Positions 1 through 64,000 of a DNA stretch of 64,000 nt are shown one piece after another. Positions within the stretch are counted from its first letter, which is position 1. Each line of letters opens with the position of its first letter. The translations under genes and the position numbers were made by a program. Source of the DNA: Eubacteriales bacterium (lineage in GTDB: Bacteria > Bacillota > Clostridia > Oscillospirales > CAG-272); contig JAZSHY010000025.1 of NCBI GenBank assembly GCA_045533505.1, positions 20,274-84,273 on the forward strand. The letters run 5' to 3'. Under the pieces are notes generated by a model. It did not search any database. It was not told the origin of the DNA and was given only the letters and a program-made list of their open reading frames with translations.

Positions 1-1
1 C

Positions 2-994
2 GCCGTCCCGATAGCGAAGGCTCTTGCGGAGGCAGGGGCTGACTTTTTTGCCGTTTCCTCCTTGGAGGAGGGGCTCGCCCTGCGCCCCCACCTTCCGCAC
101 GCCAAAATCCTTACCCTTGGGTATGTTCCGCCCTCGGCGGCGAGGCTTGCCGCCGAGGCAGGGCTCACGCTCGCCGTCTTTGACACGGCCTATGCCCGTG
201 CGCTTTCCGAGTCGCTTGGCAATCAGAGCCTTTCGGTTCACGTCAAGGTGAACAGCGGCATGAACCGCCTCGGCTTTTCTCTTGCGAGAGACCGTCTTTC
301 CGAAACGGTTTCGGAGATTTCGGAGCTCTTCTCGCTGCGCGGCCTTGCCCCCACGGGCATCTTTTCCCATCTCGCCACCGCCGACATTCCGCACGCGAGC
401 TATACAAGCGAGGCTGTTGCCTCCTTCCGCACGGTGCTCGGTGCCCTTGCCCTGCGAGGGATACGGCTTCCGTCGCACATCGCGGCCTCAGCCGCCCTGC
501 TTTCGGGTGAGGGGGCGGGCTTCCCTCTCTCTCGCTTCGGTCTTGCGCTCTACGGCTACTCTCCCACGCGCGAGGACCTCGGCCTTCTGCCCGTGGCAAG
601 GCTTTGCTGTGACATCGCGCAGCGATATACCGCCCCCGCAGGCGCCCCCGTCGGCTACGGAGCAACCTATATCACCAAGCAGCGCGAATGCATCGGCATT
701 CTGCCCGTGGGATATGCCGACGGACTGCCCCGCGCCGCCCAGGGCGCGTTTGTCACGGTAGGAGGTGTCCCCTGTCCCCTTGTCGGGCGGATTTCGATGG
801 ATGCCGCCGCCGTGCTTCTGACCGATGCGCCGACGGATGCCACGACCTGCACCCTCTTCGGAGATACGCCCGACTCTCTCTGGCAGCTTGCCGATGCGGC
901 AGGCACCATTCCCAATGAAATTTTAGCAAGGCTCGGACCGCGAGTGGATAGGATATATGAAAATGAAGGAAGCCTCTATTCTCATTCTGGATAA
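2..994 (+). CDS. alr: alanine racemase, 5'-truncated by the window edge
   Basis: The frame is open from base 2 (AVPIAKALAEAGADFFAVSSLEEG...VHVKVNSGMNRLGF...GRISMD), which is typical of PLP-dependent alanine racemase. The TTG at 62 used by the ORF track is internal. Confidence 0.85.
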   Translation, partial: AVPIAKALAEAGADFFAVSSLEEGLALRPHLPHAKILTLGYVPPSAARLAAEAGLTLAVFDTAYARALSESLGNQSLSVHVKVNSGMNRLGFSLARDRLSETVSEISELFSLRGLAPTGIFSHLATADIPHASYTSEAVASFRTVLGALALRGIRLPSHIAASAALLSGEGAGFPLSRFGLALYGYSPTREDLGLLPVARLCCDIAQRYTAPAGAPVGYGATYITKQRECIGILPVGYADGLPRAAQGAFVTVGGVPCPLVGRISMDAAAVLLTDAPTDATTCTLFGDTPDSLWQLADAAGTIPNEILARLGPRVDRIYENEGSLYSHSG

Positions 995-1865
995 GGACGA
1001 GGGCATGAGCTCTCAGCAGGCCGTCAGCCGTGTGCGCCGCCTCTTTGGCGCCGCCAAGGCGGGCCACAGCGGCACCCTTGACCCTTTGGCAACCGGAGTT
1101 TTGCCCATTCTTCTCGGGCGGGCAACCGTTGCCTCCGAATACCTGCTTTCGGGCGATAAGCATTACATCGCCACCCTCCGCCTCGGCATCACCACCGACA
1201 CCGAGGACAAAACGGGCGCGGTGCTCACCCGTCACACGGGTGCGCTTCCCACCGCCGCCGAGGTGCTGGCCGCAGGGGCGCGCTTCGTCGGCGAGGGGCT
1301 TCAGGTGCCCCCGATGTACAGTGCCCTCAAGCAAAACGGACAGAAGCTCTGCGACCTCGCAAGGCGAGGCATCACGGTGGAGCGCGAGCCGCGGCACATC
1401 ACGGTGTATTCTCTCGTGCTTACCCCCCTTTCGGAGGCCGACTACCGCATGGAGGTCGTCTGCTCGAAGGGCACCTATATCCGCACCCTGTGTGCCGACA
1501 TCGGCGCGGCCCTCGGCTGCGGAGGCGTGATGGCCTCCCTGCGCCGTGCCGAGGCCTCGGGCTTTTCGCTTGAGGAGGCACACACCCTCCGTGAGCTTGA
1601 GGCTATGACCGAGGCCGAAAGGGAAGCTCTCCTTTTGCCCGTTGAGGGACTTTTTGCCTCCTGCCCCGCGGTTGCGCTCCCCCCGTTTTTCGCGCGGCTC
1701 GGGCGTGCGGGTGCCGAGCTCTACCAGCGCAAGCTGGGCACCGACTTTCCCCTCGGCACCCGTGTCCGTCTCTCGGACGGCGAGGGCTTTTTTGCCCTTG
1801 GCGAGGTGAGGGACTTCCCCGATGGGAGCGCCATAAAGCCCATCAAGATGTTTGCATCCCTGTAA
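957..1865 (+). CDS. truB: tRNA pseudouridine(55) synthase TruB
   Basis: ILILDKDEGMSSQQAV...GHSGTLDPLATGVLPILLG contains the TruB catalytic Asp motif. The gene overlaps the alr 3' end. The start could be 957 or 963. Confidence 0.85.
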   Translation: MKMKEASILILDKDEGMSSQQAVSRVRRLFGAAKAGHSGTLDPLATGVLPILLGRATVASEYLLSGDKHYIATLRLGITTDTEDKTGAVLTRHTGALPTAAEVLAAGARFVGEGLQVPPMYSALKQNGQKLCDLARRGITVEREPRHITVYSLVLTPLSEADYRMEVVCSKGTYIRTLCADIGAALGCGGVMASLRRAEASGFSLEEAHTLRELEAMTEAEREALLLPVEGLFASCPAVALPPFFARLGRAGAELYQRKLGTDFPLGTRVRLSDGEGFFALGEVRDFPDGSAIKPIKMFASL

Positions 1866-2001
1866 GGGGCGTCGCGATAAGACCGCGCCGCCGAGGGCGG
1901 CAAGGTCGCGCCGCTATGCGATAGAACCGTGTCACTTTCGGCGCGTGGCCCGATATTGACAAGTAATATTTACAAAACAAGCAAAAAGGAGGACGGTGTG
2001 T

Positions 2002-5000
2002 ATGGATTTCACCCACGAGCAGAGGCGCGCCATTGACACGAGAGACCGCACGCTTCTGGTTTCGGCGGCGGCGGGCTCAGGGAAGACCGCCACCATGACA
2101 GAGCGCATTATCTCCTCTCTCACCGCGAGGGAGAACCCCGCCTCCCTTGCAAGGCTTGTGATTGCCACCTTCACGGTGGAGGCCGCAGGCGACATGAAAA
2201 AGAAAATCGGCAAGCGGCTTGCCGAGGCCATAGAGAGGGACCCTGACAACCAACGCCTCCGTCGCGAGGAGCTTCTTCTTCCCTCGGCGCGCATTTCAAC
2301 GATTGACGCATTCTGTCTGCGGCTTTTGCGACAGAATGCCGACAAGCTGGGGCTGCCCCCCTCCTTCCGTATTTCCGACTCCGCCGAGGGGGCGCTTCTC
2401 TCCTCGGAGGTGCTTGAAGCGCTCCTTGAGGATTTGTACGCAGGGCTCTGCCCCGAGGTGGGAGCCGAGGAATTCTGCCTTTTGGCCGACACACTCTCGG
2501 GGGCTAAGAGCGAGAGCGACGTCTCTGCCTTTTTGCTCTTCCTTTACGAGAGGCTGCGCCACGAGGTGAAGGGGCTTTCGGAGCTCACACGGGCGGGCGA
2601 GGGCTACCGCGCCTCGGTGGGGCTTTCGCTCATTGCCACCCGCTACGGCGAGGAGATTGCCCTCCGCTATGCCGAAATCTTCGAGGACATTGCAGCTGCC
2701 TACGAGAGGCAGACCGAGCTCCTTTCGACCTTCGACGAGCCCTCTCTTGAAAAAAGAATTCCCTTCTGCCTTGACGAGGCCAAGCTGCTCCTCTCACTGG
2801 CAGCAGGCCTTCGTGAGCGAAATGCCTCTCTTGTGCGGAGTCTTCCCACCCTCGGGCGGATTCCCGGTGCCAGGGCAAACGACAGCCGCGAAAACGGCGT
2901 GCTGTCCTCTCTTCATACCCTTGCCTCCGGGAAGCTTGCGGAGCTGCAACGCTTCTTTGCCTACCGCGACGATGAGACCGACGAGCTCTGCCGCCGCCTT
3001 GCCGAGCTTTGCGACCTTCTTTTCCGCGTGCTTTCGCTTTTCGATGCCCGTCTCTCCGCCGAGAAGCGCAGACGTCGGCTTCTTGACTTCCTTGATATCG
3101 AGCGCCTTACCCACACCCTCCTTCTTGACGGGGATGGGAACAAAACGCCGCTTGCCGCCGAGCTTGCCGCAGGCATTGACGGCATTTATATAGACGAGTT
3201 CCAGGACGTCAACGCGCTGCAATACGACATCTTCCGCGCCATCGCGAGAGATGACAACCTCTTTATGGTGGGAGATGTCAAGCAATGCATCTACGCCTTC
3301 CGCTTTGCCGAGCCCGCCATCTTTTCGGCTCTGCGCGCCGCCTACCCTCCCATGGAGGAGGCAACCCCCTCGGCAGAGCCGTCGTGCGCCTCCTCCGCGA
3401 AGGGGAGCCCCGCGCCCGCCTCGCTCTTTTTCACCAAAAATTTTCGCTCCGACAGACCTATCATTTCCTATGTCAACCGTGTGGCAGGCAGGCTTCTTGC
3501 CGCCGCGGGTGGCTCTCCCTACACGAGAGATGACGAGCTTTCCTTCGGCAAGGTAGAAAAAGCACAGGGCGCTGAGCCCGTCACCACGCATATCTTTGAG
3601 CTCCCCACACGCAAAAAGAGCGACACACCTCTCTCCGAGGAGGAGAGGGCAGCCCTTTCCGAGCGGGAAAGCCGTTTTGTCGCCGCCGAAATCTCCCGTC
3701 TGCTGGCCTATGGGCGCAAGAACGACGGCAGCCCCATCCGCCCCTCGGACATCGTCCTTCTTTTCCGCAACAAGAAGGCCATGGCCCCCTACCTTGCCGC
3801 CCTTGAGGGCATTGCCCCTCTCGCGGTAGGAGAGGACAGCGACTTTTTTCAGAACCCCGAGGTGCTTCTCGCCCTCTCTCTCCTTTACATCATTGACAAT
3901 CCGCGGCGCGACATCTATCTCGCGGCAGCCCTCCGTTCTCCCGTCTTCGGTATGAGCCTTACCGAGCTGTCTGCCATTCGGCGCGAGGCAAGAGAGGCCT
4001 CCTGCCTCTTTGATGCCCTCGTGCAGTATGCCGAGGCGCATGCGGAATTCAAAAAGGGAAAACGTTTTCTCTCCACCCTTGCCTCCTGGCGTCGCCGTGC
4101 CGAGGGTGAAACCGTGGGCGGGCTCGTTCTCGCCGTTTTTGAGGATGCGGGCCTTATGAGCCTTTCGGGTAAGGGAAGCTCGCCGCGCCACGACAATCTC
4201 TACCGCTTTTATCAGTACGCGCGAAGCTTTGAGGCCTCCTCCTACGAGGGGCTTTACAGCTTCATCGCCTATATCAACGCGGCCATACAGGGGGGCGCCA
4301 AGCTTCTGAAGCCCGCAGAGGGCGGGGGCGAGAACGCCGTCAGGCTTACGACAATTCACGCCTCCAAGGGGCTGGAATTCCCCGTGGTCTTCCTCTGCGC
4401 CCAGGAAGCTCACTTCAATGACAGGGACAGCCAGCCAACCCTGCTTTATGACCGCACCTACGGCCCCGTGGTCCGACTTTTGAACGAGAGAGGCGACGCC
4501 GCGGAGAACCCCATCCGCCTGCTTTGCAAGCAGCGCCTGCAGGAAAAGGTGCATGAGGAGGAGATACGCCTTCTCTACGTGGCGCTCACACGCGCCCGCG
4601 AGAGGCTGTATGTCACGGGCTCTCTCACAAAGCCCGAGGAGAAAATGGAGGAGGCTCCGCTCTTCTCTCTCCTTCCTTACCGCTGGCGGCTTCTCTCGGT
4701 GACCTCTCCGCTTGGGTGGATTTTGCCCCTCCTCGCCGAGGAGAACGACAAATATCTCCTCCTCCACCCGATAGGGACCGACGGCACGGAGCCGACTCCC
4801 GTTTCGCTTTCCCTCTCGGACAAGAATAGCGAAAACGTTTTCGCAAAAGGCGAGAGCAAGGAGGAGCTTTTGGCGCTTCTCCGCCGACGCCTTGCCTTCT
4901 CTTATCCCGACAAGGCACTCACCTCACTGCCCGAGAAGCTTTCTGTCTCGGACCTTTCGCCCCGTGTGCTTGACGGGGAGGACGGCACCGTGGCCATCTC

Positions 5001-5658
5001 CTCACTCGCGGCGGGTAGAAAAAGGAGCTATCCTCGCTTCCTGTCGGGTGCCCGCGAGGACGAGGGTGCGCTTCGCGGCACCGCCACTCACCTCTTTATG
5101 CAGTTCTGCGACTACCGCCGCCTCGCCGAGGAGGGTGCGGAGGCCGAGCTTTCCCGTCTTGTCCGTGAGGAGTTCATCACCCCCGAGGACGCGGCGCTCG
5201 TACGCATGGACGAAATTGACGTCTTCCTGCACTCGTCCCTCTTTGCACGCCTCCTCGCGGCAAAGGGTGTGCGTCGCGAGCTTCGTTTTCACGCGCTTCT
5301 GCCCGCCGCGCGCTTCACGGAGGAGCCCGAGCGCCGCGATGCCCTCGCGGAGAGCCGCCTGCTCGTGCAGGGAGTTATCGACTGCATCATAGAGGAGGAT
5401 GGCTACACGGTTATCGACTACAAGACGGACCGTCTCACGGCAGACGAGCTCGCAAGCAGGGAGGCGGCTGCCGCCACTCTTATCGCACGGCACGGGGCGC
5501 AGCTTTCCTACTACGCCGCAGCCTGCCGCGAAATGTACGGTGAAGCACCGCGTGAGCTGCTGCTCTATTCGCTCCCCCTCGGCGACACGGTCCCCGTGCC
5601 GCTGCCCGAGCAGGCTCCCGCCGGGCAGGGCGCGCCCTCCCGCAAAAAACGCCCTTGA
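2002..5658 (+). CDS. addA: ATP-dependent helicase/nuclease AddA-like (UvrD/Rep helicase with a C-terminal PD-(D/E)XK nuclease)
   Basis: The N-terminus FTHEQRRAIDTRDRTLLVSAAAGSGKTATMTERI carries a Walker A motif. UvrD-type motifs are present (YIDEFQDVN, TIHASKGLEFPVVF, LLYVALTRARERLY). The C-terminal nuclease motif is GVIDCIIEEDGYTVIDYKTD. ATG at 2002 is preferred over GTG at 1996. Confidence 0.8.
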   Translation: MDFTHEQRRAIDTRDRTLLVSAAAGSGKTATMTERIISSLTARENPASLARLVIATFTVEAAGDMKKKIGKRLAEAIERDPDNQRLRREELLLPSARISTIDAFCLRLLRQNADKLGLPPSFRISDSAEGALLSSEVLEALLEDLYAGLCPEVGAEEFCLLADTLSGAKSESDVSAFLLFLYERLRHEVKGLSELTRAGEGYRASVGLSLIATRYGEEIALRYAEIFEDIAAAYERQTELLSTFDEPSLEKRIPFCLDEAKLLLSLAAGLRERNASLVRSLPTLGRIPGARANDSRENGVLSSLHTLASGKLAELQRFFAYRDDETDELCRRLAELCDLLFRVLSLFDARLSAEKRRRRLLDFLDIERLTHTLLLDGDGNKTPLAAELAAGIDGIYIDEFQDVNALQYDIFRAIARDDNLFMVGDVKQCIYAFRFAEPAIFSALRAAYPPMEEATPSAEPSCASSAKGSPAPASLFFTKNFRSDRPIISYVNRVAGRLLAAAGGSPYTRDDELSFGKVEKAQGAEPVTTHIFELPTRKKSDTPLSEEERAALSERESRFVAAEISRLLAYGRKNDGSPIRPSDIVLLFRNKKAMAPYLAALEGIAPLAVGEDSDFFQNPEVLLALSLLYIIDNPRRDIYLAAALRSPVFGMSLTELSAIRREAREASCLFDALVQYAEAHAEFKKGKRFLSTLASWRRRAEGETVGGLVLAVFEDAGLMSLSGKGSSPRHDNLYRFYQYARSFEASSYEGLYSFIAYINAAIQGGAKLLKPAEGGGENAVRLTTIHASKGLEFPVVFLCAQEAHFNDRDSQPTLLYDRTYGPVVRLLNERGDAAENPIRLLCKQRLQEKVHEEEIRLLYVALTRARERLYVTGSLTKPEEKMEEAPLFSLLPYRWRLLSVTSPLGWILPLLAEENDKYLLLHPIGTDGTEPTPVSLSLSDKNSENVFAKGESKEELLALLRRRLAFSYPDKALTSLPEKLSVSDLSPRVLDGEDGTVAISSLAAGRKRSYPRFLSGAREDEGALRGTATHLFMQFCDYRRLAEEGAEAELSRLVREEFITPEDAALVRMDEIDVFLHSSLFARLLAAKGVRRELRFHALLPAARFTEEPERRDALAESRLLVQGVIDCIIEEDGYTVIDYKTDRLTADELASREAAAATLIARHGAQLSYYAAACREMYGEAPRELLLYSLPLGDTVPVPLPEQAPAGQGAPSRKKRP

Positions 5659-5684
5659 CAAGCCGCTGTCCCATATAGTATAAT
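5655..5684 (+). promoter_or_regulatory. sigma-A type promoter for the TAXI-TRAP operon
   Basis: TTGACA (5655-5660), an 18-nt spacer, then TATAAT (5679-5684), located 65 nt upstream of the 5750 start. Confidence 0.55.
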
Positions 5685-5749
5685 GAAAACCAAGATGTGC
5701 CTTATGTGCCTTCATTATGTATTATTAATCGCTTGAAAGGAATCACGTT

Positions 5750-6778
5750 ATGAAAACCTCAAAACGCATTCTCTCCTTCTTCATGATGGCCGTTATGGTC
5801 GTCCTCTCGGTGGCCTCGCTCGCCTCCTGCGGCGGCGCAGACGAATTCATCTTTTCCACGGGCGGCCCCCAGGGCACCTACTACGGCTTCACCACAGCCG
5901 TGGCCCAGAAGCTCACCGACTCCATCGACGGCATGAAGTTCACCGCCGTAACCTCGGGCGGCTCCAAGGCCAACATTGAGGCCATTGCCGACGGCGAGGC
6001 CCAGTTCGCCATCGTGCAGAACGACGTTATGATTAACGCCTACAACGGCCTCTCCAATTTCACGGGCAACCAGATTCGCGATTTCTCGGTCATCGGTGCC
6101 GTGTATCCCGAGGTGTGCCAGATTATCGCTCGTGCCGACGCGGGCATAACCTCGGTGGCTGACCTCCGCGGCAAGCGCGTGTCGATTGGCGCGCAGGGCT
6201 CGGGTGTTGTGACCAATGCTACCCAGATTCTTGAAACCTACGACATCTCGCTTGACGACATCACGGTGCAGAACCTTGACTCGGGTGCCTCTGCCGATGC
6301 CCTCCAGAACGGCAACCTTGACGCCTTCTTCTTCACGGGCGGCGTGCCGACGCCTGCCATGGTGCAGCTTGCCACCTCGACGGACATCGTGTTCGTCTCT
6401 CTCGACGACACCGCCATCGCCTCTCTGAAGGCCGAGAGCCCCTTCTACGTTGAGGTCGCTCTCACCAACAGCACCTACGACTTCATTCCCGCCGGCACCA
6501 CTGCCAAGGCGGTTGCCGTCACAGCCACCTACATCGTGGGCAACGATGTGGATAAGGATGTTGCCTATCAGGTCACCAAGACGCTTTGGGAGAAGCAGGC
6601 CGAGATTGCCGCTGCCCACGCCACGGGCAAGAGCATGGACATCAGAACCGCCCTTCTCGGTATGGACAATGTGCCGATTAACGAGGGTGCCAAGCGGTAC
6701 TATGAGGAATATCTCGCCGCCTACAACGCAGAGAACGGCACAAGCTTCACCTTTGATGCCTTCTATCTCGGCAAATAA
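5750..6778 (+). CDS. TAXI-family TRAP transporter solute-binding lipoprotein
   Basis: Signal peptide with lipobox LASC|GG. The STGGPQGTYYGFTTAVAQ motif is typical of TAXI receptors. An RBS GAAAGGA precedes the ATG. Confidence 0.8.
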   Translation: MKTSKRILSFFMMAVMVVLSVASLASCGGADEFIFSTGGPQGTYYGFTTAVAQKLTDSIDGMKFTAVTSGGSKANIEAIADGEAQFAIVQNDVMINAYNGLSNFTGNQIRDFSVIGAVYPEVCQIIARADAGITSVADLRGKRVSIGAQGSGVVTNATQILETYDISLDDITVQNLDSGASADALQNGNLDAFFFTGGVPTPAMVQLATSTDIVFVSLDDTAIASLKAESPFYVEVALTNSTYDFIPAGTTAKAVAVTATYIVGNDVDKDVAYQVTKTLWEKQAEIAAAHATGKSMDIRTALLGMDNVPINEGAKRYYEEYLAAYNAENGTSFTFDAFYLGK

Positions 6779-6800
6779 GAGATAGTCGGCCTCGCACAGC

Positions 6801-6842
6801 AAAATCCGCAGGAGCCTCTGTGCAGAACTGCGGATTTTCTTA
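6801..6842 (+). terminator. intra-operon hairpin/attenuator between the TRAP binding-protein and permease genes
   Basis: An 11-bp stem aaaatccgcag / ctgcggatttt is followed by a T-rich run. This fits partial termination giving an excess of binding protein. Confidence 0.45.
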
Positions 6843-6866
6843 TGTAAACCGAAGGAGGACTCCATT

Positions 6867-9038
6867 TTGTCAACAGCAGAACTCGCCACAAAAAGCGCAG
6901 AGGAGATTATGAAGGAGGTGGACCGAGAGTCCAACGTCCGCACCTTTGTCGGTGTGCGCGCCCTTGTCATCAAGTACGCGAAGCTCCTCGCCTCGGTCTT
7001 TATGATTGCGCTTTCGCTCGTTATCACCATCTCTCCCGAGCTTTCAAAGCCGATTTTCGTCGGTATCATTCTCATTTTCGCCTTTCTCACCTTCCCTGCC
7101 TACAAGAAGCAGTCGAAGCTTGTCAACTACATTCCGTGGTATGACTTCGTCCTTGTGGGGCTGACGGCGGTATGCTACCTTTACCCCGTCATTCGCCATG
7201 ATGCCATTGTGGAGATGAGCAAGCGCATCGGTACGCTGGAAATTATCGTTGCCCTTGTGGCAATCGCCCTGCTCGTGGAGGCCTGCCGCCGCGCGGTGGG
7301 TGTGCCGATTCTCTTTGTGGCAGGCGGCTTCAGCGTCTACGCCTTTATCTGGCTGAGCCGCAACCCCGCCACCATGCTTCGGAACTTCTGCTACGAGATG
7401 TTCTTCAACGTGTCGGGCGGTATTTTCTCCACGCCCGTCAGCGTGTGCCTCAACTTCATCGTTCTCTTTATCATTCTCGGCTCCTTCCTTGAAAAGACGG
7501 GAATCGGGAAGTTCTTCGTTGACCTTGCGAACTCTATCGCGGGGGCCTCGGCAGGCGGCCCTGCCAAGGTGGCCGTCATTTCCTCGGCGCTTGAGGGAAT
7601 GTACTCGGGCAGCTCGGTGGCCAACACGGTTGGCAGCGGCAGTGTCACGATTCCTGTGATGAAGAAAAGCGGCTACCGCCCCGAATTTGCGGCGGCTGTC
7701 GAGGCGGCGGCCTCCACGGGAGGGCAGATTATGCCTCCTATCATGGGCGCGGCGGCCTTCCTGATGGCCGAAATCACGGGTGTTCCGTACGCTACCATTG
7801 CCGTGGCCGCCATTCTCCCCGCCCTCCTCTATTTCGGCGGTATCTTCGTGATGGTTCATTTTGAAGCCAAGAAGCGCGGCCTCAAGGGGCTCCCCAAGGA
7901 CGCCATTCCAAGCTTCCTGAAGCTTCTTCTCTCGAACGGATATCTCCTTCTTCCCGTTGTGGTGCTCGTCATCTGCATGAACCACTTCACGGCGGGTATG
8001 TCGGCCTCGTATGCCATACTGGCCGCCCTCATCGTCAGCCTTATTGACCCCCATCTCGGCAAGGCGCGCTTCGGCGGCAGCTACAAGAACCCCGAGGCAA
8101 GGGCAGCCATTCTCCGTTCTGTCCTTCTGCCTCTTCTTCCGATTACGGTGCTCGCCCTTTACCACATTCTTTTCGGGGCAGGTGTTCTCACCGTGGCGTG
8201 GCAGGGGCGGTTCGTTTTCATCGCTATGCTCACCGCCGTTGGCTGCAGCTTCTTCACAAAGGGGGCCATTCTCACCCCGAAGGTCGTTGCCGACGGGCTT
8301 GAGGGGGGTATGTCCAACTCGGTAGGCGTTTCCATTGCCTGCGGTGTTGCGGGCGTTATCTCGGGGGTTGTCACACTGACGGCTCTCGGCAGCACGCTCG
8401 TCGCCACCATCGTGCCGATTGCGGGAGAAAACATTCTGATTGCCCTCTTCCTGACCATGCTTGCCTGTATCGTGCTCGGTATGGGCGTGCCCACCACCGC
8501 CAACTACATTATTATGGCAACGACAACCGCGCCGATTCTGCTCGGCATGGGCGTGCCTACCCTGGCGGCGCACCTCTTTGTCTTTTACTTCGGAATCGTG
8601 GCAGATATCACGCCTCCCGTGGCTCTCGCCGCATATGCGGGCAGTGCGATTGCAGGCTCGAACCCCTTGAAGACGGGGCTCAACGCCACCCGCCTTGCCA
8701 TCACCGCCTTTATTATCCCCTACATTTTTGCCCTCAGCCCCGATATGCTCCTCGTTTGCGAGGGATATGAGGCCTCCTTCCTCGCCATCGTGCGGATTCT
8801 CTTTACCTCGCTGCTCGGTATCGTCTCGATTTCGGCAGCTCTTGAAAACTATCTGCTTCACAAGAACAAGGTCTGGGAAACCGTCCTCTTTGCGGGCGGC
8901 GGGCTTATGCTCGTGATGCCCGACCTGACAACCGACATTATCGGTATTGTCTGCATCGCACTGGCCTTCTCCTCGCACCTCTTCTTTGACAGGCTCTTCC
9001 GCCGCAAGGGAAGTGAGCCTCAGGAGCGCGAGCTGTAA
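6867..9038 (+). CDS. TRAP transporter fused permease (4TM/12TM, TAXI-type)
   Basis: A 723-aa polytopic membrane protein. TTG start at 6867 is preceded by GAAGGAGGA (6851-6859). It follows the TAXI receptor directly. Confidence 0.8.
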   Translation: MSTAELATKSAEEIMKEVDRESNVRTFVGVRALVIKYAKLLASVFMIALSLVITISPELSKPIFVGIILIFAFLTFPAYKKQSKLVNYIPWYDFVLVGLTAVCYLYPVIRHDAIVEMSKRIGTLEIIVALVAIALLVEACRRAVGVPILFVAGGFSVYAFIWLSRNPATMLRNFCYEMFFNVSGGIFSTPVSVCLNFIVLFIILGSFLEKTGIGKFFVDLANSIAGASAGGPAKVAVISSALEGMYSGSSVANTVGSGSVTIPVMKKSGYRPEFAAAVEAAASTGGQIMPPIMGAAAFLMAEITGVPYATIAVAAILPALLYFGGIFVMVHFEAKKRGLKGLPKDAIPSFLKLLLSNGYLLLPVVVLVICMNHFTAGMSASYAILAALIVSLIDPHLGKARFGGSYKNPEARAAILRSVLLPLLPITVLALYHILFGAGVLTVAWQGRFVFIAMLTAVGCSFFTKGAILTPKVVADGLEGGMSNSVGVSIACGVAGVISGVVTLTALGSTLVATIVPIAGENILIALFLTMLACIVLGMGVPTTANYIIMATTTAPILLGMGVPTLAAHLFVFYFGIVADITPPVALAAYAGSAIAGSNPLKTGLNATRLAITAFIIPYIFALSPDMLLVCEGYEASFLAIVRILFTSLLGIVSISAALENYLLHKNKVWETVLFAGGGLMLVMPDLTTDIIGIVCIALAFSSHLFFDRLFRRKGSEPQEREL

Positions 9039-9042
9039 AAGC

Positions 9043-9083
9043 AAAAAAAAGAACGAATCGGGAAGCCGATTCGTTCTCTTTTT
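9043..9083. terminator. bidirectional rho-independent terminator (copy 1 of a duplicated terminator)
   Basis: A-run, stem gaacgaatcgg (9051-9061), loop gaag, stem ccgattcgttc (9066-9076), then a T-run. It lies between the TRAP permease stop (9038) and the convergent DUF2493 gene stop (9086). Confidence 0.75.
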
Positions 9084-9085
9084 GC

Positions 9086-9418
9086 TCAATCAAGGCGAAT
9101 GACGGTAACCTCCTTCTCCCGCCGCAAAAAGGCGCGAATGGTGTAAAGCGTTCCCGACGAGCGCCCGTCCCAGAAGGCAAGCGCGGCGTCGGCGTAGTCG
9201 GCAATTTGCTCGTTCCTCTTTAGGGGTGCACCCCTGCCAAAGCGGCGATAATCGGGCAAAAAGACAGTCAGCCTCAAGCCCTTTTGACGGGCATACTCCT
9301 CCGCGCACCTGTCAATCCCCCGCGCTCCTCCCGAAACCACCTCGCGGCAGGAATCGGGAACGTAGCGCGCAAGCTCCACGCTTTCAATACCTCTCGAACC
9401 GATAACAGCAAGCTTCAT
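9086..9418 (-). CDS. DUF2493 / SLOG-family (DprA/LOG-like Rossmann) protein
   Basis: MKLAVIGSRG...VVSGGARGIDRCAEEYARQKGL...FLPDYRRFGRGAPLKRNEQIADYADAALAFWDGRSSGT matches the pattern I recognise for DUF2493. ATG at 9418 with GAGGTG upstream. The longer ORF-track start at 9478 is unlikely. Confidence 0.6.
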   Translation of the reverse strand: MKLAVIGSRGIESVELARYVPDSCREVVSGGARGIDRCAEEYARQKGLRLTVFLPDYRRFGRGAPLKRNEQIADYADAALAFWDGRSSGTLYTIRAFLRREKEVTVIRLD

Positions 9419-9525
9419 AAGCACCTCGTAACCATATTTTGAACATATTTTATGTTCGTTTATCCCATAATAACACAAAATAGCACTAAATTAAATGTAT
9501 ATTGTGTGAATTGTGAGGTTATTTT

Positions 9526-9693
9526 ATGGCTACAAAGAGTCTTTCTATCCGAATTGATTCCGAAATGCTTGACAAGCTGCACTGCATTGCCGACTATGAG
9601 GGGAGAAGCGCCAACAGTCAGATTCTCATTCTTATCCGCGACTGCATTGAGCGGTACGAAAAGCTGCTGGGTGAGGACCTTGGAAAGAAATAA
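9526..9693 (+). CDS. ribbon-helix-helix (Arc/CopG-like) DNA-binding protein, 55 aa
   Basis: Below the ORF-track size cutoff. Sequence: MATKSLSIRIDSEMLDKLHCIADYEGRSANSQILILIRDCIERYEKLLGEDLGKK. It shows the beta-strand, helix, helix pattern of RHH repressors. GAGG lies 8 nt upstream. It is divergent from the DUF2493 gene across an AT-rich spacer. Confidence 0.55.
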   Translation: MATKSLSIRIDSEMLDKLHCIADYEGRSANSQILILIRDCIERYEKLLGEDLGKK

Positions 9694-9700
9694 TAAAAGC

Positions 9701-9740
9701 AAAAAAAGAACGAATCGGTTTCCCGATTCGTTCTTTTTTA
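9701..9740. terminator. bidirectional rho-independent terminator (copy 2 of the duplicated terminator)
   Basis: A-run, stem gaacgaatcgg (9708-9718), loop tttc, stem ccgattcgttc (9723-9733), then a T-run. The arms and 5' flank TAAAAGCAAAAAAA are identical to copy 1. Confidence 0.75.
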
Positions 9741-9751
9741 TATGCAAGCCG

Positions 9752-12370
9752 TTACGCCTTCGGCATAAGCTCGCGCACCGAGGCAAGCGCCTCGTCAAGC
9801 TTGGCGATATCCTGACCGCCCGCCATGGCACTGTCGGGGCGTCCGCCGCCGCGTCCACCCGTGAGCGCGGCAACGGCAGACACGATTTTGCCCGCATGCG
9901 CGCCCGCCTTAACGGCATCGGCGCCCGCCGCGGCAAGGAAGGTCAGCTTTCCGTCCGAAACCGAGGCAAGCACCGCCACCATATCGGGGTGCTCGGCCCG
10001 CACGGTGTCGCAAAGCGACCTGACGGCATCGGGTGCCATATCCAGCCGTGCCGTGAGAAGGCGCAGGGAGCCAACCTGAGAGGCATCGTCAAAGAGCCGC
10101 GCGAGGCGCCCGTGAGCCAGCTCTGCCTCAGCCGAATCCAGCTTGCGGCGGAGCTCCTTAAGCTCGGCATTGACGGCCTCGGCACGGTGGGCAAGGTCGG
10201 CATACGAGGGGGCCTTCAGCCGCTGTGCCACAACGGTAAGAAGCGCCTCGCGCTCACCAAGAAGACCGAGAACGTTCGCGCCCGTGACGGCGGTAATGCG
10301 GCGCACGCCCGCTGCCACAGAGCTCTCGGAAAGAATACGGAAAAGTCCGATAGCACCCGTGTTGCCGACGTGGGTACCGCCGCAAAGCTCGGTGGAGCCC
10401 GAGCCTATCTTCACAACACGGACCGTGTCGCCATACTTCTCGGAAAAGAGAGCCATCGCCCCCATCTCCTGCGCCGTCGCCATATCGGTGACGAGCGTTT
10501 CGGCAGGCTCTGCCAGAAGAATCGCAGCATTGACTCTCGCCTCAACCTCAGCCTTTTCCTCCTCGGTCATGGCCGTAAAATGCGAAAAGTCAAAGCGGAG
10601 CTCCCTCTCGTCAACGTAGGAGCCTGCCTGCTCAACGTGCTTACCGAGCACCGAGCGCAGGGCCGCCTGCAAAAGGTGGCAGGCAGAATGGTTGCGGCGA
10701 ATGGCCGTGCGGCGCGAGGAATCAATCGCGGCGGTAAGCGTCTGCCCCACCCTGAGCGTGCCCTCGGCAAGCTCGGCCTCGTGAAGAAAGATGCCCTCGC
10801 TCTTTTTGGTGTCACACACGGTAAGCACAAGGCCGTCTGCCGTCATGCTGCCCGTATCGCCGACCTGACCGCCCGACTCGGCATAGAAGGGGGTTCTGTC
10901 AAGAATCACGGTGCAGCTGCCCTCGTTGCAGGCCTCCACCGCCTCGCCGTCGCAAAGAATGGCAAGCACCCTCGCCTCGGCGGTGTCTGTGTCATACCCC
11001 AGAAACTCGGTTTTTTCAATCCCCGCAGGCAGGGCGTTGGTATCGCTCCAGCCCTCGGTCTTGCCGCGTGCGGCGCGCGCACGGGTACGTTGCTCGTTCA
11101 TAAGGCTCGAAAACGTTTCCTCGTCAAGCGCAAGACCGCTGTCTGCCGCAATCTCGCGGGTGAGGTCAACGGGGAAGCCGTAGGTGTCATAAAGACGGAA
11201 GACCTCCTCGCCCGAAAGCACCTGCCGCCCTGCTGCCAGCGTCTCCTGTATCACGCGCGAGAGGAGGCCGAGGCCGCCGTCAAGCGTAGCGTGGAAGCGC
11301 TCCTCCTCCTTGGCAATCACGCGGAGAATGGAATCGTGCTTCTCGCGGAGCTCGGGGTACGCCCCCTCGCTGGTGGCGATGGCCACCTCGGAAAGCTCGG
11401 GCAGGAAGCAGCGCTCAATGCCGAGGAGCTTGCCGTGGCGCGAAGCGCGGCGGAGAATGCGGCGCAGAACATACCCGCGCCCCTCGTTGGAGGGAATCAC
11501 TCCGTCGGCAATCATGAAGGTGGCAGAACGGATGTGGTCGGTCACAACGCGAATGGAAACGTCGTCACGGGCGTTTTCACCGTAGGCCTTGCCCGCGATG
11601 GCCGTGACGGTGTCAAGCACCGCACGGACGGTGTCTACCTCAAAGAGGTTGTCCACCCCCTGAAGAACGCAAGCAAGCCTTTCAAGGCCCATGCCCGTGT
11701 CAATATTCTTCTGCGCAAGCTCGGTGTAGTTGCCCTCGCCGTCGTTCGAAAACTGCGAAAAGACGTTGTTCCAGATTTCCATATAGCGGTCACAGTCGCA
11801 GCCGGGGCGGCAGTCGGGCGCGCCGCAGCCGTACCTTTCGCCGCGGTCAAAGTAAATCTCCGAGCAAGGGCCGCACGGACCTTGGCCATGCTCCCAGAAG
11901 TTGTCGGCCTTGCCAAGCCTCACTACGCGCTCGGCGGGGACGCCCATCTTCTCGGTCCATATGGCGAAGGCCTCCTCGTCCTTCTCGTAGACGGAGGGCC
12001 AGAGGCGCTCGGCGGGAATGGCAAGCCTCTCGGTGAGGAACTCCCAGGCGAAGGCAATCGCCTCCTCCTTGAAATAGTCGCCAAACGAGAAGTTGCCGAG
12101 CATTTCGAAAAAGGTGCCGTGACGGGCGGTGTGCCCCACGCGGTCAAGGTCAGGCGTGCGGATGCACTTCTGGCAGGTGGCCACGCGGCGGCGGGGCGGC
12201 GTAACCTCCCCCGTGAAGAACTTCTTCATCGGTGCCATGCCCGAATTGATGAGAAGCAAGGACTTGTCCCCCTGCGGCACAAGCGGATAGCTCGGCAGGC
12301 GCAAATGCCCCTTCGACTCAAAGAAGGAGAGAAACTCCTCGCGCAAATCGTTAAGTGATGTCCATTTCAT
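9752..12370 (-). CDS. alaS: alanine--tRNA ligase
   Basis: 872 aa. MKWTSLNDLREEFLSFFESKGHLRLPSYPLVP...FFEMLGNFSFGDYFK...HSACHLL is canonical AlaRS. Confidence 0.95.
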   Translation of the reverse strand: MKWTSLNDLREEFLSFFESKGHLRLPSYPLVPQGDKSLLLINSGMAPMKKFFTGEVTPPRRRVATCQKCIRTPDLDRVGHTARHGTFFEMLGNFSFGDYFKEEAIAFAWEFLTERLAIPAERLWPSVYEKDEEAFAIWTEKMGVPAERVVRLGKADNFWEHGQGPCGPCSEIYFDRGERYGCGAPDCRPGCDCDRYMEIWNNVFSQFSNDGEGNYTELAQKNIDTGMGLERLACVLQGVDNLFEVDTVRAVLDTVTAIAGKAYGENARDDVSIRVVTDHIRSATFMIADGVIPSNEGRGYVLRRILRRASRHGKLLGIERCFLPELSEVAIATSEGAYPELREKHDSILRVIAKEEERFHATLDGGLGLLSRVIQETLAAGRQVLSGEEVFRLYDTYGFPVDLTREIAADSGLALDEETFSSLMNEQRTRARAARGKTEGWSDTNALPAGIEKTEFLGYDTDTAEARVLAILCDGEAVEACNEGSCTVILDRTPFYAESGGQVGDTGSMTADGLVLTVCDTKKSEGIFLHEAELAEGTLRVGQTLTAAIDSSRRTAIRRNHSACHLLQAALRSVLGKHVEQAGSYVDERELRFDFSHFTAMTEEEKAEVEARVNAAILLAEPAETLVTDMATAQEMGAMALFSEKYGDTVRVVKIGSGSTELCGGTHVGNTGAIGLFRILSESSVAAGVRRITAVTGANVLGLLGEREALLTVVAQRLKAPSYADLAHRAEAVNAELKELRRKLDSAEAELAHGRLARLFDDASQVGSLRLLTARLDMAPDAVRSLCDTVRAEHPDMVAVLASVSDGKLTFLAAAGADAVKAGAHAGKIVSAVAALTGGRGGGRPDSAMAGGQDIAKLDEALASVRELMPKA

Positions 12371-12421
12371 AGTGCTTTTCCTCCCGCGCGGCGCGCGTTA
12401 TCAGTATATTCTCATTAGGTA

Positions 12422-12450
12422 AGTATACTCTAATTTACAGGCTTTGTCAA
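12422..12450 (-). promoter_or_regulatory. sigma-A type promoter for alaS
   Basis: On the minus strand: TTGACA (12450-12445), 17-nt spacer, TATACT (12427-12422). The leader is only about 45 nt. Confidence 0.5.
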
Positions 12451-12500
12451 GTGCCGTGCCGAAAAAGGAGCCCGCCTCCGTCAATCCCGAGGCAGAGTTC

Positions 12501-12529
12501 TTGCAATTGACGCGGCTTTGTGCTACAAT
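12501..12529 (+). promoter_or_regulatory. sigma-A type promoter (extended -10) for fumC
   Basis: TTGCAA (12501-12506), 17-nt spacer ending in TGc, then TACAAT (12524-12529). Confidence 0.5.
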
Positions 12530-12556
12530 AGGGTTACTACACAACACGAGGTGGCT

Positions 12557-13927
12557 ATGACATACCGAAAAGAACACGATTCGATGGGCGAGATTCTTGT
12601 CCCCTCTGACCGTTACTATGGGGCGCAAACGGCGCGCTCTCTTAAAAACTTCCCCATCGGGGAATGGCGGATGCCTGAGGCGGTCATCCGTGCCTTTGGC
12701 GCGCTCAAATGGGCGGCTGCCGAGGCAAACGGGCGTCTTCTGCCAAGCCGCATGACCGAGGAAAAGGCGCGCGCCATCAAGGAGGCCGCCGCCGAGGTGA
12801 TGGACGGCACGCTCCTTTCGCACTTCCCGCTTGTCGTCTTCCAGACGGGAAGCGGCACCCACACCAATATGAACGCCAACGAGGTAATTGCCAACCGCGC
12901 AAACGAGAGGTGCGGCAAGCCTCTGCTTCACCCGAATGACGACGTCAATATGTCGCAGTCGTCAAACGACACCTTCCCGACGGCGATGGCGATTGCCGCC
13001 GTGTGCGAGACCGAGCGCCGCCTTCTGCCCGCGGCTGACCGCCTGATTGAGGCCTTCCTTGCGCTTGAGGAGCGCTGCCGCGGTATCGTCAAGGCAGGGC
13101 GCACCCATCTTCAGGATGCCACCCCCATCGCCCTCTCGCAGGAAATCAGCGGCTGGCGCACATCGCTGTGCCGTGACCGCGACGCGATAGAGGCCTCGCT
13201 TGCGGGGCTCCGCCCGCTTGCCATCGGCGGTACCGCAGTCGGCACGGGGCTCAACGCCCCCCGCGGCTTCGGCGAGGAGGTGGCCTCGCTTCTTTCGGAG
13301 CTGCTCGGCACGCCCTTTTCCTCCTCGGAGAACAAGTTCTCCTCGCTCACCTCGCTTTCGCCCTTCGCGGTGAGCCACGGAGCCATCAAGGCCCTCGCCG
13401 CAGACCTTTTCAAGATTGCCTCGGACATCCGCCTTATGGCCAGCGGCCCGCGCTGCGGCCTCGGCGAAATCACCCTGCCCGAAAACGAGCCCGGCTCCTC
13501 CATTATGCCGGGGAAGGTCAACCCCACGCAATGCGAGGCGGTCACCATGGTGGCCGTGCAGGTGATGGCCGCCGACACCGCCATAGGCCTTGCCGCGGCG
13601 GGCGGTCAGCTTGAGCTGAATGTCATGCTCCCCGTTACAATTTACAATTACCTGACCTCGGTCACCCTCCTCAGCGACGCCATGCTTTCCTTCTCGGAGC
13701 GTGCTGTCAAGGGCATTACGCCGAACCGCGACAAAATGCAAAGTAACCTTTACTCCTCTCTTATGACCGCCACCGCCCTCTCGCCCCATATCGGCTACGA
13801 GGCCACGGCAAGGCTCGTGTCGCTCGCCCACAGCGAGGGGCTCTCGCTCCGCGAGGCGAACCTGCGCCTCGGTCTTCTTCCCGACGAGGACTTTTTGCGG
13901 ATTTACAAGCCCGAGGAGATGATATAA
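12557..13927 (+). CDS. fumC: class II fumarate hydratase
   Basis: The signature GSSIMPGKVNPTQCEA is the fumarase form, not the aspartase form. N-terminus is KEHDSMGEILVPSDRYYGAQTARS. ATG at 12557 with GAGGTGG upstream. Confidence 0.85.
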   Translation: MTYRKEHDSMGEILVPSDRYYGAQTARSLKNFPIGEWRMPEAVIRAFGALKWAAAEANGRLLPSRMTEEKARAIKEAAAEVMDGTLLSHFPLVVFQTGSGTHTNMNANEVIANRANERCGKPLLHPNDDVNMSQSSNDTFPTAMAIAAVCETERRLLPAADRLIEAFLALEERCRGIVKAGRTHLQDATPIALSQEISGWRTSLCRDRDAIEASLAGLRPLAIGGTAVGTGLNAPRGFGEEVASLLSELLGTPFSSSENKFSSLTSLSPFAVSHGAIKALAADLFKIASDIRLMASGPRCGLGEITLPENEPGSSIMPGKVNPTQCEAVTMVAVQVMAADTAIGLAAAGGQLELNVMLPVTIYNYLTSVTLLSDAMLSFSERAVKGITPNRDKMQSNLYSSLMTATALSPHIGYEATARLVSLAHSEGLSLREANLRLGLLPDEDFLRIYKPEEMI

Positions 13928-13962
13928 AAAGAGAACAGCCCTCGCGGGCTGTTCTCTTTTTT
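13928..13962. terminator. bidirectional terminator between convergent fumC and the ABC transporter gene
   Basis: Stem gagaacagccc / gggctgttctc with loop tcgc, flanked by an A-run and a T-run. Confidence 0.75.
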
Positions 13963-13964
13963 GC

Positions 13965-16811
13965 TTATTCGCTGCGCAGTGCGTTCACAGGGTCCATTCT
14001 CGCCGCTGCCGAGGCAGGAATCAGCCCCGAAATCAGCGTGAGCACCACACTGAGAAGGATAAGAATAACGGCACTTCCCAGCGGGAGATAGGCGGTGATA
14101 ACCACACCCGCCAGCTTCCGTATCACAACATTGGCGACAATCGAAAGCAGCGCAGTGGAGACCACCCCGATAAGCCCTGCCAAAAATCCGATGATAAAGG
14201 TCTCGGCGTTGAAGAGCGAGCGCACGTCGCGGCGGCGTCCTCCGAGCGAACGGATAACACCGATTTCCTTGATGCGCTCCACCACCGACACATAGGTGAG
14301 AATTCCTATCATCACGGTGGAAACCACAAGCGAAATTGAGGTAAAGACGATAAGGGCGGTGGAAACCACCTGTATCATCGACTCAATCAGCGCGATAATC
14401 AGCGAGAGCGTGTCGGTATAGGTGACGTGCCCGCGGTCAGCCGCAAGAAGCACCCTGCCGTCGGGGAGCGTGATGTCCTCCTCGCTGTTCCACCTGTCGA
14501 GCCAGGAGGTTACGAGGTCCTTGTTTTCAAAGTTCGTGGGATACAGGGTGAAGGACTCGGGCTTTTCGGCGCCGCCGAGGGCCGCCTTCGAAAGCGTGCG
14601 GAGGCTGTACGGATCGGGGAAGGAGAAGGGAGATTCGCCGCCTGCGGTGGTGCCGCCTGCCGCGCCGCCCGTGCTGTCTGAGGTGCCGCCCATACCTCCC
14701 ATGCCGCTCATCATATCCTCAATATTTATCGAGGTGAGAATGGATTCGCCGAGGTATCCCACGGCCTCCTCTCTTTGGTCCGTCACAGGGTCAAGATAAT
14801 CGTAACGGAAGGAAACTCCGAGAGAGATCGACTGGCTGCCCATCGGTGTCTTGAACTCGGCAGCACCCGAGGTGAGGCTTTCGTTTTCTCCGAGTGCCGT
14901 CAGAATTTGTGAGGTTTTGTTTACCTCTCTCGCGTATTCCGCAAGGGCGCCCGTATAATAGAGGCCTGCCTCAAGGCACCCGAACATCATTTCCTCCTTG
15001 GGGCGGAGCACGCCGACCACGCGGAGAGCGAGGGCGTCATCCCCTCTCTCCTCGGGAGGGATTTCGTCCTTATAGTCGTACATCATGCCCGTGCCGAGGT
15101 AGGGCGGTGTCGTGTCCTCGTAAATTGCGTCGTTCGGATGGAAGTAGAGCTCCTTTTCAAGAAGCTCATCCAGCGTAAAGGATGGCTTGCGGAGATTCTC
15201 TTCATACAGGGAAGAATCAATGGCACCGCGGATAAGGTTTGCGAATTCGGCCTCGGAGTAATAGCCAAGCTTCGCAAGCACGATGTCGGTGAGCTCGGTG
15301 TCGGAGGAAACGACAAGCATTACCTCGTTTTTCTCGGTGGCAAGCTCACCCTTAAGCACGTCATACTGCGAGAGGATATAATCGGGGTTGGCGGGGGCCT
15401 CGGCCATGAGCTGCCCGAGCGTGGTGGCATACTCGGCAAAGGCCGCAAACTTCGTTTTGCGAATCATGGCGGTGTAGCGCTCTGTCAGTGCGGAGACCGA
15501 GGGGTAGACCGTTCCGCCGTCGGTGCGCGAGAGCGAGGTGTAAACAGAGTGCGAAAGCTCCTGCCCCCAGTCGACCACGATGGCGGCGCGGTACTCCTCG
15601 GGCATGGAAAGCACGTAGTCGGTGTACTCTCGGGTGAGGTCGTTGCGAATTGTCAGGCTCTCCATGGATTCTGCCGTTTCGGCAAGGTATTCAATCAGCG
15701 AATTGACGTACACGGCATTCGGGTTTCTCGCAACATCAAGCTTATCCTTGGGCGTCATCATGCCGGTAAGGGCCGAAAGGTCATAGGTGACACGGGTGAT
15801 TTGCACGGGGTTGCCCGAAAGCATATCGTCCTGCATCGAGGCCACGTAGCCGCGGATGCCTGCCGACAGGGCCAGCACCATCGCAATTCCGATAATGCCG
15901 ATAGAGCCCGCAAAGCCGACAAGGGCGGTGCGGCGGCGCTTGGAGATGAGGTTGCGCGCCGAAAGGCGGAAGGCCGTGGCAAAGGACATTTTAGCGCGCT
16001 CGGCGCGCGCTCCCTTGCGCCTTCTCCTGCCCCTCTCCTCACCCTCCTCGGCACGGAGAGCGGCGAGGCGCGCGGCCTCGCGCGCGGCCTCGGTAGCGGC
16101 AAGCTGCTCGCATTCCGCCATCTCCTCCTCAGCACTCATGGGGTGGGTGTCCTCGGTCACAAGACCGTCCACAAGCCGCACGATACGGGTAGAATAGGCC
16201 ACGGCAAGCTCGGGGTTATGCGTGACCATGATAACGAGCCTCTCTCCCGCGATTTCACGGATAAGGTCCATAATCTGGGTGCTCGTTGCCGTGTCAAGCG
16301 CGCCCGTCGGCTCGTCGGCCAGAAGGATTTCCGGGTCATTCACAAGGGCACGGGCGATGGCCACGCGCTGGCATTGGCCGCCCGAAAGCTGGTTGGGGCG
16401 CTTGCCGTAAAGCCCCGCGAGCCCTACGCGGTCAAGTGTTTTCTTGGCACGCGCCACCCTCTCCTCACGCGAGACACCCGCAATCGTCAGCGCAAGCTCC
16501 ACGTTCTGGAGAATGGTCTGGTGAGGAATGAGGTTGTAGCTCTGGAAGATGAAGCCCACACGGTGGTTGCGGTAGACGTCCCAGTCATGCTCGGAAAATT
16601 CAGCAGTCGGACGCCCCCCGATGTAGAGGTTGCCGCCCGTATAGCGGTCAAGACCGCCGATAAGGTTCAGAAGGGTGGTCTTCCCGCAGCCCGACGGGCC
16701 GAGAATCGAGACAAACTCGTTCTTGCGGAAGGAAAGCGAAACCCCTCTCAGTGCCTTCACCACCTCGGTGGCGGTCACATAATTCTTCGTGATGTTTTCA
16801 AGCCTCAGCAT
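13965..16811 (-). CDS. fused ABC transporter ATP-binding protein / FtsX-family permease (MacB-like) with a large extracytoplasmic domain
   Basis: N-terminal ATPase motifs are present ([38 protein letters not shown]). One TM helix is followed by about 480 aa of extracytoplasmic sequence that includes a Gly-rich tract, then three C-terminal TM helices. ATG at 16811 with an AGGAAAGGAAG RBS. Confidence 0.8.
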
Positions 16812-16933
16812 AGCCTTTCTTCCTTTCCTGCGGTAAGAGGGAAACCCCATTATAATATTTCACCTATAGTATACGCCACTCGGCGCACGGTTTTCTACAT
16901 AAATTCTTTTCCTAATTGTAAACGAATTATAAA

Positions 16934-16987
16934 GGACGGGCGCGGCAGGGCAGCGCGGCAGGACGGGCACGGCAGGGCAGCGCGTGA
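16934..16987. repeat. 2 x 27-nt GC-rich tandem direct repeat
   Basis: ggacgggcgcggcagggcagcgcggca (16934-16960) is followed immediately by ggacgggcacggcagggcagcgcgtga (16961-16987). It shares the core cgggcgcggcag with the repeats at 43254-43421. Confidence 0.7.
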
Positions 16988-17030
16988 AAAGAAAAAGAGA
17001 GCCACACCGCGGAAGCGGTGCAGCTCTCTG
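16988..17030 (-). terminator. rho-independent terminator downstream of the 17064 lipoprotein gene
   Basis: The minus strand reads gagagctgcaccgc-ttcc-gcggtgtggctctc followed by tttttctttt. Confidence 0.55.
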
Positions 17031-17063
17031 TATATCCGAAAGTGACAGCCTCTCGGCGAGCGG

Positions 17064-17675
17064 TCAAAGCGAATCGACCACCGAGCCGAGAAATACGTTG
17101 GAGATAATGCCGCCGATAAGAAAAACCAAGCCGTGCAAAAAGCTCCATGCGATAAAGGCGTAGACGATAAGGATAACATAGATGACGTACCAAAGAATCA
17201 GCACGATAGGATTCTCTATGAAGGAATTCACAATAAGGGCAAGGAAGAGCAGTACCCCGAAGCCGAGCGAAATGAGAATGGCGGCGAGGAGGTCGGGCCC
17301 CTGATTTTTGTCGATTCTGCCCTCAACCTTTAAGACCTCGCAGTCCTTCACCCTCTGGGAGTGGGGGTAAGGCCGCGAGATATAGGGCTCGACGGCAAGG
17401 TCGTTCTCCTGATTGCGTGCCTTTATCGAAAATTTTTCTGTCTTCGTTGTGCCGTCGATGTAATACACCCGCACCCGCACCTTAAAATCGGTGAACTCGG
17501 CCACCCCGTGCTCCGCAAACTGCGGATATATCTTCACAAGGTCATAGTTCTTATGGCTTCTGTCAATCTCCACCCTATAATCGGTGGCCGCCTCCTTTTC
17601 GCCGCCGCAGCTGACGAGAAGAGAGGAAAGAAGAATAAGCACAAGAAGAAAAAGTGCCGCCTTTGTCCTTTTCAT
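17064..17675 (-). CDS. hypothetical lipoprotein with C-terminal transmembrane helices
   Basis: MKRTKAALFLLVLILLSSLLVSC|GG has a lipobox. The C-terminal third is hydrophobic, with about 3 TM helices. I recognise no family. Confidence 0.6.
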   Translation of the reverse strand: MKRTKAALFLLVLILLSSLLVSCGGEKEAATDYRVEIDRSHKNYDLVKIYPQFAEHGVAEFTDFKVRVRVYYIDGTTKTEKFSIKARNQENDLAVEPYISRPYPHSQRVKDCEVLKVEGRIDKNQGPDLLAAILISLGFGVLLFLALIVNSFIENPIVLILWYVIYVILIVYAFIAWSFLHGLVFLIGGIISNVFLGSVVDSL

Positions 17676-17715
17676 ACGATACCTCACAGTTAAAATTCTT
17701 GGGTGCCCGCTTTCA

Positions 17716-17895
17716 TTATAGCATACGGCGCGCGGCTTTGCAACCGCCGCCTCGGCGGGAGAACGGCGGAATCATAAAACCCCCGTGATTTCCAGCTCGG
17801 TGCCGAAGCGTGAGGAATGCCTGCCGGTCCTTCACCAACACCTCGTCGTCAAGGGGGAGCTCGTTGTGCCGCGAAATAAACTGTGCCGCGTCCAT
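17716..17895 (-). CDS. hypothetical 59-aa protein (weak call)
   Basis: ATG at 17895 is preceded by AAAGGAG at 8 nt and by TTGACA-18 nt-TATACT (17970-17941). The sequence MDAAQFISRHNELPLDDEVLVKDRQAFLTLRH... matches no family I recognise. Confidence 0.3.
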   Translation of the reverse strand: MDAAQFISRHNELPLDDEVLVKDRQAFLTLRHRAGNHGGFMIPPFSRRGGGCKAARRML

Positions 17896-18184
17896 GGCCA
17901 AGGCTCCTTTCGCCGTTTTTGGTATTGCTGTGTCCCTTACAGTATACTCCCTGCAAGCAGCACTTGTCAAGAGGGGAGCCTTCCCGTGTGGGGGGAGGGC
18001 TCGCGGTGAGGCACAGCACGGAAGACACCTCCCAAGGGAAGGGAGGGCCTTATGACGAGCCTTACCGGCAAAAAGCAAGAGGGCTGCTTCGGAAGCATAA
18101 AAAGAGATGCTACGCAGCTTCCTGCCTACCATCTCTTTTTATTCGCTTTTATGTCCGATTTTTGCCTTGTCTTTTACGGAATCA

Positions 18185-21100
18185 TCACAGTCTTCTGCGC
18201 CTAATCAATATAAAGAGGGCAAGCGTAAGGTCTCCGACAACCACGAGGATTGCCAGGCCCGTGACCGTACCGTAGGTGCCGACGGAGTCCTTTTCTGCGT
18301 TCTCATTCTTCTTGCCAAGCTCCTCGCGAAGCTCCGAAAGCTCTTGTCTTAAGGCTGCGGAGGTAGCGTTGTCTCCCGCAAGAATCATGGCAACGATTTC
18401 CGCCTTGGCGGCCTCAACCAAGGCTTCCGTCTCCGCCTTGGTATCCGCGACGGCATCCCCGTACTCGGAAAGAAGTGTTTGCAGCGTATGTATGGCAGCC
18501 TCCGTCTCGGTGAATTTTTGGGCAACGGCTGCCGCATCTGCCTTGCTGCTTATAAGAAGCGCAACGTCTTGCGCAAGCCCTTCAACACGGGTGACAAGTG
18601 CAGCAACAGCTTCGCTGATGGCTGCGTCGGCAGCCTCAATAGCCTGTCTGAGCTCGACCTCAAGCGCCGCATCCCGGATATCGGAATCCTCCTTAGCCTC
18701 AGCAATTTTGCTGCTCAGCTCCTCGATGGCGGCTGCCAATTCCGAAGCATCGGCCTTAGCTGCCAAAAGAGCCGCGAGGTCGCTTTGCGCGCTCTCCAAG
18801 CCGTCAATCCGATTCTTTACAGCAGAGAAATCCTCCGAATAGGAATAGACCGTCAGGTCGGCTGCGACAGGCAGAATTTCAAACAGCATTGCCGCATCCG
18901 CCATGTCACCCGTCATCCTTTCGGGGTAATAGGACACCACAATACCCTCCCGATAAAGCCCCGCCTGCTGCATGTTCACAGAGGGGGCAACCGAGACACA
19001 GAGAGCACCGCATTCAAAAAGCGCGGGCAGAGCCTCCTCTAAGAGGGCTTTCATCTCATCGTTGCTGAGAATACGTCCCGAAAGCTGAATGGCTGTATGC
19101 GTTTGGTTGACGGTGCCGTTGACATCGACTGCCTGCGGCTTGGCAGCAACCGTCAGCCTTGCGGCTGTAACAAACACAAGGGTTGTGTACTCGGTGCGGG
19201 CATAATTGTTGTCCTCCTCGATGATAATCCGCACGACATAGTGCCCCATGGAAACGGGATAATTGTCGGGGGCAAGGAACTCATCGTCATCCGCCGCATG
19301 ACGGTAGAGGACGGTCACCGCGCCCGTAGGGGCAGGCATGCCGTCACCCCCGTGAATAAGAAGGTTTTCGGCGGTCAGAATGACGGGGGACATTGTCATT
19401 TCCGTTGTGAAAATCTTGTCAATCCCCTCCGCCTGCAGCTCACTGTCGGCATCCTGCACCGAGATATCCCCCGTGGCGACAAGCTCAACGGTGGGCTTTT
19501 TCTTGACGATCCTATCGCCCTTTTCAAACTCTACAATCAGCTGCTCAAACAGATAGTCAAGATTCAGGGCTCTCGCAATGTCGGGTGTAATCGGGATATA
19601 GTTGAGTGCTCTCATTTCGTCAAGCGTATACATCGTGTCGCCGATTATAAAACGGAAGGTCACTCCGTCTTCATGGCGTCCGATGCCGCTTGCCGCACCC
19701 GTCCCGTCAAAGCAGGGATACGCCATCTGATACTCCATCATCATGGCAAGGTACTCGCGTATCATTTGCTTGATTTCATCGGTTACGCCCTCGGCAACAA
19801 TCTCCACGTCGTCAACCGTGAAGACCGCGGAGGCGAGGTCATCCCCCTCACCGATGGTTTTGTCCTTTGCCACAACGGTGACACAGGCGGGCAGGACCGT
19901 CATTTTGACAGTTGTCGAGGCAGGCATATAGTCCTCGTCACCCTCAAAATAAATGCGCACCTGATAGGTTCCTGCCTCAAGGGGGGCTTGCTCCACCCAC
20001 TCGTAGTCGATATAATAAAGGAGTGAGAGCTGCTGCAAATAGCCGTTTGCGTCAACCTGAATCAACGAGGTGTCGTACGGGAGCCCCTCTCCCGTAAACA
20101 CCGCTTCCATATCAGAGGCGGTAATGGTCATTTCGCTCTTGACCGTAAGCTGCCCGACGTCGGTGCCGCCCGACGTATCTGCATGAATAATCAAAGGCGT
20201 CACGTTTTCGTCAAGGCTTGCGCTGTCCTCGTCGCTGATTACAGGGACGATGGTATAGGTGCCGGCTGCGGGAGCTGTGGTCACCGGGTTCCCGTCGCCG
20301 TCCAAAAAGCTGAAGGTCAGCCTCCCCTCGCTGATGGCGGCTGCCAGAGCCTCCTTGAAGGAGGACAGTGCCTCCTTAGAGAGTGTGTCGCTTGTTACAA
20401 TCAAATCCTGAATACCAAGCGCAGGCAGGGGATTGCCCGCAGACAGGCTTTGCGATTTCACGGCGATGCTGACGTCAGCCTTACCGATTACAAGCTTTTC
20501 GGGGCACTCCGCAGTGCCTTTATCGTAATTGGCATCCCCCTCATAAACGGCGGTTACCGTATATTCGCCCGCCGCGGTGGGAACCGTTTCGGAGCCGTTA
20601 TACAAATAGGTAACCGAGCCTGTCGGCGCGCCAAGGGCTTCCGTACCGTTTACCGTCGCGCTGAGAATTGGCGTTATCGGCTTGCCTTGATAGGTATAAG
20701 AGTACACGTTTTCCGCGTTCCAGGTGAAGGTAGGCGTTTCCTTGACCGTAAGGTCACCGCCCTCCGCATTCAGCACGAAGATGTAGTTTTCGCTCAGCGC
20801 TTCAACGCCGCCGTCAACCAGCGTAATCGCGTTCTCATATATGCCGGGAACCGAGCTGTCGATGCTGCCATTCGTCACCAAAGAAAGCTTTCCGTAAATG
20901 GTAGCCGTTTTCAGGTCGGATTGATTTCCGCTGACGGTAACGGTGGTGGCGGAAGCCACCGTATCAATCGAACCGCCCTTTACAACGGTTTGAGGCTTGG
21001 GGGTGACGGTAATGGTGGCGGGAGAAAGCCTTACCACCGTTTCGTCCTCCACCGAATAGGTCACTCCGTTTTGGGTGACCGATATCACGCATTTATATCT

Positions 21101-22255
21101 GCCGGCGTCGCTGACACTCTTAAAATAGAGCGTGGATTGAGACCATCTTCCGCTGGCGCTGGATGAAACGTTTTTAGTCGTATTCACCCACTCCCCGGCG
21201 GCTTCGTCATATTTGTACCAGGCAAAGCTGCTTTTGGAAAGGCCAAGCGCATAGCCGGAGGCCCGCAGAGAGTGGTATTGAACACCGTCAAAGCTGTTTT
21301 CGGCCTTAAACGTCCAGTCGTAGGAATCCTCAAAGCTGCAGCTGACGCTCGAACCGAAGGTCCACTGCGCAGTCGCTCTGTAAAGAGTGGCTTCTTCGGG
21401 CGTGAAGGTATCTCCGGGCTTAAAAGCACCCACGGCAACCCATGCTTGGGCATCGACGTCGTATCGGCTCAGCATCCAGTCCACAAACTGATAGCCGTCA
21501 ACCGAATAGGTGTTTTCGGGCAACACGTAGGGGCTGCCGTCAGCCGCAAAGGCTTCGTTGACGGTAGCCGCAGAAAAGCCGTCTGAATACATAACGGCTG
21601 CATAGCCGTCGTTGGGCAGCCACATGGCGTAATATCTGTCGTGCTCCTTAGATTGACGGTGCGTGCAGACAGAGCCGTTCAGATGCGGATTGTTGAACCA
21701 GCCGCCAAAGGTGCAATTCTCCTTGACAAAGTTGGTAGCAAGCACGCCTGCCTCATCGGTCAGGCTGCCGTGGAGCACCCCGCCGTTTGTGTTCGCAACC
21801 GACGCGGTTTTATCAAACGTGCAGCCTCCCCCCTCGTTGCCGCCCTTCAGCAGGGCTTCCAGCGCAGGGTTCGCAAAATATATCACGCAGGTATTTTTCA
21901 TTTCCACAAAAATCGGATTGTTCGGGGAGCCGCTCGCTACGCTTGACAGAGTATACGGCAGATATATCTGCGTAGCGGCAGAGCCGCGGAACGAGGACGA
22001 CTGCAAATAATTAACCGTGTAGGTGAAATCTCCGTTGGTCACGGTCTCGGGCATAATGACGGCACCCACAGTATCCTTACCGCCCGAGCCGGGAACATAG
22101 GCCGTGCCCGTTTTGCTTCCTGCGTCCTCGGTGCTGACGCGATATTTCACTCCGTCATAGTGGAATTCATCTCCCGATGCAGCCAAACCGGTTATTGCCA
22201 AGCTGCCGGCAAGAAGAACCAAAGCCATTACCAAAAAACAAACCTTTTTCTTCAC
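18185..22255 (-). CDS. large cell-surface protein: signal peptide, BspA-like LRR region, Listeria-Bacteroides-type repeats, MBG-like repeats, coiled-coil stalk and C-terminal TM anchor
   Basis: GTG at 22255 with GGGAGA about 9 nt upstream gives MKKKVCFLVMALVLLAGSLA. Repeats include FGGWFNNP and GYQFVDW. A recurring pattern is AG(E/T)Y(T/Q)V...EGD(A/E)(N/D)Y. An Ala/Glu-rich heptad-like stalk ends in GLAILVVVGDLTLALFILIRRRRL. Confidence 0.75.
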   Translation of the reverse strand: MKKKVCFLVMALVLLAGSLAITGLAASGDEFHYDGVKYRVSTEDAGSKTGTAYVPGSGGKDTVGAVIMPETVTNGDFTYTVNYLQSSSFRGSAATQIYLPYTLSSVASGSPNNPIFVEMKNTCVIYFANPALEALLKGGNEGGGCTFDKTASVANTNGGVLHGSLTDEAGVLATNFVKENCTFGGWFNNPHLNGSVCTHRQSKEHDRYYAMWLPNDGYAAVMYSDGFSAATVNEAFAADGSPYVLPENTYSVDGYQFVDWMLSRYDVDAQAWVAVGAFKPGDTFTPEEATLYRATAQWTFGSSVSCSFEDSYDWTFKAENSFDGVQYHSLRASGYALGLSKSSFAWYKYDEAAGEWVNTTKNVSSSASGRWSQSTLYFKSVSDAGRYKCVISVTQNGVTYSVEDETVVRLSPATITVTPKPQTVVKGGSIDTVASATTVTVSGNQSDLKTATIYGKLSLVTNGSIDSSVPGIYENAITLVDGGVEALSENYIFVLNAEGGDLTVKETPTFTWNAENVYSYTYQGKPITPILSATVNGTEALGAPTGSVTYLYNGSETVPTAAGEYTVTAVYEGDANYDKGTAECPEKLVIGKADVSIAVKSQSLSAGNPLPALGIQDLIVTSDTLSKEALSSFKEALAAAISEGRLTFSFLDGDGNPVTTAPAAGTYTIVPVISDEDSASLDENVTPLIIHADTSGGTDVGQLTVKSEMTITASDMEAVFTGEGLPYDTSLIQVDANGYLQQLSLLYYIDYEWVEQAPLEAGTYQVRIYFEGDEDYMPASTTVKMTVLPACVTVVAKDKTIGEGDDLASAVFTVDDVEIVAEGVTDEIKQMIREYLAMMMEYQMAYPCFDGTGAASGIGRHEDGVTFRFIIGDTMYTLDEMRALNYIPITPDIARALNLDYLFEQLIVEFEKGDRIVKKKPTVELVATGDISVQDADSELQAEGIDKIFTTEMTMSPVILTAENLLIHGGDGMPAPTGAVTVLYRHAADDDEFLAPDNYPVSMGHYVVRIIIEEDNNYARTEYTTLVFVTAARLTVAAKPQAVDVNGTVNQTHTAIQLSGRILSNDEMKALLEEALPALFECGALCVSVAPSVNMQQAGLYREGIVVSYYPERMTGDMADAAMLFEILPVAADLTVYSYSEDFSAVKNRIDGLESAQSDLAALLAAKADASELAAAIEELSSKIAEAKEDSDIRDAALEVELRQAIEAADAAISEAVAALVTRVEGLAQDVALLISSKADAAAVAQKFTETEAAIHTLQTLLSEYGDAVADTKAETEALVEAAKAEIVAMILAGDNATSAALRQELSELREELGKKNENAEKDSVGTYGTVTGLAILVVVGDLTLALFILIRRRRL

Positions 22256-22546
22256 CTGGTATACTCTCCCTTGCTTTATACGAATCAATTTAATAAAATC
22301 AATTGTACACTATAACCTCCTGTGATTCAATTCTGCTTCTCCCCGAAAATATCTTCTGTTGATGGCAACGGCTTTGTGCAAGTTCAACAAAGAATGCTTT
22401 ACGCGATAAAAAAAGCCCCGAAGGCATAGGGCTTTCAAGGCTTCTTATTGTGCAGGGAAGGATGCGCCGCGGAGAATTTACGTCCTTGCCGTCGAAGCAT
22501 CTTGGCAACGAGCGCCATAGGCATATAGCCGAGGTCAAGGCAAGTC

Positions 22547-23692
22547 TTACGCCTCAAAAACGGTTTTTCCCCGCTTTATCGTTCTTTGAATACGGAAGTC
22601 CTCGTCTGCAATGATAATGTCGGCGTCATAGCCCGCGAGGAGCGCGCCCTTTCCCTCGGCGCCGATGGCGCGCGCGGGGGCGAGGCTGGCCGCCGCCACC
22701 GCCTCGGGAACGCTGAGCGAAGTGTGCGCGAGGAGATTGCGAACCGCTTCATTGAGAGTGAGCACCGAGCCCGCGATGGTGCCGTCGGCAAGACGGCATT
22801 CGGTGCCCCTTACGAATATCGGCTGACCGCCGAGCTCGTATTCGCCGTCCGGCATGCCGCCCCCTCTTGTGCAGTCGGTGATAAGACAGAGCTTGCGCCC
22901 CTTCTGCCCCGCAACAAGAGAGAAAAGCCCCGGGTGAATGTGGAAGGTGTCGCAGATAAGCTCAACCGAAACATCGGTGGTGAGAGCCGCGCCGACAACA
23001 CCGGGCTCACGGTGGGCAAGCGGCGTCATGGCATTGAAGAGGTGCGTCACGTGGCCGACGCCGTCCCTGACCGCCGAAACCGCCTCCTCGTAGCCCGCAG
23101 CAGTATGCCCCATGGAAAGGAGAATATCGGTCTCGCTCGCTATCCTCTTGATGACGGCATGCCCCTCGTCCATTTCGGGAGCAAGCGTCACAATGCGAAG
23201 AATATCCCTGTTTTCAAGCAGAAGCTCCGCATTTGGCTTCTCAATACATTCCTTCCTCTGCGCGCCCCGCCTTGCGGGGTTAAGGAAGGGCCCCTCCGCA
23301 TGAACGCCGAGTATCTCGGCGCCGCCCCACGTGCGGGACTCCTCCCTCAGCTCCCTTGCCGCAGAGAAGGCAGCCGCAAGCTCCTCCCGCGAGACGGTCA
23401 TGGTTGTCGGGAGGAAGGCGGTCACGCCGTTTTTCACAATGCCGTTTGCGATTTTGCGAAGCCCCTCGGGCCTCCCGTCGGAGGCGTCCTCCCCGAGATA
23501 GCCGTGAATATGAATGTCCACAAGCCCCGGTGCCACATAGCTGCCTGCCGCGTCGATAACGGCGGCACCCTCACACACGGCGTCCTCTATCCCGACGATT
23601 TTGCCGCTTTCACTGTCAAAGGCAAGCAGCCGGCCCTCCACCACCGAATCGGGGAGAACGATTTTGCCGCCTCGTATGTAGGTCATAGCCAT
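22547..23692 (-). CDS. nagA: N-acetylglucosamine-6-phosphate deacetylase
   Basis: PGLVDIHIHGYLGED metal-binding motif and 381 aa of amidohydrolase pattern. Confidence 0.85.
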   Translation of the reverse strand: MAMTYIRGGKIVLPDSVVEGRLLAFDSESGKIVGIEDAVCEGAAVIDAAGSYVAPGLVDIHIHGYLGEDASDGRPEGLRKIANGIVKNGVTAFLPTTMTVSREELAAAFSAARELREESRTWGGAEILGVHAEGPFLNPARRGAQRKECIEKPNAELLLENRDILRIVTLAPEMDEGHAVIKRIASETDILLSMGHTAAGYEEAVSAVRDGVGHVTHLFNAMTPLAHREPGVVGAALTTDVSVELICDTFHIHPGLFSLVAGQKGRKLCLITDCTRGGGMPDGEYELGGQPIFVRGTECRLADGTIAGSVLTLNEAVRNLLAHTSLSVPEAVAAASLAPARAIGAEGKGALLAGYDADIIIADEDFRIQRTIKRGKTVFEA

Positions 23693-23732
23693 TCCGCTTC
23701 ACTCCTTGTTAAAAGCTTACTTTTCCGCTTCT

Positions 23733-23761
23733 ATTATAACACAGGCAACACGCTTTGTCAC
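23733..23761 (-). promoter_or_regulatory. sigma-A type promoter (extended -10) for nagA
   Basis: On the minus strand: GTGACA (23761-23756), 17-nt spacer ending in TGt, then TATAAT (23738-23733). Confidence 0.45.
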
Positions 23762-23816
23762 TACTGTTTTCATAAAAACCCCAAAGTACTCCCTGCCGCC
23801 CCCTCGGAAAGACACA

Positions 23817-23850
23817 AAGGGGAGCACCCCGAAAGAGCTGCTCCCCTTGC
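23817..23850 (-). terminator. terminator at the distal end of the fibre locus
   Basis: The minus strand reads aaggggagcagctctttcggggtgctcccctt followed by a T-rich tract. It lies about 55 nt after the 23905 stop. Confidence 0.5.
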
Positions 23851-23904
23851 CGTGTGCGGGCGGGATACGGCATCGCCCGCTGGCAGACGATACCGTCTGT
23901 TTCT

Positions 23905-24240
23905 CTATTTCTTTTTCGCTTCCTCACGGCTCTGCTCAACCGCGCGGAGAACCTGCTCATCGGTAAGGTCGCTCCCCCATTCCGCGTCCCTTCGCTGCTT
24001 CCTTGCGCATTCGACGCAAACCTGGCCAAGCCCTACCTCATAATTCTCACGCCAATCTATCGGCAGGGAAACGGGAACAGAGGTCATTTTCCCGCACACA
24101 ATGCACCGTTCAAATTTCTCATTGACGGTGGCTCCGCTCAGACTGTGGCTCTCCCCCTCGGAGGGGCGTTGTGCCCTTCTCCTCCGAAAAGCCCAGGATA
24201 TGGCAGCAAGGATACCGCGTTTTTTTCGTTTTCTTGCCAT
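23905..24240 (-). CDS. hypothetical zinc-ribbon protein (CxxC...CxxC), last gene of the fibre locus
   Basis: Basic N-terminus, CIVCGK...CVECARK cysteine pairs, acidic/basic tail. AGGGA RBS. Confidence 0.5.
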   Translation of the reverse strand: MARKRKKRGILAAISWAFRRRRAQRPSEGESHSLSGATVNEKFERCIVCGKMTSVPVSLPIDWRENYEVGLGQVCVECARKQRRDAEWGSDLTDEQVLRAVEQSREEAKKK

Positions 24241-24303
24241 GTAAGTTCCCTTTCAGCGAATGACAGCCATCCCGTACCGAATAAAACGCAAATGCAAACA
24301 ATA

Positions 24304-25728
24304 CTATACTTTTTTGCTGTATGCCATAAGAAAAACAAGCACGGTGCCGCTAACAGCTGTCAGAGAAACCCATAGAACGAGGGTTGTGTTATCGGCAGCT
24401 GCGGGCGCGTCGGGAAGCTCTGCGTCATAGATGTTTTCAAATGTTGCACTCAAGGAATCCGCACTCTCACCGTCCATGGTGAAGGCGGCAATCAATTCGT
24501 TGCTTTCGTTCAGGAGCACGGTAACCGTGATTTCATGCACGTCGTCATCGTACGTCATGCCCGCAAGGCCCTCGTTGATTTCGGAGAGCTCGTAGGTATA
24601 GGTCTTGCCTATGTCTGCCCCTGTAAAGCTCAGAGAGAAGGAGGCCCTGCCATTGCCGTCGGAGGTTGCTGTGAGCCCCTCGGAGGTTGCTGTGTTTTTC
24701 AGCACGAACCGAAAACCGTCCGCCCCGTGTCGGGCCTCGCCTATGCTGTTGACAAGCTTATGAACAAAAATCGGCACGGTAATGGGTTCAGGCTCAATAG
24801 CTTCAGGGGGCAGGAAGGTATTGTTGAATGTGACGAAAACCGCATGCCCCTCCTGTGTTTCGGTTATCTCTGCGTTCTCGGTGCCCGAAACGGTGTTGAC
24901 CTCCAGGCTTCCGTCCATATCCGTGTCGGTCACAAGGACGGTAAAGTGATTGACGGTTTCGTCGCAATCCGCGTCAGACTCTCCGACGACCTCTCTCATG
25001 CGGAAGGTGTAGGTGCCGACCTTGTCAAAGCTTAGCGCCCGAAAAATCTCATTAAAGGAGAACCGATTGAAATCTGCCGCCGCGCCGTAGGTCACGGTCT
25101 GCTCGCCGAGCCTCGTCCAGCTCTCGCCGTCCTTCTGCTCCAACACGAACGTGAAGCTGTCGCCGTCCTGCCAGTCGCGCCCCTCCAGGAGCTTGACGCC
25201 GCCGACGGTGACGCGGCTCGGCTGCACGGCCTCGGGAGAATAGGTGTTCACAAAGGAAACGCTTGCGTCGCCGTCCTCCCCCACCGTTACCGTCCTTTCG
25301 GCCTCGCCCTTCACAGCAAAGCCGTCAAGCGCTGTGGGCTTCTCGGTCACCCGTACAACGGTGCCCTCCGCAAGGCCGAAAAGCCCAAAGGTGACACCCG
25401 GCTTGACGGTAACCGTCAGGGTGCCGCCTTCGTCGGCGGTGAGAGCCCCCGCGGTTGTTTCCAGCCTTGCGCCCGCATAGCGGGCCCCAAGCTCCACTTG
25501 AAAATCAAAGCTGATATTGTCGGGAAGCACATACCCATCCCCAAGCGGATGCTCCACCGTCTTGCAAAGCGAAAGCCTGCCCGCCTCTGCCGTGCCCGGA
25601 ACGAACACACCGGTCAAGGGCTCTGTCTTCGCCACGATGTAGCAATAGGTGGTTCCTATCGTCGATACCATCAGCAAAAAAAGCGACAGCACCATTGCTA
25701 TTCTTCGTATACCTGTTCCTTTTCGCAA
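24304..25728 (-). CDS. pilin-like protein: SipW-type signal peptide, three pilin isopeptide-type (Spy0128/CnaB-like) domains and a C-terminal TM anchor
   Basis: TTG start with GGAGGAGG 8 nt upstream. N-terminus is LLMVSTIGTTYCYIVAKTEPLTGVFVPG. Three repeats each end in F-x-N-x-(Y/F): SFVNTY, TFNNTF, TFENIY. Each has an upstream K and an F-x-F-x-L strand. The C-terminus is LPDAPAAADN, then a 21-aa hydrophobic helix, then KKV. Confidence 0.7.
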   Translation of the reverse strand: MRKGTGIRRIAMVLSLFLLMVSTIGTTYCYIVAKTEPLTGVFVPGTAEAGRLSLCKTVEHPLGDGYVLPDNISFDFQVELGARYAGARLETTAGALTADEGGTLTVTVKPGVTFGLFGLAEGTVVRVTEKPTALDGFAVKGEAERTVTVGEDGDASVSFVNTYSPEAVQPSRVTVGGVKLLEGRDWQDGDSFTFVLEQKDGESWTRLGEQTVTYGAAADFNRFSFNEIFRALSFDKVGTYTFRMREVVGESDADCDETVNHFTVLVTDTDMDGSLEVNTVSGTENAEITETQEGHAVFVTFNNTFLPPEAIEPEPITVPIFVHKLVNSIGEARHGADGFRFVLKNTATSEGLTATSDGNGRASFSLSFTGADIGKTYTYELSEINEGLAGMTYDDDVHEITVTVLLNESNELIAAFTMDGESADSLSATFENIYDAELPDAPAAADNTTLVLWVSLTAVSGTVLVFLMAYSKKV

Positions 25729-25835
25729 AACCTCTGCCTCCTCCTATCTCGTGAATAAGGCTCGCCGCCATCGGAAGCCGCGTGCCGCAAAGCCTTGCCT
25801 TTACCCCTGTGATTGTCGATGGGGGTGTCACTCGC

Positions 25836-26555
25836 TTATTTCCACGGACAGCCCACACGGCTAAAGGCACCGCTGTCGCTCACTGTCTGACTGTGGACCA
25901 GAATCTCGTATTTCCCATCGCCGTTGCCGTAAAGCCGATTGACGACATCGCGGGAAACGCTGCTTCTCAGCAAAATCTGAAGAAGGCAGGGGGGCGTTGT
26001 TTCGCCCGCGTTCAGCTCTTCGTTATACTCTGCGCAGACAACGGCGTATTTTGTGTCCCCGATTTTCACTCCCCACTCAAGCTCGCTCCATGTCCAGTCG
26101 GTGGAATTTCGGTTAAGAAGAACCGCCCTCCTGAATTCCTCCTCGGAGAGCTCGCCCATTTCGAAGGCAAACCACGTGCGGATATAGCCGCCCGTATTGC
26201 CTGTATTGGTAACGGCAACAATATGGTCCCGTGCATTCTTGACGGTATACATTTCCTCCCGCGAAGAAAGCGAGGTCTTAACCGTACGGTTCCCGTTGTC
26301 GGTCACCGAGAGCTCCGCCGCAAGCAGCATACTCTCCGGCTTTGGATTTTCTTCTGTTATCGGAAGCAGCATGGGCACCTCCGAGACAGGGCGCAGCCCT
26401 GTGCCGTCACGCTCCAGCTCAGACTGAACGATGGATAAGTACGGCGTGCCGGCGCGGAGGTCGCCGAGCGAGCCGTAAACCGCAACCACGGTCAGCAGTG
26501 CCAAAAGCGCGGTTATTCCCATCCATTTAATGACATTCAACACGTCATCTCCCAT
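25836..26555 (-). CDS. TasA/camelysin-like protein with an atypical N-terminus
   Basis: The core VTNTGNTGGYIRTWFAFE parallels VENTGKTDAYVRTIIAFE and VENTGKSDAYYRTLIALE in the two large paralogues. The C-terminus YEILVHSQTVS parallels YDILVASQAIQ. The ATG overlaps the upstream stop (TGATG). Confidence 0.65.
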   Translation of the reverse strand: MGDDVLNVIKWMGITALLALLTVVAVYGSLGDLRAGTPYLSIVQSELERDGTGLRPVSEVPMLLPITEENPKPESMLLAAELSVTDNGNRTVKTSLSSREEMYTVKNARDHIVAVTNTGNTGGYIRTWFAFEMGELSEEEFRRAVLLNRNSTDWTWSELEWGVKIGDTKYAVVCAEYNEELNAGETTPPCLLQILLRSSVSRDVVNRLYGNGDGKYEILVHSQTVSDSGAFSRVGCPWK

Positions 26556-26782
26556 CAATCGTGATTCTCATAGCGGATAAACGGTATGACGGAGAGCCAC
26601 AAGCGCCGCCTCCGGCGCCTCCAATAGCGCTGCGTACTGCCGCCTGTTCTGCCGATTTCACTGTTCAGGTATCTCAGCTCACTGCGGAAGCCGTGCAGCC
26701 AATACACAAAGGCAGCCAAAAAGCCAAAGCCCATCGCGGCAACGAGCAATCCAACCAATATCCAAAATCCCGTATCTTCCAT
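26555..26782 (-). CDS. small single-pass membrane protein with an Arg-rich tail
   Basis: 75 aa. FWILVGLLVAAMGFGFLAAFVYWL is a TM helix, followed by RYWRRRRRRLW. The gene is translationally coupled to the downstream gene. Its RBS is weak. Confidence 0.45.
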   Translation of the reverse strand: MEDTGFWILVGLLVAAMGFGFLAAFVYWLHGFRSELRYLNSEIGRTGGSTQRYWRRRRRRLWLSVIPFIRYENHD

Positions 26783-26826
26783 TTACCGAGGTCTCTCTTT
26801 TCTTATCAAAGGGGAATTGCCTTTCG

Positions 26827-26896
26827 GCAAGCAAGTGACACAAGGCGCGCTTATGCCCCTTGCTTGCCGCCCATCTCCACGAGGGGAGATGGGCGG
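26827..26896 (-). other. structured intergenic element inside the fibre operon (two adjacent strong hairpins, no T-tract)
   Basis: Stem ggcaagcaag (26827-26836) pairs with cttgcttgcc (26859-26868). Stem ccgcccatctcc (26867-26878) pairs with ggagatgggcgg (26885-26896). Confidence 0.4.
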
Positions 26897-26930
26897 AGCC
26901 TGCTTGGCTTACCTGCTCAAGCAGAACGGG

Positions 26931-28643
26931 TTACTGAGGCTGTTCGATAGGTTCCCAGCCACCGTCAGCAAGATATCTGCCGAGCTCGCCGTGAAAGACA
27001 CCGCCGGTAACGGTAACATTCTCGCGGGTGCTCTTGTCGCCGCCGCCGAAGCAAACGTCACCGATAAAGGTGCCGCCTGTAATTTGGATGTTGGTGCCTG
27101 CAAAGCTATCGCCGTACGAATAGGAGTACACGCAAACGTCGGTCTCCGTGTTGGTGCAAATCAGCTCACCGCCGTTGATGGTCAGATTTACGGGGCGAAC
27201 GTTGTTGATATTGCTGCCGGGCAGCTGAACCCAAATGGCACGCTTGCCGGTAACGGTGCCGCCATTGACAGTGACGTTGGTAGACAGGGTGTTGGAATTG
27301 CAGAACATACGGATGGCGCACTTGCCGACGCCGTCAATAACACCGTCGTTAACGATAAGCTCCGAGCCCTGATAGCAATCGATTGCATAGGAAGCACCGC
27401 CGGGGGCAGTAACATTCTTTACGGTAACGCCATCTATAATCAGCTTGCCCTCACACTTGATGGTGTTGTTGGCATAGCCGGGGAAGGCGGGCTGGCCTTC
27501 GCCGCCCCAATTGATGTCGGGGGTGGTGGCGCCAAAGGTAACAACCCCGTCGCCGGTCAGGGTGAGAGCGGCACCGGCCTTAACCGTAATCATCGCAGAA
27601 GCCGAGGCGTTTGTGGCAACGCCGGAAACCGTGTGGCCGTTTGTGTTCAGCACGGCATCCCCCGTCACGGTCAACGGCGCATCGGTAAGTGTGATGTCAT
27701 CGGTAAGGATAACCTCTCCGCCGTCGGCAAGGGCAGCCTTCAGCTCATTGGCAGAGGACACGAGCGCGGGAAGCTTCACTCCATCAGTCCAAGGATGGTT
27801 CGTGGTGGTGATATCTCCAAAGCCTGCATCAAGAGCTGTTTCGGCATCAGCAAAGCCTGCCGTCTGAATTGCCTGAGAAGCAACAAGGATGTCGTAAGCA
27901 CCGTTCTTGTTGCCGTCAATCGCTTCAACGGTCTCGTTGGTAGCTGCGGCCTTCATGTAAACCTGTGCAAGGCTGGGATAGGTGGTGTCGCCGGCAGGCA
28001 GAACGCCATTTTCATGAACGCCGCCAAAAGCCTTTGCGCCGTTGTAGATATACTCGGAAACGAAATAATTGTTGCCGTCAATCGCAGCAATGCCGATGTC
28101 CGTTACCTTCCAGACACCCTGTGCCGTCATGAAGCTGCTCGTTCCGATGAAAGCATCAAACTCATCCTCAGTCAAAGAACCGATTTCGAAAGCAATAATA
28201 GTACGTACATAAGCGTCGGTTTTACCGGTGTTTTCCACGGTTACGAATTTGTCCTGAACGTTCTTATTGACGAACACATCCATAGAGCCCTGGGAGCCAA
28301 CCTGGGACATTTTAACGCGGGTGCTGCCATAATCACCGGCACCGTAGTTGTAGGGAAGGCCATTGGCATCGATTTCAGTAGCAGGCAGCAGAGGCTTAGC
28401 CTGAGAGAAGTCCTTCAGCACATAGCTTGTTACACCGTCGATTTCTTCGGTCTTGTAAGTGCCGTTTTCAACAACACGCTCGTATTCGTGCTGCTCGATT
28501 TTGACGTTGCCGAGCGTCATAACGCTGACCGCGCTGTCCTCGCTTGTCAGATAGGCCACGGTGCCGCCGATGGCAAGTGCCGCAACCAACACGCAAGCGA
28601 CGCACAACAGAAGTCCTTTTTTCAGCTTTAAACCTTTAGACAT
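26931..28643 (-). CDS. TasA-like N-terminal domain fused to a right-handed beta-helix adhesin-like module (570 aa)
   Basis: ATG at 28643 with AAAGGAGA upstream. Signal peptide ...LVAALAIGGTVAYLTSEDSAVSVMTLGNVKIEQHEYER. TasA-like core runs to SQAIQTAGFADAETALDAGFG. The C-terminal half has repeating G-rich beta-helix turns (NGGTVTG, NGGELIC, TGGTFIG, TGGVFHG). Confidence 0.75.
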   Translation of the reverse strand: MSKGLKLKKGLLLCVACVLVAALAIGGTVAYLTSEDSAVSVMTLGNVKIEQHEYERVVENGTYKTEEIDGVTSYVLKDFSQAKPLLPATEIDANGLPYNYGAGDYGSTRVKMSQVGSQGSMDVFVNKNVQDKFVTVENTGKTDAYVRTIIAFEIGSLTEDEFDAFIGTSSFMTAQGVWKVTDIGIAAIDGNNYFVSEYIYNGAKAFGGVHENGVLPAGDTTYPSLAQVYMKAAATNETVEAIDGNKNGAYDILVASQAIQTAGFADAETALDAGFGDITTTNHPWTDGVKLPALVSSANELKAALADGGEVILTDDITLTDAPLTVTGDAVLNTNGHTVSGVATNASASAMITVKAGAALTLTGDGVVTFGATTPDINWGGEGQPAFPGYANNTIKCEGKLIIDGVTVKNVTAPGGASYAIDCYQGSELIVNDGVIDGVGKCAIRMFCNSNTLSTNVTVNGGTVTGKRAIWVQLPGSNINNVRPVNLTINGGELICTNTETDVCVYSYSYGDSFAGTNIQITGGTFIGDVCFGGGDKSTRENVTVTGGVFHGELGRYLADGGWEPIEQPQ

Positions 28644-28706
28644 AGTATATATCTCCTTTTCATATAAGTCTGAAGGGCACGGGGGCGCCCTTTTCAAACC
28701 CTTTCA

Positions 28707-30602
28707 TTATTGATTGTTGTAAATAACGGTAACACCCTCGTACGTCTTTAAGCCTTTAACGCCGTACTGATCGCCGCCGAAGATCTGGTCGAACGGGATT
28801 AGTTCCATATGGTGAGTTGTACACTGCGAATGATCGTAATCGGCGGGAAGGCCGCCATACGCATAGCCGGGCTCAACACGCATGCCGCGGCCATTGTTAT
28901 GACCGGGAGTAGGATCGCAGTAGTGATAATTTGCCCAATCACCGTATGTAACGGTTACGTTTTTGCAGGTGATGTTGTATTTGCTTGTATCGGGATAGTT
29001 AGCTCCGTCAATCGTCGTGGTTTCCGCCAAGCGTCCGATAATCATACCGCACATACGGTAGTTGTAATAGTCATAGGATGCGGTGCAGTCATTGTAAACG
29101 TCCAGACGGCAAGCGATATCTACGTTTTCAAAGTTGTAGGTAGCGCCGGGCTCGGCCTGGCCGACAATGCCGCCTGCCGAGCTGTCAAAGGAGCCCCAAA
29201 GGCCGCCTATTACAACATCCTCGCCAAGGGTGATATTCTTGAAATTATAGGTACCGGCACCCGACCAGCCGATAATACCGCCAATTCCGTTGTTATACGT
29301 TCCGATGCTGCCGCTCCTGATTTCGATGTTTTCGAAGGTGCAATCACCGGTTGCGCTGCCTGCGATAAATGCGATATCGCCACCCTCTACCTGGCAGTCA
29401 AAGCCTTCAAGAACAACGTTTTTGACGGTTGCTCCTTCAAGTTCAGAAAACAAGCCGATGGAGCCATACTTTCCCCATTCGTAACCGAAATCCCAACCGC
29501 TTTGGTAAAGGCTTGCGATGGTCTTGCCGTTCCCGTCAAAGGTCCCCTTGAACGGCTCTGTTATCAGCCTGCCGCTGCTGTCTCTCTCCGAGGTGGAGCC
29601 AATCGGCGCAAAGCTTTCGCCGCCAAGGTCAATATCCACACCAAGCGTTATGGTTTTCCCCTCGAAGTTGTTGCTGTCTTCCGCGACGAGTGCCGCGAAG
29701 CCGGCAAACTGCTCGGCAGAAGACAAGGTGAACTCCGTGTCGGTTGCGTTGTACCAAGAGGTGTCGGCAGTACCGTCCCAAGCATCCACAGAATGCTTGG
29801 CAACAACACCTTGGAACCACTCGGCGGCGGCTTCATCCGTCACATCGCCAAAGCCGGAATCCAAAGCGGTCTCGGCATCGGCAAAGCCCGCTGTCTGAAT
29901 TGCCTGGGAGAGAACGAGAATCTCGTATGTATCGCCAAGCAACGCCATATCCTCGTTGGTTGCATTGTGTGTCAAAACCACCTGAAGGAGAGAAGGACGG
30001 GAAACCTCACCGGGAGTCAAGCTTTCGTTGTAGGTGGCACACCACACCTCGTAGCGTGTTCCTTCAACGGTGATATAGCCTACGCTATAATCCCAAGTAA
30101 AACGGGAGTTGCCGTTGACGTTGACATTGATTTCATCATCATCGGAGTAGCCGATTGTCATACCCTCGGGGCATTCCAGAGCAATCAGCGTGCGGTAATA
30201 GGCATCACTCTTGCCGGTGTTCTCAACGAACACAAACTTATCCATCACATTTGAAAGCTTGCTGTCGTTCCAAAGACCGTTCCAGCCCGGGCTGTAAACA
30301 CCCCAGTGGAAGCAGCTGCCTTCGGCCTGCTCGGCCTCGTAGGCATCCTCTGCCGTAGGGACTGCGGGATAAAGGAGCTGCCCCTGAACAAAGGGAACAA
30401 GCTCGCCCTCCTGTGCTCCGGCATTGATATGGCCGACGCCCTCGGCACGCTCGTATTCGTGCTGCTCGATTTTGACGTTGCCGAGCGTCATTACGTTGAC
30501 GGCGCTGTCCTCGCTTGTCAGATAGGCCACGGTGCCGCCGATGGCAAGCGCCGCAACGAGGACAAGACCGAGGCATGACAGAAGCATGGTTTTGAGTTTC
30601 AT
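28707..30602 (-). CDS. TasA-like N-terminal domain fused to a GLUG-like repeat / beta-helix module (631 aa)
   Basis: The N-terminus is near-identical to the 26931 gene. The core reaches SQAIQTAGFADAETALDSGFG. The C-terminal half has SAEQFAGFAALV, GIGGIIGWSGAG and SAGGIVGQAE motifs of the GLUG type. Confidence 0.75.
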   Translation of the reverse strand: MKLKTMLLSCLGLVLVAALAIGGTVAYLTSEDSAVNVMTLGNVKIEQHEYERAEGVGHINAGAQEGELVPFVQGQLLYPAVPTAEDAYEAEQAEGSCFHWGVYSPGWNGLWNDSKLSNVMDKFVFVENTGKSDAYYRTLIALECPEGMTIGYSDDDEINVNVNGNSRFTWDYSVGYITVEGTRYEVWCATYNESLTPGEVSRPSLLQVVLTHNATNEDMALLGDTYEILVLSQAIQTAGFADAETALDSGFGDVTDEAAAEWFQGVVAKHSVDAWDGTADTSWYNATDTEFTLSSAEQFAGFAALVAEDSNNFEGKTITLGVDIDLGGESFAPIGSTSERDSSGRLITEPFKGTFDGNGKTIASLYQSGWDFGYEWGKYGSIGLFSELEGATVKNVVLEGFDCQVEGGDIAFIAGSATGDCTFENIEIRSGSIGTYNNGIGGIIGWSGAGTYNFKNITLGEDVVIGGLWGSFDSSAGGIVGQAEPGATYNFENVDIACRLDVYNDCTASYDYYNYRMCGMIIGRLAETTTIDGANYPDTSKYNITCKNVTVTYGDWANYHYCDPTPGHNNGRGMRVEPGYAYGGLPADYDHSQCTTHHMELIPFDQIFGGDQYGVKGLKTYEGVTVIYNNQ

Positions 30603-30680
30603 TGGTTATCTTTCCTTTCAAAAATATAATTTCGGGTATCGAACAGGCTTCCCCTTTTCATCTTTGCCTATGGCAGTGGC

Positions 30681-31364
30681 TCAGCTGCCGCCGGGGCCGA
30701 TGAGAGCCCAGGCTTCCGCGGCGGAGTCAATGGCGTCGATGTCGGCATCGCGCTGTACGGCATAGCCCGTGACGGTCATCCTCGGGTAGTTGCCGCTGTG
30801 AAGCTCCCGAAGCATTTCCCCCGTTACGCTGTCCTTGACTTTGACTTCGTCGTTCTTTAATACAGAGAACACCTTGTCTTCTGCGCTCGCGTCTGTCGCA
30901 CGGAAGTAAACACCGGGAGTGCCCTGTAAGGCCGTCCAGCCGTCGGCAACGGCATATTCGATGTAGTCGCCGAGGGCCTTGTCGCCGGATTCCCGAATCT
31001 CCACAAACAGCCAGCAAGCCTCGCTGTCAGCCAATACGGAAATCTTCGTGTCCTTTTCAATCGTCTTGCCGGGTGTCATCTTGAAATAGCGTCCGTCGCT
31101 CAGCACCTCGCCCTTCGTTTCGGTGAGGGTTATGCGGATATCGCCGTAGGTGAACACGTTGACGACGGGGTCGGTTCGGGCTGTCAGCCACGCAAGAGAG
31201 CCGCCAATCACGGAGAAGAGCACGAGGCAGGCCGCAAGAGTCATGAGTGCCGCCCTGAGGGCAGGGCCTCTGCCGCGATGGCCTTCCCCGCGAGAATGTT
31301 TTCCGAAAGACATGGGTTGCGTTTCTCCTTTCTCTTTATTTTGTATTTCAGTAAGCGGAGGCAT
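30681..31364 (-). CDS. TasA/camelysin-like secreted protein with a SipW-type signal peptide
   Basis: ...LAACLVLFSVIGGSLAWLTARTDPVVNVFTYGDIRITLTE. ATG at 31364 has GGAGG 7 nt upstream. An alternative ATG at 31313 follows AAAGGAGA. The ORF-track start at 31457 would overlap the upstream gene. Confidence 0.7.
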   Translation of the reverse strand: MPPLTEIQNKEKGETQPMSFGKHSRGEGHRGRGPALRAALMTLAACLVLFSVIGGSLAWLTARTDPVVNVFTYGDIRITLTETKGEVLSDGRYFKMTPGKTIEKDTKISVLADSEACWLFVEIRESGDKALGDYIEYAVADGWTALQGTPGVYFRATDASAEDKVFSVLKNDEVKVKDSVTGEMLRELHSGNYPRMTVTGYAVQRDADIDAIDSAAEAWALIGPGGS

Positions 31365-31395
31365 GTCGCTTCCTCCGTTGCTTGAAGCGTAAGGA

Positions 31396-32037
31396 TTACT
31401 TGGAGAACGCCGACCATGCCTCATCGGCATCGGCAAAGCCGGCTGCCTGAACCGCATGCGCTTCGACGGTAATTTCCAAATCAGAAACGGCGGCGAGCTG
31501 CGCGCCGTTCATAGCCGAGGGAACGGTTATCGCGTCAAAGAGCGCATCGAGAACAAGGTCAGCGTCCTTCTCCGCCCTGACGGTATCGAAATAGCGGAAC
31601 TCGTAGATTGCCGTGCCTGCCACCTCGTCCTTGACAATGGCATCGGTGGCAACCCACACGGAGCTATCCCAGCCCGCAACAAAATACCGAAGCAGGAAGG
31701 GTTCGCCGAAGATGGCCGACAGCTCGTCGTAGCAGCTGACGGTGACAAGCATACGGACATAGGCCTCCTCGCTCCCCCTGAGAACAGTAACCGTAGGGTC
31801 CTTGGTGTAGGTCTTGCCGGGGACGAGATGATACGCGTTGCCGTCCTCGGTTCTGCCACCGATTGGCTCTCCGCGTTCGTTCACGGCAGCTTCATCAAGC
31901 TTCAGGTGCACCTTGCCCACGGTAAAGGTATTGACGACCTCGTCCGTGTCCTGTAAATAGGCAACAGTCCCGAGAACGGCTGCCGACACCAGGAGAACAG
32001 CACACAGCAGGAGGAGTATCGGTTTGGTTTTTTTCAT
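31396..32037 (-). CDS. TasA/camelysin-like protein, candidate major fibre subunit (213 aa)
   Basis: MKKTKPILLLLCAVLLVSAAVLGTVAYLQDTDEVVNTFTVGKVHLKLDE is the SipW-cognate signal pattern. It is single-domain and sits first after sipW. AAGGAGA RBS. Confidence 0.75.
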   Translation of the reverse strand: MKKTKPILLLLCAVLLVSAAVLGTVAYLQDTDEVVNTFTVGKVHLKLDEAAVNERGEPIGGRTEDGNAYHLVPGKTYTKDPTVTVLRGSEEAYVRMLVTVSCYDELSAIFGEPFLLRYFVAGWDSSVWVATDAIVKDEVAGTAIYEFRYFDTVRAEKDADLVLDALFDAITVPSAMNGAQLAAVSDLEITVEAHAVQAAGFADADEAWSAFSK

Positions 32038-32067
32038 TTCGGATTCTCCTTTATGGTCATTTTGTTT

Positions 32068-32577
32068 TCATGTTTTATCGTCGGTGACAGCGTCTACCGT
32101 CATCACGAAAACGACAGCCGCCATTGCCACGCCGATGGCAACGTAAAGCCCGGGCGGATTTTGGATATACATAGAAAGATACCCGAGAAGCGGAATACAG
32201 AAGATTACCTTGCCTTCAACCTGCTCAAATTCCACAAGAGCTCGGTCAAAGTCGTCGTTGTTATCTCCCTTGGTGCGAAAACGGACGATGCCGGGATCGT
32301 CCTCGTCGGGAACGAGCTCCTTGATTCGGTGGGTGGCTGTGGTCGTATCGGTTATCCGATAGGTAATGACATCCCCCTCCTTCAGGCTTGCGGGGTCGGC
32401 ATCCGCAAGATAAATGAGGGAGCCTGTGGGATACGTCGGCTCCATGGACGGAGAAAGAACCGCGAGAACGTCAAGGCCTGCGATTCTGACGCCCACAAGG
32501 AGAATGGCAAGGAGCACCACCAGAATCACAAGGGAATGGGAGACAAGCCTTAATGCTCGTTTTAAAATTCGGTTCAT
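32068..32577 (-). CDS. sipW: signal peptidase I, SipW (archaeal/ER) type
   Basis: N-terminal TM helix, catalytic Ser box LSPSMEPTY, His box ATHRI, KGDNN box, and a C-terminal TM helix. Confidence 0.85.
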   Translation of the reverse strand: MNRILKRALRLVSHSLVILVVLLAILLVGVRIAGLDVLAVLSPSMEPTYPTGSLIYLADADPASLKEGDVITYRITDTTTATHRIKELVPDEDDPGIVRFRTKGDNNDDFDRALVEFEQVEGKVIFCIPLLGYLSMYIQNPPGLYVAIGVAMAAVVFVMTVDAVTDDKT

Positions 32578-32601
32578 GTCTCTGTTCGCTCACACTCTCT
32601 T

Positions 32602-33189
32602 TCAAACCGCAGCTTCCTTGAAATACTGCTCAACCGAACGGTAAATCACACGGAACACATGCTCGCTGTAATCGTCATCCTTATTCATTCTGTCACAATG
32701 CACCTTCACGGCAAAATCCAGCATCACGTTCAGCACGTGGTTGAGAATCATCCACGTGTCGGCCTCGGCCCTGAAGGCATCCCGGAATTTTTTCACAAGC
32801 GGCGCATACCGTTGCTTATGCGCCTCGTAGGAGTATTTTTCGAAATACGGGGAATAATAATAACGGACAAAGGCAAGACACCTTTCCCTGTTGCCGAGAA
32901 GGAACCCCCACATTGCCGCAAAGAAAAGCCTGCACCGCTTTTCGTACCCCAGCTCTTGCCTGTACATGACCTCCACGTGCTGCAGCGCTTTTGCCACAAG
33001 CTCCTCGTCCAGCCTTTCAAAGGCGGTTGAGAGAAGGTCCTCCTTATCCTTAAAAAAACGGTAAATATAGGCTTCGTTGATGTCGGTTCCCTTGACAATG
33101 GCCTTCGTCACGGTTTTATCCAAGCCGTTCTCGGCAATGACTGTAATTGTCCTGTCCATCAGTCTGTTTCGCACATCATAGTGCTTCAC
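32602..33189 (-). CDS. TetR/AcrR-family transcriptional regulator
   Basis: The HTH region is ITVIAENGLDKTVTKAIVKGTDINEAYIYRFFKDKEDLL. GTG at 33189 has AAGGAGG 9 nt upstream and is preferred over ATG at 33213. Confidence 0.75.
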   Translation of the reverse strand: MKHYDVRNRLMDRTITVIAENGLDKTVTKAIVKGTDINEAYIYRFFKDKEDLLSTAFERLDEELVAKALQHVEVMYRQELGYEKRCRLFFAAMWGFLLGNRERCLAFVRYYYSPYFEKYSYEAHKQRYAPLVKKFRDAFRAEADTWMILNHVLNVMLDFAVKVHCDRMNKDDDYSEHVFRVIYRSVEQYFKEAAV

Positions 33190-33330
33190 GGGAAATGGCC
33201 TCCTTTTCTGCATTGTTAAGTGTTTGCTACTTTTGTGACAGAAAAATAAGCAGACAGCTCCCCCTTCGGTTCCTATGCCTCGGTTTTACGAACATGACGA
33301 ACACACGGAGGCTGTCGGCCTCGCAACATA

Positions 33331-33346
33331 TTCGCAGAGTTATCCC
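33331..33346. repeat. left arm of a 16-bp perfect inverted repeat (IR-L)
   Basis: ttcgcagagttatccc. Its exact reverse complement occurs at 34784-34799. Confidence 0.85.
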
Positions 33347-33423
33347 CTATGCAACGGTGGATAGGAAGCCGCAGTCATACAGGGCCTGTTTTGGATTTTG
33401 ACGATTTTCTTTGACGGCTAAAA

Positions 33424-34530
33424 TCAAAGACCGACGGCAGAAAGCTTGTCCATATTGGCCCGCTTCAAGGCGAGAGAGGAATGCACATAGCGGTCCAGAG
33501 TGACCTTGGCGCTGGCATGGCCGAGGATTTCACTCAGCGATTTGATTTCAAAGCCGACCTCAACGCACCGTGTGGCAAAGGTGTGGCGGAGCGTATGAAA
33601 ATGCACGTCCCTCAAGCCGCAGGCCTCCGTGTATTTTGCAAGACGGTATTGCAATACACGCGGCTCAATATAGCGAAGCGGTTCGCCCGTCAGCACGTAG
33701 GCCTTCCCGTTAAAGACATGCATTCGCTTGCACAAATCAAACGCCGAGGCACTTAACGGAATCTCTCTTTTTGAGGTTTGGCTTTTAGCTTCCCCCACGG
33801 TGATTTTGGTTTTTGCGCTTGAGGATTTGTCAAGAATTTGCAGCCTCTGCATGGTAGAGGAAACACGAATCACGCGGTCTGCCACCAAAATGTCCTCCCA
33901 TTTCAACGCGCAAACCTCTCCGATGCGAAGCCCGGTAAGCAGCGCGAGCAGCACCCCGAACCTCACCTCGTCCATATCGGACAGCAGAAACCGAATAAAC
34001 CGCTGCTGCTCCTCCGGAGTCAATACGCGCATCTCCCTTTTGCGTTCCTTGGGATAAATCACCTCAATGTCGGGGAAGCCTTCCCCTATTTGCCGTCGGC
34101 AATGTCTGAGAACAGCCTTTAACACCACCAAAATGTCGCGAACGGTTTTCGGCGACAAGCCGTCCGATAGCAACGTATGGGAAAACTCCTCAATCAAGAC
34201 GGTGTTGAGGCTTTGAGGAAGATATCCCCCAAGAGCCGGTTCTAAGTGCCGCTTGACCGTGTTATAATATTTTACGTAGGTTGACTCCTTCACTCTGCTT
34301 CGGGACAGCGTGAGCCACTCGGCACAGAAATAACGGAGGTCCCGTCTGTTGGAGGCGGGCCTCGTGTGTCCTGCTTGCTTGGCGGCAGTCAGCTTTTCTC
34401 TGACCTCGCGGTAGGTTTTTGCGTAGACATACCCGAAGCGCGTCTTGCCTCTGCCGTCATACCCCTTGATATAACGCCCTTCCCATCGGTTGTCCTTGCG
34501 CTTGTAAATGTTTTCGCCTCGTCTTGCCAT
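33424..34530 (-). CDS. tyrosine site-specific recombinase/integrase with an N-terminal Arm (AP2-like) DNA-binding domain
   Basis: N-terminus YKRKDNRWEGRYIKGYDGRGKTRFGYVYAKTYREVREKL. Catalytic residues are intact: LLTGLRIGEVCAL (R), HFHTLRHTFAT (HxxR), LGHASAKVTLDRYVH (H...Y). Confidence 0.85.
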   Translation of the reverse strand: MARRGENIYKRKDNRWEGRYIKGYDGRGKTRFGYVYAKTYREVREKLTAAKQAGHTRPASNRRDLRYFCAEWLTLSRSRVKESTYVKYYNTVKRHLEPALGGYLPQSLNTVLIEEFSHTLLSDGLSPKTVRDILVVLKAVLRHCRRQIGEGFPDIEVIYPKERKREMRVLTPEEQQRFIRFLLSDMDEVRFGVLLALLTGLRIGEVCALKWEDILVADRVIRVSSTMQRLQILDKSSSAKTKITVGEAKSQTSKREIPLSASAFDLCKRMHVFNGKAYVLTGEPLRYIEPRVLQYRLAKYTEACGLRDVHFHTLRHTFATRCVEVGFEIKSLSEILGHASAKVTLDRYVHSSLALKRANMDKLSAVGL

Positions 34531-34717
34531 GTCTCTAAACTCCTTATTATAAAATTGGCAGCACCTCGGAGCGAGGAGCCGCGTATGCCACGCGTATGCG
34601 ACGGAACTGACGGCTTATTTGACGGAAAACCGTTGTAAAAACCCCACAAACACCGCTATATCAAGCACCGTCGGAATGTAAAATATGAACGAAAGGGAGC
34701 CGTTTTGCAAAAAAACC

Positions 34718-34746
34718 TTGCTTTTTTCTCGGTTTTGTGGTAAAAT
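34718..34746 (+). promoter_or_regulatory. extended -10 sigma-A type promoter facing outward across IR-R
   Basis: TTGCTT (34718-34723), 17-nt spacer ending in TGg, then TAAAAT (34741-34746). Confidence 0.45.
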
Positions 34747-34783
34747 TAAGTGAAATTGCAGGGAGAACCGCACCCTCTCAGAT

Positions 34784-34799
34784 GGGATAACTCTGCGAA
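34784..34799. repeat. right arm of the 16-bp perfect inverted repeat (IR-R)
   Basis: gggataactctgcgaa, the reverse complement of 33331-33346. Confidence 0.85.
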
Positions 34800-34813
34800 A
34801 AACAGGCGTCTGT

Positions 34814-34846
34814 ATCACGCATTTCCTGATGCGTGATTTTCTTTTT
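34814..34846 (+). terminator. rho-independent terminator 15 nt beyond IR-R
   Basis: Stem atcacgcat (34814-34822), loop ttcctg, stem atgcgtgat (34829-34837), then tttcttttt. Confidence 0.6.
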
Positions 34847-34861
34847 ACTAAAAAGCAAAAA

Positions 34862-34904
34862 AGAGAGGACAAATCGGTTGCAGCCGAAATGTCCTCTCTT
34901 TTTC
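34862..34904. terminator. second, bidirectional terminator hairpin
   Basis: Stem agagaggaca (34862-34871) pairs with tgtcctctct (34890-34899). An A-run precedes it and ttttt follows. Confidence 0.55.
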
Positions 34905-35097
34905 GGTTTACAAAGCTTTTGCTGCCGCGAAAGCGAAGCCGTTCGCGACAGCTTGCAGTAAAGTTAAGATTACATGTATCTTCTGCCGTAACAGTTGGCC
35001 TCAACGCCTCGGCGAAGCTTCACTCACAAAAGAAGCTTCTCTTGTCCGTGAAAGAGGTGCGGCACGAAAAACGTGCCGCACCTCTTTCTTTTTGCCA

Positions 35098-36906
35098 TCA
35101 CGTGAACTGAGAGTGATATAGGGAGTGATAAAAGCCCTTCTTTCTTAGGAGCTCCTCGTGATTCCCCTGCTCAATTATGCTTCCGTCCTTGACGACAAGA
35201 ATCGTATCCGCGTTCTGAATCGTGGACAGGCGGTGCGCGATGACGAAGCAGGTTCTGTTTTTCATCAGCTCGTTCATCGCGGCTTGTATCTGCATCTCGG
35301 TGCGCGAGTCAACGTTTGAGGTTGCCTCGTCAAGAATCAGGATAGGCGCACGGGAGAGAAAGGCGCGCGCTATGGTTATCTGCTGCTTCTGCCCCTTCGA
35401 AATATTCACACCGTCATCCGAGAGCACTGTGTCGTATCCGTCGGGGAGCCCCTCGATATACGAGGCTATCCTTGCCGAGCGCGCCGCCGCGTACACCTCC
35501 TCGCGGGTGGCGTCCTCTCTGCCGTATACGATATTGTCGTATATCGTTCCGCAGAAAAGCCACGTGTCCTGAAGCACCATGGTGAAGGCGAGGCGGAGGT
35601 CCTTGCGCTTGATTTTCACCGAGGGTATCCCGTCCACCGTGATTTCTCCGCTCTCTGCGTCATAAAACCGCATGAGCAGATTGATGATGGTCGTCTTCCC
35701 CGCGCCCGTAGGCCCGACGATGGCCACCGTCCTGCCTCTCGTTGCGCTGACCGATACGTTTTTGAGCACCGTTTTATCCTCGGTGTACCCGAAGGTTACG
35801 TCACGGAGGCAAACGTCTCCCCTCACGTCGGTGAGGGCGCGGACGTCGGGCTCGTCCTCCCTCTCGGGCTCCTCGTCAAGAATGGCAAACACGCGCTCAG
35901 CCGCCGAAAAGGCCGACTGAAATTCGTGAAGGATATTGGAGAACTCATTGATGGGGCCCGCGAACTTCCTCGAATATTGCACGAACTGTGCCACACCGCC
36001 AAGCGTGATATAGAAGGCGGAGGCCGCAAGGAAGGTGCCGTTCTCGGAATACATATAGAGAATGCCTCCGATAACCGCCACAAGCGTGAGCGAGAGATTG
36101 TTGATGAGGTTTATGGTGGGGAAAAGCAGGGCGCCGCCGTATTCCGCCCGATGGAAGGCAGACATGGCCTCGTCGTTTATTTTGTTGAAGCGCGCCGACA
36201 TCTCCTCCTGCCGCCCGTAGGCCGCTATCGTGCGCGAGCCCGTGAGCATTTCCTCGGCAAAGCCGTTAAGCTCCCCGTATTTTTTTGCCCTTTGCCTGAA
36301 AAGCGGGCGCACCCTTCGGGAGCGATAGCGGGTAAAGAGGATAGAAACGGGAACGGTTACGGCAAAAATAAGCAGCATGGGCCTCGATATCTGCCACATA
36401 AAAAGGAGCGAGCCGACAACCGTATACACGCTTGTCATCACCTGGACAAGGTCATGAGAGAGGGTGCTGTTGATGGTGTCAATATCGTACGAGAGGTGGC
36501 TTATGATATCGCCCGTCGCATGGGTGTCGAAATAATGCACGGGGAGCGCGGTCAGCTTTTCGAACACCTGGCGGCGCATTCTGTATATGATGCGCTGACT
36601 GAGATGTATCATCACCACCGAGAGAATATAGGAAAGCACCGCCGAGACGGCGTAGCAGCCTATCATATACATGACGTTTTCAAAAACGGCAGAGAAATCG
36701 ACGCCGCCCGAGGCCTCTATGGCGTCAATGGCCGCGCCCGAATATTTCGGGCCGAGCAGAGAGAGCTGGTTGGCACCGAGTGTCAGAAGGACGGCGAGGG
36801 TAAACAGCGGCCACTGCCGAAGCACGTATTTGCCAAGGCGCAGAAAAACCCCTTTTTTGGAGCGCACTCCCTCTTTTTGGTTCCTTTTGTCAGTCAAGGA
36901 AGGCAC
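35098..36906 (-). CDS. ABC transporter ATP-binding protein/permease (type I exporter half-transporter)
   Basis: Six-TM domain followed by an NBD (GPTGAGKTTIINLL, ISKGQKQQITIARAF, ILILDEATSNVD). The start is uncertain: GTG at 36906 or TTG at 36897. It overlaps the upstream gene's 3' end. Confidence 0.85.
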   Translation of the reverse strand: MPSLTDKRNQKEGVRSKKGVFLRLGKYVLRQWPLFTLAVLLTLGANQLSLLGPKYSGAAIDAIEASGGVDFSAVFENVMYMIGCYAVSAVLSYILSVVMIHLSQRIIYRMRRQVFEKLTALPVHYFDTHATGDIISHLSYDIDTINSTLSHDLVQVMTSVYTVVGSLLFMWQISRPMLLIFAVTVPVSILFTRYRSRRVRPLFRQRAKKYGELNGFAEEMLTGSRTIAAYGRQEEMSARFNKINDEAMSAFHRAEYGGALLFPTINLINNLSLTLVAVIGGILYMYSENGTFLAASAFYITLGGVAQFVQYSRKFAGPINEFSNILHEFQSAFSAAERVFAILDEEPEREDEPDVRALTDVRGDVCLRDVTFGYTEDKTVLKNVSVSATRGRTVAIVGPTGAGKTTIINLLMRFYDAESGEITVDGIPSVKIKRKDLRLAFTMVLQDTWLFCGTIYDNIVYGREDATREEVYAAARSARIASYIEGLPDGYDTVLSDDGVNISKGQKQQITIARAFLSRAPILILDEATSNVDSRTEMQIQAAMNELMKNRTCFVIAHRLSTIQNADTILVVKDGSIIEQGNHEELLRKKGFYHSLYHSQFT

Positions 36907-38608
36907 CCCCCATCTGCGAGTCGCTTATTTCTTTGTATTCGGGGCAGCTCTCCATAAGCGCATCATGCCGCCCGCAGCCGATGATTTCCCCGTTTTCAAT
37001 GACGAGAATGAGGTCGCAGCCCTTAACCGAGCTCACCCTCTGCGCCACCGTTATCACGGTGGAGTCGGGGAGCGCCTCCCCGAGTGCCGCGCGAAGGGCG
37101 GCGTCGGTCCTGTAATCGAGTGCGGAGGAGGCGTCGTCAAGAATAAGAATCTCGGGCTTTGCCGCTATCGCACGGGCAATCAGCACGCGCTGCCTCTGCC
37201 CGCCCGAAAGATTGGTGCCTCCCGTGGAGACGGGGTGAGCAAAGCCGTCGGGGAAAGCGGTGATGAACTCATAGGCCTGCGCGACCTTAGCGGCCTCCGC
37301 GATGTCCTCATCCGTGATATCCCGCCCGAAGCGAATGTTTTCCTCTATGGAGGCGGCGTAGATGAAATCGTTCTGGAAGACGGCTCCGAACATCGCGGAA
37401 AGCTCCTCGGGCGCATAGGAGCGCACGTCCCGCCCGTGAATCCGCACGGTGCCCGAGGAGGCGTCGTAGAACCGCATAAGCAGGCGGATTACCGTCGATT
37501 TGCCGCTGCCCGTTGCCCCGATGATGCCGAGCCTTTCTCCCTTTTTCAGCGAGAAGGAGACGTTCGCAAGGTCAGGCCTTTTCCCGAGGTAGGAAAAGCT
37601 TACGTTCTCAAAGGAAATGTGAAGCGAGGTGTCACCCCTGCCGTCGTCCTCCTGCAAAAAAAGCTCGCTTTCGGTCTCCATCACGGCGGCAATACGCCCC
37701 GCGGAGGCGGCACATTTCGTATACATGACGAACATGCGGGAGAGCGACATCATCGCCATGGAAATCAGCGTAAAATACTGCATGAAGGCAATGACCGTGG
37801 TGACCGACGACGTGCCCTCGGCCACAAAGACGGCACTCACCGCGATAACGGCAACAATGCCCATGTTCATAAGCAGCGTCATAACGGGGTTTACGACACC
37901 CATGATAATGCCCGCGCGTCCCTCGTCACGCCTGAGCGAAAGATTGGCCCTGTCATAGCGCGCGTTTTCATACTCCACCTTGGACAGCGCCTTGATGACG
38001 CGAATGCCCTGCGCGTCCTCACGGACGACACGCACCATGCCGTCCACCGATTGCTGCACCCTCGCATAGAGAGAAACGCCCCGCCGCGAAATTCCATATA
38101 CCACAAAAAAGATGAGCGGAAGCGTGGCTATCATCACGAGCGCGAGCTTTCTGTCCATGAGCATCGTGATACCCGTGCCGCCGATGAGGAGGATGGGCGC
38201 GCGTATTCCCATTCTTTGCATCATTCCTATAAAGTTCTGAACGTTATAGGTATCCGAGGTTATCCTCGCTTCAAGCGAGGGAACCGTAAAGCTATCGGTG
38301 CTTCTTGCAGAGAGGTGCAGCGTCCTCGAAAAAAGCTCACGCCTCATTCGGGAGGAAAACAGCATGGTCGTCCTCGCGGCCATTCGGTTTGCCACGATGT
38401 TCCCAAGGCAGGCAATCGCGGCACAGACGGCCATAAGAACACCGAAAAGGAGGATATCCCCCGCCCGGTTTTCGACGATTACGTTTTCCAGTATATACGA
38501 CAGCAAAAAGGGAATCATCAGCTCGGAAACGGTGCCGATGATTTTGATAAAAATCCCGAGCGATATTCTCGCGCGGAGCGGCTTTAAGTATGTAAGGGCC
38601 CACTTCAT
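36890..38608 (-). CDS. ABC transporter ATP-binding protein/permease (partner half-transporter)
   Basis: TMD followed by an NBD (GATGSGKSTVIRLL, LSGGQRQRVLIARAI, ILILDDASSALD). The ATG overlaps the marR stop (ATGA). Confidence 0.85.
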   Translation of the reverse strand: MKWALTYLKPLRARISLGIFIKIIGTVSELMIPFLLSYILENVIVENRAGDILLFGVLMAVCAAIACLGNIVANRMAARTTMLFSSRMRRELFSRTLHLSARSTDSFTVPSLEARITSDTYNVQNFIGMMQRMGIRAPILLIGGTGITMLMDRKLALVMIATLPLIFFVVYGISRRGVSLYARVQQSVDGMVRVVREDAQGIRVIKALSKVEYENARYDRANLSLRRDEGRAGIIMGVVNPVMTLLMNMGIVAVIAVSAVFVAEGTSSVTTVIAFMQYFTLISMAMMSLSRMFVMYTKCAASAGRIAAVMETESELFLQEDDGRGDTSLHISFENVSFSYLGKRPDLANVSFSLKKGERLGIIGATGSGKSTVIRLLMRFYDASSGTVRIHGRDVRSYAPEELSAMFGAVFQNDFIYAASIEENIRFGRDITDEDIAEAAKVAQAYEFITAFPDGFAHPVSTGGTNLSGGQRQRVLIARAIAAKPEILILDDASSALDYRTDAALRAALGEALPDSTVITVAQRVSSVKGCDLILVIENGEIIGCGRHDALMESCPEYKEISDSQMGGAFLD

Positions 38609-39045
38609 TGGCTTTCCTCTTGTCCTTCTATGATTTCACGGGCGCGCCTCTGCATACGCGCGAGCACCGCGTCGAACACGGCAAGCTCCTCCTCGGGTAT
38701 CCCCTCGGAGAGAAGCGCCATCCATTCCTCCGACGCCTTTTGCACCTCGGGAAGCAGCTGTCGCATCTTCTCTGTCGGATAGACCGAAACCTGCCGCCTG
38801 TCATTGGGCTGCGTGCTCCTCTCTATATAGCCCCTCTCCTCAAGATACCCGAGATTTCTTGTCACCGTGCTTTTGTTGATACAAAGCTCGCGCGCAAGCT
38901 CCTCCTGCGAGCGCCCGGGAGAATGGCATATCGCCAGCACAAAGGAATAATGCCCCGACAAAAGGTCATCCGCCGAAATTCTCCCGTGTCGGTATATTGC
39001 CTGCGAGCGACTGATATTGTTCAGCAGCTTCATGAACCTTGACAC
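38605..39045 (-). CDS. MarR-family transcriptional regulator
   Basis: Winged-helix region SQEELARELCINKSTVTRNLGYLEERGYIER...DRRQV. GTG at 39045 has GGAGG 7 nt upstream. ATG at 39060 and ATG at 39033 are alternatives. Confidence 0.8.
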   Translation of the reverse strand: MSRFMKLLNNISRSQAIYRHGRISADDLLSGHYSFVLAICHSPGRSQEELARELCINKSTVTRNLGYLEERGYIERSTQPNDRRQVSVYPTEKMRQLLPEVQKASEEWMALLSEGIPEEELAVFDAVLARMQRRAREIIEGQEESQ

Positions 39046-39063
39046 AGTCTTACCTCCCATAAA

Positions 39064-39083
39064 ATAGTTGCGCACGCAACTAT
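39064..39083. promoter_or_regulatory. palindromic candidate MarR operator
   Basis: atagttgcg-ca-cgcaactat, a 9-2-9 inverted repeat immediately upstream of marR. Confidence 0.45.
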
Positions 39084-39384
39084 CGTAGCAGAAAACGGGA
39101 CGGAAGTCAAGAGGCGGCGAGGTATTCCGCAAAAAAAGGGACGAGCGACGCTCGTCCCTTTTCCGTTATTTCTTTTTTCTCGGCTTCCTTATGCGAGAGA
39201 GCTGCCTGTTCCTTTTGAGAAGCTCCTCCTTGGTGAAGGAAATGTTCATCATTCCCCATCATGGAGGAGAGGCGGAGGATGCTGAAGCCGCCGAGCATTT
39301 GCACAATACCGCCCGTGCCCGCGCCCTTGAGGTCAACGTCAAAGCCGCCCGCCTTCGCCACAATCACACTCTCGCCCTCGGCCT

Positions 39385-39843
39385 TTAATGATGTAGCATC
39401 CTTTTCTTTCGCCATGCGGTGACAAGAATCGAGACGGCGACGATGCCGCCCGCAATGCCGATGCCGACGAGGAGTGCGTTTCGCAGATGGAGGAAGGAAC
39501 GCGGATAGTCCCCCTCCAGCAGGTAGCGCATGGTATAGTAAAGGTCGCTGCCCGGAACAATCGGAATGGTGCCCGGCAGCAAAAAGATGAGGGCGGGGGC
39601 GCAGCGCAGGCGGGCACAGACCTCGGCAAACACCGTTGTGAAGGCGGTGCAGAGAAAGGCGGCAAAAAAGAGGCTGCCGCCGAGGAAGGCAACCGTATAA
39701 TAGATGGCGTAGGTGAAAAGACCGCACGCCGATGCATACGGCAGGTGACGCACACGACAGCGAAAAAGAATGGCAAAGGCAAGCGTGCCAAGCAGGGCTG
39801 TCACAAGCTGCGTGGAAAATTCGGGGGTAAAGAACTCGTTCAT
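39385..39843 (-). CDS. threonine/serine exporter family protein (ThrE_2 / DUF3815-like small subunit)
   Basis: 152 aa with 4-5 TM helices. It is paired with the ThrE-like gene upstream. Confidence 0.65.
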   Translation of the reverse strand: MNEFFTPEFSTQLVTALLGTLAFAILFRCRVRHLPYASACGLFTYAIYYTVAFLGGSLFFAAFLCTAFTTVFAEVCARLRCAPALIFLLPGTIPIVPGSDLYYTMRYLLEGDYPRSFLHLRNALLVGIGIAGGIVAVSILVTAWRKKRMLHH

Positions 39844-39872
39844 GCTTTTCTCCTATCGTGATACGTGCTCTT

Positions 39873-40649
39873 TCAGGCAACGGTGAGCATGGAAAGCAAA
39901 TAGCCGAAGGCAATCATCAGGGCGGTCAATATGGCTTGGACGGTTTTCAGCCCCCCCGCTATCAAATCGCCGCAAAGCAGGTCGCGAAGCGCCGTTCCAA
40001 ACGCCACGCCGGGCACCAGCAGCATGATGGTGCCCACCATGATTTCACCGCTGTTGACAGAGGAGAAGACGAGCGCGGCAACCGAAGAAAGAAGCCCCGC
40101 AAAAAAGGCGGATATGACAATTTTGGCAAGGTCGTTCAGGCGGTTTGCCGCAAACCAATCAAGGAATCCGACGACGGCTCCCACCAGCACGGCAAAAAGA
40201 CATTCCGGCAGGCCGCCGCCAAAAAAGACAGCGAAGGAGGCCGCCGCCAGGGCCGAGGCGGGCACCGTCACCCAGTCGGGATACGCCCGCTTTCCTTTGA
40301 CCTCGTGCAGTCGCGCGTCAAGCTCGGCAAGCGGCGGCAGCTCGCGGCAGATGGTGCGTGAGATTTCGTTATAAATCTCCAATTTATAAAGGTCGGTTGA
40401 GGTGGACTTCACGCGCCGCATCTGGGAGGAATAGGAGCCGTCTGGCATACGGATGGCGGCATGGATGACCGAGATGATGCTGAACACCTCCACATGCGCA
40501 GCCCCGTAAGCGCGGCAGATACGCTCGATGGTCTGCTCCACGCGCGCGACCTCGCCGCCGCATTTGAGCATTCCCTCTCCCATATCAAGCGCGAGGCACA
40601 GAAGATATTCTGTAAAGTTATCTTTATAAAGCTCTTTGAGTTGTTCCAT
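39873..40649 (-). CDS. threonine/serine exporter family protein (ThrE / DUF1212-like)
   Basis: LALDMGEGMLKCGGEVARVEQTIERICRAYG is typical of the family. The C-terminal half is hydrophobic. ATG at 40649 has GGAG 6 nt upstream. Confidence 0.65.
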   Translation of the reverse strand: MEQLKELYKDNFTEYLLCLALDMGEGMLKCGGEVARVEQTIERICRAYGAAHVEVFSIISVIHAAIRMPDGSYSSQMRRVKSTSTDLYKLEIYNEISRTICRELPPLAELDARLHEVKGKRAYPDWVTVPASALAAASFAVFFGGGLPECLFAVLVGAVVGFLDWFAANRLNDLAKIVISAFFAGLLSSVAALVFSSVNSGEIMVGTIMLLVPGVAFGTALRDLLCGDLIAGGLKTVQAILTALMIAFGYLLSMLTVA

Positions 40650-40980
40650 TTTAGACTCCAAACGCAGACCGCGCCGCAAAAGACCGCCAAAAACGGCACA
40701 GTTTTATCATTATTTACTATTCTATCACGTTTTTTCAAAATAGTCAATCGGCAATTGCCCTCGGCATAAAAAAGCCGATGCTTCGCACCGTTGCGATTGC
40801 TTCCATTAAGGTCAGGCGGGCACTCCTTATGAATTTGATAAAAATGCAGATTCCTTTATGTAGATGTGTGTATTCCGTTTTGCATAAATTTGTGTAGCAA
40901 CAAATGGGGGTTTGCGTTTTTTGTGCGCTGACTCCGGTTGGCGCACTTTTTGATTTGTTGCAACAAAGGAGTCCTGTATT

Positions 40981-41130
40981 ATGAAAAGAATTTTTGTTTT
41001 CGTGTTTGCAATTTTGATTGCTGTTTTAAGTGTTATATCTTTGTCGGCTTGCAATGAAATTGACTGCTTGAAATCAAATCATTCTTTCTCCGCCGGAAAA
41101 TGCTCGTATCGTTTGCTCTTCAACAGTTAA
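40981..41130 (+). CDS. hypothetical 49-aa lipoprotein in a low-GC patch (weak call)
   Basis: MKRIFVFVFAILIAVLSVISLSAC|NE has a lipobox. AAAGGAG lies 9 nt upstream. Below the ORF-track cutoff. Confidence 0.3.
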   Translation: MKRIFVFVFAILIAVLSVISLSACNEIDCLKSNHSFSAGKCSYRLLFNS

Positions 41131-41361
41131 TCTCTTTCCAAGATTATAAAACGCTATGTCAATTAGTGTTTAAGATAGATTCTCTTTTGGAAAAAATTGA
41201 TTCGCTTACGTGGCACGAAAAGTTAATAAAAAACTAAAAATTGCATAGTAAAAGCCGAGAGGATTTCGCCTTTTCTCCGCGGCTCGGTCAGTCGCGGCTC
41301 TGACAGTCCACAGGACTGTCATTCACTCCCGCTCCCCTTCAAGCCCTTTCCCCCCTCACGT

Positions 41362-41401
41362 AAAATAAAAAGCAAGAAAATCTGTTTGGGATTTTCTTGC
41401 T
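41362..41401 (-). terminator. terminator downstream of tRNA-Leu
   Basis: A 12-bp stem agcaagaaaatc / gattttcttgct with a 7-nt loop. On the minus strand it is followed by tttttatttt. Confidence 0.65.
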
Positions 41402-41404
41402 TTT

Positions 41405-41491
41405 TGGTGCGGGTAAAAGGACTTGAACCTTCACGAAGTTGCCCCCACTAGAACCTGAATCTAGCGCGTCTGCCAATTCCGCCATACCCGC
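41405..41491 (-). tRNA. tRNA-Leu (anticodon CAG), CCA encoded
   Basis: The reverse complement is gcgggtatggcggaattggcagacgcgctagattcaggttctagtgggggcaacttcgtgaaggttcaagtccttttacccgcacca. It has a 7-bp acceptor stem, anticodon stem ctaga/tctag with loop ttCAGgt, a long variable arm and a ggttcaagtcc T-arm. Length is 87 nt. Confidence 0.9.
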
Positions 41492-41721
41492 ATTTTTTAC
41501 TGCCCTGTTAAGGCATAGATGATTATAGCACACTTTTCCCGGTTTGTCAAATGCTTTTTTTAAAAAGATTTGAATTTTTAAAAGATACCGTGCCGGCGGC
41601 GCGGGCAGCAATCCTGCGGTGAAAGCACGGCGAGAGGCTGACGGTGCGGCGGGGGTGCAAAAAAGCCTCGCTTCGTGGGAGCCTCAAACGGTGCAGGCGC
41701 AGTGAGCACCGAGGGTGGGGC

Positions 41722-43155
41722 TTATGCGTCGCGGCGCTCGGAGTGCTCCTCTGCCGTTTTGGCAGAGGGCTTCCTGCTCCTCCCCTCCTTGACGGAGAGG
41801 GGGTGTGTAGCATAGTAGAGTGTAATCACGGCAACGCAGGCCAGCCAGCCTGCGGGATACCCGAAGGCCACCGCCATAAGCGTATTGGATACGAAATGGG
41901 AAACCAGAAAGAGATAAATCTGGCGGAAGCCGACAAAGGTCGAGAGCATAATCACCATGGGGGCGGTGCTGTTGCCTGCCCCGCGAAGTGCCGATGCTAT
42001 GTTCTGATTCACGCAGGTGCAAAGGTAAAAGGGCGTGAAGGTGGAGAGCAAGAGGGCGGCGGCTTCCACAACGCTCGGGTCGGGGTTAAAGACCGCGGCA
42101 AGCTGATGGGCAAAGAGCATGACGAGAAGCACCAGCGGCAGGGTAATGAGAAGCGAGAAGGCGATGGCTGCGCGGAGACCTCGCCGCGCCCGCGCCACCT
42201 GCCCCGCACCGAGATTCTGACTGACAAAGGTGGTGACCGCAAGGCAGAGTGCCTGTGACGGAAGAAAGAGAAGCTGGTCAACCTTTGAGAAGGTGGTCCA
42301 GCCGCCGAGCGCGACGTCGGCATTGCCCTCCACCCCCGCGATATAGGATTGCACAAAGACGTTTGAAAGGGCCGTGATAGAAAGCTGGAAGGCGGCAGGA
42401 ATACCGATAATCACAATTCTTTTGAGAATGGACCTGTCTATTTTCATGCTTTGTAAAGACAACCTTACACAAGACGAGGTGCGGAACAGCGTGACGGTGA
42501 CCAGCACCGCCGACACGAGCTGCGCTATGACCGTAGCATATGCCACGCCCGAAACGCCCATGTCAAAAATGAACACAAAAAGAAGGTCGAGGACGATGTT
42601 GGTGAGCGAGGCCGCAAGCAGGAAATAGAACGGGTGGCGAGAGTCGCCCACCGCGCGGAGAATGCCCGCCCCCATGTTGTAGAAAAGAATGCCCGACGCA
42701 CCCGCAAAATAAATGGTCAGGTATTCAACGGCGTGCCGATAGATTTCTCCCTCCTCGCCGCCCAGCATAAGCCGCACCGCCAGAGGAGAAAGCAGAACAC
42801 CGAGAAGCGTGAAAAGAAGAGAGAGGACGGCTGTCATCACCGCCGCAGTGTGCACCGAGCGCTTCACGCCATCATAGTCGCGCGCACCGAAATAGCGCGA
42901 AATCACAACCCCCGCACCTGCGGAAAGCCCCGTGAAAACGCCAATCATGATGTTGGTGATGGGCCCGACGCTTCCAACAGCGGCATAGGCTGCACTGTCG
43001 CCCGTCTGTCCGATAACCCAGGTGTCCACCATGTTGTACAGCTGCTGAAAAAGGTTGCCTGCCAGAAGAGGAAGGGCAAAAAGAAGGAGGTTGCGGGCAA
43101 TGCCGCCCTCTGTCATATCTCTGTCATGGCGGCTGCGCGGTATCGCTTGACTCAT
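41722..43155 (-). CDS. MATE-family efflux transporter
   Basis: 477 aa with 12 TM helices. The N-terminus GGIARNLLLFALPLLAGNLFQQLYNMVDTWVIG is the MATE signature region. Confidence 0.85.
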   Translation of the reverse strand: MSQAIPRSRHDRDMTEGGIARNLLLFALPLLAGNLFQQLYNMVDTWVIGQTGDSAAYAAVGSVGPITNIMIGVFTGLSAGAGVVISRYFGARDYDGVKRSVHTAAVMTAVLSLLFTLLGVLLSPLAVRLMLGGEEGEIYRHAVEYLTIYFAGASGILFYNMGAGILRAVGDSRHPFYFLLAASLTNIVLDLLFVFIFDMGVSGVAYATVIAQLVSAVLVTVTLFRTSSCVRLSLQSMKIDRSILKRIVIIGIPAAFQLSITALSNVFVQSYIAGVEGNADVALGGWTTFSKVDQLLFLPSQALCLAVTTFVSQNLGAGQVARARRGLRAAIAFSLLITLPLVLLVMLFAHQLAAVFNPDPSVVEAAALLLSTFTPFYLCTCVNQNIASALRGAGNSTAPMVIMLSTFVGFRQIYLFLVSHFVSNTLMAVAFGYPAGWLACVAVITLYYATHPLSVKEGRSRKPSAKTAEEHSERRDA

Positions 43156-43253
43156 ATTTCCTCTCCTTTCTCGCAGATGCTTTCATTATACACCCGCTCC
43201 CCCAAAAAAGCAAGTGAAATAGGGGCAAACGGCACAATTATTTTTCGCTCATT

Positions 43254-43421
43254 CCGCAACGGGCGCGGCAGAGGGGCGCCGCAGAGGGGCGCCGCAACGG
43301 GCGCGGCAGAGGGGCGCCGCAGAGGGAGGCGGCGGAGTGTATGCACGGGAGAGCCCCCGTGCCCGCAGAGGGGCGCGGCGGAGTGTATGCACGGGAGAGC
43401 CCCCGTGCGCGGCAGAGGGGC
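43254..43421. repeat. GC-rich tandem repeats (2 x 38 nt, then 2 x 46 nt) in a divergent promoter region
   Basis: ccgcaacgggcgcggcagaggggcgccgcagagg(g)g occurs twice (43254-43329). cggcggagtgtatgcacgggagagcccccgtgc.cg.cagaggggc occurs twice (43330-43421). The sub-motif gcagagggg recurs about 7 times. Confidence 0.75.
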
Positions 43422-43486
43422 ACCGCAGAGGGGGGCGGCGGCGAAACCGCGGGGTGTTCCTTTCGGGAAAAGTTCGCGCGCGCCCG

Positions 43487-43515
43487 TTGACAAGCGCGCG
43501 CCTTTATGTTATGCT
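43487..43515 (+). promoter_or_regulatory. sigma-A type promoter for the 43557 gene
   Basis: TTGACA (43487-43492), 17-nt spacer, TATGCT (43510-43515). Confidence 0.45.
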
Positions 43516-43556
43516 ACATATGATAAGATTTATTTTAAGAAAAGAGGGGGACACTT

Positions 43557-44180
43557 ATGATAACCGTAGAGCGCGTTGCCGTTATGAACCTCGAAAATGC
43601 AATAAGGGGTGCCCGCAACCCGATGAACAGCTGGGAAAAATCGGATAGCTACTACAACGAGGAGGGTGTGTATGTCCTCGGCGAGAACGACCTCAGCCTC
43701 TGCCGCCGTCTTTCGGTGGCGGGCAGCGACCACAGAAAATACCTGCGCCAGATTTTCGTGTCTATGGACATTACGGCTCCCCTTTACTGGTGGAAGGAGT
43801 TTGATACCTATAAGGTAGCAACCGTGGCCAACTCCTGCTCCACCATGCACAAAATCCACGCGAAGCCCTTCACGAGAGAGGATTTCAGCTGTGACCGCAT
43901 GAGCGAGGGGGCGCTTGCCTGCCTCGACGGGGTGATTTCCCTTCTCGAAGCGCGCCGCCTTGCCTTCCTGGAAACCAAGGACGCCGCCTGCTGGCATGAC
44001 ATCATTCAGCTTTTGCCCTCCAGCTACAACCAGCTCCGCACCGTCACCCTGAACTACGAAACCCTCCTGAACATCTACTACGCACGCCGCCATCATAAGC
44101 TTGCCGAATGGCACACGCTTTGCGATATTATCCGCGGCTTGCCCTACGCCGAAACGCTTATTCTCATCAAGGAAGACTGA
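43557..44180 (+). CDS. hypothetical protein, possibly a divergent ThyX/Thy1-like fold (function uncertain)
   Basis: 207 aa. GSDHRKYLRQIFVSMDITAPLYWWKEFDTYKVATVANSCSTMHK resembles the spacing of the ThyX core but lacks the RHR...S...S.R signature. This call rests on pattern recollection only. Confidence 0.5.
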   Translation: MITVERVAVMNLENAIRGARNPMNSWEKSDSYYNEEGVYVLGENDLSLCRRLSVAGSDHRKYLRQIFVSMDITAPLYWWKEFDTYKVATVANSCSTMHKIHAKPFTREDFSCDRMSEGALACLDGVISLLEARRLAFLETKDAACWHDIIQLLPSSYNQLRTVTLNYETLLNIYYARRHHKLAEWHTLCDIIRGLPYAETLILIKED

Positions 44181-44315
44181 CGAGCGCATCGGGCGAGGGG
44201 CTGTCTTATAAGAATGCGAGAAAACGGGAAAGCCGAAAAAGAAGGCTCTCCCGAAAAGGCAGCTTCTTACTTTGACAGCCCCCGTTTGCCTTTTTTACCT
44301 CACGAAGGAGAAACC

Positions 44316-44945
44316 ATGGCCGATATTTTTGAACTTTTCCGCAAGCTGGGAAGCACCTCTCCCGAAAAATCCAGCCCGCCGAGCTTTCTCGTGGCAGGGC
44401 TCGGCAACCCCGGTGCCGAATACCGCGACACCCGTCATAACGCAGGCTTCTGGGCGCTCGACGCCCTGGCCGCCGCCATGGGGACCGAGGTGCGCCGCGC
44501 TCGCTTTCACGCCCTTGTGGGCGAGGGGAGCCTCGGCGGTGTCCGTACACTTCTCATGAAGCCAGAAACCTATATGAACGAATCGGGAAGGGCCATTGCC
44601 GAGGCCGCTTCCTTTTATAAGCTCGCGCCCGAGCACATTCTCGTGCTTTGCGACGACATCAGCTTTGCCCCCGGGGTGATACGGCTCCGCCGCCGCGGCT
44701 CGGCAGGGGGACACAACGGGCTTAAAAGCATTATCTCCGCCCTCGGCAGTCAGGATTTTCTGAGAATCCGCATCGGCGTTGGTCAGAAGCCCTCTGCCGA
44801 ATACCCGCTTGTGGACTGGGTGCTCGGCAGCCTTGGGCGCGCCGAAAGGCAGGCGGTGAATGCCCGTCTTCCCGACATTACAGAGGCCGCCGCCCTTATG
44901 GCGAAGGGTGAGTGCGAGGCCGCCATGAACCGCTTTGCGAGGTGA
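44316..44945 (+). CDS. pth: peptidyl-tRNA hydrolase
   Basis: FLVAGLGNPGAEYRDTRHNAGFWALD and GGHNGLKSI motifs. ATG at 44316 follows GAAGGAG. Confidence 0.9.
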   Translation: MADIFELFRKLGSTSPEKSSPPSFLVAGLGNPGAEYRDTRHNAGFWALDALAAAMGTEVRRARFHALVGEGSLGGVRTLLMKPETYMNESGRAIAEAASFYKLAPEHILVLCDDISFAPGVIRLRRRGSAGGHNGLKSIISALGSQDFLRIRIGVGQKPSAEYPLVDWVLGSLGRAERQAVNARLPDITEAAALMAKGECEAAMNRFAR

Positions 44946-44948
44946 CCG

Positions 44949-47900
44949 ATGAGCTACCGCACCAAGGCCCTTCTTGAAGCCCCTGCCGCCCGTGAGCTTC
45001 TCTCTCTCTTGCCCCGCGAGGCCGCCGCAGACGCCCCCGCTCCCATCGCGCTTTCGGGCCTCCCTCTCCCTGCCCTTGAGCTTTTGTGTGCCGAGGGCTG
45101 CCGCCGTCTTGCCGCTGAGGGGCGCGGCCCCGTTCTTATTTTCACAAAAACCGCCGAGGCCGCCTCACGCCTTGCCCTTTTGCTGAGGAGCGAGGGGCTT
45201 TCTGCCGAATTCTATCCTCCGCGCGACTATATTCTCTACCACATAAGCGCCTCTCACGATGCCGAAAGAACGCGGCTCTCGGTGCTTTCCTCGCTCCTTG
45301 CGGGCGGGCTCGATGCCGTCGTCACCACCCCCACTGCCGCCCTCGGCTATACGATGCCGCGCGCGCGGCTTTCGGCTGCCTCTCTTTCGGTGAAGGTGGG
45401 TGACGCCCTCTCGCCCGAAGAGCTTGCCTCGGTGCTCTCGGCCTGCGGCTACCGTGCCGTGACTACCGTGGAGGCGGCAGGGCAGTTCGCGCACCGAGGC
45501 GGCATTCTTGATTTTGCCGCCGAGGGAGATCGCCCCCCGATACGCATTGAGTTCTTCGGGGACGAGGTGGACCGCATCGGGCGCTTTGACTTCCTCACGC
45601 AAAGGCTTTGCGAGGGGCTCTCCGAGGCCTCCGTCTTCCCCGCGCGCGAGGTCGTGCCCGACGGGGCGGCGCGAGAGCGAATTCTTGCCGATATCGCGCG
45701 GCGCGAGAAGAAGACAGAGGAGAGTGAGCTTCTCTCTGCCCTTCGCGCCGAGCGCGCCGTGGTGGAGGGTGAGGGCGAGCTCCCCTTTGCCGACAAATAT
45801 ATTCCGCTTATCTATCCCGAGGGGGAAACCCTCCTTTCCTATTTCGGAGAGCGCACCCCCGTCTTTCTCATAAACGAAAGGGAGCTTTCCTCGCTCCTCG
45901 GCGAGGAGCTCCGCCTGCTTGCCGAGGAGGAGAGTGCGCTCATCGAAAAGGGCAGCCTCTCGGCGGGCTACCGTTCTCACGCGCCCGCCTCTCTCTACGA
46001 GAGCTTTCTTGCCTCGTCCCTCCCCCTTTATATGAATGTGTTTGCCTCCCCCCCTGCCGGAATGCGGCTTGCGGGGCTTTTCGGCTTTTCCTGCCGCAAG
46101 ACCGTCGCCTACGGCACAAAGCCCGAGCTCCTCACCTCTGACCTTGCCGACTACCGTGAGCGCGGCTACCGCGTGCTCCTGCTCTGCCGCAGTCGGAGCG
46201 AGGCCGCCCTTCGTGCCGAGGAGCTTGCGAGGGAGGGCCATCGCACACGGCTTGCCGAGGAGGACTCCCCCCTGCCGGAGCGCGGCGAAATCCTTCTTGT
46301 CGGGGAGGAGTGCGGTGAGGGCTTTGAGCTGCCCGACATCCGCCTTGCCGTCCTCTCTCTTACCGAGGAGGAGGGCGGCGCGAAAAAGAAGAAGCGCCCC
46401 CTGCGCTTCCGCGGAAGGGGGGCCGGCGTCGGCGAAAAAATCCTCTCGTACGCCGAGCTTTCAGAGGGCGACTATGTGGTGCATGCGGTGCACGGCATAG
46501 GGCGCTTTCTCGGTATGCGCGCCATGACGGTGGACGGCGTGACCAACGACTATATTACCCTGCAATACGCGGGAGAGGGGAAGCTCTTTCTCAGTGCCGA
46601 CAAGCTGGAGCTTGTTTCGCGCTATATCGGCGCGCACGCCGATGACGGGAGCGTGAAGCTTTCCAAAATCGGCGGAGCCGAATGGGGGCGCGCCAAGGCG
46701 CGTGCCAAGGCCGCCGCGCGCGATATGGCCAAGGAGCTTGTGGCTCTTTACGCCGCGCGCCAAAAGCGGGAGGGCTTTGCCTTCCCCCCCGAGGGCGAGC
46801 TTGAGTCCGAGTTTGCCGCCTCGTTTGAATATGAGGAAACCGAGCCCCAGGCAATTGCGATTGCCGAAATTTCCGCCGATATGTCGCGCCCCGTGCCGAT
46901 GGACCGCCTGCTTTGCGGCGACGTGGGCTTCGGCAAAACCGAGGTGGCGCTTCGTGCCGCCTTCCGCGCGGTGGTGGCGGGAAAGCAGGTGGCGATTCTT
47001 GTGCCCACCACCATTCTTGCCCTCCAGCATTACAACACCATTCGCGCCCGTATGCGCGGTTACCCCGTGGAGGTGGAGATGCTCAGCCGTCTGCGCACTC
47101 CGCGTGAAGCTGCCGCTATCCTGCGGAGGCTCTCGCGCGGCGAGACCGACATTGTGGTAGGCACCCATGCCCTCCTCGGCAAGGACGTCGCCTTCCGCGA
47201 CCTCGGCCTTCTGATTGTGGACGAGGAGCAGCGCTTCGGCGTGGCGCAGAAGGAGAAAATCAAGCAAATGGCAGACGGGGTGGACGTCCTCACGCTGACG
47301 GCAACCCCCATTCCGCGCACCCTCAATATGGCCATGAACGGCATTCGCGATATGTCGGTGCTCGACGAGGCTCCCTCTGACCGCTACCCCGTGGCCACCT
47401 TCGTTATGGAGCATGACGACCTTATGATTGCCGAAGCCATACGGCGTGAGCTTGCGCGCGGCGGTCAGGTACTCTACCTTTACAACCGCGTGGACACCAT
47501 CTACCGCGTGGCCGAAAAAATCGGCAGGGCTCTGCCCGAGGCGCGGCTTGCCGTTGCCCATGGGAAAATGGAGCGCGACGAGCTGGAAGCCATCTGGCAG
47601 GACCTCGTGCTCGGCGAGCTTGACATTCTGATTGCCACCACCATCATTGAAACGGGGGTGGACCTGCCAAACGCCAATACGCTTATCATTGAGGACGCCG
47701 ACAGGCTGGGGCTTGCCCAGCTTCACCAGCTGAGAGGCCGCGTGGGGCGCTCGGCAAGGCGTGCCTACGCCTATCTCACCTACCGCCCGGGCAAGGCCCT
47801 CTCGGAGATTGCCTCGAAGCGGCTTGAGGCTATTCGTGAATACTGCGAATTCGGCGCGGGCTTCCGCGTGGCCCTGCGCGACCTTGAGATACGGGGGGCG

Positions 47901-48491
47901 GGAAATCTGCTCGGTGCCGAGCAGCACGGGCATATCGACAGCATAGGCTACGATATGTACGTGAGGCTCCTCTCGGAGGCCGTTTTGGAGGAGCGAGGAG
48001 GACGGGTGGAGGTGCCGACGTCGGCCACCGTTCAGCTTTCGGTGGACGCGCACATCCCCGAAAGCTATATCCCCTCCTCCGCACACCGCATTGCGATGTA
48101 CAAGAAAATGTCGCTCATTCTCACCGAGGAGGACAGGCGCGACGTTCTCGACGAGTTCTGTGACCGCTTCGGCGAGCCGCCCCGCACCGTGCTTACCCTT
48201 CTCTCCGTCGCCCTCATCCGCGCGCTTGCCACGCGCCACGGCATTGTGAGGGTTTCACAGGGCGGCGGGGAGCTCCGCTTCGACTTTGAGGAGCTCTCTC
48301 TTTCGGCATGGAGCGAGGCCTTTGCCCGTCACCCCGGGCTTTCGATGGCAAGCTCCCCCGAGCCCTTCGTCCGTTACCGTCTCGCGCGCGGCGAGGACGC
48401 CGCCGCCGCCGCGCTTTCTATCCTTACCGCCTATGCGGAGGGGAATAGCCAAGCCGCAGAAACCAACGAAAAAAAGGAGTCTACCGTATGA
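44949..48491 (+). CDS. mfd: transcription-repair coupling factor
   Basis: 1180 aa. Motifs include GDYVVHAVHGIGRF, LLCGDVGFGKTEVALRAAF, LLIVDEEQRFG and QLHQLRGRVGRS. The conserved pth-mfd order is present. Confidence 0.95.
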   Translation: MSYRTKALLEAPAARELLSLLPREAAADAPAPIALSGLPLPALELLCAEGCRRLAAEGRGPVLIFTKTAEAASRLALLLRSEGLSAEFYPPRDYILYHISASHDAERTRLSVLSSLLAGGLDAVVTTPTAALGYTMPRARLSAASLSVKVGDALSPEELASVLSACGYRAVTTVEAAGQFAHRGGILDFAAEGDRPPIRIEFFGDEVDRIGRFDFLTQRLCEGLSEASVFPAREVVPDGAARERILADIARREKKTEESELLSALRAERAVVEGEGELPFADKYIPLIYPEGETLLSYFGERTPVFLINERELSSLLGEELRLLAEEESALIEKGSLSAGYRSHAPASLYESFLASSLPLYMNVFASPPAGMRLAGLFGFSCRKTVAYGTKPELLTSDLADYRERGYRVLLLCRSRSEAALRAEELAREGHRTRLAEEDSPLPERGEILLVGEECGEGFELPDIRLAVLSLTEEEGGAKKKKRPLRFRGRGAGVGEKILSYAELSEGDYVVHAVHGIGRFLGMRAMTVDGVTNDYITLQYAGEGKLFLSADKLELVSRYIGAHADDGSVKLSKIGGAEWGRAKARAKAAARDMAKELVALYAARQKREGFAFPPEGELESEFAASFEYEETEPQAIAIAEISADMSRPVPMDRLLCGDVGFGKTEVALRAAFRAVVAGKQVAILVPTTILALQHYNTIRARMRGYPVEVEMLSRLRTPREAAAILRRLSRGETDIVVGTHALLGKDVAFRDLGLLIVDEEQRFGVAQKEKIKQMADGVDVLTLTATPIPRTLNMAMNGIRDMSVLDEAPSDRYPVATFVMEHDDLMIAEAIRRELARGGQVLYLYNRVDTIYRVAEKIGRALPEARLAVAHGKMERDELEAIWQDLVLGELDILIATTIIETGVDLPNANTLIIEDADRLGLAQLHQLRGRVGRSARRAYAYLTYRPGKALSEIASKRLEAIREYCEFGAGFRVALRDLEIRGAGNLLGAEQHGHIDSIGYDMYVRLLSEAVLEERGGRVEVPTSATVQLSVDAHIPESYIPSSAHRIAMYKKMSLILTEEDRRDVLDEFCDRFGEPPRTVLTLLSVALIRALATRHGIVRVSQGGGELRFDFEELSLSAWSEAFARHPGLSMASSPEPFVRYRLARGEDAAAAALSILTAYAEGNSQAAETNEKKESTV

Positions 48492-49687
48492 ACAGCACGC
48501 CCCTCTTTCCCCCGAAGACCGCACCCAAAAGGAGAAGACGCCCGACACTCCTCATCTCTCTTCTGGCCATCCTTTGCCTCCTTGCCGTCACGGCAGGGCT
48601 TCTCCTTGCTCTTCTGCCTCGGGTGCCCGCCGCGCTCTCCTATAAGGGAATCTCGGTTGACAGGGATATGTACGCCTTCTGGTATGCCACCCTGAAATCC
48701 GATTTCATGGTGCGCCACGGCATAAAGACCGACAACGACGCCACGTGGAGCACCGCCTGCCCCCTGAAGGAGCACAGCGGCAAGACCTGGGGAGAGGTGC
48801 TCGGCACCGAAATTCACGAGGCCATTCGCCTGAAGCTTGCCGCCGCCATGCTCTACGACGAGATGGGGCTTTCGATGGCGACGGGGCAATCGGCACGGGT
48901 AAGCTCCTACCTTGACGACCTTCTCGAATATGCCGCCGACGGCAAGAGGGACAAGCTTCGGGAAATCCTCAGCTACTACCGCACCACCGAAAGGGCGGTG
49001 AAGAAATGCGCCGCCTATGACCTCAAGGCAGAGCTCCTTTACTACTATCTCGCACTTGACAACGGAGAGCATCTTGAAACCGAGGAGCTTGTCGCCTACT
49101 ACCAAAAGGCCTACACCCGCGTGAAGGTCGTGTATATCAACGACAGCGTATACGGCTCCTATGAAAACGGCGAGAGGACCGAGGTGCCGCTTGACTTCAT
49201 AAGCGGCCCCGGCGCGCAAAACGGCGAGGACGAGGCGGCCCTTGACGCCCACCTCGTAAACGGAACCGTCACCGAGGCGGCCTTTGAGGAATTCCTTGCC
49301 CGCTCGGACGAGGGGCTTCACGACGAGGGGGCCTATCCCCACGGCATTTATTCCACCCTCGGTCAGCAGCTCTGGCAGACGGGCTTTCTCGACAAGAGCG
49401 TGGCCGAGGCTGCCTACGGCCTTGAAGCGGGCGTGCTCCGCAAGGTAACCACCGAGAGGGGTGTTGCCTTCCTTCTCGGCTATGCGCTCGACACAGGCTC
49501 CTATGTGAGAGAGGAGAGCGCCGTCTTCTTCTCCGATTTCTTCTCGCGTGCCGCCGAGGAGGCCGTCACCGCGCGTGCCGCGGCTCTCCTCCCCGAAATT
49601 GAGGAGCACCCCGAAGCCTTTGCCGAGCTTACCGTCTTTACCGTCCCCCACAACAAGGGTGAGCTCTGGCTTTGCAGCATGCGCTGA
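48488..49687 (+). CDS. membrane-anchored hypothetical protein (possibly a SurA/PrsA N-terminal-like chaperone domain)
   Basis: ATGA overlap with the mfd stop. One N-terminal TM helix (LLISLLAILCLLAVTAGLLLALL) followed by about 350 aa of helical-looking soluble sequence. There is no PPIase motif. Confidence 0.6.
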   Translation: MNSTPLFPPKTAPKRRRRPTLLISLLAILCLLAVTAGLLLALLPRVPAALSYKGISVDRDMYAFWYATLKSDFMVRHGIKTDNDATWSTACPLKEHSGKTWGEVLGTEIHEAIRLKLAAAMLYDEMGLSMATGQSARVSSYLDDLLEYAADGKRDKLREILSYYRTTERAVKKCAAYDLKAELLYYYLALDNGEHLETEELVAYYQKAYTRVKVVYINDSVYGSYENGERTEVPLDFISGPGAQNGEDEAALDAHLVNGTVTEAAFEEFLARSDEGLHDEGAYPHGIYSTLGQQLWQTGFLDKSVAEAAYGLEAGVLRKVTTERGVAFLLGYALDTGSYVREESAVFFSDFFSRAAEEAVTARAAALLPEIEEHPEAFAELTVFTVPHNKGELWLCSMR

Positions 49688-49707
49688 GCCCCCAAAAAGG
49701 AGAGCCT

Positions 49708-50904
49708 ATGCACTACGAAAGCCTCTCAAGGGAATGTGAGGCGCGCATTCTTGAGGACCGCGCGCACGGTGTGCGGAGCCCCTACGCCGCCGACGAGAGC
49801 CGTGCCCTGCGCCGCCGCGCCGACCCGCGCGACTCCTCCGACCTTCTGCGCGGCCCGTTTGCACGGGATATCGACAAAATCCTGCACTGCCCCTTTTACA
49901 GCCGCTATGCCGACAAAACGCAGGTGTTTGCCTTTTATCGGAACGATGACCTCACACGCCGTTCTCTGCACGTTCAGCTCGTCTCTCGGATTGCGCGAAG
50001 CCTCGGGGAGCTCCTCGGGCTTCGCACCGACCTCATCGAAGCGATTGCCCTCGGCCACGACATCGGCCACACCCCCTTCGGGCACGCGGGCGAGCGCTTC
50101 CTCGACGCTCTGCTTTTCGGCCACACGGGCAGGCACTTCTCGCACAATGTACATTCGGTGCGCGTGCTTGACCGCATCTTCCCCTACAACATCACGCTCG
50201 AAACCCTCACGGGCATCGCGGGGCATGACGGCGAGAGCGAGAGGAACGAATACCGCCCCTGTCCGATGGCCGATTTTGCCGCCTTTGACGAGGCGATTGA
50301 GGGGGCCTGCCGTGACCGCGAGCTCGCCCGACGGCTTCACCCCTCCACGCTTGAGGGCTGCTGCGTGAGGATTGCCGACATCATAGCCTATCTCGGCAAG
50401 GACCGCCAGGACGCCGCCCGCGCAGGGCTTGCCTCCGAGGAGGACTTCACGCCCTCGGAGATAGGCACCTACAATTCCGAAATCATTCGCAACCTGATGG
50501 TGAACCTTGTGGAACACAGCTACGGGCACCCCTATCTCAGAATGGACGAGGCGCACTTCGCCGCCCTCTCGGCTGCCAAGGAGGAGAACTATCGGAAAAT
50601 CTATCATTCCCCGCTTGTCAGCCGCCGCTTCTCGGAAACGGTTGCGCCGATGATGGAGAGGCTCTACGAGCGTCTTCTCGCCGACCTCCTTGCGGGGCGC
50701 GAGGCGTCGCCCATCTTCCGCCATCATATTGCCTACGTGACGGCGGCGCACTATCCGCGCGAGAGCCCCTATGAGGAAACCGAGCCGAACCAGCTTGTGG
50801 TGGACTACATTGCCTCTATGACAGACAGCTATTTCGTGGAGCTTTACCGCCATCTTTTCGGCGACACGCCGTCATCCGCCGATTACCGCCCCTACTTCGG
50901 CTGA
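49708..50904 (+). CDS. HD-domain dNTP triphosphohydrolase-like protein (dGTPase family)
   Basis: RRSLHVQLVSRIARSLG...AIALGHDIGHTPFGHAGERFL contains the HD motif. ATG at 49708 follows AAAAGGAGAG. Confidence 0.8.
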   Translation: MHYESLSRECEARILEDRAHGVRSPYAADESRALRRRADPRDSSDLLRGPFARDIDKILHCPFYSRYADKTQVFAFYRNDDLTRRSLHVQLVSRIARSLGELLGLRTDLIEAIALGHDIGHTPFGHAGERFLDALLFGHTGRHFSHNVHSVRVLDRIFPYNITLETLTGIAGHDGESERNEYRPCPMADFAAFDEAIEGACRDRELARRLHPSTLEGCCVRIADIIAYLGKDRQDAARAGLASEEDFTPSEIGTYNSEIIRNLMVNLVEHSYGHPYLRMDEAHFAALSAAKEENYRKIYHSPLVSRRFSETVAPMMERLYERLLADLLAGREASPIFRHHIAYVTAAHYPRESPYEETEPNQLVVDYIASMTDSYFVELYRHLFGDTPSSADYRPYFG

Positions 50905-50911
50905 CAGGAAC

Positions 50912-50948
50912 AAAAGAGCTATCCCGCCAAGCGGTATAGCTCTTTTTC
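50912..50948 (+). terminator. rho-independent terminator after the HD-domain gene
   Basis: aagagctat-c-ccgc-caa-gcgg-t-atagctctt followed by tttc. Confidence 0.55.
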
Positions 50949-50981
50949 TTTGCCCGAAGCGGTAGCCCCCTCGGGTATCTC

Positions 50982-52109
50982 TTATTTGAAAATCTTTTTG
51001 AAGAAGGAGGTCTTTTTCGCGTTGTTCCCCTCGCCGCAGCTCTTGGAGAAGGCGAGAAGCAGCTCCTTCTGCTGAGGAGTGAGGTCCTTTGGCACCTCCA
51101 CGACAACCGTGAACAGAATGTCGCCGTAGCGCGACGAGCGCACCTCCTTGACACCCTTGCCGCGCAGGCGGAAGGTCGTGCCCGTCTGGGTTCCCTCGGG
51201 AATCGTGTATTTCTCGGTTTTCTTGTCGGGCGTGGGCACGTCAATCTCGGCACCGAGCGCGGCCTCGGCAAAGGTGACGGGCACCTCGCAGTAGAGGTCA
51301 CGCCCCTCGCGGCGGAATAAGGCGTGAGGCTTTACCCTCATTTCAATGTAAAGGTCGCCCGCCCTGCCTCCGCGGCGCCCGCAATCACCCTCGCCCGAAA
51401 CACGCATGCGCTCGCCGCTGTCAATGCCCTCGGGAATGGTGATGGTCTTTTTCCTCGTTTTTTTGATGTAGGCGCGTCCCCCGCATTCCTTGCACGGACG
51501 CTTGATGCTCCTTCCTCGGCCTCCGCACGCCGAGCAGGCTCTCTGCGTACGGATTATGCCAAACGGGGAATTCTGCTGCACCGTCACCTGCCCTGTGCCG
51601 CGGCAGGTCTTGCAGGTCTCGATGTCGGCCTCGCTCTCGGCTCCCTTGCCGTGGCAGAGCTCGCATTCCTCCACGTGGCTGTACGAGATTTCCTTCTTGC
51701 AGCCGAACACGGCCTCCTCAAAGTCAAGGGTAAGGCGAAGGAGAATGTCATCTCCGTCCTCGGCCATCGTGCGGCCTCCCCCCTGTGCGCGGCCTCCGCC
51801 GAAGAAGGAGGAGAAGATGTCACCGATGTCACCGAAGTCCCCGAAGCCCGAGAAGCCCGAGAAGCCGCCGCCCGCCTCAGGGTCAAAGGCGGCATGGCCG
51901 AAGCGGTCATACTTCTCACGCTTTTCCGCATCCGAAAGCACGGCATACGCCTCGTTGATTTCCTTGAACTTGGCCTCGGCCTCGGCATCCCCCGGGTGCA
52001 TATCGGGGTGGTATTTCTTGGCGAGGGTACGGTAGGCCTTCTTTATGGCTGCGTCATCCGCGTCCTTCGAAAGGCCCAGCACCTCGTAATAATCTCTTTT
52101 GTCCTGCAT
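50982..52109 (-). CDS. dnaJ: molecular chaperone DnaJ
   Basis: J-domain [31 protein letters not shown], a G/F-rich region, and four CxxCxGxG zinc motifs. Confidence 0.95.
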
Positions 52110-52184
52110 ACTGCATCTCTCTCCTTACGTGACCGCCCCCCGCGGCGCGGGGGGCGGCAAGCCGGAGCCTGCCGCCGTGACGGC

Positions 52185-53993
<1,809 letters not shown>

Positions 53994-54077
53994 TCATTTC
54001 CTCCAAATATTTCGTTAGGTTTTGTTTACATTATTGTTTTGCTTGATGTGTTGCCGTAGGCTTCGGTTGTCCTGCCC

Positions 54078-54686
54078 TCAGTTGGCCACCGTGACCATGG
54101 CATAGCGCAGAATGCGCTCGCCCTTTTTGTAGCCCTTCTGGTGAACCGCGGTGATTTCTCCCTCGCCGCGCTCGCCGTCCTCGGTGTGCATGACGGCATT
54201 GTGCAGGCCGGGGTCAAAGGTCTCTCCCACCTCGCCGAAGGTCTCTACTCCGAGGGAGGCAAGCGCCTCGCGCGCGGCCTTGGCTATCATCGCAAGCCCC
54301 TCGGCCACCCTTTCGCCATCGGTGTAGAGCGCGGCGCGCTCAAGATTGTCAAGCACGGGGAGGAACCCCGAAAGAGCCCCCTCCAGCCCATCGGTGTAGG
54401 CCGCGCTCTTTTCGGCGGCGGCGCGGCGGCGGAAGTTATCGTATTCGGCGGCAAGCCGCAAATGCTTGTCGGCAAGGGCGGCCTCCGCCTCACGGGCGGC
54501 GGCAAGCGCCTCCTCTGCCTCGGCCAGCTTCTTTTTCAGCTCAAGGACCTCCCGCGCCAGCTTTTTGGGGCCGGGCTCGGCTGCCTTCTCGGCGGCCTCC
54601 GCCTCTGCTGCCTCCTCGCGGCAGGAGAGCTCCTCGGTGTCCTCCCTCATTTCGGCGGACTCGTTCTGTGTCGTATCGGTTTCCAT
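54078..54686 (-). CDS. grpE: nucleotide exchange factor GrpE
   Basis: Acidic N-terminus, a coiled coil, and RLAAEYDNFRRR...FDPGLHNAV...GYKKGERILRYAMVTV. Confidence 0.9.
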   Translation of the reverse strand: METDTTQNESAEMREDTEELSCREEAAEAEAAEKAAEPGPKKLAREVLELKKKLAEAEEALAAAREAEAALADKHLRLAAEYDNFRRRAAAEKSAAYTDGLEGALSGFLPVLDNLERAALYTDGERVAEGLAMIAKAAREALASLGVETFGEVGETFDPGLHNAVMHTEDGERGEGEITAVHQKGYKKGERILRYAMVTVAN

Positions 54687-54690
54687 TCTT

Positions 54691-55773
54691 CTATCCTTTC
54701 AAGAGAAAATTCGTGTCGCCGCCGCCGCTGAGCATATCGTCTATGCGCGCGGCAAGCCTTTCAATTACATCAATAACCCTCGAATAGTCCATTCTTCTCG
54801 GGCCGATGACGCCGATGGCGCCTATCACTCGTCCGTCACGCCGTATGCTGTGATATACGAGCGTGGAATTTTTCATCACCTTCACGGTGTTTTCACTTCC
54901 GATACAGACGTTGATTCCCTCCGCGTCCTCCTCCTCAAGAGGCACGAGACTGCGAAGCTCCTCCTTGTTTTCAAGCACGTGGAGCAGCGAGCGCAGGGTT
55001 TCTCTGTCCGAATATTCGGGGTATTGAAGCAAATGGTTCACACCCTCCACCGCCGTATGCGGTCCGTCGGCCTCCAGAATGGCCTCGTACACCTTACGGA
55101 CAAGGGGAGAAACGAGAACCCCGAGCCGCCCCATGCCGCGCTCGATTTCGCCTATCAGCGAAAGGCTGAAGCCGTCGGCGGGCACGCCCGCCAGCTTCTC
55201 GTTCATAAGTGCGATGAGCCGTGCCTGCTCCTCCGCCGTCATGGGAAGCGGCGTTGTCAGCGAGCGCGTGACGGCGGCGCCGTCTTCCATCAGCATGACG
55301 AGCACCATGCGGTAGGCATCTACCCGCACCGACTCAAAGCGCGAAACCGTGGCCGTCGTTCCTCTCCGCTTCACGGCAATGCCCGTGTAGTTCGTGGCGG
55401 CTGCCGCGATGCGCGAGGCCTCGGAAAGCAGCTGGTCCATTTCGGCAAGCTTGGTTTCAAGGCTTTCGGTAATCGAGTCAATCTCCCCCGAGGTCATGCG
55501 GTACTGCTCAAGGAGCGAATTCACATAAAAACGGTAGCCGAGCTCACTGGGAATACGCCCTGCCGAGGTGTGAGGCTGCTCCAGAAAGCCGAGCGCCTCA
55601 AGCTCCGCCATTTCGTTGCGAATGGTAGCAGAGGAGCAGGATAACTGCTGATTTTCTGCCAGATATTTGGAGCCGACAGGCTCGCCGTAGGTGATATACG
55701 CATCAATAATTGCCTTCAAAATGCACTGCTTTCTTGGGCTTAATTGATAGTTCTCGGGCAGCTTTCCCTGCAT
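54691..55773 (-). CDS. hrcA: heat-inducible transcription repressor HrcA
   Basis: LSPRKQCILKAIIDAYITYGEPVGSKYLAE...SSATIRNEMAELEALGFLEQPHTSAGRIPS. It is the first gene of the hrcA-grpE-dnaK-dnaJ operon. Confidence 0.92.
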   Translation of the reverse strand: MQGKLPENYQLSPRKQCILKAIIDAYITYGEPVGSKYLAENQQLSCSSATIRNEMAELEALGFLEQPHTSAGRIPSELGYRFYVNSLLEQYRMTSGEIDSITESLETKLAEMDQLLSEASRIAAAATNYTGIAVKRRGTTATVSRFESVRVDAYRMVLVMLMEDGAAVTRSLTTPLPMTAEEQARLIALMNEKLAGVPADGFSLSLIGEIERGMGRLGVLVSPLVRKVYEAILEADGPHTAVEGVNHLLQYPEYSDRETLRSLLHVLENKEELRSLVPLEEEDAEGINVCIGSENTVKVMKNSTLVYHSIRRDGRVIGAIGVIGPRRMDYSRVIDVIERLAARIDDMLSGGGDTNFLLKG

Positions 55774-55804
55774 GGTCGCTTCTCCTTTCTGCCGAGGGGC
55801 AGTT

Positions 55805-55831
55805 TTAGCACTTTCAGCAAGAGAGTGCTAA
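55805..55831. promoter_or_regulatory. CIRCE operator (HrcA binding site)
   Basis: TTAGCACTT-N9-GAGTGCTAA, 32 nt upstream of the hrcA start. It matches the consensus TTAGCACTC-N9-GAGTGCTAA. Confidence 0.85.
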
Positions 55832-55997
55832 TTTCTGTTTATAAAGTATCATACTCTCAGACGAAAGTCAATAGCTTTTTCTCTCTTATTTGTGAATTTT
55901 TCATGAACGGGCCCCTTCTGCCGTGCGGCGATACGGAAGGAGCCCCGTTCCTTGACGAAAAAAATGGGGTACCCGTCCAAAACTTATTCCTCTTACC

Positions 55998-56026
55998 TTG
56001 ACACAGATATAAAAATAAGGTATAAT
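55998..56026 (+). promoter_or_regulatory. consensus sigma-A promoter for rny
   Basis: TTGACA (55998-56003), 17-nt spacer, TATAAT (56021-56026). The 5' UTR is about 125 nt. Confidence 0.6.
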
Positions 56027-56155
56027 AGTGAGAGACGTATGTACTATGGGCCGAGGGGCTGAGAGCAGGTGTCCTTCGGCGCGCCTATATACGATTTTAC
56101 CCTTATTCCCGATAAACTACACAACGAAAAAGAAAAGAAGGAGGTATTTTGGAGT

Positions 56156-57697
56156 ATGAATCCGATTTTAGCAGCTGCGATTGCCGTTGTTGCCCTGGCA
56201 GTTGGCATTGCAGTCGGCTTTTTTGTCCGCATGAAGTCGAGCGAAAAGAAAATCGGCTCGGCCCATTTGCAGGCTAAGCAAATATTGGAAGAAGCCATGC
56301 ACACGGCAGAATCCCGCAAGCGGGAAATTCTGTTTGAGGCGAAGGATGCTGCCCTCGCCATTAAAGACGAAACCGAAAGAGACCTGAAGGAACGCCGCAA
56401 GGAGATTTCACGTCAGGAGAACCGCCTCGCGGGGAAGGAAGAAAGCCTTGACCGCAAGCTGGAAAACCTGGAAAAGAAGGAGGCTCGCCTCGCCGAGCGG
56501 GAGCAGGAGGCTGAGGAGCTGAAGGCCAGAGTCAAGGCCACGCTCACCGAGCATCTTGCCATGCTTGAGAGGGTTTCTGGCTTCTCCGCCGAGGAGGCGA
56601 AGGCCGAGCTGCTTGCCCGCATGGAGAGCGAGATTGCGCACGAGACCGCGCAGAAGATTTCCGAATACAAGGCACGCTTCAAGGAGGAGGCAAACGACTG
56701 TGCCCGCGACCTGCTTTCGCTGGCCATTCAGCGCTGTGCCGCCGACCACGTGGCAGAAATCGCCATCTCGGTGGTTCCCCTGCCGAACGAGGAAATGAAG
56801 GGGCGCATCATCGGGCGCGAGGGGCGCAACATCCGCGCCATCGAGGCCATTACGGGCGTTGACCTGATTATTGACGATACCCCCGAGGCTATCACGGTTT
56901 CGGGCTTTGACCCCATTCGCCGCGAGGTGGCGAGAATCGCGCTTGAAAAGCTGATTGCCGACGGGCGCATTCACCCCGCCCGCATCGAGGAGGTCGTGGA
57001 GAAGGCGCAAAAGGAGGTAGAGGGTGCCATCAAGCAGGCAGGCGAGCGCGCTGTGTTTGAGACGGGCGTGCACGGGCTGAACCCTGAGGAAATCCGCCTG
57101 CTCGGGCGTCTCCGCTACCGCACGAGCTTCGGTCAGAATGTCCTGCGTCACTCGGTGGAGGTATCTCTCCTCTCGGGTATTTTGGCCGATGAGCTCGGTG
57201 TTGACGTGATGACGGCCAAGCGCGCAGGTCTTCTGCACGATATCGGCAAGGCCATGACGCATGAATCCGAGGGCACGCACATTCAGCTCGGCGTGGAGGC
57301 CGCGAAGAAGTTCCGTGAAAGCCGCGAGGTTATTCACGCCATCGAGGCGCACCACGGCGACGTGGAGCCCACCACCACCATCGCCTTTATCGTGCAGGCG
57401 GCAGACGCCATCTCGGCGGCTCGCCCCGGCGCACGCCGCGAGGACGTGGAAAATTACATCAAACGCCTCCAGAAGCTTGAGGAGCTTGCCAACGAGTTCC
57501 CGGGAGTCGAAAAGACCTTTGCCATTCAGGCGGGGCGCGAAATCCGCGTGATGGTGAAGCCCGATGCCATTACCGACGACGGTATGGTCATTCTGGCGCA
57601 CGACATCGCCAAGAAAATCGAGGAGTCGATGGAGTACCCCGGTCAAATCAAGGTCAACCTGATACGCGAAAGCCGCGTGACCGATTACGCAAAATAA
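56156..57697 (+). CDS. rny: ribonuclease Y
   Basis: N-terminal TM helix (ILAAAIAVVALAVGIAVGFFV), a coiled coil, a KH domain (GRIIGREGRNIRAIE) and an HD domain (LLHDIGKA). Confidence 0.93.
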   Translation: MNPILAAAIAVVALAVGIAVGFFVRMKSSEKKIGSAHLQAKQILEEAMHTAESRKREILFEAKDAALAIKDETERDLKERRKEISRQENRLAGKEESLDRKLENLEKKEARLAEREQEAEELKARVKATLTEHLAMLERVSGFSAEEAKAELLARMESEIAHETAQKISEYKARFKEEANDCARDLLSLAIQRCAADHVAEIAISVVPLPNEEMKGRIIGREGRNIRAIEAITGVDLIIDDTPEAITVSGFDPIRREVARIALEKLIADGRIHPARIEEVVEKAQKEVEGAIKQAGERAVFETGVHGLNPEEIRLLGRLRYRTSFGQNVLRHSVEVSLLSGILADELGVDVMTAKRAGLLHDIGKAMTHESEGTHIQLGVEAAKKFRESREVIHAIEAHHGDVEPTTTIAFIVQAADAISAARPGARREDVENYIKRLQKLEELANEFPGVEKTFAIQAGREIRVMVKPDAITDDGMVILAHDIAKKIEESMEYPGQIKVNLIRESRVTDYAK

Positions 57698-57774
57698 CCG
57701 AGGTGGGCCGACGCCGGGCGTCGGCCCCCTTTTCTCCCGACGGCAAAAATTCATACAGAACGGATGCTATCCTT

Positions 57775-58548
57775 ATGAAAATTCTTATGCTGGGTGACGT
57801 CACCTCTCCTGCCGCCGCCCGTTACCTTGCGAGGGCGCTGCCTGCGGCACGCCGCCGCACGGGGGCCGACCTTGTCACCGTCAATGCCGAAAACGCAGGC
57901 TTCATTCTCGGAGCCTCCCCTGAGCTTGCAAGCCTTCTTCTTGACGCAGGCGCCGATGTTCTCACGGGGGGGAACCATACCCTGCAAAATTACGATATGC
58001 TGGCCGTCATCGACGAGATGCCGAGGGTGCTGCGCCCCGCCAACTATCCCGCCGCCGCCCCGGGGCAGGGGGCCTGCCTCCTCACCGTAGGGGGAGCCGA
58101 GGTCCTCGTCATAAGCCTTCTCGGGCGCGTGGGTATGGAGCCGCCGCTTTCCTCCCCCTTTGAGGCGGCAGAAGCGATTCTTGCGCGCTACCGAGGCCGC
58201 TACACCGTCGCGCTTGTGGATTTCCACGCCGAGGCCACAGGAGAAAAGCTGGCGATGGGACATTTTCTTGACGGGCGCGTGTCGGCGGTTGTCGGCACCC
58301 ACACGCACGTTCCGACGGCAGACCTCACCGTCTTGCCCGGGGGGACGGGATATGTGAGCGACCTCGGCATGTGCGGTGCCGAGGGCAGTATTCTCGGCAT
58401 AGATGCCCCCATGATTGTCGAGCGCTATCTCACCGCCGTTCACCACAGGCTTCGCCCCGCGGAGGGGCCGATGTATGCCGACGGCGTGCTTTTCACGGTG
58501 GACGAAAAAACAGGCCGCTGCGCCCATGCCGAGCGCGTGAAAATTTAA
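57775..58548 (+). CDS. ymdB: YmdB-family metallophosphoesterase (2',3'-cyclic-nucleotide 2'-phosphodiesterase)
   Basis: MKILMLGDV...VNAENAG...GNH...DFHAEATGEK...GTHTHVPTAD. The conserved rny-ymdB order is present. Confidence 0.85.
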   Translation: MKILMLGDVTSPAAARYLARALPAARRRTGADLVTVNAENAGFILGASPELASLLLDAGADVLTGGNHTLQNYDMLAVIDEMPRVLRPANYPAAAPGQGACLLTVGGAEVLVISLLGRVGMEPPLSSPFEAAEAILARYRGRYTVALVDFHAEATGEKLAMGHFLDGRVSAVVGTHTHVPTADLTVLPGGTGYVSDLGMCGAEGSILGIDAPMIVERYLTAVHHRLRPAEGPMYADGVLFTVDEKTGRCAHAERVKI

Positions 58549-58570
58549 GCGCAAGAGCACGCTTTTGGCA

Positions 58571-58599
58571 TTGACAAGCCCCCGCCGCTATGATACAAT
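58571..58599 (+). promoter_or_regulatory. sigma-A type promoter for glyA
   Basis: TTGACA (58571-58576), 17-nt spacer, TACAAT (58594-58599). Confidence 0.55.
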
Positions 58600-58642
58600 A
58601 GTTCCCGTATGACAGTTTTATCAAAAAGAAGGAGTACCGTAT

Positions 58643-59881
58643 ATGTTTTTTGACAGACTTTCTGCCTTTGACGAGGAGGTTTTCGGCGCCACTGCGCGTG
58701 AGCTTCGCCGTCAGCAGGGCAACATTGAGCTGATTGCTTCCGAGAACATCGTTTCCGAGGCCGTTCTTCTGGCCGCGGGCGGCGTTCTGACCAACAAGTA
58801 TGCCGAGGGCTATCCCGGCAAGCGCTATTACGGCGGATGCGTCTATGCCGACGAGGTAGAGGAAATCGCACGCCGCCGCGCCTGCACCCTCTTCGGTGCC
58901 GAGCATGCCAACGTGCAGCCGCACAGCGGTGCCAACGCGAACCTTGCCGTCTTCTTTGCCCTTCTCAAGCCGGGTGACACGGTGCTTTCCATGAACCTTT
59001 CGGAGGGCGGCCACCTCTCGCACGGCTCCCCCGTCAACATCTCGGGCTCCTATTTCCATATCGTGCCCTACGGCGTCGATGCCGAAACCCACACCATCGA
59101 CTACGAGGCGGTGCGCGCCCTTGCCCTCGCCACGAAGCCCCGCCTCATTCTGGCAGGTGCCTCGGCCTATCCGCGCGTCATCGACTTCAAAAAGTTCCGC
59201 GAGATTGCCGACGAGGTCGGTGCCTATCTTCTCGTGGATATGGCGCACATCGCGGGGCTTGTTGCCGCAGGGGTGCACCCCTCGCCCGTGCCGTACGCCG
59301 ACGTGGTTACCACCACCACCCACAAAACCCTGCGCGGTCCGCGCGGCGGCCTCATTCTCTCGCGCGAGGAATACGCAAAGCAGATTGACAAGGCCATCTT
59401 CCCCGGCACGCAGGGCGGCCCGCTTATGCACATCATCGCCGCCAAGGCCGTTGCGCTCGGCGAGGCCATGACCGAGGAGTTCCGCCTCTACGGACGCCGC
59501 GTGGTGGAGAACGCCGCCGTCCTCGCCCGCGAGCTCAAGAGCCGCGGCTTCTCGCTTGTGTCGGGCGGCACCGACAACCACCTCATGCTTCTTGATCTGC
59601 GAGACACCGAGCTTACGGGCAAGGAGCTGGAAACGCGCCTTGACGAGGTGCACATCACGGCCAACAAGAACACCGTCCCCGGCGAGCCCCGCAGCCCGTT
59701 TGTCACAAGCGGTCTTCGCATCGGCACCCCCGCCGTTACCAGCCGCGGCTTCGGCCCCGAGGAAATGACCGAGATTGCCTCCTTCATCGAAAGGGTTGCC
59801 TTCGGTGACGAGGCCTCGCGTGCCGCCGTGTCCGACGAGGTGAGCGCGCTTTGCGCCCGCTTCCCGATTTACAAGGACTGA
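58643..59881 (+). CDS. glyA: serine hydroxymethyltransferase
   Basis: [11 protein letters not shown]..., [17 protein letters not shown], and [15 protein letters not shown] with the PLP lysine. Confidence 0.96.
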
Positions 59882-59923
59882 TAAAAAAAAGAACCCCGAG
59901 GCCTGCCTCGGGGTTCTTTTTTT
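59882..59923. terminator. bidirectional terminator between glyA and the ACT-domain gene
   Basis: A-run, stem gaaccccgagg, loop cctg, stem cctcggggttc, T-run. Confidence 0.8.
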
Positions 59924-59927
59924 ATTC

Positions 59928-60356
59928 TCAGAGCGAGGCAAGCTCCTCCTCGCTCATCGTGACGATGGCGTGCGTGCGGAGCACCTCCTTCGCCCTTTCA
60001 AGGTCGCCCGTTTTCATGACGACACAGGCGTCGGCCTCGCCCACGGAAAGACCGTACATATATTCGATGCTGATGTCGCGCTCCGCCAGCTTATCAAGAA
60101 GCTCCTGAAGGCTGCCTGCGCGGTGGGGGATACGGATAATCAAAACGTCCGAAACCATAGAGGAATAGCCCGCGGCGAGAAGGGTTTCCCTTCCCACGGT
60201 GGGGTTCGAAACAATGAGGCGCAAAAGCCCGTACTCGGTGGTGTCGGCAAGGCTCATCGAAAGAATGTTGATGCCGCTTGTCTTGAGAACCCCAAGCACC
60301 TCGCCAAGACGCCCCTTGCGGTTCTCCACAAAAACCGACAACTGCTTGACTGTCAT
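59928..60356 (-). CDS. ACT-domain protein (associated with paaK/ior clusters)
   Basis: MTVKQLSVFVENRKGRLGEVLGVLKTSGINILSMSLADT, with two tandem ACT-like halves. Confidence 0.75.
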   Translation of the reverse strand: MTVKQLSVFVENRKGRLGEVLGVLKTSGINILSMSLADTTEYGLLRLIVSNPTVGRETLLAAGYSSMVSDVLIIRIPHRAGSLQELLDKLAERDISIEYMYGLSVGEADACVVMKTGDLERAKEVLRTHAIVTMSEEELASL

Positions 60357-60375
60357 ACGAAAATCCTCCTTTTAT

Positions 60376-61674
60376 TTAATAAAGAGCTCTCTTGTCTACC
60401 ACGTGCACGGCCTTGCCCTCGCTGCGGGGCAGGGTGTTGGGGCCGACGAGAGTTATTTTTGCCGAAAGCCCGAGCGCCGACTGAATCACGCCCGCAATCT
60501 TCTTGGTGAGCCTCTCTATCCCGCGGATTTCATCGGTGTAGTAGGAGGCGTTCAGCTCAAGCTGAATTTCCAGCGTGTCAAGGTTGCCCACACGGTCCAC
60601 CACCATCATGTAGCGCGGCGTCACCTCGGGCACCTCGGCAAGCGCGGCCTCCACCTGCGTGGGGAAGACGTTGACGCCGCGGATAATCAGCATGTCGTCG
60701 CTCCTGCCGCAGAAGCGCGAAATCCTCGCGGAGGTGCGCCCGCAGGCACAGGTCTCTCTCGAAAGGCTCGTCAGGTCCTTGGTGCGGTAGCGAATGAGGG
60801 GGAGCCCCTCCTTTGTGAGAGTGGTGAACACAAGCTCACCCGTCTTGCCGTCGGCAAGCGGAGTGAGGGTGGCGCTGTCCACGATTTCGGGGTAGAAGTG
60901 GTCCTCGCACACGTGGAGCCCCGCGTGGTGCGGGCAGTCGCAGGCTACGCCGGGGCCCATCACCTCGGAGAGCCCGTAAATGTCATGGGCCGAGATGCCG
61001 AGGGAGGCCTCGATGTCGTGCCTCATCTTCTCGGTCCAGGGCTCGGCACCGCAAACCGCAACGCGGAGCTTGGTTTTGTCAAGAAGCCCCGACTCCCGAA
61101 GCACCTCCGAGATGTGGAGGAGGTAGGAGGGGGTGCAGGCAATCGCCGTGGCCCCGAAGTCGGTCATCATGGTGGTGAGCTTCTTGGTGTTTCCCGTGCT
61201 CATCGGCACCACCATGGCTCCGATGCGCTCGGCACCGCCGTGCGCGCCGAGGCCGCCCGTGAAAAGGCCGTAGCCGTAAGCAATCTGTATGATGTCCTCC
61301 TTGCCGACGCCCGCCATGGTGAAGCAGCGCGCCACGCACTCCGCCCACACGTCAAGGTCGTGCGCCGTGTAGCCCACCACCGTGGCCTTTCCCGTAGTGC
61401 CCGAGGAGGCGTGAATTCTCACAATATCCGAATGGGGCACGGCAAAAAGGCCGAAGGGATAGCTCTCGCGCAGGTCGTCCTTGGTGGTGAAGGGGAGCTT
61501 CACGATGTCCTCAATCCCGCGGATGTCGCCCGGGGCAACCCCGACGGCCTCCATCTTCCTGCGGTAAGCGGGAACCCTTTCCCACATATAGGACACAAGG
61601 CTTACAAGTCTTTTTCCCTGAAGCGCGGTCATCTCGTCGCGCGACATGGTTTCTATTTTTTCGTTCCAGAACAT
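60376..61674 (-). CDS. paaK: phenylacetate--CoA ligase family protein
   Basis: FWNEKIETMSRDEM..., the SSGTTGKATVV AMP-binding motif, and the C-terminal VVDKR pattern. Confidence 0.85.
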   Translation of the reverse strand: MFWNEKIETMSRDEMTALQGKRLVSLVSYMWERVPAYRRKMEAVGVAPGDIRGIEDIVKLPFTTKDDLRESYPFGLFAVPHSDIVRIHASSGTTGKATVVGYTAHDLDVWAECVARCFTMAGVGKEDIIQIAYGYGLFTGGLGAHGGAERIGAMVVPMSTGNTKKLTTMMTDFGATAIACTPSYLLHISEVLRESGLLDKTKLRVAVCGAEPWTEKMRHDIEASLGISAHDIYGLSEVMGPGVACDCPHHAGLHVCEDHFYPEIVDSATLTPLADGKTGELVFTTLTKEGLPLIRYRTKDLTSLSRETCACGRTSARISRFCGRSDDMLIIRGVNVFPTQVEAALAEVPEVTPRYMMVVDRVGNLDTLEIQLELNASYYTDEIRGIERLTKKIAGVIQSALGLSAKITLVGPNTLPRSEGKAVHVVDKRALY

Positions 61675-61692
61675 TGCTGTCTCCTTTTGCTG

Positions 61693-62253
61693 TCACGCCC
61701 CGTAGCCTTCACAGAAGGCGGCCTTGTTGATTTCCACAGTCTTCGGCGGAACGGTTTCGGCAAGGACCGAAAGCCACGCCTCCTCGGAGAAGCCGATGTG
61801 TCGGGCGGCAGCGCCCAGCACCACCGAATTCAGCACACGGCTGTTGCCGAGCCTCTCGGCCACGGCACCGCCGTCCACCGTCACCGTTCTGTGCTCGGCG
61901 GCGAGGCGCTCAAGAATCCCCTCGGGATAGGTGGCGGCGCCCGTGGTGACCGTCATGGGGTTGATGCGGCAGTCGTTGACCACCAGAACCCCGTCCTTTT
62001 TCAGAAAATGCGCGTAGCGGAGGGCCTCCAGTCTCTCGAAGGCAACGAGCACATCCACCTCGCCCTCCTCGCAAACAGGCTCGGCCACGCGCTCGCCGAA
62101 GCGGACGTAGGTCACAACGCTTCCTCCGCGCTGTGCCATACCGTGCACCTCGGAAATTTTCACGTCATACCCTGCCGAGAGGGCCGTCTTTCCTATGATG
62201 CGGCTGGTAAGGAGCGTTCCCTGACCGCCGACACCCACTATCATAATGTTCAT
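61693..62253 (-). CDS. iorB: indolepyruvate ferredoxin oxidoreductase subunit beta
   Basis: MNIMIVGVGGQGTLLTSRIIGKTALSAGYDVKISEVHGMAQRGGSV. The ATG overlaps the iorA stop (TAATG). The longer ORF-track start at 62373 is rejected. Confidence 0.85.
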   Translation of the reverse strand: MNIMIVGVGGQGTLLTSRIIGKTALSAGYDVKISEVHGMAQRGGSVVTYVRFGERVAEPVCEEGEVDVLVAFERLEALRYAHFLKKDGVLVVNDCRINPMTVTTGAATYPEGILERLAAEHRTVTVDGGAVAERLGNSRVLNSVVLGAAARHIGFSEEAWLSVLAETVPPKTVEINKAAFCEGYGA

Positions 62254-63992
62254 TATCTCTTCACCCTCCGTATGGCACCGAACTTGCAGCGGCTGAGGCA
62301 GAGGCCGCACCCGTTGCAGGCGCTCCCGTCTATGCGGAGCGCACCGCCCTCGTCCCTTATAATGGCAGGGCAACCGATTTTCAGGCAGGCACCGCAGGAT
62401 TTGCAGGCCTCGCTGTCGATTTCGCAGCGCTCGGGGAAGCTTTGCCCCTTGAGCAGGGCGCAGGGTGCCTTGGCGATAATCACCGTGAGCACGTCGCTCG
62501 CCACACTCTTGCGAATGGCGGCCTCCAGCGCCGTGGCGTCAAACGCCGGGATTTCCAGCACCTCGGGCACGCCGATGGCGCGGCAGAGGGCGGCGAGGTC
62601 GATGGCGTAGGTCTCCTCACCGCCAAGCGTCTTGCCCGTGGCGGCATGCTCCTGATGCCCCGTCATGCCCGTGGTGCGGTTGTCAAGAATCATCACGGTG
62701 GCGGTGGAGCGATTGTAGACCATATTGATAAGCGAATTGACGCCCGTATGCAGGAAGGTGGAGTCACCGATGACGGCAACCCAGTTTTTGATAAACTCCT
62801 TGCCCTTGGCCTTCTCGATGCCGTGGAGCGCCGAAATGGAGGCACCCATGCACAGGGTGGTGTCGATGACCGAGAGGGGAGCGAGCGCCCCGAGGGTGTA
62901 GCAGCCGATGTCGCCCGCCGCGTGGATTTTCAGCTTGGAGAGCACAGAAAACACACTGCGGTGAGGGCAGCCCGGACAAAGAATCGGCGGGCGGGCGGGC
63001 ACGGTGGCCGCAAGGAAGCCCTCCTCGCCCTCGCCAAAGAGAGCGCGGCGGAGCATAGCGGCGCTGTATTCGCCCTGCTTCGTAAAGTTTTCTTTACCGC
63101 GAACCGAGAGCCCCCAGCTTCTGACCTGCTCCTCTATGACGGGCTCCAGCTCCTCGAATATGTAGCAGACCTCCACCGAGGCCACAAACTCCTCAATAAG
63201 GCGTCTCGGCAGCGGGTTCACAAGGCCGAGCTTCAGGATGCTTGCCGTGGGGGCCGCCTCCTTGACGTACTGGTAGGCAATGCCCGAGGTGATGATGCCG
63301 ATTTTCCCATCGCCCTTCTCCACGCGGTTGCACGCGAGGCTCGATGCGTCCTCCGCAAGCCTCTCCTCTCTTGCCTCCACCACCTTATGGCGTCCGATGG
63401 CCGAGGCGGGCATCAGCACGTATTTCGGCACCGAGCGCTCGTAAGGCTTATCCTCGGGCACCCTTCTCTCACCGAGCGTAACAAGGCTCTGCGAATGCGC
63501 AAGCTTTGTGGTGGTGCGGAGAATGACGGGAGTGTCGTACTCCTCGCTGAGCGAGAGCGCGAGCCCCACAAAATCCTTGGCCTCCTGGCTGTCCGAGGGC
63601 TCAAGCACGGGCAGGTGCGCCGAGCGCGCCACCATGCGCGTGTCCTGCTCATTCTGAGAGGAAGCCATGCCGGGGTCGTCGGCCACCACAACACAAAGGC
63701 CGCCGCCGACACCCGAATACGCGAGCGCGTAGAGAGGGTCGGACGCCACATTCAGGCCCACGTGCTTCATGCAGGCGAGGGCGCGCACACCCGAAATGGA
63801 GGCTCCGCCCGCCACCTCAAGCGCCACCTTCTCGTTGGGGGCCCATTCGGCATACACGTCGGGGTAGGTGGCCAGCACCTCGCTGATTTCGGTGCTGGGG
63901 GTACCCGGGTAGGCACTCGAAACCTTGACGCCCGCCTCGTAGGCACCGCGGGCTATGGCCTCGTTGCCGAGCATAATCTTCTTTTCCATCAC
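62253..63992 (-). CDS. iorA: indolepyruvate ferredoxin oxidoreductase subunit alpha
   Basis: 579 aa. TPP-binding GDSTF...N pattern and a C-terminal 2x[4Fe-4S] region (CKSCGACLKIGCP...CNGCGLCLSRC). Confidence 0.88.
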   Translation of the reverse strand: MMEKKIMLGNEAIARGAYEAGVKVSSAYPGTPSTEISEVLATYPDVYAEWAPNEKVALEVAGGASISGVRALACMKHVGLNVASDPLYALAYSGVGGGLCVVVADDPGMASSQNEQDTRMVARSAHLPVLEPSDSQEAKDFVGLALSLSEEYDTPVILRTTTKLAHSQSLVTLGERRVPEDKPYERSVPKYVLMPASAIGRHKVVEAREERLAEDASSLACNRVEKGDGKIGIITSGIAYQYVKEAAPTASILKLGLVNPLPRRLIEEFVASVEVCYIFEELEPVIEEQVRSWGLSVRGKENFTKQGEYSAAMLRRALFGEGEEGFLAATVPARPPILCPGCPHRSVFSVLSKLKIHAAGDIGCYTLGALAPLSVIDTTLCMGASISALHGIEKAKGKEFIKNWVAVIGDSTFLHTGVNSLINMVYNRSTATVMILDNRTTGMTGHQEHAATGKTLGGEETYAIDLAALCRAIGVPEVLEIPAFDATALEAAIRKSVASDVLTVIIAKAPCALLKGQSFPERCEIDSEACKSCGACLKIGCPAIIRDEGGALRIDGSACNGCGLCLSRCKFGAIRRVKR

Positions 63993-64000
63993 GCTTTACT

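Follow-up and report, generated by a model that had tools for sequence, protein, structure and literature searches.

A SipW-linked cluster of TasA-family proteins adjoining an invertible recombinase segment in a member of the Clostridia

Results

The 64-kb stretch of DNA analyzed here (the window), from a gut member of the Clostridia, contains ten co-linear ORFs at positions 23905-33189, all on the minus strand, with gaps of 24-148 nt between genes. This layout, including one TGATG stop/start overlap, is as the preliminary description of the window had given it. The first gene, tetR (32602-33189), encodes a 195-aa TetR-family regulator (PF00440, 33.5 bits) read from a GTG start just after AAAGGAGG, the same point at which cross-locus conservation begins. 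It is followed by sipW (32068-32577), encoding an archaeal/ER-type signal peptidase I of 169 aa, and by genes for two small TasA-like subunits, one of 213 aa (31396-32037), with a SipW-type signal and the motif VVNTFTVG, and one of 210 aa (30681-31313), with the motif VVNVFTYG. In favor of the 210-aa start are its ribosome-binding site and the start called for this gene in L082, the nearest relative; the alternative start at 31364 (~227 aa) chosen in the preliminary description is possible. Next come two large subunits, of 631 aa (28707-30602; a TasA-like module in residues 1-250 and a β-rich payload domain at ~270-631) and 570 aa (26931-28643; a TasA-like module with the motif AVSVMTLG, then a repetitive C-terminal domain). 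The remaining genes encode a 75-aa small membrane protein with an N-terminal transmembrane helix (26555-26782), the stop codon of which forms the overlap with the following start; a 239-aa TasA-like core with an N-terminal hydrophobic segment and without the donor-strand motif (25836-26555); a 474-aa FctA/Spy0128-type stalk protein (24304-25728) with a TTG start kept in orthologs; and a 111-aa zinc-ribbon protein with a CxxC...CxxC arrangement and a basic N terminus (23905-24240). A terminator hairpin (23819-23846, minus strand), a GC-rich stem followed by UUUGUGUCUUU, ends the operon (region z −4.0).

The signal peptidase scores 87.9 bits against TIGR02228 (cut-off 51.85) and carries the Ser, His, and Asp boxes as SPSMEP at residue 42, THRI at residue 82, and GDNN at residue 104, which bears out its earlier assignment as an archaeal-type SipW with Ser/His boxes. 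The accompanying proposal of SipW-cognate N termini holds against TIGR04088, the SipW-type signal model (cut-off 19 bits), for the 213-aa (28.1 bits) and 631-aa (20.5 bits) proteins and not for the second small protein (13.9 bits) or the 570-aa protein (14.9 bits), both under the cut-off, nor for the 474-aa protein, which gave no match to this model in the profile search. Against a custom HMM built from 119 TasA-like N termini, the 474-aa N terminus scores 13.9 bits versus 6.0 bits for the best of 440 shuffles; this model matches FctA-type orthologs and not the 239-aa protein (0.6 bits). Outside the locus, no motif-bearing N termini are found within the 64-kb window.

True paralogy extends to five proteins, those of 213, 210, 631, 570, and 239 aa (blastp E 1e-10 to 4e-49), rather than the six proposed earlier. 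The 570-aa and 631-aa proteins share 36% identity over 450 aa (E 4e-49), the 239-aa protein matches residues 94-281 of the 570-aa ORF (E 5e-21), and hhalign joins the 631-aa family to the 213-aa family with a probability of 99.6% (E 6e-25). The sixth candidate, the 474-aa protein, is ruled out as a TasA-like paralog by its matches to PF12892 (93.9 bits) and TIGR03786 (77 bits); it is of the FctA/Spy0128 type and resembles the others only at its N terminus.

The TasA/camelysin model PF12389 (cut-off 22.5 bits) places orthologs of these proteins in the TasA family, matching, at E ≤ 0.01, 45 of 68 orthologs of the 213-aa protein (best E 2.7e-7) as well as 15 of 67 full-length homologs of the 631-aa protein (up to 36.5 bits). 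Coverage is near-full in P0145 (profile positions 3-187 of 196) and in most matches falls mainly on the N-terminal 50-75 residues. The HMM match anticipated in the preliminary description is thus borne by many orthologs and not by the window's own copies, none of which reaches the cut-off (best 18.3 bits). When compared with TasA by hhalign, the family profiles of the 213-aa and 631-aa proteins give no significant match (E 0.16-0.79); the alignment sets L.PG..TKD on TasA's LKPGDKLTKD, and a gap-free reading places GTVA-YLQD..NTFTVG against TasA GTWA-AFND..ATFASG. AlphaFold2 models searched with Foldseek are weakly supportive of a TasA fold: the related archaeal pilin AbpA (7UEG) ranks third (E 0.022), no match is found at E ≤ 1e-3, TasA lies outside the top 50, and cohesin-like sandwiches score as high as any other match. 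Identification of the locus as a SipW-linked cluster of TasA-family proteins is supported, and this part of the preliminary description stands.

The 213-aa protein is the most conserved subunit; its model (pLDDT 79.5) is a β-sandwich with helices, and the protein has a candidate N36/E49/K79 triad. The 631-aa protein (pLDDT 87; best PDB match 3n6z, E 4e-3) is 74% identical to a Bacteroidales fimbrial-locus protein. From their sequence, the C-terminal repeats of the 570-aa protein read like a parallel β-helix, and its homolog in L001 gives a faint PF13229 match. The 75-aa protein ends in a tail, ELxYLNxEIxRTxGxxxRYW...LWxSxIPFxxY, that is kept across 11 loci. The 474-aa protein consists of a SipW-like signal, a donor-strand-like LTGVFVPG, a DUF7601 domain, two FctA domains, and a C-terminal transmembrane helix with a KKV tail. 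Its orthologs have C termini that resemble LPXTG anchors, and PAAAD stands here in place of their sorting motif xPxTGD; no sortase gene is found within the 64-kb window. The zinc-ribbon gene lies downstream of the FctA-type gene in nine loci. The donor-strand Asn is found in 93 of 94 motifs, and in this lineage it is replaced by Ser in the 570-aa protein and by Gly in the 474-aa protein; because of these replacements and the loss of xPxTG from the 474-aa protein, the system may be partly degenerating in this lineage.

Of the related loci in gut Clostridia, 41 are well flanked, and about 40 of these (39-40) have the core of sipW and two small subunits. The second small subunit occurs in 39, and large paralogs number from zero to five per locus, with accessory genes varying.

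What most sets the locus apart is an invertible recombinase switch just upstream of the operon, which the preliminary description had overlooked. The invertible segment (33331-34799) spans 1469 bp and consists of an inverted repeat, a promoter region, a recombinase gene, and a second inverted repeat; it sits beyond the ten genes that had been described. The recombinase (33424-34530, minus strand) is a 368-aa tyrosine recombinase (PF00589, 86.3 bits; PF14659, 31 bits) with intact catalytic motifs (HTLR, LGH, and RYVH). The operon-proximal (33331-33359) and distal (34771-34799) repeat arms are 29 nt long and 83% complementary, with perfect 16-nt cores at 33331-33346 and 34784-34799 that are the only two exact copies of the core in the 64-kb window. 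Inverted repeats of 14-31 nt bracket the recombinase gene in 13 of 13 loci that have one; in some loci, a third copy of the repeat is present ~100 nt beyond the segment.

Of the noncoding sequence in the segment, the best-conserved element is an extended −10 promoter close to consensus, predicted to be σA-dependent (34718-34746, plus strand; TTGCTT, 17-nt spacer, TGg-TAAAAT), which lies antisense to the recombinase gene and points outward from its 5′ end. The hexamers with a 17-nt spacer are kept in 12 of 12 aligned recombinase-bearing loci and the TGn extension in 11, while the spacers vary (L082 has TTGCTT-17-TGaTAGAAT). In the window orientation, this promoter meets a strong intrinsic terminator within ~70 nt, a hairpin and T-run just outside the distal repeat (34814-34837, plus strand; −16.2 kcal/mol, z −4.9, with 0 of 200 shuffles folding as well). 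Between the segment and tetR lies a 140-nt leader (33190-33330, minus strand) that is conserved in a 7-locus alignment. A hairpin (GAGGC..GCCTC) lies within it, as does an AT-rich palindrome at 33227-33250 that may be a TetR operator. A scan for σ70-like promoters found none in the window leader and gave no match in 12 of the 13 leaders scanned.

Both orientations of the segment exist among near-identical genomes. Across the whole locus, L082 and L083 match the window at ~90% identity, yet they carry the segment reversed; opposite orientations with collinear flanks are likewise seen for L003 versus L001/L002 (99.6-100% identity), L004 versus L005 (93%), and L001 versus L009 (98%). These comparisons, drawn from different assemblies, give four independent pairs at 89-100% identity with breakpoints exactly within the repeats. 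A single ORF between terminal inverted repeats superficially resembles an insertion sequence, and the segment could be a mobile element or a fixed rearrangement, the product of separate insertions or inversions in different lineages, or the orientation differences could be assembly artifacts, in each case without regulation of the operon. The third repeat copy in some loci, the origin of all orientation evidence in different assemblies, and the presence of the segment in only 7 of the 41 well-flanked loci would suit such an element. We regard it as very improbable, given that the segment always occupies the same site upstream of the operon although the recombinases are only 44-79% identical, that the four pairs break exactly in the repeats between collinear flanks, that the outward promoter is kept while its spacer varies next to a leader without a σ70-like promoter, and that the window has no further exact copy of the repeat core.

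On a programmed switch, we predict that the window copy is in an OFF or low state because the outward promoter points away from the operon here, an assignment that leans on the consensus promoter. The polarity could instead be reversed: the divergent arrangement would be OFF, and the co-directional arrangement of the window would be ON through transcription that continues from the recombinase promoter into the operon. Co-directional copies number 10 and divergent copies 6 among the loci examined, and no convincing terminator is found in the window between the recombinase stop codon and the proximal repeat (z −0.8); against this stand a clear intrinsic terminator 3′ of the recombinase gene in at least six loci, the conservation of the outward promoter, and the strong terminator that this promoter hits in the window orientation, and we consider reversed polarity improbable. 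Even with the window copy OFF or low, read-through from the recombinase side could give some expression of the operon, since the recombinase gene is not followed by a clear terminator in the window, and the leader may contain a basal promoter, since switch-less loci must have a promoter in a related leader.

Discussion

We propose with moderate confidence that the locus specifies a phase-variable, SipW-processed extracellular fiber of the TasA/BsaA family, controlled from upstream by an invertible promoter element with a tyrosine recombinase of its own. Only with the recombinase gene and the operon divergent would the outward promoter drive tetR-sipW and the genes for the subunits; in the window, transcription from it would run into the terminator at 34814-34837, and a low or OFF state would be expected since recombinase and operon are co-directional there. 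SipW would remove the signal peptides and free an N-terminal strand (xVxNxFTxG) that would slot into the neighboring subunit, as happens with TasA and BsaA. The shaft would consist of the 213-aa and 210-aa proteins, the former as its proposed main component; the 631-aa and 570-aa proteins would be built in by way of the same module and would expose C-terminal β-rich payload domains, probably for adhesion. The 239-aa protein would cap one end, because a core without a donor strand can only accept one. The 474-aa protein, with its donor-like strand, isopeptide-domain stalk, and C-terminal anchor, would tether the other end to the cell, in orthologs through a sortase-type signal and in this lineage through a membrane helix only. 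The near-universal donor-strand Asn may, with a conserved Glu and Lys, form a BsaA-like intermolecular isopeptide lock. Strand exchange, subunit order, and lock are what we infer from these features, and a division into major, minor, tip, and anchor roles fits the presence or absence of the donor-strand motif in each subunit.

A heteropolymeric fiber built from several paralogs, as the preliminary description had it, is plausible. Alternatively, each paralog could act independently as a surface or matrix protein that SipW exports, or form its own homopolymer, the genes being clustered only through a common dedicated peptidase and shared regulation. Large paralogs that number from zero to five per locus behave as exchangeable cargo would, not as occupants of fixed roles; the C-terminal domain of the 631-aa protein is also found on unrelated N-terminal modules; and the C. 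perfringens protein BsaB is reported to dimerize and not to be incorporated into BsaA oligomers (PMC11580942). All modules keep the same donor-strand motif, however, with its Asn in 93 of 94; acceptor-only and donor-plus-anchor members are hard to explain without pairing between subunits; and heterofilaments of TasA and CalY have been shown in B. cereus (PMC13082335). We hold independent paralogs to be unlikely and favor the heteropolymeric fiber.

The idea of such a fiber is not new. The C. perfringens sipW-bsaA-bsaB-bsaC operon has already been studied (PMC7395162, PMC11580942), which makes the earlier statement that these systems are uncharacterized in Clostridia outdated, and operons with several BsaA/TasA paralogs beside LPXTG/SpaA-domain genes have been noted and heteropolymers suggested (PMC11580942). 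BsaA is reported to assemble by donor-strand exchange with an N35-K74 isopeptide (PMC11580942), and together with the TasA-CalY heterofilaments of B. cereus (PMC13082335) it offers a precedent for the fiber proposed here.

Organization of the operon and its flanks

Inspection of the ORF listing and of candidate start sites bears out ten colinear minus-strand genes at 23905-33189, as the preliminary description had it, with intergenic gaps of 24-148 nt. The operon opens with tetR (32602-33189, 195 aa), which initiates at a GTG following AAAGGAGG, and continues with sipW (32068-32577, 169 aa), two small-subunit genes encoding proteins of 213 aa (31396-32037) and 210 aa (30681-31313; a start at 31364, giving 227 aa, is also possible), and two large-subunit genes encoding proteins of 631 aa (28707-30602) and 570 aa (26931-28643). 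Further downstream are genes for a 75-aa membrane protein (26555-26782), a 239-aa TasA-like core protein (25836-26555) that shares a TGATG stop/start overlap, a 474-aa FctA-type protein with a TTG start (24304-25728), and a 111-aa zinc-ribbon protein (23905-24240). A GC-rich hairpin with a U-rich tail (23819-23846) ends the operon, and the NagA-type amidohydrolase gene beyond it has a strong promoter match of its own. Independent gene calls on the nearest relative contig, L082, which is ~90% identical to the window across the whole locus, return the same length for eight of the ten genes, the remaining two being shorter (562 versus 570 aa and 222 versus 239 aa). The genes for the putative cap (239 aa) and stalk (474 aa) proteins have conserved partners in the 75-aa and 111-aa genes.

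The two large-subunit genes begin within a 154-nt direct repeat of 86% identity (28475-28628 in the 570-aa gene and 30446-30599 in the 631-aa gene) that specifies almost identical signal peptides and donor strands, a feature consistent with gene conversion or a recent duplication. Just downstream of the operon, and outside it, an ORF at 18185-22288 on the minus strand encodes a protein of 1367 aa that has a signal-like segment at its N-terminus, weak matches to MBG/Ig-like domains, an alanine-rich coiled-coil-like region and a C-terminal transmembrane helix, which together look like another large surface protein. A riboswitch search with Rfam over 22000-36000 (covering, e.g., c-di-GMP classes) returned a single match, a subthreshold ctRNA_pGA1 at 34840-34908 on the plus strand (27.6 bits against a gathering threshold of 45), which we judge spurious; it coincides with a hairpin containing a 29-nt perfect stem, for which a simpler reading is that it terminates the ABC-transporter gene upstream.

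The peptidase and its predicted substrates

SipW is an archaeal/ER-type signal peptidase I, scoring 87.9 bits with TIGR02228 (cut-off 51.85), as proposed from the sequence at the outset, with its catalytic boxes (SPSMEP, THRI and GDNN) in place. It scores 87.7 bits with the Bacillus SipW equivalog model NF046067, for which the cut-off is 190, and is thus a peptidase of the right type that falls under the cut-off for Bacillus SipW itself. We found no database record with the exact sequence of the window SipW or of the recombinase described below. The SipW-type signal that had been read into five of the products is recognized by TIGR04088 (cut-off 19 bits) in the 213-aa (28.1 bits) and 631-aa (20.5 bits) proteins; the 210-aa (13.9 bits) and 570-aa (14.9 bits) proteins score below the cut-off, and no match was obtained with the 239-aa and 474-aa proteins.

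TIGR04088 likewise gave no match to the N-termini of orthologues of the 474-aa FctA-type protein, and for these we used a custom HMM built from 119 TasA-like N-termini. FctA-type orthologues score 5.9-25.5 bits with this model and the window protein 13.9 bits, compared with a maximum of 6.0 bits among 440 shuffled sequences, and the N-terminus of the 474-aa protein does resemble those of the TasA-like proteins. With the same model, the 239-aa protein gives 0.6 bits at its N-terminus.

A remote TasA-like module shared by five proteins

A single module is common to the 213-, 210-, 631-, 570- and 239-aa proteins, linked by blastp (570 with 631 aa, E 4e-49; 239 with 570 aa, 5e-21; 213 with 210 aa, 1e-10; 213 with 631 aa, 2e-8) and by profile-profile alignment, in which the 631-aa family pairs with the 213-aa family at a probability of 99.6% over residues 1-249. 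The TasA-like label initially given to these proteins is not returned by PF12389 (gathering threshold 22.5 bits) for the window proteins themselves: only the 213-aa protein matches, with 18.3 bits over residues 11-52, and the other four modules return nothing at E ≤ 0.1. Their relatives do match. PF12389 is found in 45 of 68 orthologues of the 213-aa protein (best E 2.7e-7) and, for the 631-aa protein, in 15 of 67 full-length homologues; the top individual score is 36.5 bits (homologous protein P0194), and P0145, a homologue that shares the C-terminal domain of the 631-aa protein, matches nearly the whole profile (positions 3-187 of 196) with 32.1 bits. By transitivity, then, the modules have clear homologues within the PF12389 family.

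Comparisons with known structures gave less. AF2 predicts the 213-aa protein and the 631-aa protein with confidence (pLDDT 79.5 and 87.0, respectively), and Foldseek finds nothing in the PDB at E ≤ 1e-3 with either model; cohesins and cohesin-like sandwiches are the best matches to the 213-aa model, with TasA outside the top 50, and the archaeal pilin AbpA (7UEG) ranks third for the 631-aa model as a weak match (E 0.022, TM 0.26 normalized to the target). A PDB sequence search with the two proteins and with the 213-aa family profile produced no relevant match, and hhalign of the 213-aa and 631-aa family profiles against TasA (sequence verified as PDB 8AUR) was not significant; this nonsignificant alignment pairs NTFTVG...L.PG..TKD with ATFASG...LKPGDKLTKD of TasA. 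We treat the five modules as putative remote members of the TasA/BsaA superfamily on the basis of HMM matches to orthologues and not of fold, an indirect assignment since the window's own matches are subthreshold.

The strand motif xVxNxFTxG retains its Asn in 93 of 94 instances across related loci, a pattern consistent with donor-strand exchange. Within the 213-aa family, every member has K79, and at least 90% have N36 and E49. The near-universal donor-strand Asn is replaced only in the lineage comprising the window and L082, by Gly in the 474-aa FctA-type protein and by Ser in the 570-aa protein.

The 474-aa protein and a possibly exchangeable C-terminal domain

The 474-aa protein, counted at first among the TasA-like paralogues, is built otherwise: it has a DUF7601 match (36.7 bits) and two FctA/Spy0128 isopeptide domains (PF12892, 93.9 bits in two stretches; TIGR03786, 77.2 bits). 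Its orthologues end in xPxTGD followed by a transmembrane helix and a basic tail, and LPXTG-anchor models match these C-termini weakly (TIGR01167 with 18.9 bits against 15.9 in one orthologue and ~14 bits in three). The same anchor models do not match the window copy, in which PAAAD stands where the orthologues have PPTGD; across the window and L082 lineage the sorting motif reads PA(A/T)AD. No sortase ORF with a TLxTC motif is present in the 64-kb window, and sortase-like ORFs occur in only two of ~80 related loci. Taken from the sequences, the losses of Asn and of xPxTG in this lineage may reflect relaxed function, or else a shift to non-covalent, membrane-anchored assembly.

Searched in isolation, the C-terminal domains of the two large subunits match no Pfam family. 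The best structural match to that of the 631-aa protein is 3n6z, a "putative IgA1 protease" domain from Bacteroides (Foldseek E 4e-3). Residues 291-628 of this protein (28707-29732) share 74% identity across 343 residues with the C-terminal part of P0235, a 924-aa DUF6562 protein encoded at 6001-8775 of contigs L087/L088 in a Bacteroidales-type fimbrial locus that harbors DUF3575 and several DUF6562 genes; in other proteins the domain follows Flg_new and Mfa2-like N-termini. Such a distribution suggests that the payload domain has recently been exchanged between phyla and between different fibre scaffolds, and that adhesive modules may move across phyla and unrelated scaffolds in the gut.

An invertible segment with a predicted promoter upstream of tetR

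Outside the coordinates of the preliminary description, directly upstream of tetR, lies a minus-strand gene for a 368-aa tyrosine recombinase (33424-34530; PF00589, 86.3 bits) with the catalytic residues (R, HxxR, H and Y). The gene is contained within a 1469-bp segment (33331-34799) that ends on either side in an inverted repeat of 29 nt; the repeats share a perfect core of 16 nt, TTCGCAGAGTTATCCC, located at 33331-33346 and 34784-34799. Perfect flanking repeats of 14-31 nt are found in all 13 loci that carry this recombinase. The segment occurs in both orientations. In the related contigs L082 and L083, both flanks and the operon match the window and the 1469 bp between them are reversed; opposite orientations are also seen between L003 and L001/L002 (99.6-100% identity), L004 and L005 (93%), and L001 and L009 (98%), making four pairs of 89-100% identity with breakpoints inside the 16-nt core. 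The L003 contig breaks 75 nt inside the segment, which, seen in assembled contigs, is only suggestive of switching within one population. The recombinase gene points away from the operon (divergent) in 6 loci and lies on the same strand (codirectional) in 10, including the window. Two other explanations of such a gene were considered. A prophage or integrative island was rejected, as what is found is a single repeat-bounded gene at a fixed site upstream of the operon, and an insertion sequence is judged unlikely.

The best-conserved noncoding element of the segment is promoter-like and lies beside the repeat at the 5' side of the recombinase gene, antisense to it. All 12 aligned loci share the consensus TTG(C/T/A)(A/T)(A/T), a 17-nt spacer and a TATAAT-like hexamer, which in 11 of the 12 is preceded by TGn; the hexamers are kept and the spacers vary. 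In the window, this predicted outward promoter occupies 34718-34746 on the plus strand (TTGCTT-17-TGgTAAAAT). It faces the operon in the divergent orientation only; in the window orientation it is aimed away from the operon and into a strong terminator (34814-34837, z -4.9). Between the proximal repeat and tetR lies a leader of 140 nt (33190-33330); it is strongly conserved, above noncoding expectation, and a search of it for a σ70-like promoter found none. An intrinsic terminator follows the recombinase gene in at least six loci and is absent from that position in the window. We conclude that the operon is probably phase-variable. Since the promoter points away into a terminator and the leader lacks a σ70-like promoter, we infer that the window copy is probably OFF or low, a polarity that follows from the predicted promoter.

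Several other elements of this region deserve mention. In several related loci (L004, 7132-7151; L009, 1419-1434; L082, 281-296; L083, 264-279), the switch repeat occurs a third time, ~100 nt beyond the distal repeat and in the same orientation as it; the window has only two copies. The extra copy could permit alternative inversions or be a scar of past recombination. CCGTCA/TGACGG motifs that flank the recombinase gene (33412-33417, 34608-34613 and 34620-34625) are conserved across loci (GCCGTCAAA...CGTC) and may be arm-type binding sites of the recombinase, the N-terminus of which looks like an arm-binding domain. The leader contains a GAGGC(N5)GCCTC hairpin and an AT-rich palindrome (33227-33250), and in loci without the switch this position holds another perfect palindrome, ACAAACG-N5-CGTTTGT, a candidate TetR operator. 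In four loci without the recombinase switch (L006, L008, L018 and L020), tetR is preceded by a gene for a small cysteine-rich protein with the motif CxxC...CxxC, a motif type also found in the 111-aa zinc-ribbon protein of the window.

Distribution of the locus

Homologues of the 213-aa protein number 6,836 at E ≤ 1e-3; among the 120 matches listed, the only name is "hypothetical protein," and no Pfam family is assigned to these or to the window copy. Scanning species-representative genomes recovered 77 loci, nearly all from gut or rumen metagenome-assembled genomes of Oscillospiraceae, Acutalibacteraceae, Lachnospiraceae, Christensenellales and Peptococcaceae, with one cultured strain, Pseudoflavonifractor sp. 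MSJ-30. Gene content was counted over the 41 loci with enough flanking DNA. In these, sipW lies immediately upstream in 40 and a second small subunit comes next in 39; accessory genes are rarer, with the FctA-type gene in 17, tetR in 10, the zinc-ribbon gene and the recombinase each in 7, and the 75-aa gene in 6, and the number of large paralogues ranges from zero to five per locus. The core is accordingly sipW plus two small subunits, and the window is one of the fuller versions. The number of homologues, together with the sipW-linked loci, points to a common, unannotated surface structure in commensals that are hard to culture. One homologue of the 213-aa protein (37-38% identity) lies on a contig labelled Bacteroides uniformis (L077) and may be there through misbinning or through transfer out of Clostridia.

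A tentative model of assembly

TasA-type fibres are known chiefly from Bacillus biofilms and lately from Clostridium perfringens and archaea. The working of the present fibre, as we picture it, follows from motif logic and from the precedents of TasA and BsaA. The 213-, 210-, 631- and 570-aa proteins could serve as internal subunits because both a strand and a core are present, with the 631-aa and 570-aa proteins adding their C-terminal domains to the fibre. The 239-aa protein has a core and no strand, so that it would act as an acceptor only and cap the fibre, much like the tip adhesin of chaperone-usher pili. The 474-aa protein, with a strand, a stalk and a C-terminal anchor, could sit at the end of the fibre and attach it to the cell. 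The distribution of donor strand, acceptor core and anchor among these proteins predicts a definite order of assembly.

As a whole, we put forward tentatively, as a possible and still rather doubtful picture, a hybrid Gram-positive fibre of gut Oscillospiraceae and related Clostridia, with a TasA-type donor-strand shaft, possibly locked by Asn-Lys bonds, a donor-less cap, exchangeable payloads, and an FctA/CnaB stalk plugged in by its own TasA-type strand and attached to the wall by sortase in most lineages, all set ON or OFF by an inverton that encodes its own tyrosine recombinase. The upstream inverton provides a simple genetic handle, in that its orientation can be locked and the ON/OFF state read from metagenomes; such a readout would let fibre expression be tied to host or phage pressure.

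Comparison with known systems

The closest known system is the C. perfringens sipW-bsaA-bsaB-bsaC operon, which specifies the BsaA matrix fibre (PMC7395162, PMC11580942), and the view that loci of this kind are uncharacterized in Clostridia is thus only partly true. Both are Clostridial, with sipW first and more than one remote TasA homologue after it. BsaA is locked by an N35-K74 isopeptide bond, catalyzed by E56 (PMC11580942), and shares with the present proteins an N-terminal Asn strand proposed to insert into a neighbor and to form an isopeptide with Lys, assisted by Glu; N36, E49 and K79 of the 213-aa family are a candidate counterpart, set beside N35, E56 and K74 by description. The fibres also resemble each other in being formed without LPXTG and in being apparently membrane-associated. 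The window locus differs in having TasA-like modules in five proteins, two of which add a large payload domain, in its donor-less member and TetR gene, in an FctA-type stalk protein instead of BsaC (a von Willebrand A protein), and in an invertible recombinase switch, whereas bsa is reported to be temperature-regulated. Some operons encode several BsaA/TasA paralogues beside LPXTG/SpaA-domain genes, and heteropolymers have been suggested for them (PMC11580942); B. cereus TasA and CalY coassemble, helped by CapP (PMC13082335). The heteropolymeric fibre proposed initially is therefore reasonable, but the concept is not new.

With the B. subtilis tapA-sipW-tasA and B. cereus sipW-tasA-calY operons (PDB 8AUR, 5OF1), the locus shares a dedicated SipW and the TIGR04088 signal. 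It would also share the donor-strand exchange described after SipW cleavage for TasA (PMC9674648) and BsaA (PMC11580942), as proposed here from motifs, and possibly the coassembly of paralogues known for the pair TasA-CalY. The locus has more paralogues in more architectures, a profile comparison with TasA that is not significant, no detected homologue of TapA or CapP, and putative regulation by DNA inversion rather than by SinR/SinI. AbpA (PDB 7UEG; PMC9245690), an archaeal bundling pilus of the TasA superfamily that forms donor-strand pili, is by contrast a single subunit without a payload domain, and its structural match to the 631-aa model is weak.

The two FctA isopeptide domains of the 474-aa protein recall the Spy0128/FctA pilins of the Streptococcus pyogenes FCT locus, and its orthologues end, as in sortase-assembled pili, in xPxTG, a transmembrane helix and a basic tail. 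Unlike such pili, the window and nearly all related loci lack a sortase gene, the window copy has no recognizable sorting motif, and the N-terminus is SipW-type with a TasA-like strand and not a standard Sec signal. Because it is encoded by a single gene next to TasA-like subunits, the 474-aa protein is more likely a stalk or anchor than a polymerizing backbone.

The switch finds parallels in E. coli fimS with FimB/FimE, Salmonella hin-fljBA, C. difficile RecV and gut invertons (PMC11892184, PMC11868660), in which repeats flank a promoter-bearing segment near surface-structure genes, a site-specific recombinase inverts it, and both orientations occur among closely related genomes. Like those at fim, the enzyme is a tyrosine recombinase, but its gene, as with hin, lies within the inverted segment; the predicted output promoter, in contrast to these switches, is antisense to the recombinase gene. 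Among the papers listed by our literature search, none joins sipW with "phase variation" or "invertible," and TasA, pilins and signal peptidase go unmentioned in a survey of gut invertons. What seems to be undescribed is this widespread gut family, with a donor/acceptor/anchor architecture and under the probable control of an inverton that encodes its own tyrosine recombinase.

Follow-up and report, generated by a model that had tools for sequence, protein, structure and literature searches.

We propose that the gene at 24304-25728 (minus strand) of the window, the 64,000-nucleotide stretch of DNA analysed here, encodes the base subunit by which a SipW/TasA-like fibre, encoded in the same operon, is attached to the cell, and that this subunit contributes a donor strand only. 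On balance we hold this reading to be right, although with modest confidence. The protein, called the anchor below, would be a stalk with the docking strand of the fibre and a cell anchor at its opposite ends, an arrangement that is not yet described for TasA-type fibres. The role of a base or anchor is the best supported one because the gene is syntenic with sipW and TasA-like genes, the N-terminal peptide is conserved while predicted to be unstructured, and neither an acceptor nor an adhesin domain is found in the protein. The earlier note on this DNA, which had suggested a membrane- or wall-anchored base for the fibre, pointed in the same direction.

Overall architecture of the anchor

A GGAGGAG Shine-Dalgarno sequence is located 8 nt 5' of the TTG start of the anchor gene, and the start region is common to 147 full-length relatives. 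Relatives occur in ~300 stretches of species-representative genomes, all of them from uncultured gut Clostridia. The gene and its product contain the following features:

24304-25728, minus strand: anchor/base gene, 474 aa, TTG start, stop codon at 24304-24306 (from the ORF list)
25642-25728, minus strand: signal peptide, residues 1-29, AF2 helix 3-25, predicted SipW cleavage after T27-Y28-C29
25597-25641, minus strand: putative donor strand, residues 30-44, YIVAKTEPLTGVFVP, a divergent SipW-type motif, conserved yet with low pLDDT
25234-25578, minus strand: domain 1, residues 51-165, DUF7601/CnaB-like (Pfam PF24547, 6.8e-09), putative triad K56-E129-N161
24814-25212, minus strand: domain 2, residues 173-305, FctA/Spy0128-like (PF12892 at 176-304; Foldseek match to T-antigen), putative triad K179-E246-N302
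24424-24783, minus strand: domain 3, residues 316-435, FctA/Spy0128-like (TIGR03786 at 366-434), putative triad K324-E383-N432
24391-24405, minus strand: degenerate sorting motif P-A-A-A-D, residues 442-446 (DNA ccc gca gct gcc gat), located by alignments in which the family reads P-P-T-G-D
24307-24387, minus strand: TM helix (residues 448-470) and basic tail SKKV (471-474), AF2 helix 448-473

From the N- to the C-terminus, the 474 residues are laid out as a signal helix, a conserved unstructured peptide of ~20 aa, three CnaB/Spy0128-type domains, a TM helix, and a basic tail. The AF2 model has a mean pLDDT of 84.8, and its top Foldseek matches are the S. pyogenes T-antigen, SpaC, PitA/PitB, and FctB. 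No adhesin or TasA-like acceptor domain was found in the anchor by Pfam scan or Foldseek, and only CnaB-type domains follow the N-terminal motif. The anchor thus combines a putative donor strand of the fibre type with the lack of an acceptor domain.

Isopeptide-type stalk domains

The CnaB/Spy0128-type body of the anchor consists of one DUF7601 and two FctA domains. PF24547 (DUF7601) covers residues 51-163 with 36.7 bits against a cut-off of 27, PF12892 (FctA/Spy0128-like) matches two stretches with 93.9 bits against a cut-off of 22.1, and TIGR03786 matches twice (77.2 versus a cut-off of 31.85). Together with the pilin matches of the AF2 model in Foldseek, these three models confirm the three tandem isopeptide-type pilin domains that the earlier note had read from the sequence. 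The Lys, Glu, and Asn residues that it had picked proved to be the conserved ones: among 62 relatives, K56, E129, N161, K179, and E246 do not vary, N302 is kept in 97%, and K324, E383, and N432 are either invariant or kept in at least 97%. In each domain of the AF2 model, the Lys is located on the first strand, the Glu on a central strand, and the Asn on the last strand, as assigned by DSSP. A profile search of the PDB aligns E383 and N432 with the Glu and Asn of the T18.1 pilin and matches domain 3 with FctB. We infer that the three triads form intramolecular Lys-Asn isopeptide bonds.

The same note had described two fibre systems, TasA/SipW and sortase pilins, as spliced together in one protein. 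A SipW/TasA-type N-terminus, Spy0128-type domains, and a sorting-like tail are indeed combined here, but "spliced" goes too far, as CnaB/FctA domains are widely used as stalk modules in the surface proteins of Gram-positive bacteria in general.

The sipW/TasA-like operon

We found that the anchor gene closes a conserved tetR-sipW-(TasA-like x4-6) operon in 37 of the 40 related loci whose upstream sequence extends for 8 kb or more. A sipW gene precedes it on the same strand in 35 of these 40, and two further loci have more than 10 kb of TasA-like genes upstream. The order tetR-sipW-A-B-C-D-anchor is kept down to 35-40% identity. FctA adhesins without the N-terminal motif are not found in sipW/TasA-like operons (Fisher 2e-4). 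In the window, the operon contains the following genes ahead of the anchor gene:

32602-33213, minus strand: gene 1, TetR-family regulator (Pfam TetR_N, 3.6e-08), at the same position in L001 and L003
32068-32577, minus strand: gene 2, SipW-type (ER/archaeal-type) signal peptidase I (TIGR02228, NF046067)
31396-32037, minus strand: TasA/BsaA-like subunit A, 213 aa (TIGR04088, 28.1 bits, cut-off 19), with invariant N36, E49, and K79
30681-31313, minus strand: TasA-like subunit B, ~211 aa from M49 of the ORF, motif AWLTARTDPVVNVFTYG (from the ORF and its orthologues)
26931-30602, minus strand: two large TasA-like fusion subunits of 631 aa and ~570-588 aa (TIGR04088 match in the 631-aa protein; conserved operon positions)
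25836-26558, minus strand: 240-aa TasA-like paralogue lacking the donor-strand motif, next to the anchor gene on its upstream side (BLASTP)

The SipW-type peptidase scores 87.9 bits with TIGR02228 (cut-off 51.85) and 7e-25 with NF046067, and contains the SPSMEP, THRI, and GDNN boxes. All 32 subunit A orthologues match TIGR04088, 22 of the 32 match Peptidase_M73, and 7 of the 32 match the BsaA family TIGR04090. The AF2 model of subunit A is a beta-sandwich, in which the conserved motif is disordered as it is in the anchor. PDB sequence searches with subunit A gave no match, and its AF2 model had no significant match with TasA in Foldseek, where the best relevant match was the archaeal bundling pilin 7ueg (E 0.013); therefore, we do not claim a TasA fold from structure, and it is the weak family matches that hint at such a fold in the operon neighbours. 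Orthologues of subunit B, 200-230 aa in length, are present in every operon, and the motif of subunit B is the closest to that of the anchor and belongs to the best class of hhalign templates. The 240-aa paralogue is 31% identical to the TasA-like domain of the 588-aa neighbour (BLASTP, E 1e-21), the alignment starting only at its residue 55.

The N-terminal peptide

The cleavage-site consensus of the anchor family is T-T-Y-G. The anchor would be cleaved by SipW after T27-Y28-C29, as suggested by alignment of the T-x-[GCA] pattern with the TasA site T-W-A↓A28 (PMC10151520). The segment around and beyond this site (residues 25-48) has a pLDDT below 50 in the AF2 model, and the N-terminal peptide is the best-conserved segment of the anchor, with a mean of 0.71 versus 0.37 for the next linker in 62 relatives. 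F42 and P44 are invariant in these relatives, and residue 40, a Gly in the anchor, is Asn in 58 of the 62. The conservation extends 15 residues beyond the predicted cleavage site and covers the x-N-x-F positions, which in BsaA lie buried in the acceptor or are cross-linked to it. SipW recognition rather than docking could be part of its cause. Longer relatives from Ruminococcus keep the N-terminus, with everything downstream replaced.

A resemblance of this N-terminus to that of the neighbouring gene products had been claimed before, and it is borne out by hhalign, which matches the peptide with the motif of the neighbouring TasA-like genes at 96.6% (P 5.9e-10) over 21 columns. Judged from these profiles, the SipW-type motif of the neighbours recurs in the peptide as a diverged copy. 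The clear result required such a profile-profile comparison, single HMM searches giving weak matches: an HMM built from the neighbours' motif finds 20 members of the anchor family at E<=0.1, always at the right position, and TIGR04088, the curated SipW-signal model, has no match at E<=10 in the anchor or in four relatives. Intermediate forms of the motif exist among the relatives, such as GGTLAYVVTKT..NTF.

C-terminal sorting signal

The C-terminal TM helix and the SKKV tail described earlier are real features of the AF2 model (helix 448-473). In the anchor family, the TM helix is followed by DRK-rich tails, and relatives have the sorting motif P-x-T-G-D eight residues ahead of the helix; PPTGD is present in 52 of 120 relatives and P-x-T-x-[DE] in 89 of the 120. 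The earlier note had taken "LPDAP" (residues 438-442) for the sorting motif, a candidate that we rejected because its columns are variable and not conserved. The family motif is instead located at residues 442-446, where the anchor reads P-A-A-A-D in place of an LPXTG-type motif. The lack of LPXTG is likewise no trait of the family, as the relatives carry a clear P-x-T-G-D. Sister strains read PATAD where the anchor reads PAAAD, and T444 is polymorphic among strains that are 92-99% identical. In searches with anchor models (E<=10), the tail weakly matches the IsdC and the LPXTG/LPXTG_double sorting-signal models, and these matches are sub-threshold even in the relatives.

Because the relatives carry P-x-T-G-D and the anchor PAAAD, the LPXTG-like signal appears to be a family trait that was lost only in the lineage of the anchor, and the copy described here appears to be a recent degenerate variant. 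A P-x-T-G-D-type signal is also found on large VWA/FctA adhesins of the relatives' MAGs; as the relatives' signal is of the same type as that of adhesins in the same genomes, the anchor family is most likely a normal sortase substrate. The relatives are probably linked to the wall by sortase, and the anchor in the window is probably held by the membrane only.

The window contains no sortase-like ORF according to TLxTC and looser motif scans and Pfam scans of 17 ORFs, as had been noted before. A crude motif scan found no TLxTC-bearing ORF within +/-10 kb of 82 related loci, and there is no PF04203 gene in the precomputed annotation of L001-L003. The YPKN-type pilin motif [YW]PK[NDGT] occurs neither in the anchor nor in 120 relatives. 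A search for homologues of the neighbouring 1367-aa tail-anchored protein, aimed at a sorting motif in them, returned nothing but the protein itself.

Proposed function and alternative explanations

After Sec export, cleavage by SipW after T-Y-C29 would expose the unstructured peptide of residues ~30-44, a putative copy of the donor strand of the fibre subunits, and this strand would enter the open beta-sandwich of a TasA-like subunit via donor-strand complementation. Because the anchor has no TasA-like acceptor domain, it could occupy only one end of the fibre, where it may either start the fibre, like TapA, or end and anchor it, like ElrB, PapH, and basal pilins. The three CnaB/Spy0128-type domains would form a stiff, load-bearing stalk with an estimated length of ~12-15 nm, able to span the wall, and the C-terminus would tie this stalk to the cell. 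In most members, the P-x-T-G-D motif, together with the TM helix and the basic tail, implies that a sortase links the protein to peptidoglycan; here the motif has decayed to P-A-A-A-D, so the anchor probably stays tethered by its TM helix. At the other end, Asn40 of most relatives is located at the position of BsaA Asn35, which makes an intermolecular isopeptide bond, and thus the joint between anchor and fibre may be covalent in these relatives, whereas Gly40 would make it non-covalent here. Because Asn40 and Thr444/Gly445 are missing, this copy may work differently or less well. The blank result of TIGR04088 on the N-terminus, the weakness of the family matches for a TasA fold in the neighbours, and the absence of a sortase gene around the 82 related loci also weigh against the base-subunit reading.

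A bolder version of the base-subunit reading is possible but doubtful. An unbroken covalent chain would then run, in gut Oscillospiraceae/Acutalibacteraceae, from peptidoglycan through the sortase link, the three isopeptide domains, and an Asn40-Lys isopeptide bond to isopeptide-linked subunits. The family would be the first dedicated TasA/SipW wall anchor, its N-terminal strand would be a portable "plug" for different kinds of cargo, with the long Ruminococcus variants that lack an anchor as examples, and the lineage of the window would have lost both covalent ends (N40G, TG->AA).

The anchor might instead be a stand-alone surface stalk or adhesin that shares the operon and the SipW processing, carries the N-terminal motif for SipW recognition alone, and never joins the fibre. 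The sipW-bsaA-bsaB-bsaC operon of C. perfringens encodes a non-TasA protein, BsaC, that leaves the cell as a monomer (PMC11580942), TIGR04088 defines the motif as a class of signal peptides, and the docking of the anchor strand is a prediction here. We nevertheless consider such a protein unlikely: the anchor is made of stalk-type domains only, with nothing to present or to bind with, the conservation 15 residues past the predicted cleavage site takes in the x-N-x-F residues that the acceptor of BsaA buries or cross-links, and the constant N-terminus on varying bodies in the Ruminococcus relatives fits an attachment module. It is very improbable that the anchor belongs to a classical Gram-positive pilus as an ordinary shaft or basal pilin polymerised by sortase, and that it lies next to TasA-like genes by coincidence. 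Its FctA/Spy0128 domains, the P-x-T-G-D signal of its relatives, and its relatives in the PDB, which are pilins and include the basal pilin FctB, would agree with this. We rejected it, however, for the absence of the YPKN-type pilin motif from the anchor and 120 relatives, the absence of a nearby sortase (no TLxTC ORF within 10 kb in the window and the 82 related loci, no PF04203 in the L001-L003 annotation), and the strict linkage to sipW/TasA-like genes; no gene for a tip or shaft pilin partner is found either.

The losses in this copy could also mark a decaying remnant that, without the donor-strand Asn and the sorting-signal Thr-Gly, no longer anchors anything. N40G, P443A, T444A, and G445A affect positions that are 71-94% conserved in the family, and the polymorphism of T444 between closely related strains points the same way. 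Against decay, the ORF is intact in four of four population variants, the anchor retains every one of its nine triad residues as well as F42, P44, the TM helix, and the basic tail, the Shine-Dalgarno sequence is strong, and a TM-tethered, non-covalent version would still serve as an anchor, so that we regard a remnant as quite unlikely.

Implications

The way in which matrix fibres of the TasA type are attached to the cell is not settled. TapA has no covalent anchor, and an LPXTG anchor for clostridial BsaA is so far no more than a guess. The anchor family provides a concrete and widespread candidate. If the anchor is the base subunit, a body that is not TasA-like can carry the donor strand of the TasA family, in parallel to the just-described WxL/ElrB pilus, which would suggest donor-strand exchange combined with sortase anchoring as a general Gram-positive design. 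The family is predicted to dock its strand in a TasA-like subunit and to be linked to the wall by sortase at the other end, and its deletion should shed the fibres. Protein display is a further possible use of the strand and the stalk.

Comparison with known systems

The stalk of the anchor resembles Spy0128 (T-antigen/FctA) and FctB of the S. pyogenes FCT pili, which share PF12892, TIGR03786, and Lys-Glu-Asn triads in the same strands; FctB, matched by domain 3, is a wall-anchored basal pilin. FCT pilins are polymerised by a pilus sortase through the pilin-motif Lys, with the SipA chaperone. In contrast, the anchor has no pilin motif, nearby sortase, or shaft partner, and begins with a SipW/TasA-type N-terminus.

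The C. perfringens sipW-bsaA-bsaB-bsaC operon is likewise a clostridial SipW operon, whose TasA-like subunits BsaA and BsaB are linked by donor-strand exchange (PMC11580942). The V-x-N-x-F donor strand of BsaA presents V33, N35, and F37, and Asn35 makes an intermolecular isopeptide bond with K74 (PMC11580942). A BsaB variant with LPXTG was suggested as the wall anchor, and neighbourhood surveys have already listed LPxTG and SpaA-domain genes in TasA/BsaA operons (PMC11580942). That candidate anchor is itself TasA-like and acceptor-bearing, and an srtB gene adjoins the operon (PMC11580942), whereas the anchor described here carries its putative donor strand on a CnaB stalk, with no TasA-like domain and no sortase nearby.

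ElrB of the E. faecalis Elr system, a WxL pilus, has a donor strand and LPXTG without an acceptor and was placed at the pilus base (bioRxiv 10.64898/2026.10.17.759780). It is similar to the anchor as the proposed terminating base subunit of a donor-strand-exchange fibre, fixed to the wall by sortase (bioRxiv 10.64898/2026.10.17.759780), but it belongs to the WxL fibre family, with the chaperone ElrE and no SipW, and is a 13 kDa protein without a folded stalk. The anchor has a three-domain isopeptide-type stalk instead, and its sorting motif is degenerate here.

TapA of B. subtilis is, like the anchor, an accessory protein of a SipW/TasA operon that is processed by SipW and has an unstructured N-terminal mimic of the TasA donor strand (PMC10151520). 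TapA donates this strand, and because its complete Ig-type fold cannot accept one, it sits at one fibre end only (PMC10151520). No sequence homology between TapA and the anchor was found, and they share no match among curated family models. TapA has one V-set Ig domain and neither isopeptide triads nor a TM helix or sorting signal; the anchor, in contrast, is built of three CnaB/FctA domains and ends in an anchor of the sortase or TM type.

Domain architecture and putative isopeptide triads

The protein analyzed here, most simply read as the base subunit of a TasA-like fibre, is encoded by the anchor gene:

24304-25728, minus strand: anchor ORF, 474 aa, TTG start preceded by GGAGGAG

Its AlphaFold2 model, built on 62 relatives (mean pLDDT 84.8), comprises a helix (residues 3-25), a stretch without confident structure (residues 25-48), three β-sandwich domains (residues ~50-165, 173-305, and 316-435), and a terminal helix (residues 448-473). 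Pfam assigns DUF7601 to residues 51-163, followed by two FctA/Spy0128-like domains (93.9 bits against a cut-off of 22.1), and the NCBIfam model TIGR03786 ("streptococcal pilin isopeptide linkage domain") matches twice. In Foldseek, the model groups with pilins of Gram-positive bacteria, namely the S. pyogenes T-antigen, SpaC, PitA/PitB, and SpaD, with the basal pilin FctB matching domain 3; a profile search against PDB sequences is concordant. The three pilin-type isopeptide domains proposed in an earlier note are thus borne out, and the residues it chose are the conserved ones: Lys56, Glu129, Asn161, Lys179, Glu246, and Asn432 are invariant in the 62 sequences, and Asn302, Lys324, and Glu383 are 97% conserved. 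In each modelled domain, the Lys lies in the first strand, the Asn in the last strand, and the Glu at the end of a central strand. This predicted layout is the Spy0128/CnaB arrangement, in which isopeptide bonds would form.

[quoted passage not shown]

Conservation peaks in the segment spanning residues 26-44, where the mean top-residue frequency is 0.71 compared with 0.37 in the linker that follows; Thr27 is 98% conserved, and Phe42 and Pro44 are invariant. This is the very part that AlphaFold2 fails to place, which is also true of subunit A, the 213-aa TasA-like protein of the same cluster. The SipW-type N-terminus claimed earlier is supported in one respect and not in another: the curated model TIGR04088 does not match this segment, but profile-profile comparison with the motif carried by the TasA-like genes of these operons gives 96.6% probability (P 5.9e-10), aligning 'stV.sT.afiVT.T..l.NtF' with 'igGTlAyL...td..vN.f'. 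Family members of intermediate form, such as GGTLAYVVTKTDTFFNTF, link the two motifs.

In TasA, the post-cleavage segment is a donor strand entering the next subunit (PMC10151520). C. perfringens BsaA has a V-x-N-x-F strand whose V33 and F37 lie buried within the acceptor; its N35 is joined to K74 by an intermolecular isopeptide bond, with E56 assisting (PMC11580942). From the alignment with the TasA site between T-W-A and A28, SipW is predicted to cleave the anchor after T27-Y28-C29. Position 40 is Asn in 58 of the 62 relatives and Gly in the clade of the window protein.

The C-terminal sorting signal and its decay

The earlier note, largely right in its observation, mislocated the sorting motif: we rejected its 'LPDAP' because these columns are variable, and the conserved element is residues 442-446, eight residues before the transmembrane (TM) helix (P442 82%, P443 71%, T444 94%, G445 79%, and D446 90%). 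Among 120 listed relatives, 52 have PPTGD and 89 have P-x-T-x-[DE]. Large VWA/FctA adhesins of the same MAGs, which have ordinary signal peptides, end alike (e.g., IPETGDNTN, IPQTGDDTN, and PPKTGDN), with a TM helix and then a basic tail after each motif. Since these adhesins share the signal, P-x-T-G-D is the LPXTG-like sorting signal that these bacteria use in general, through which a sortase would link the protein; it is comparable to the C. difficile sortase signal (S/P)PXTG (PMC4155245). The tail matches the IsdC and LPXTG_double models at their sorting-signal ends, but only weakly and below threshold.

In the window protein, three separate substitutions have altered the element:

24391-24405, minus strand: degenerate sorting motif P-A-A-A-D (DNA ccc gca gct gcc gat)

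Two population variants at 92% identity have P-A-T-A-D and a 99% identical variant has P-A-A-A-D, so the loss of the Thr, which is polymorphic within this species-level cluster (proteins P0124 and P0125), is very recent in this lineage. All four cluster variants have Gly replacing Asn at position 40. The window copy is probably anchored in the membrane only.

As the earlier note stated, no sortase was found in the window: no ORF has the TLxTC signature in strict or looser form. In 82 related loci, the 10 kb on either side of the gene contain no TLxTC-type ORF, and the precomputed Pfam annotation lists no sortase at three loci.

Another tail-anchored surface protein in the window (18185-22288, minus strand, 1367 aa) likewise has no sortase motif, ending in a TM helix and RRRRL without P-x-T-G; its C-terminal third matched only itself among 5.8 billion proteins.

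Operon context and distribution

The anchor gene is the final member of a co-directional cluster, which also holds five TasA-like genes and one 75-aa membrane protein:

25836-26558, minus strand: 240-aa TasA-like paralogue, immediately upstream of the anchor gene
31396-32037, minus strand: subunit A
32068-32577: SipW-type signal peptidase (TIGR02228, 87.9 bits against a cut-off of 51.85; Ser, His, and Asp boxes present)
32602-33213, minus strand: TetR regulator

TIGR04088, the SipW-cognate signal model, matches subunit A and 32/32 orthologues, 22 of which match camelysin/TasA (PF12389) and seven the BsaA family model. A Foldseek search with the subunit A model gave no significant TasA match, so its TasA assignment rests on family models and literature, not structure. 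N36, E49, and K79 are invariant across the 32 orthologues (alignment A3) and resemble the BsaA N35-E56-K74 triad; by this analogy, covalent cross-links may exist within the fibre itself. The 240-aa paralogue, seen only in the closest relatives (loci L005 and L007), aligns with the TasA-like domain of its 588-aa neighbour from residue 55 onward only (31% identity, E 1e-21) and has no N-x-F donor-strand motif; possibly it serves as an acceptor-only subunit, either at the tip or as a partner of the anchor.

The small membrane protein (26555-26782, minus strand, 75 aa; counterpart L021:9465-9782) recurs within these operons with a conserved '...SEL(R/K)YLN...' segment. Immediately downstream of the anchor gene is a 111-aa ORF (23905-24240, minus strand) whose two CxxC pairs are zinc-ribbon-like; at this position, loci L001 and L003 have short ORFs of 62-94 aa.

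We detected 147 anchor relatives in the 5.8-billion-protein collection, all from uncultured gut Clostridia and none with a functional name (three are labelled just 'hypothetical protein'). Scanning species-representative genomes gave 310 related stretches in Oscillospiraceae, Acutalibacteraceae, Ruminococcus, Faecousia, and others. Among the 40 loci with at least 8 kb of upstream sequence, 35 have a same-strand sipW 0.5-8.6 kb upstream; two of the other five have >10 kb of TasA-like genes upstream, and three are large adhesins with only FctA domains in common, ordinary signal peptides, and no TasA-like neighbours (contingency test, Fisher P = 2e-4). The order tetR-sipW-A(~217 aa)-B(~208 aa)-C(~500 aa)-D(~640 aa)-anchor is kept down to 35-40% identity.

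Long variants of 600-1500 aa in Ruminococcus/Oscillospiraceae (L053, L055, L064, L069, L070, L073, L076, and L078; match ~10001 each) keep the N-terminal motif and first two FctA-type domains, with unrelated C-terminal regions lacking a TM anchor, which suggests that the strand-plus-stalk module also ties other cargo to the fibre. One MAG has a 617-aa ORF directly after sipW (L031:9515-11368), in which the FctA body (query residues 36-473) follows a canonical TasA-type N-terminus (GTIAWLTSQDAVVNTFSVGKV); this ORF reflects either a genuine fusion/deletion or an artefact of assembly.

Proposed base subunit and comparison with known systems

The protein has a donor strand without an acceptor domain, only stalk domains, and a cell anchor at its opposite end; hence, the anchored base suggested in the earlier note is the best explanation. 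The N-terminal strand would dock in one of the TasA-like subunits, the three isopeptide-type domains would bear load across the wall, and the C-terminus would fasten the protein to the cell; the subunit could act in either fibre initiation or termination. We consider a stand-alone, co-secreted, BsaC-like stalk unlikely. Somewhat less probable is a gene decaying in this lineage, to which the lost Thr and the Gly at position 40 could belong; it would be compatible with a base subunit at the family level. A classical sortase pilin, which the pilin folds and P-x-T-G-D signal recall, is very improbable, and the anchor family has no YPKN-type pilin motif. On the base subunit reading, the family is a concrete, widespread candidate for how TasA-like fibres attach to the cell.

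Our literature search found no paper joining SipW with Spy0128, CnaB, or FctA. LPxTG and SpaA-domain genes were noted in TasA/BsaA neighbourhoods, and the LPXTG-bearing BsaB of C. perfringens was speculatively proposed as an anchor (PMC11580942). A functional precedent within the TasA system is TapA, which has an unstructured N-terminal strand and a complete Ig fold and is confined to one fibre end (PMC10151520); we propose the same logic for the anchor. ElrB of the recently described enterococcal WxL pilus follows it too, with an LPXTG anchor (bioRxiv 10.64898/2026.10.17.759780).

Follow-up and report, generated by a model that had tools for sequence, protein, structure and literature searches.

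The closest described counterparts of the locus analysed here are the Bacillus systems in which TasA or CalY is accompanied by SipW and TapA. The window, which is the whole 64,000-nucleotide stretch of Eubacteriales DNA under study, resembles these systems in a dedicated SipW-type peptidase, a GGTxA↓(A/Y)(F/L) cleavage region, and an accessory anchor-like protein. The spacing of the N-terminal strand to a conserved Gly and Glu, the colinear xVxNxG and AxQ strands, and the beta-sandwich are likewise in common. TasA and CalY, however, are single-domain proteins of ~200–260 aa, whereas two large proteins of the window, BIG1 and BIG2, add a C-terminal module of 285–376 aa. Their N-domains also differ in ~70–100 extra loop residues, in the lack of a match to PF12389, and in the lack of a direct TasA profile signal. 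Unlike the Bacillus hosts of TasA/CalY, the bacteria that carry this type of operon are anaerobic gut Clostridia.

A second counterpart is the BsaA/BsaB/BsaC system of Clostridium perfringens, in which a sipW operon of a clostridial species encodes multiple TasA-like paralogues and a larger accessory protein (PMC7395162; PMC11580942). Donor-strand exchange has been proposed for BsaA, and operons that hold multiple paralogues together with SpaA-type domains and sortase signals have been noted (PMC7395162; PMC11580942). The window family has conserved Asn, Glu, and Lys residues at positions that, judged by sequence, appear reminiscent of the N-E-K triad of that system. BsaA is single-domain, unlike the BIG proteins, and no beta-helix fusion is described in the BsaA papers (PMC7395162; PMC11580942). 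Two-domain architecture is found instead in TafC of archaeal Tat-fimbriae, where an N-terminal pilin-like beta-sandwich with a donor strand precedes a C-terminal putative binding domain; its genomic neighbours are the genes for a dedicated signal peptidase, for the major and minor pilins, and for a membrane anchor and a regulator (PMC11821415; PMC12337348). TafC differs from the BIG proteins in being archaeal and often Tat-dependent, has a laminin-G C-domain and no detectable sequence relationship to them, and its tip position is a model. The serine-rich repeat protein (SRRP) of Lactobacillus reuteri (5ny0/5nxk) offers a right-handed beta-solenoid that serves as an adhesin of a gut Firmicute, and PF20585 occurs in the C-modules of close relatives of the BIG proteins; SRRP, unlike them, is exported by SecA2 and anchored by LPXTG. 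FimH and PapG of chaperone-usher pili also pair a pilin domain for donor-strand incorporation with a binding domain and place alternative adhesins on a common shaft. In contrast to the BIG proteins, their lectin domain comes first and their pilin domain second, and at the tip the pilin domain receives a strand and does not donate one. They belong to Gram-negative bacteria, depend on the chaperone-usher route, and have no sequence relationship to the BIG proteins.

BIG1 and BIG2 are encoded on the minus strand at 26931..28643 (570 aa) and 28707..30602 (631 aa). The BIG1 reading frame opens with a TTG codon (28697), and the ATG at 28643 (MSKGLKLKK), which has AAGGAG 8 nt upstream, is the likely start that gives 570 aa. 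Both proteins share a SipW-type signal peptide and an N-terminal beta-sandwich domain of 230–255 aa. In BIG1 the signal peptide (28554-28643, predicted cleavage between A30 and Y31) is followed by the TasA-like N-domain (27789-28553) and a beta-solenoid C-module (26931-27788), and in BIG2 the signal peptide (30525-30602, predicted cleavage between A26 and Y27) is followed by the TasA-like N-domain (29838-30524) and a linker helix with the C-module (28707-29837). The paralogy (BLASTP E 7e-50) is meaningful for the N-terminal half only; beyond ~residue 290 the alignment has many gaps and low identity, and the C-modules of 285 aa (BIG1) and 376 aa (BIG2) are mutually unrelated. These lengths agree with the original prediction, which had put the extensions at about 290–380 aa; the two-part layout that it described holds, here as a SipW-type signal peptide, a TasA-like domain, and a large C-terminal beta-solenoid within single genes. 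Every motif it quoted is present in the minus-strand translations, namely VTVENTGKTDAYVRT, SQAIQTAGFADAETALDAGFG, NGGTVTG, NGGELIC, TGGTFIG, and TGGVFHG in BIG1 and VFVENTGKSDAYYRT, SQAIQTAGFADAETALDSGFG, SAEQFAGFAALV, IGGIIGWSGAG, and AGGIVGQAE in BIG2. Since each protein has >1,000 database relatives, the two-part layout is far beyond chance. Neither C-terminus (...GGWEPIEQPQ in BIG1, ...GVTVIYNNQ in BIG2) carries a sorting signal or membrane helix, and the two proteins thus lack the LPXTG-type signal of sortase-assembled Gram-positive pilins.

The N-domain is best described, from chained profile comparisons and colinear motifs, as a divergent member of the TasA superfamily. PF12389 (TasA/camelysin, Peptidase_M73; gathering score 22.5 bits) matches neither the full BIG1 and BIG2 proteins nor their N-domain fragments at E values up to 10, and sequence and profile searches of the PDB with the N-domain gave no match. 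Foldseek with the BIG2 model returned AbpA (7ueg, E 0.022) and TasA (8aur, E 0.27) among weak, non-significant matches, TasA was absent from the best 50 matches of the BIG1 model, and CBM2, CBM3, and cohesin sandwiches were also weakly matched by the N-domain. The connection runs through the single-domain paralogues of the same operon. Profile comparison with hhalign relates the N-domain to W213, W258, and W240 at 98.8–99.9% as full-length homology (W213 99.8% over 208 columns, W258 98.8% over 188 columns, W240 99.9%), and relates canonical camelysin-like domains to W213 (88.6% over 102 columns) and W258 (96.1% over 76 columns). The canonical domains in turn reach TasA 8AUR (hmmsearch E 1e-8) and exceed the PF12389 gathering score, covering up to 3–187 of its 196 positions. 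Compared directly with these canonical domains, the BIG N-domain aligns confidently in local mode over the signal peptide and first strand only (46 columns); the global alignment, in which alone the colinearity is seen, pairs VENTGK with VeNeGSL, ATNE with gNEY, and SQAVQ with lATQ in conserved order. Counted from the cleavage site, the conserved Gly and Glu lie at the same distances as in TasA (AFNDIKSKDATFASGTLDLSAKE versus YLTSEDSAVSVMTLGNVKIEQHE). All 10 tested relatives pass PF12389; seven of these have canonical, non-window-type N-domains, and in P0194, P0197, and P0207, whose N-domains align weakly to the window type (24–27% identity), the match ends at ~residue 75. The SipW-cognate signal-peptide model TIGR04088 recognises BIG2 (E 4e-4, 20.5 against a cutoff of 19), BIG1 has the same motif within a tract nearly identical to that of BIG2, and the operon holds both the cognate signal peptide and a SipW-type peptidase gene, as in the TasA/camelysin family. 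An earlier description of the N-terminal half as a complete TasA-like unit stands for signal peptide and motifs, probably also for the superfamily, and fails for a plain TasA/camelysin domain, given the negative PF12389 and PDB searches.

Residues 26–56 of the N-domain are among its most conserved, with a top-residue frequency of 0.74–0.83 versus 0.48 in variable regions, and residues ~28–39 have pLDDT <50 in the monomer models of both proteins. Asn, Glu, and Lys at BIG1 positions 40, 53, and 132 are conserved across the BIG, W213, and W258 families. A 115-nt tract covering the signal-peptide end, the cleavage site, and the N-terminal strands is nearly the same in the two genes (28471..28585 in BIG1 and 30442..30556 in BIG2, both minus strand; 108/115 identical), with nucleotide identity of 0.9–1.0 inside versus 0.2–0.6 in the flanks. 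This pattern can be read as gene conversion that homogenised the tract. With a homogenised strand, BIG1 and BIG2 would fit the same acceptor, and their common donor strand suggests a common partner.

The C-modules are confidently predicted as beta-solenoids in the AlphaFold2 models (BIG1 pLDDT 86.9, pTM 0.79; BIG2 pLDDT 86.3), the outcome that the original prediction had expected of structure modelling and fold searches for both C-terminal halves. Residues 293–570 of BIG1 are modelled as an all-beta solenoid, mostly at pLDDT >90, with a predicted right-handed parallel beta-helix fold. Foldseek matches it best to the binding region of L. reuteri SRRP (5ny0, E 6.9e-3, prob 0.97, identity ~16%), in keeping with the adhesin-like character that had been proposed for this module; pectate lyase (PelA), PL6, polygalacturonase, and AlgE4 follow, all weak. 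At family level PF20585 gives E 0.85 only for BIG1, which is no match. The BIG2 C-module finds weak beta-helix matches in the PDB, where solved GLUG structures are absent from the best 50, and its family profile matches no PDB sequence. Against BFVD it matches at E 4e-8 and 3.5e-5, the latter to A0A8S5TTR3 (prob 1.0, 340 columns, rmsd 5.9), a predicted phage-metagenome protein whose name, putative immunoglobulin A1 protease, was assigned automatically to a predicted structure. The GLUG module earlier assigned to BIG2 stays below the family threshold (PF07581, 8.9 bits and E 3 against a gathering score of 20.5), and this structural match speaks for it indirectly at most; Peptidase_M26_N (PF05342) also falls short at 15.3 bits, E 0.012, against 27.7. 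In relatives, the modules behind a window-type N-domain include PF20585 (the pectate lyase-like adhesive domain), Beta_helix, and BspA LRR, and the same modules stand behind canonical TasA or camelysin-type domains elsewhere: C-modules are shuffled among N-domains. The BIG2 C-module is 62–85% identical across hosts whose N-domains are ~40% identical, a level of conservation that could equally fit an enzyme.

All genes around BIG1 and BIG2 described here lie on the minus strand. The cluster begins with a TetR-family regulator (32602..33213; PF00440 E 3.6e-8), separated by 24 nt from the gene for a SipW-type (archaeal-like) signal peptidase I of 169 aa (32068..32577), which lies four genes upstream of BIG1. 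The peptidase passes TIGR02228 (E 6e-25) and matches the SipW model NF046067 (E 7e-25) below the equivalog cutoff. Two small TasA-like subunits follow. W213 (31396..32037, 213 aa) is a single-domain protein whose signal peptide is of the SipW-cognate type (TIGR04088 E 1.6e-6, above cutoff) and which matches PF12389 weakly, and W258 (30681..31313), identified by profile comparison, has 210 aa from an internal ATG (MSFGKHSRG...). Beyond BIG1, a predicted membrane protein of 75 aa with an Arg-rich tail (26555..26782), seen from translation, has no family match and a homologue in only one of 80 related loci; it overlaps the next gene, W240 (25836..26558), by 4 nt. W240 has a TasA-like core domain after an N-terminal hydrophobic helix without the GGTxAY cleavage motif, and the N-domain HMM matches this core at E 2e-37. 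W474 (24304..25728) is a Spy0128/FctA-type isopeptide-domain protein (PF12892 E 1.5e-26; also DUF7601 and TIGR03786, the latter at E 8.5e-22) that has a C-terminal membrane helix and a signal peptide of SipW-like type. Its relatives conserve an N-terminal N.F.P strand, and 22 of 35 have a C-terminal P.TG motif, mostly PPTGD, followed by a hydrophobic helix and K/R tail; the window copy has PAAAD in place of the motif. W474 is a candidate base or anchor of a fibre.

This SipW operon with BIG fusions is widely conserved and has not been described previously. Of the 16 fully mapped loci, which all come from metagenome-assembled genomes of gut Clostridia, most follow the order (TetR)-SipW-W213-W258-1 to 5 BIG genes-(W240)-W474. 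Among 80 related loci, homologues were counted for SipW in 59 (within 10 kb), W213 in 65, W258 in 60, W474 in 48, and TetR at the same position in 16. W213, directly after SipW, and W258 keep their positions in related operons, W240 is present in some, and W474 closes the conserved operon.

Taken with the described systems, the operon probably builds an adhesive surface fibre, and BIG1 and BIG2 are read, with a probability of about 0.6, as modular components of a TasA-superfamily surface fibre that depends on SipW. This reading rests on the SipW peptidase in the operon together with SipW-cognate signal peptides on BIG2 and W213 (and the same motif in BIG1), on the homology of the N-domain to the small paralogues and their onward link to TasA, and on a conserved strand segment that is of low confidence in monomers and homogenised between the two genes. 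Conserved operon order, interchangeable C-modules, and an adhesin-type C-module fold argue in the same direction. Precedents exist in archaeal TafC, which joins a pilin-like N-terminal domain to a laminin-G domain at its C-terminus and has been modelled at the tip (PMC11821415), and in C. perfringens BsaA, which with a C-terminal FAST fusion was still secreted and surface-exposed (PMC11580942). In the proposed mechanism, Sec would export the BIG proteins and the SipW peptidase of the operon would cut at GGTVA↓YLTSED. The freed N-terminal strands (YLTSEDSAVxVMTLGNVKIEQHE) could then insert as donor strands into the beta-sandwich of an adjacent TasA-like subunit, with W213, W258, or another BIG protein as candidate acceptors, and the donating BIG protein would thereby be fixed within the fibre or at an end of it. 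Donor-strand complementation is, we infer, the best explanation for their incorporation, and a position at the tip or as a cap seems favoured over in-line lateral display. The beta-solenoid would be displayed as the working part, most likely as a glycan- or surface-binding adhesin, and W474, an isopeptide-type Ig-domain stalk whose C-terminal segment would serve for membrane insertion or cell-wall sorting, would likely be the cell-proximal anchor. A further step, offered as a tentative proposal, is that the operon family may constitute a so far undescribed third kind of adhesive pilus in Gram-positive bacteria, in which SipW-processed TasA-like subunits are joined by donor strands, perhaps locked by intermolecular Asn-Lys isopeptide bonds, rooted on a Spy0128-type stalk with a sortase-like PPTGD signal, and capped by interchangeable cargo pilins. 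If so, beta-helix modules shuffled between species would change binding specificity.

The BIG proteins might instead be secreted in free form, as enzymes such as polysaccharide lyases or hydrolases or as soluble binders, and use the SipW route for export only, with the N-domain as a non-polymerising scaffold or carbohydrate-binding module. Polysaccharide-active enzymes (pectate lyase, PL6, polygalacturonase, GH87, PL3) typically have folds like those of the C-modules, the unusual conservation of the BIG2 module and the weak CBM and cohesin matches noted above lean the same way, and BsaC, a VWA-domain product of a C. perfringens SipW operon, is secreted as a monomer (PMC11580942). We consider this unlikely: no enzyme family reaches threshold for BIG1 or BIG2 in family HMM searches, the N-domain shows full-length homology to the small pilin-like paralogues encoded in its own operon, and its most conserved part is a strand region that is unstructured in monomer models and that gene conversion appears to keep alike in both paralogues. 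The BIG genes are also flanked by the conserved small subunits and anchor-like protein in the mapped loci.

Nor does it seem probable that BIG proteins homopolymerise through their own N-domains into a bottle-brush matrix fibre that bears beta-helix modules all along, rather than a tipped pilus, and leaves the small subunits other roles. They do possess a donor-strand region and a complete acceptor domain, TasA and BsaA homopolymerise (PMC9674648; PMC11580942), and BsaA tolerates its C-terminal fusion. In fibres of TasA, however, C-terminal residues 239–261 form an inter-subunit interface (PMC9674648), where a module of 30–40 kDa on each subunit may clash. The variable one to five different BIG genes per mapped operon, against a constant two small subunits, follow the pattern of a shaft with alternative accessories, and the shared donor strand points to one partner common to BIG1 and BIG2.

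The chance that the long reading frames are assembly or sequencing joins of separate genes is negligible, even though one Logan contig (X3) switches between BIG1 and BIG2 at a common 46-nt stretch, a repeat that can locally mislead assemblers: independent contigs from other samples span the domain junction without frameshift in BIG1 (X2 27738-27985, X4 27750-27894) and in BIG2 (X1 29349-30531, X4 29754-29957), indels in these contigs are multiples of 3 within the BIG frames and of 1–2 nt only between genes, and full-length relatives of identical layout are present in ENA, JGI, NCBI, and Logan assemblies. The fusions proposed originally are thus true single genes, and the rarity then implied for TasA-N fusions is contradicted for this subfamily. 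Over 1,000 clusters match strongly, and 143 of the best 150 representatives have at least 390 aa, so that fusion is the norm here.

Two neighbouring minus-strand genes, BIG2 (28707-30602, 631 aa) and BIG1 (open reading frame 26931-28697, with a likely ATG start at 28643 behind AAGGAG that gives 570 aa), encode paralogues related at a BLASTP E-value of 7e-50. Only their N-terminal halves are meaningfully similar; beyond about residue 290 the BLASTP alignment is gap-rich and of low identity. In both proteins an initial hydrophobic signal peptide closes with AIGGTVA and leads into YLTSEDSAV(S/N)VMTLGNVKIEQHEYER; past the shared unit, BIG1 extends by 285 aa and BIG2 by 376 aa. The two-part architecture of the original prediction, a shared N-terminal unit with a long C-terminal extension, is thereby borne out, and every peptide string it quoted is found in the translations. 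The fusion architecture of BIG1 and BIG2 is real. An assembly or sequencing join of separate genes is ruled out by contigs of the Logan collection that span both domain junctions in independent gut and faecal metagenomes, by the in-frame character of their indels, and by full-length relatives of the same layout in ENA, JGI, NCBI and Logan assemblies. The Logan contigs are of low depth, enough for both junctions and short of full coverage. Inside the BIG reading frames they carry only in-frame 3-nt indels, and all 1-2 nt indels are intergenic.

The C-terminal modules are predicted to be beta-solenoids. AlphaFold2 models built on family alignments reach a pLDDT of 86.9 and a pTM of 0.79 for BIG1 and a pLDDT of 86.3 for BIG2. 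In the BIG1 model, residues 293-570 form an all-beta solenoid whose top Foldseek match is the binding region of a serine-rich repeat adhesin from Lactobacillus reuteri (5ny0; E 6.9e-3, probability 0.97), followed by pectate lyase A, a PL6 alginate lyase, polygalacturonases, and AlgE4. The C-modules of close BIG1 relatives match PF20585, the “putative pectate lyase-like adhesive domain”, which the BIG1 module itself reaches only at E 0.85. The BIG2 module is solenoid-like in its model, with weak PDB matches to GH87, PL3, and a tailspike, and its Pfam hits are all sub-threshold (Peptidase_M26_N at 15.3 bits, E 0.012; Glug at 8.9 bits, E 3). In line with these weak hints, the BIG2 model matches a “putative immunoglobulin A1 protease” among the predicted viral structures of BFVD (E 3.5e-5, probability 1.0, 340 columns, rmsd 5.9). 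The structure predictions and fold searches thus support the beta-helix label for both modules. The GLUG label is a reasonable description of the BIG2 module, yet Pfam does not place it in the Glug family. An unnamed BFVD protein, A0A8S5VQE1, matches BIG2 over its full length (605 columns, E 4e-8); it comes from a “viral” metagenome contig collection, seems to be two-domain like BIG2, and either belongs to a prophage or stems from a bacterial contig put in the viral bin by mistake.

The identity of the N-terminal unit is less direct. PF12389, the TasA/camelysin family of Pfam, does not match BIG1 or BIG2 even at E 10, and Pfam and NCBIfam searches of the whole proteins return only a signal-peptide model. 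Neither the single sequences nor the family profiles have a relevant match among PDB sequences. Direct comparison with the TasA sequence, itself checked residue for residue against 8AUR, gives no signal by hmmsearch or hhalign, whether with a profile of 169 N-domains or with profiles of three TasA-like proteins of the same operon, the small single-domain W213 and W258 and the N-terminally hydrophobic W240. Foldseek searches of the PDB were run on whole chains, and every match has an E-value above 1e-3: for BIG2, AbpA, a bundling pilin of archaea (7ueg, E 0.022), and TasA in its fibre form (8aur, E 0.27) stand among many weak beta-sandwich matches, and TasA is outside the best 50 matches of BIG1.

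The connection to TasA runs through intermediates. Over the whole domain, the N-domain profile aligns with the in-operon families of W213 (99.8%, 208 columns), W258 (98.8%, 188 columns), and W240 (99.9%). W213 and W258 in turn reach 30 canonical camelysin-type N-domains at 88.6% (102 columns) and 96.1% (76 columns), respectively. In other bacteria these canonical domains are carried on the very same C-modules as those of BIG1 and BIG2; they score above the gathering threshold of PF12389, over positions 3-187 of 196 at most, and find TasA by hmmsearch at E 1e-8 through PGD..FENNGSLAIKE and NKYQG..FSFEATQ. Global profile alignment lays DKFVTVENTGK, ATNE, and ILVxSQAVQ of the window on canonical VeNeGSL, gNEY, and itvlATQ with the order kept. 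The distance from the cleavage site to a conserved Gly and Glu is equal in TasA (AFNDIKSKDATFASGTLDLSAKE) and BIG1 (YLTSEDSAVSVMTLGNVKIEQHE), and hydrophobic residues read from the two sequences coincide at positions 2, 12, 17, and 19 after cleavage. Local hhalign matches the N-domain to the canonical domains with confidence no further than the signal peptide and first strand, and homology of the domain core is therefore drawn from the chain through W213 and W258 and from the colinear motifs. On this chain of evidence, the BIG N-terminal unit is best read as a TasA-superfamily domain that has diverged and gained long loop insertions; it lies outside PF12389 as now defined. The TasA and GLUG labels both fit more loosely than the original prediction put it.

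Fusions of this kind are common and modular. The N-domain profile finds 7523 representatives of 50% identity clusters at E ≤ 1e-3, and 1053 at E ≤ 1e-30, out of 1.84 billion. A survey of fusion frequency shows that the domain always starts at residue 1-34 in the best 150 representatives, 143 of which are at least 390 aa long, and that 138 of 173 N-domain reading frames in 80 fetched loci have at least 400 aa. Among 240 relatives, window-type N-domains precede the BIG2 module in 69, the BIG1 module in 46, and other modules in 54, while both BIG modules also follow other, canonical TasA-type N-domains (about 60). Further C-modules include Beta_helix and BspA-type LRR domains; Flg_new repeats, DUF6562, and a Mfa2-like domain occur in longer relatives with the BIG2 module behind other N-terminal regions. 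The relatives P0230-P0240 (919-927 aa) combine a BIG1-like module (30% identity) with the BIG2 module (73%) and DUF6562 without a window-type N-domain, and the two beta-helix modules therefore travel together elsewhere too.

BIG1 and BIG2 lie in a row of minus-strand genes, from a TetR regulator to W474, with gaps of -4 to 148 nt. The order is the TetR gene (32602-33213), a SipW-type signal peptidase I (32068-32577; TIGR02228, E 6e-25), W213 (31396-32037), W258 (30681-31313, from an internal ATG), BIG2, BIG1, a 75-aa membrane protein (26555-26782), W240 (25836-26558), and W474 (24304-25728), which combines Ig domains of the Spy0128/FctA isopeptide type (PF12892, E 1.5e-26) with a membrane helix at its C-terminus. 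BIG2 and W213 score above the cutoff of TIGR04088, the SipW-cognate signal-peptide model. A promoter and terminator scan performed no better on the real sequence than on shuffled sequence and says nothing on the operon limits; a search for RNA sequencing runs had no match. Most of 16 fully mapped loci have the order (TetR)-SipW-W213-W258, one to five BIG genes with varying C-modules, (W240), and W474. Within 10 kb, homologues are present for SipW in 59 of the 80 loci, for W474 in 48, and for W213 and W258 in 65 and 60, the last two counts possibly containing cross-hits through the shared signal-peptide region. In one related operon (L001/L002/L064, 5021-6238) the SipW homologue has 350-403 aa against the usual ~170-185 aa, with an extra region fused; a preprint on AbpX describes TasA-superfamily loci in which signal peptidase I is fused to the accessory protein DUF5305 (10.64898/2026.01.04.697558).

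TasA-type fibres are homopolymeric biofilm scaffolds in Bacillus, found more recently in C. perfringens and archaea. TasA fibres are built by donor-strand exchange, with residues 28-38 as the donor strand (PMC9674648), and TapA is reported to supply a nucleating strand (PMC10151520). The counterpart in the BIG proteins is residues ~28-39, which are of low confidence in both monomer models. Conservation within the domain peaks in the N-terminal strands and in the DKFVxVENTG..E strands (top-residue frequency 0.74-0.83 versus 0.48 in variable regions). A 115-nt tract coding for the signal-peptide end, cleavage site, and N-terminal strands is shared on the minus strand between BIG1 (28471-28585) and BIG2 (30442-30556), 108 of 115 positions being identical against 20-60% in the flanking DNA, and one independent metagenome contig (run X3) switches from 30445 to 28475 through it. 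The tract looks like gene conversion between the paralogues, which on our reading would keep both fit for the same partner. Strand conservation, low monomer confidence, and the apparent tract conversion together suggest that the N-terminal strands form a contact between molecules.

The BIG, W213, and W258 families also share three residues: Asn within the N-terminal strand (N[TV][FM]T), Glu where that strand ends, and Lys ahead of the xVxNxG strand. The positions are N36, E49, and K122 in BIG2 and S40, E53, and K132 in BIG1, where Ser replaces Asn; TasA has the Glu and Lys but lacks the Asn. In C. perfringens, BsaA subunits are additionally locked together by an intermolecular Asn-Lys isopeptide, and BsaA tolerates a C-terminal FAST fusion (PMC11580942). 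The conserved triad recalls the N-E-K lock of BsaA, a likeness of sequence position only.

A dedicated signal peptidase, then two invariant small subunits, variable subunits that bear cargo, and finally an anchor-like protein make a pattern that is, by analogy, that of a heteropolymeric pilus. SipW would cut the BIG proteins between A and Y, the freed N-terminal strands would be donated to a small subunit, and the beta-helix module would be displayed on a fibre that W474, W240, or both would anchor. A place at the fibre tip or cap is favoured because the BIG genes can replace one another and differ in number between loci; lateral display in line along the fibre is less favoured. Display of the BIG modules on a fibre is plausible but unproven.

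As for the candidate anchor, proteins of the W474 family start with a SipW-like signal peptide, and a conserved strand near their N-terminus, N.F.P, is like the NTFT/NVMT strand found in the other subunits. A C-terminal P.TG motif, most often PPTGD, precedes a hydrophobic helix and K/R tail in 22 of 35 members (L005, L009, L032, and others), which looks like a sortase sorting signal. The window W474 has PAAAD in its place (C-terminus, 24304-24450) and may therefore be membrane-anchored only. A crude scan with a strict motif pattern turned up no sortase gene, either in the window or, out to 10 kb, in the 80 loci. W240 has a TasA-like core with an LxIVQSELE strand and a hydrophobic N-terminal helix without the GGTxAY cleavage motif, and may remain membrane-tethered. 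Its start overlaps the gene of the 75-aa membrane protein by 4 nt; a counterpart of the latter occurs in 1 of the 80 loci.

Multi-paralogue operons with SpaA domains and sortase signals have been noted (PMC11580942). The nearest architectural precedent for the BIG fusions is archaeal TafC of Tat-fimbriae, with a pilin-like N-terminal domain and a laminin-G C-terminal domain; TafC is placed at the tip in the model, with TafF as the membrane anchor (PMC11821415, PMC12337348). A literature search found no description of a bacterial TasA-type domain fused to a beta-helix module. Donor-strand fibres of the TasA superfamily are already known; in the BIG proteins the assembly domain appears as carrier of large exchangeable beta-helix modules. 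Named source records are all animal-gut MAGs (Oscillospiraceae, Acutalibacteraceae, Eubacteriales, “Clostridia bacterium”), and BIG1 and BIG2 relatives are named “hypothetical protein” throughout, as are all of the more than 1000 strongly matching clusters of these uncultured gut Clostridia. If true, the proposed mechanism would explain how many abundant gut anaerobes, without classical sortase pilus operons at the BIG locus, display adhesin or glycan-binding modules at some distance from the cell. In that case Pfam and PGAP would also gain a domain family that they now lack, and cargo could be shown on self-assembling fibres with a natural scaffold.

The operon may lie on an acquired island, since a tyrosine recombinase (33424-34530; Phage_integrase, E 2.6e-24) sits directly upstream of the TetR gene and the G+C content is 0.50-0.57 across ~24 kb (about 18000-42000) versus 0.60-0.64 in the flanks. 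Just downstream of the operon, beyond nagA, a predicted surface protein of 1367 aa (18185-22288, minus strand) has a signal peptide, a weak MBG-domain match, a C-terminal region that is Ala/Glu-rich and probably helical, and, at the C-terminus, a membrane helix followed by an RRRR tail.
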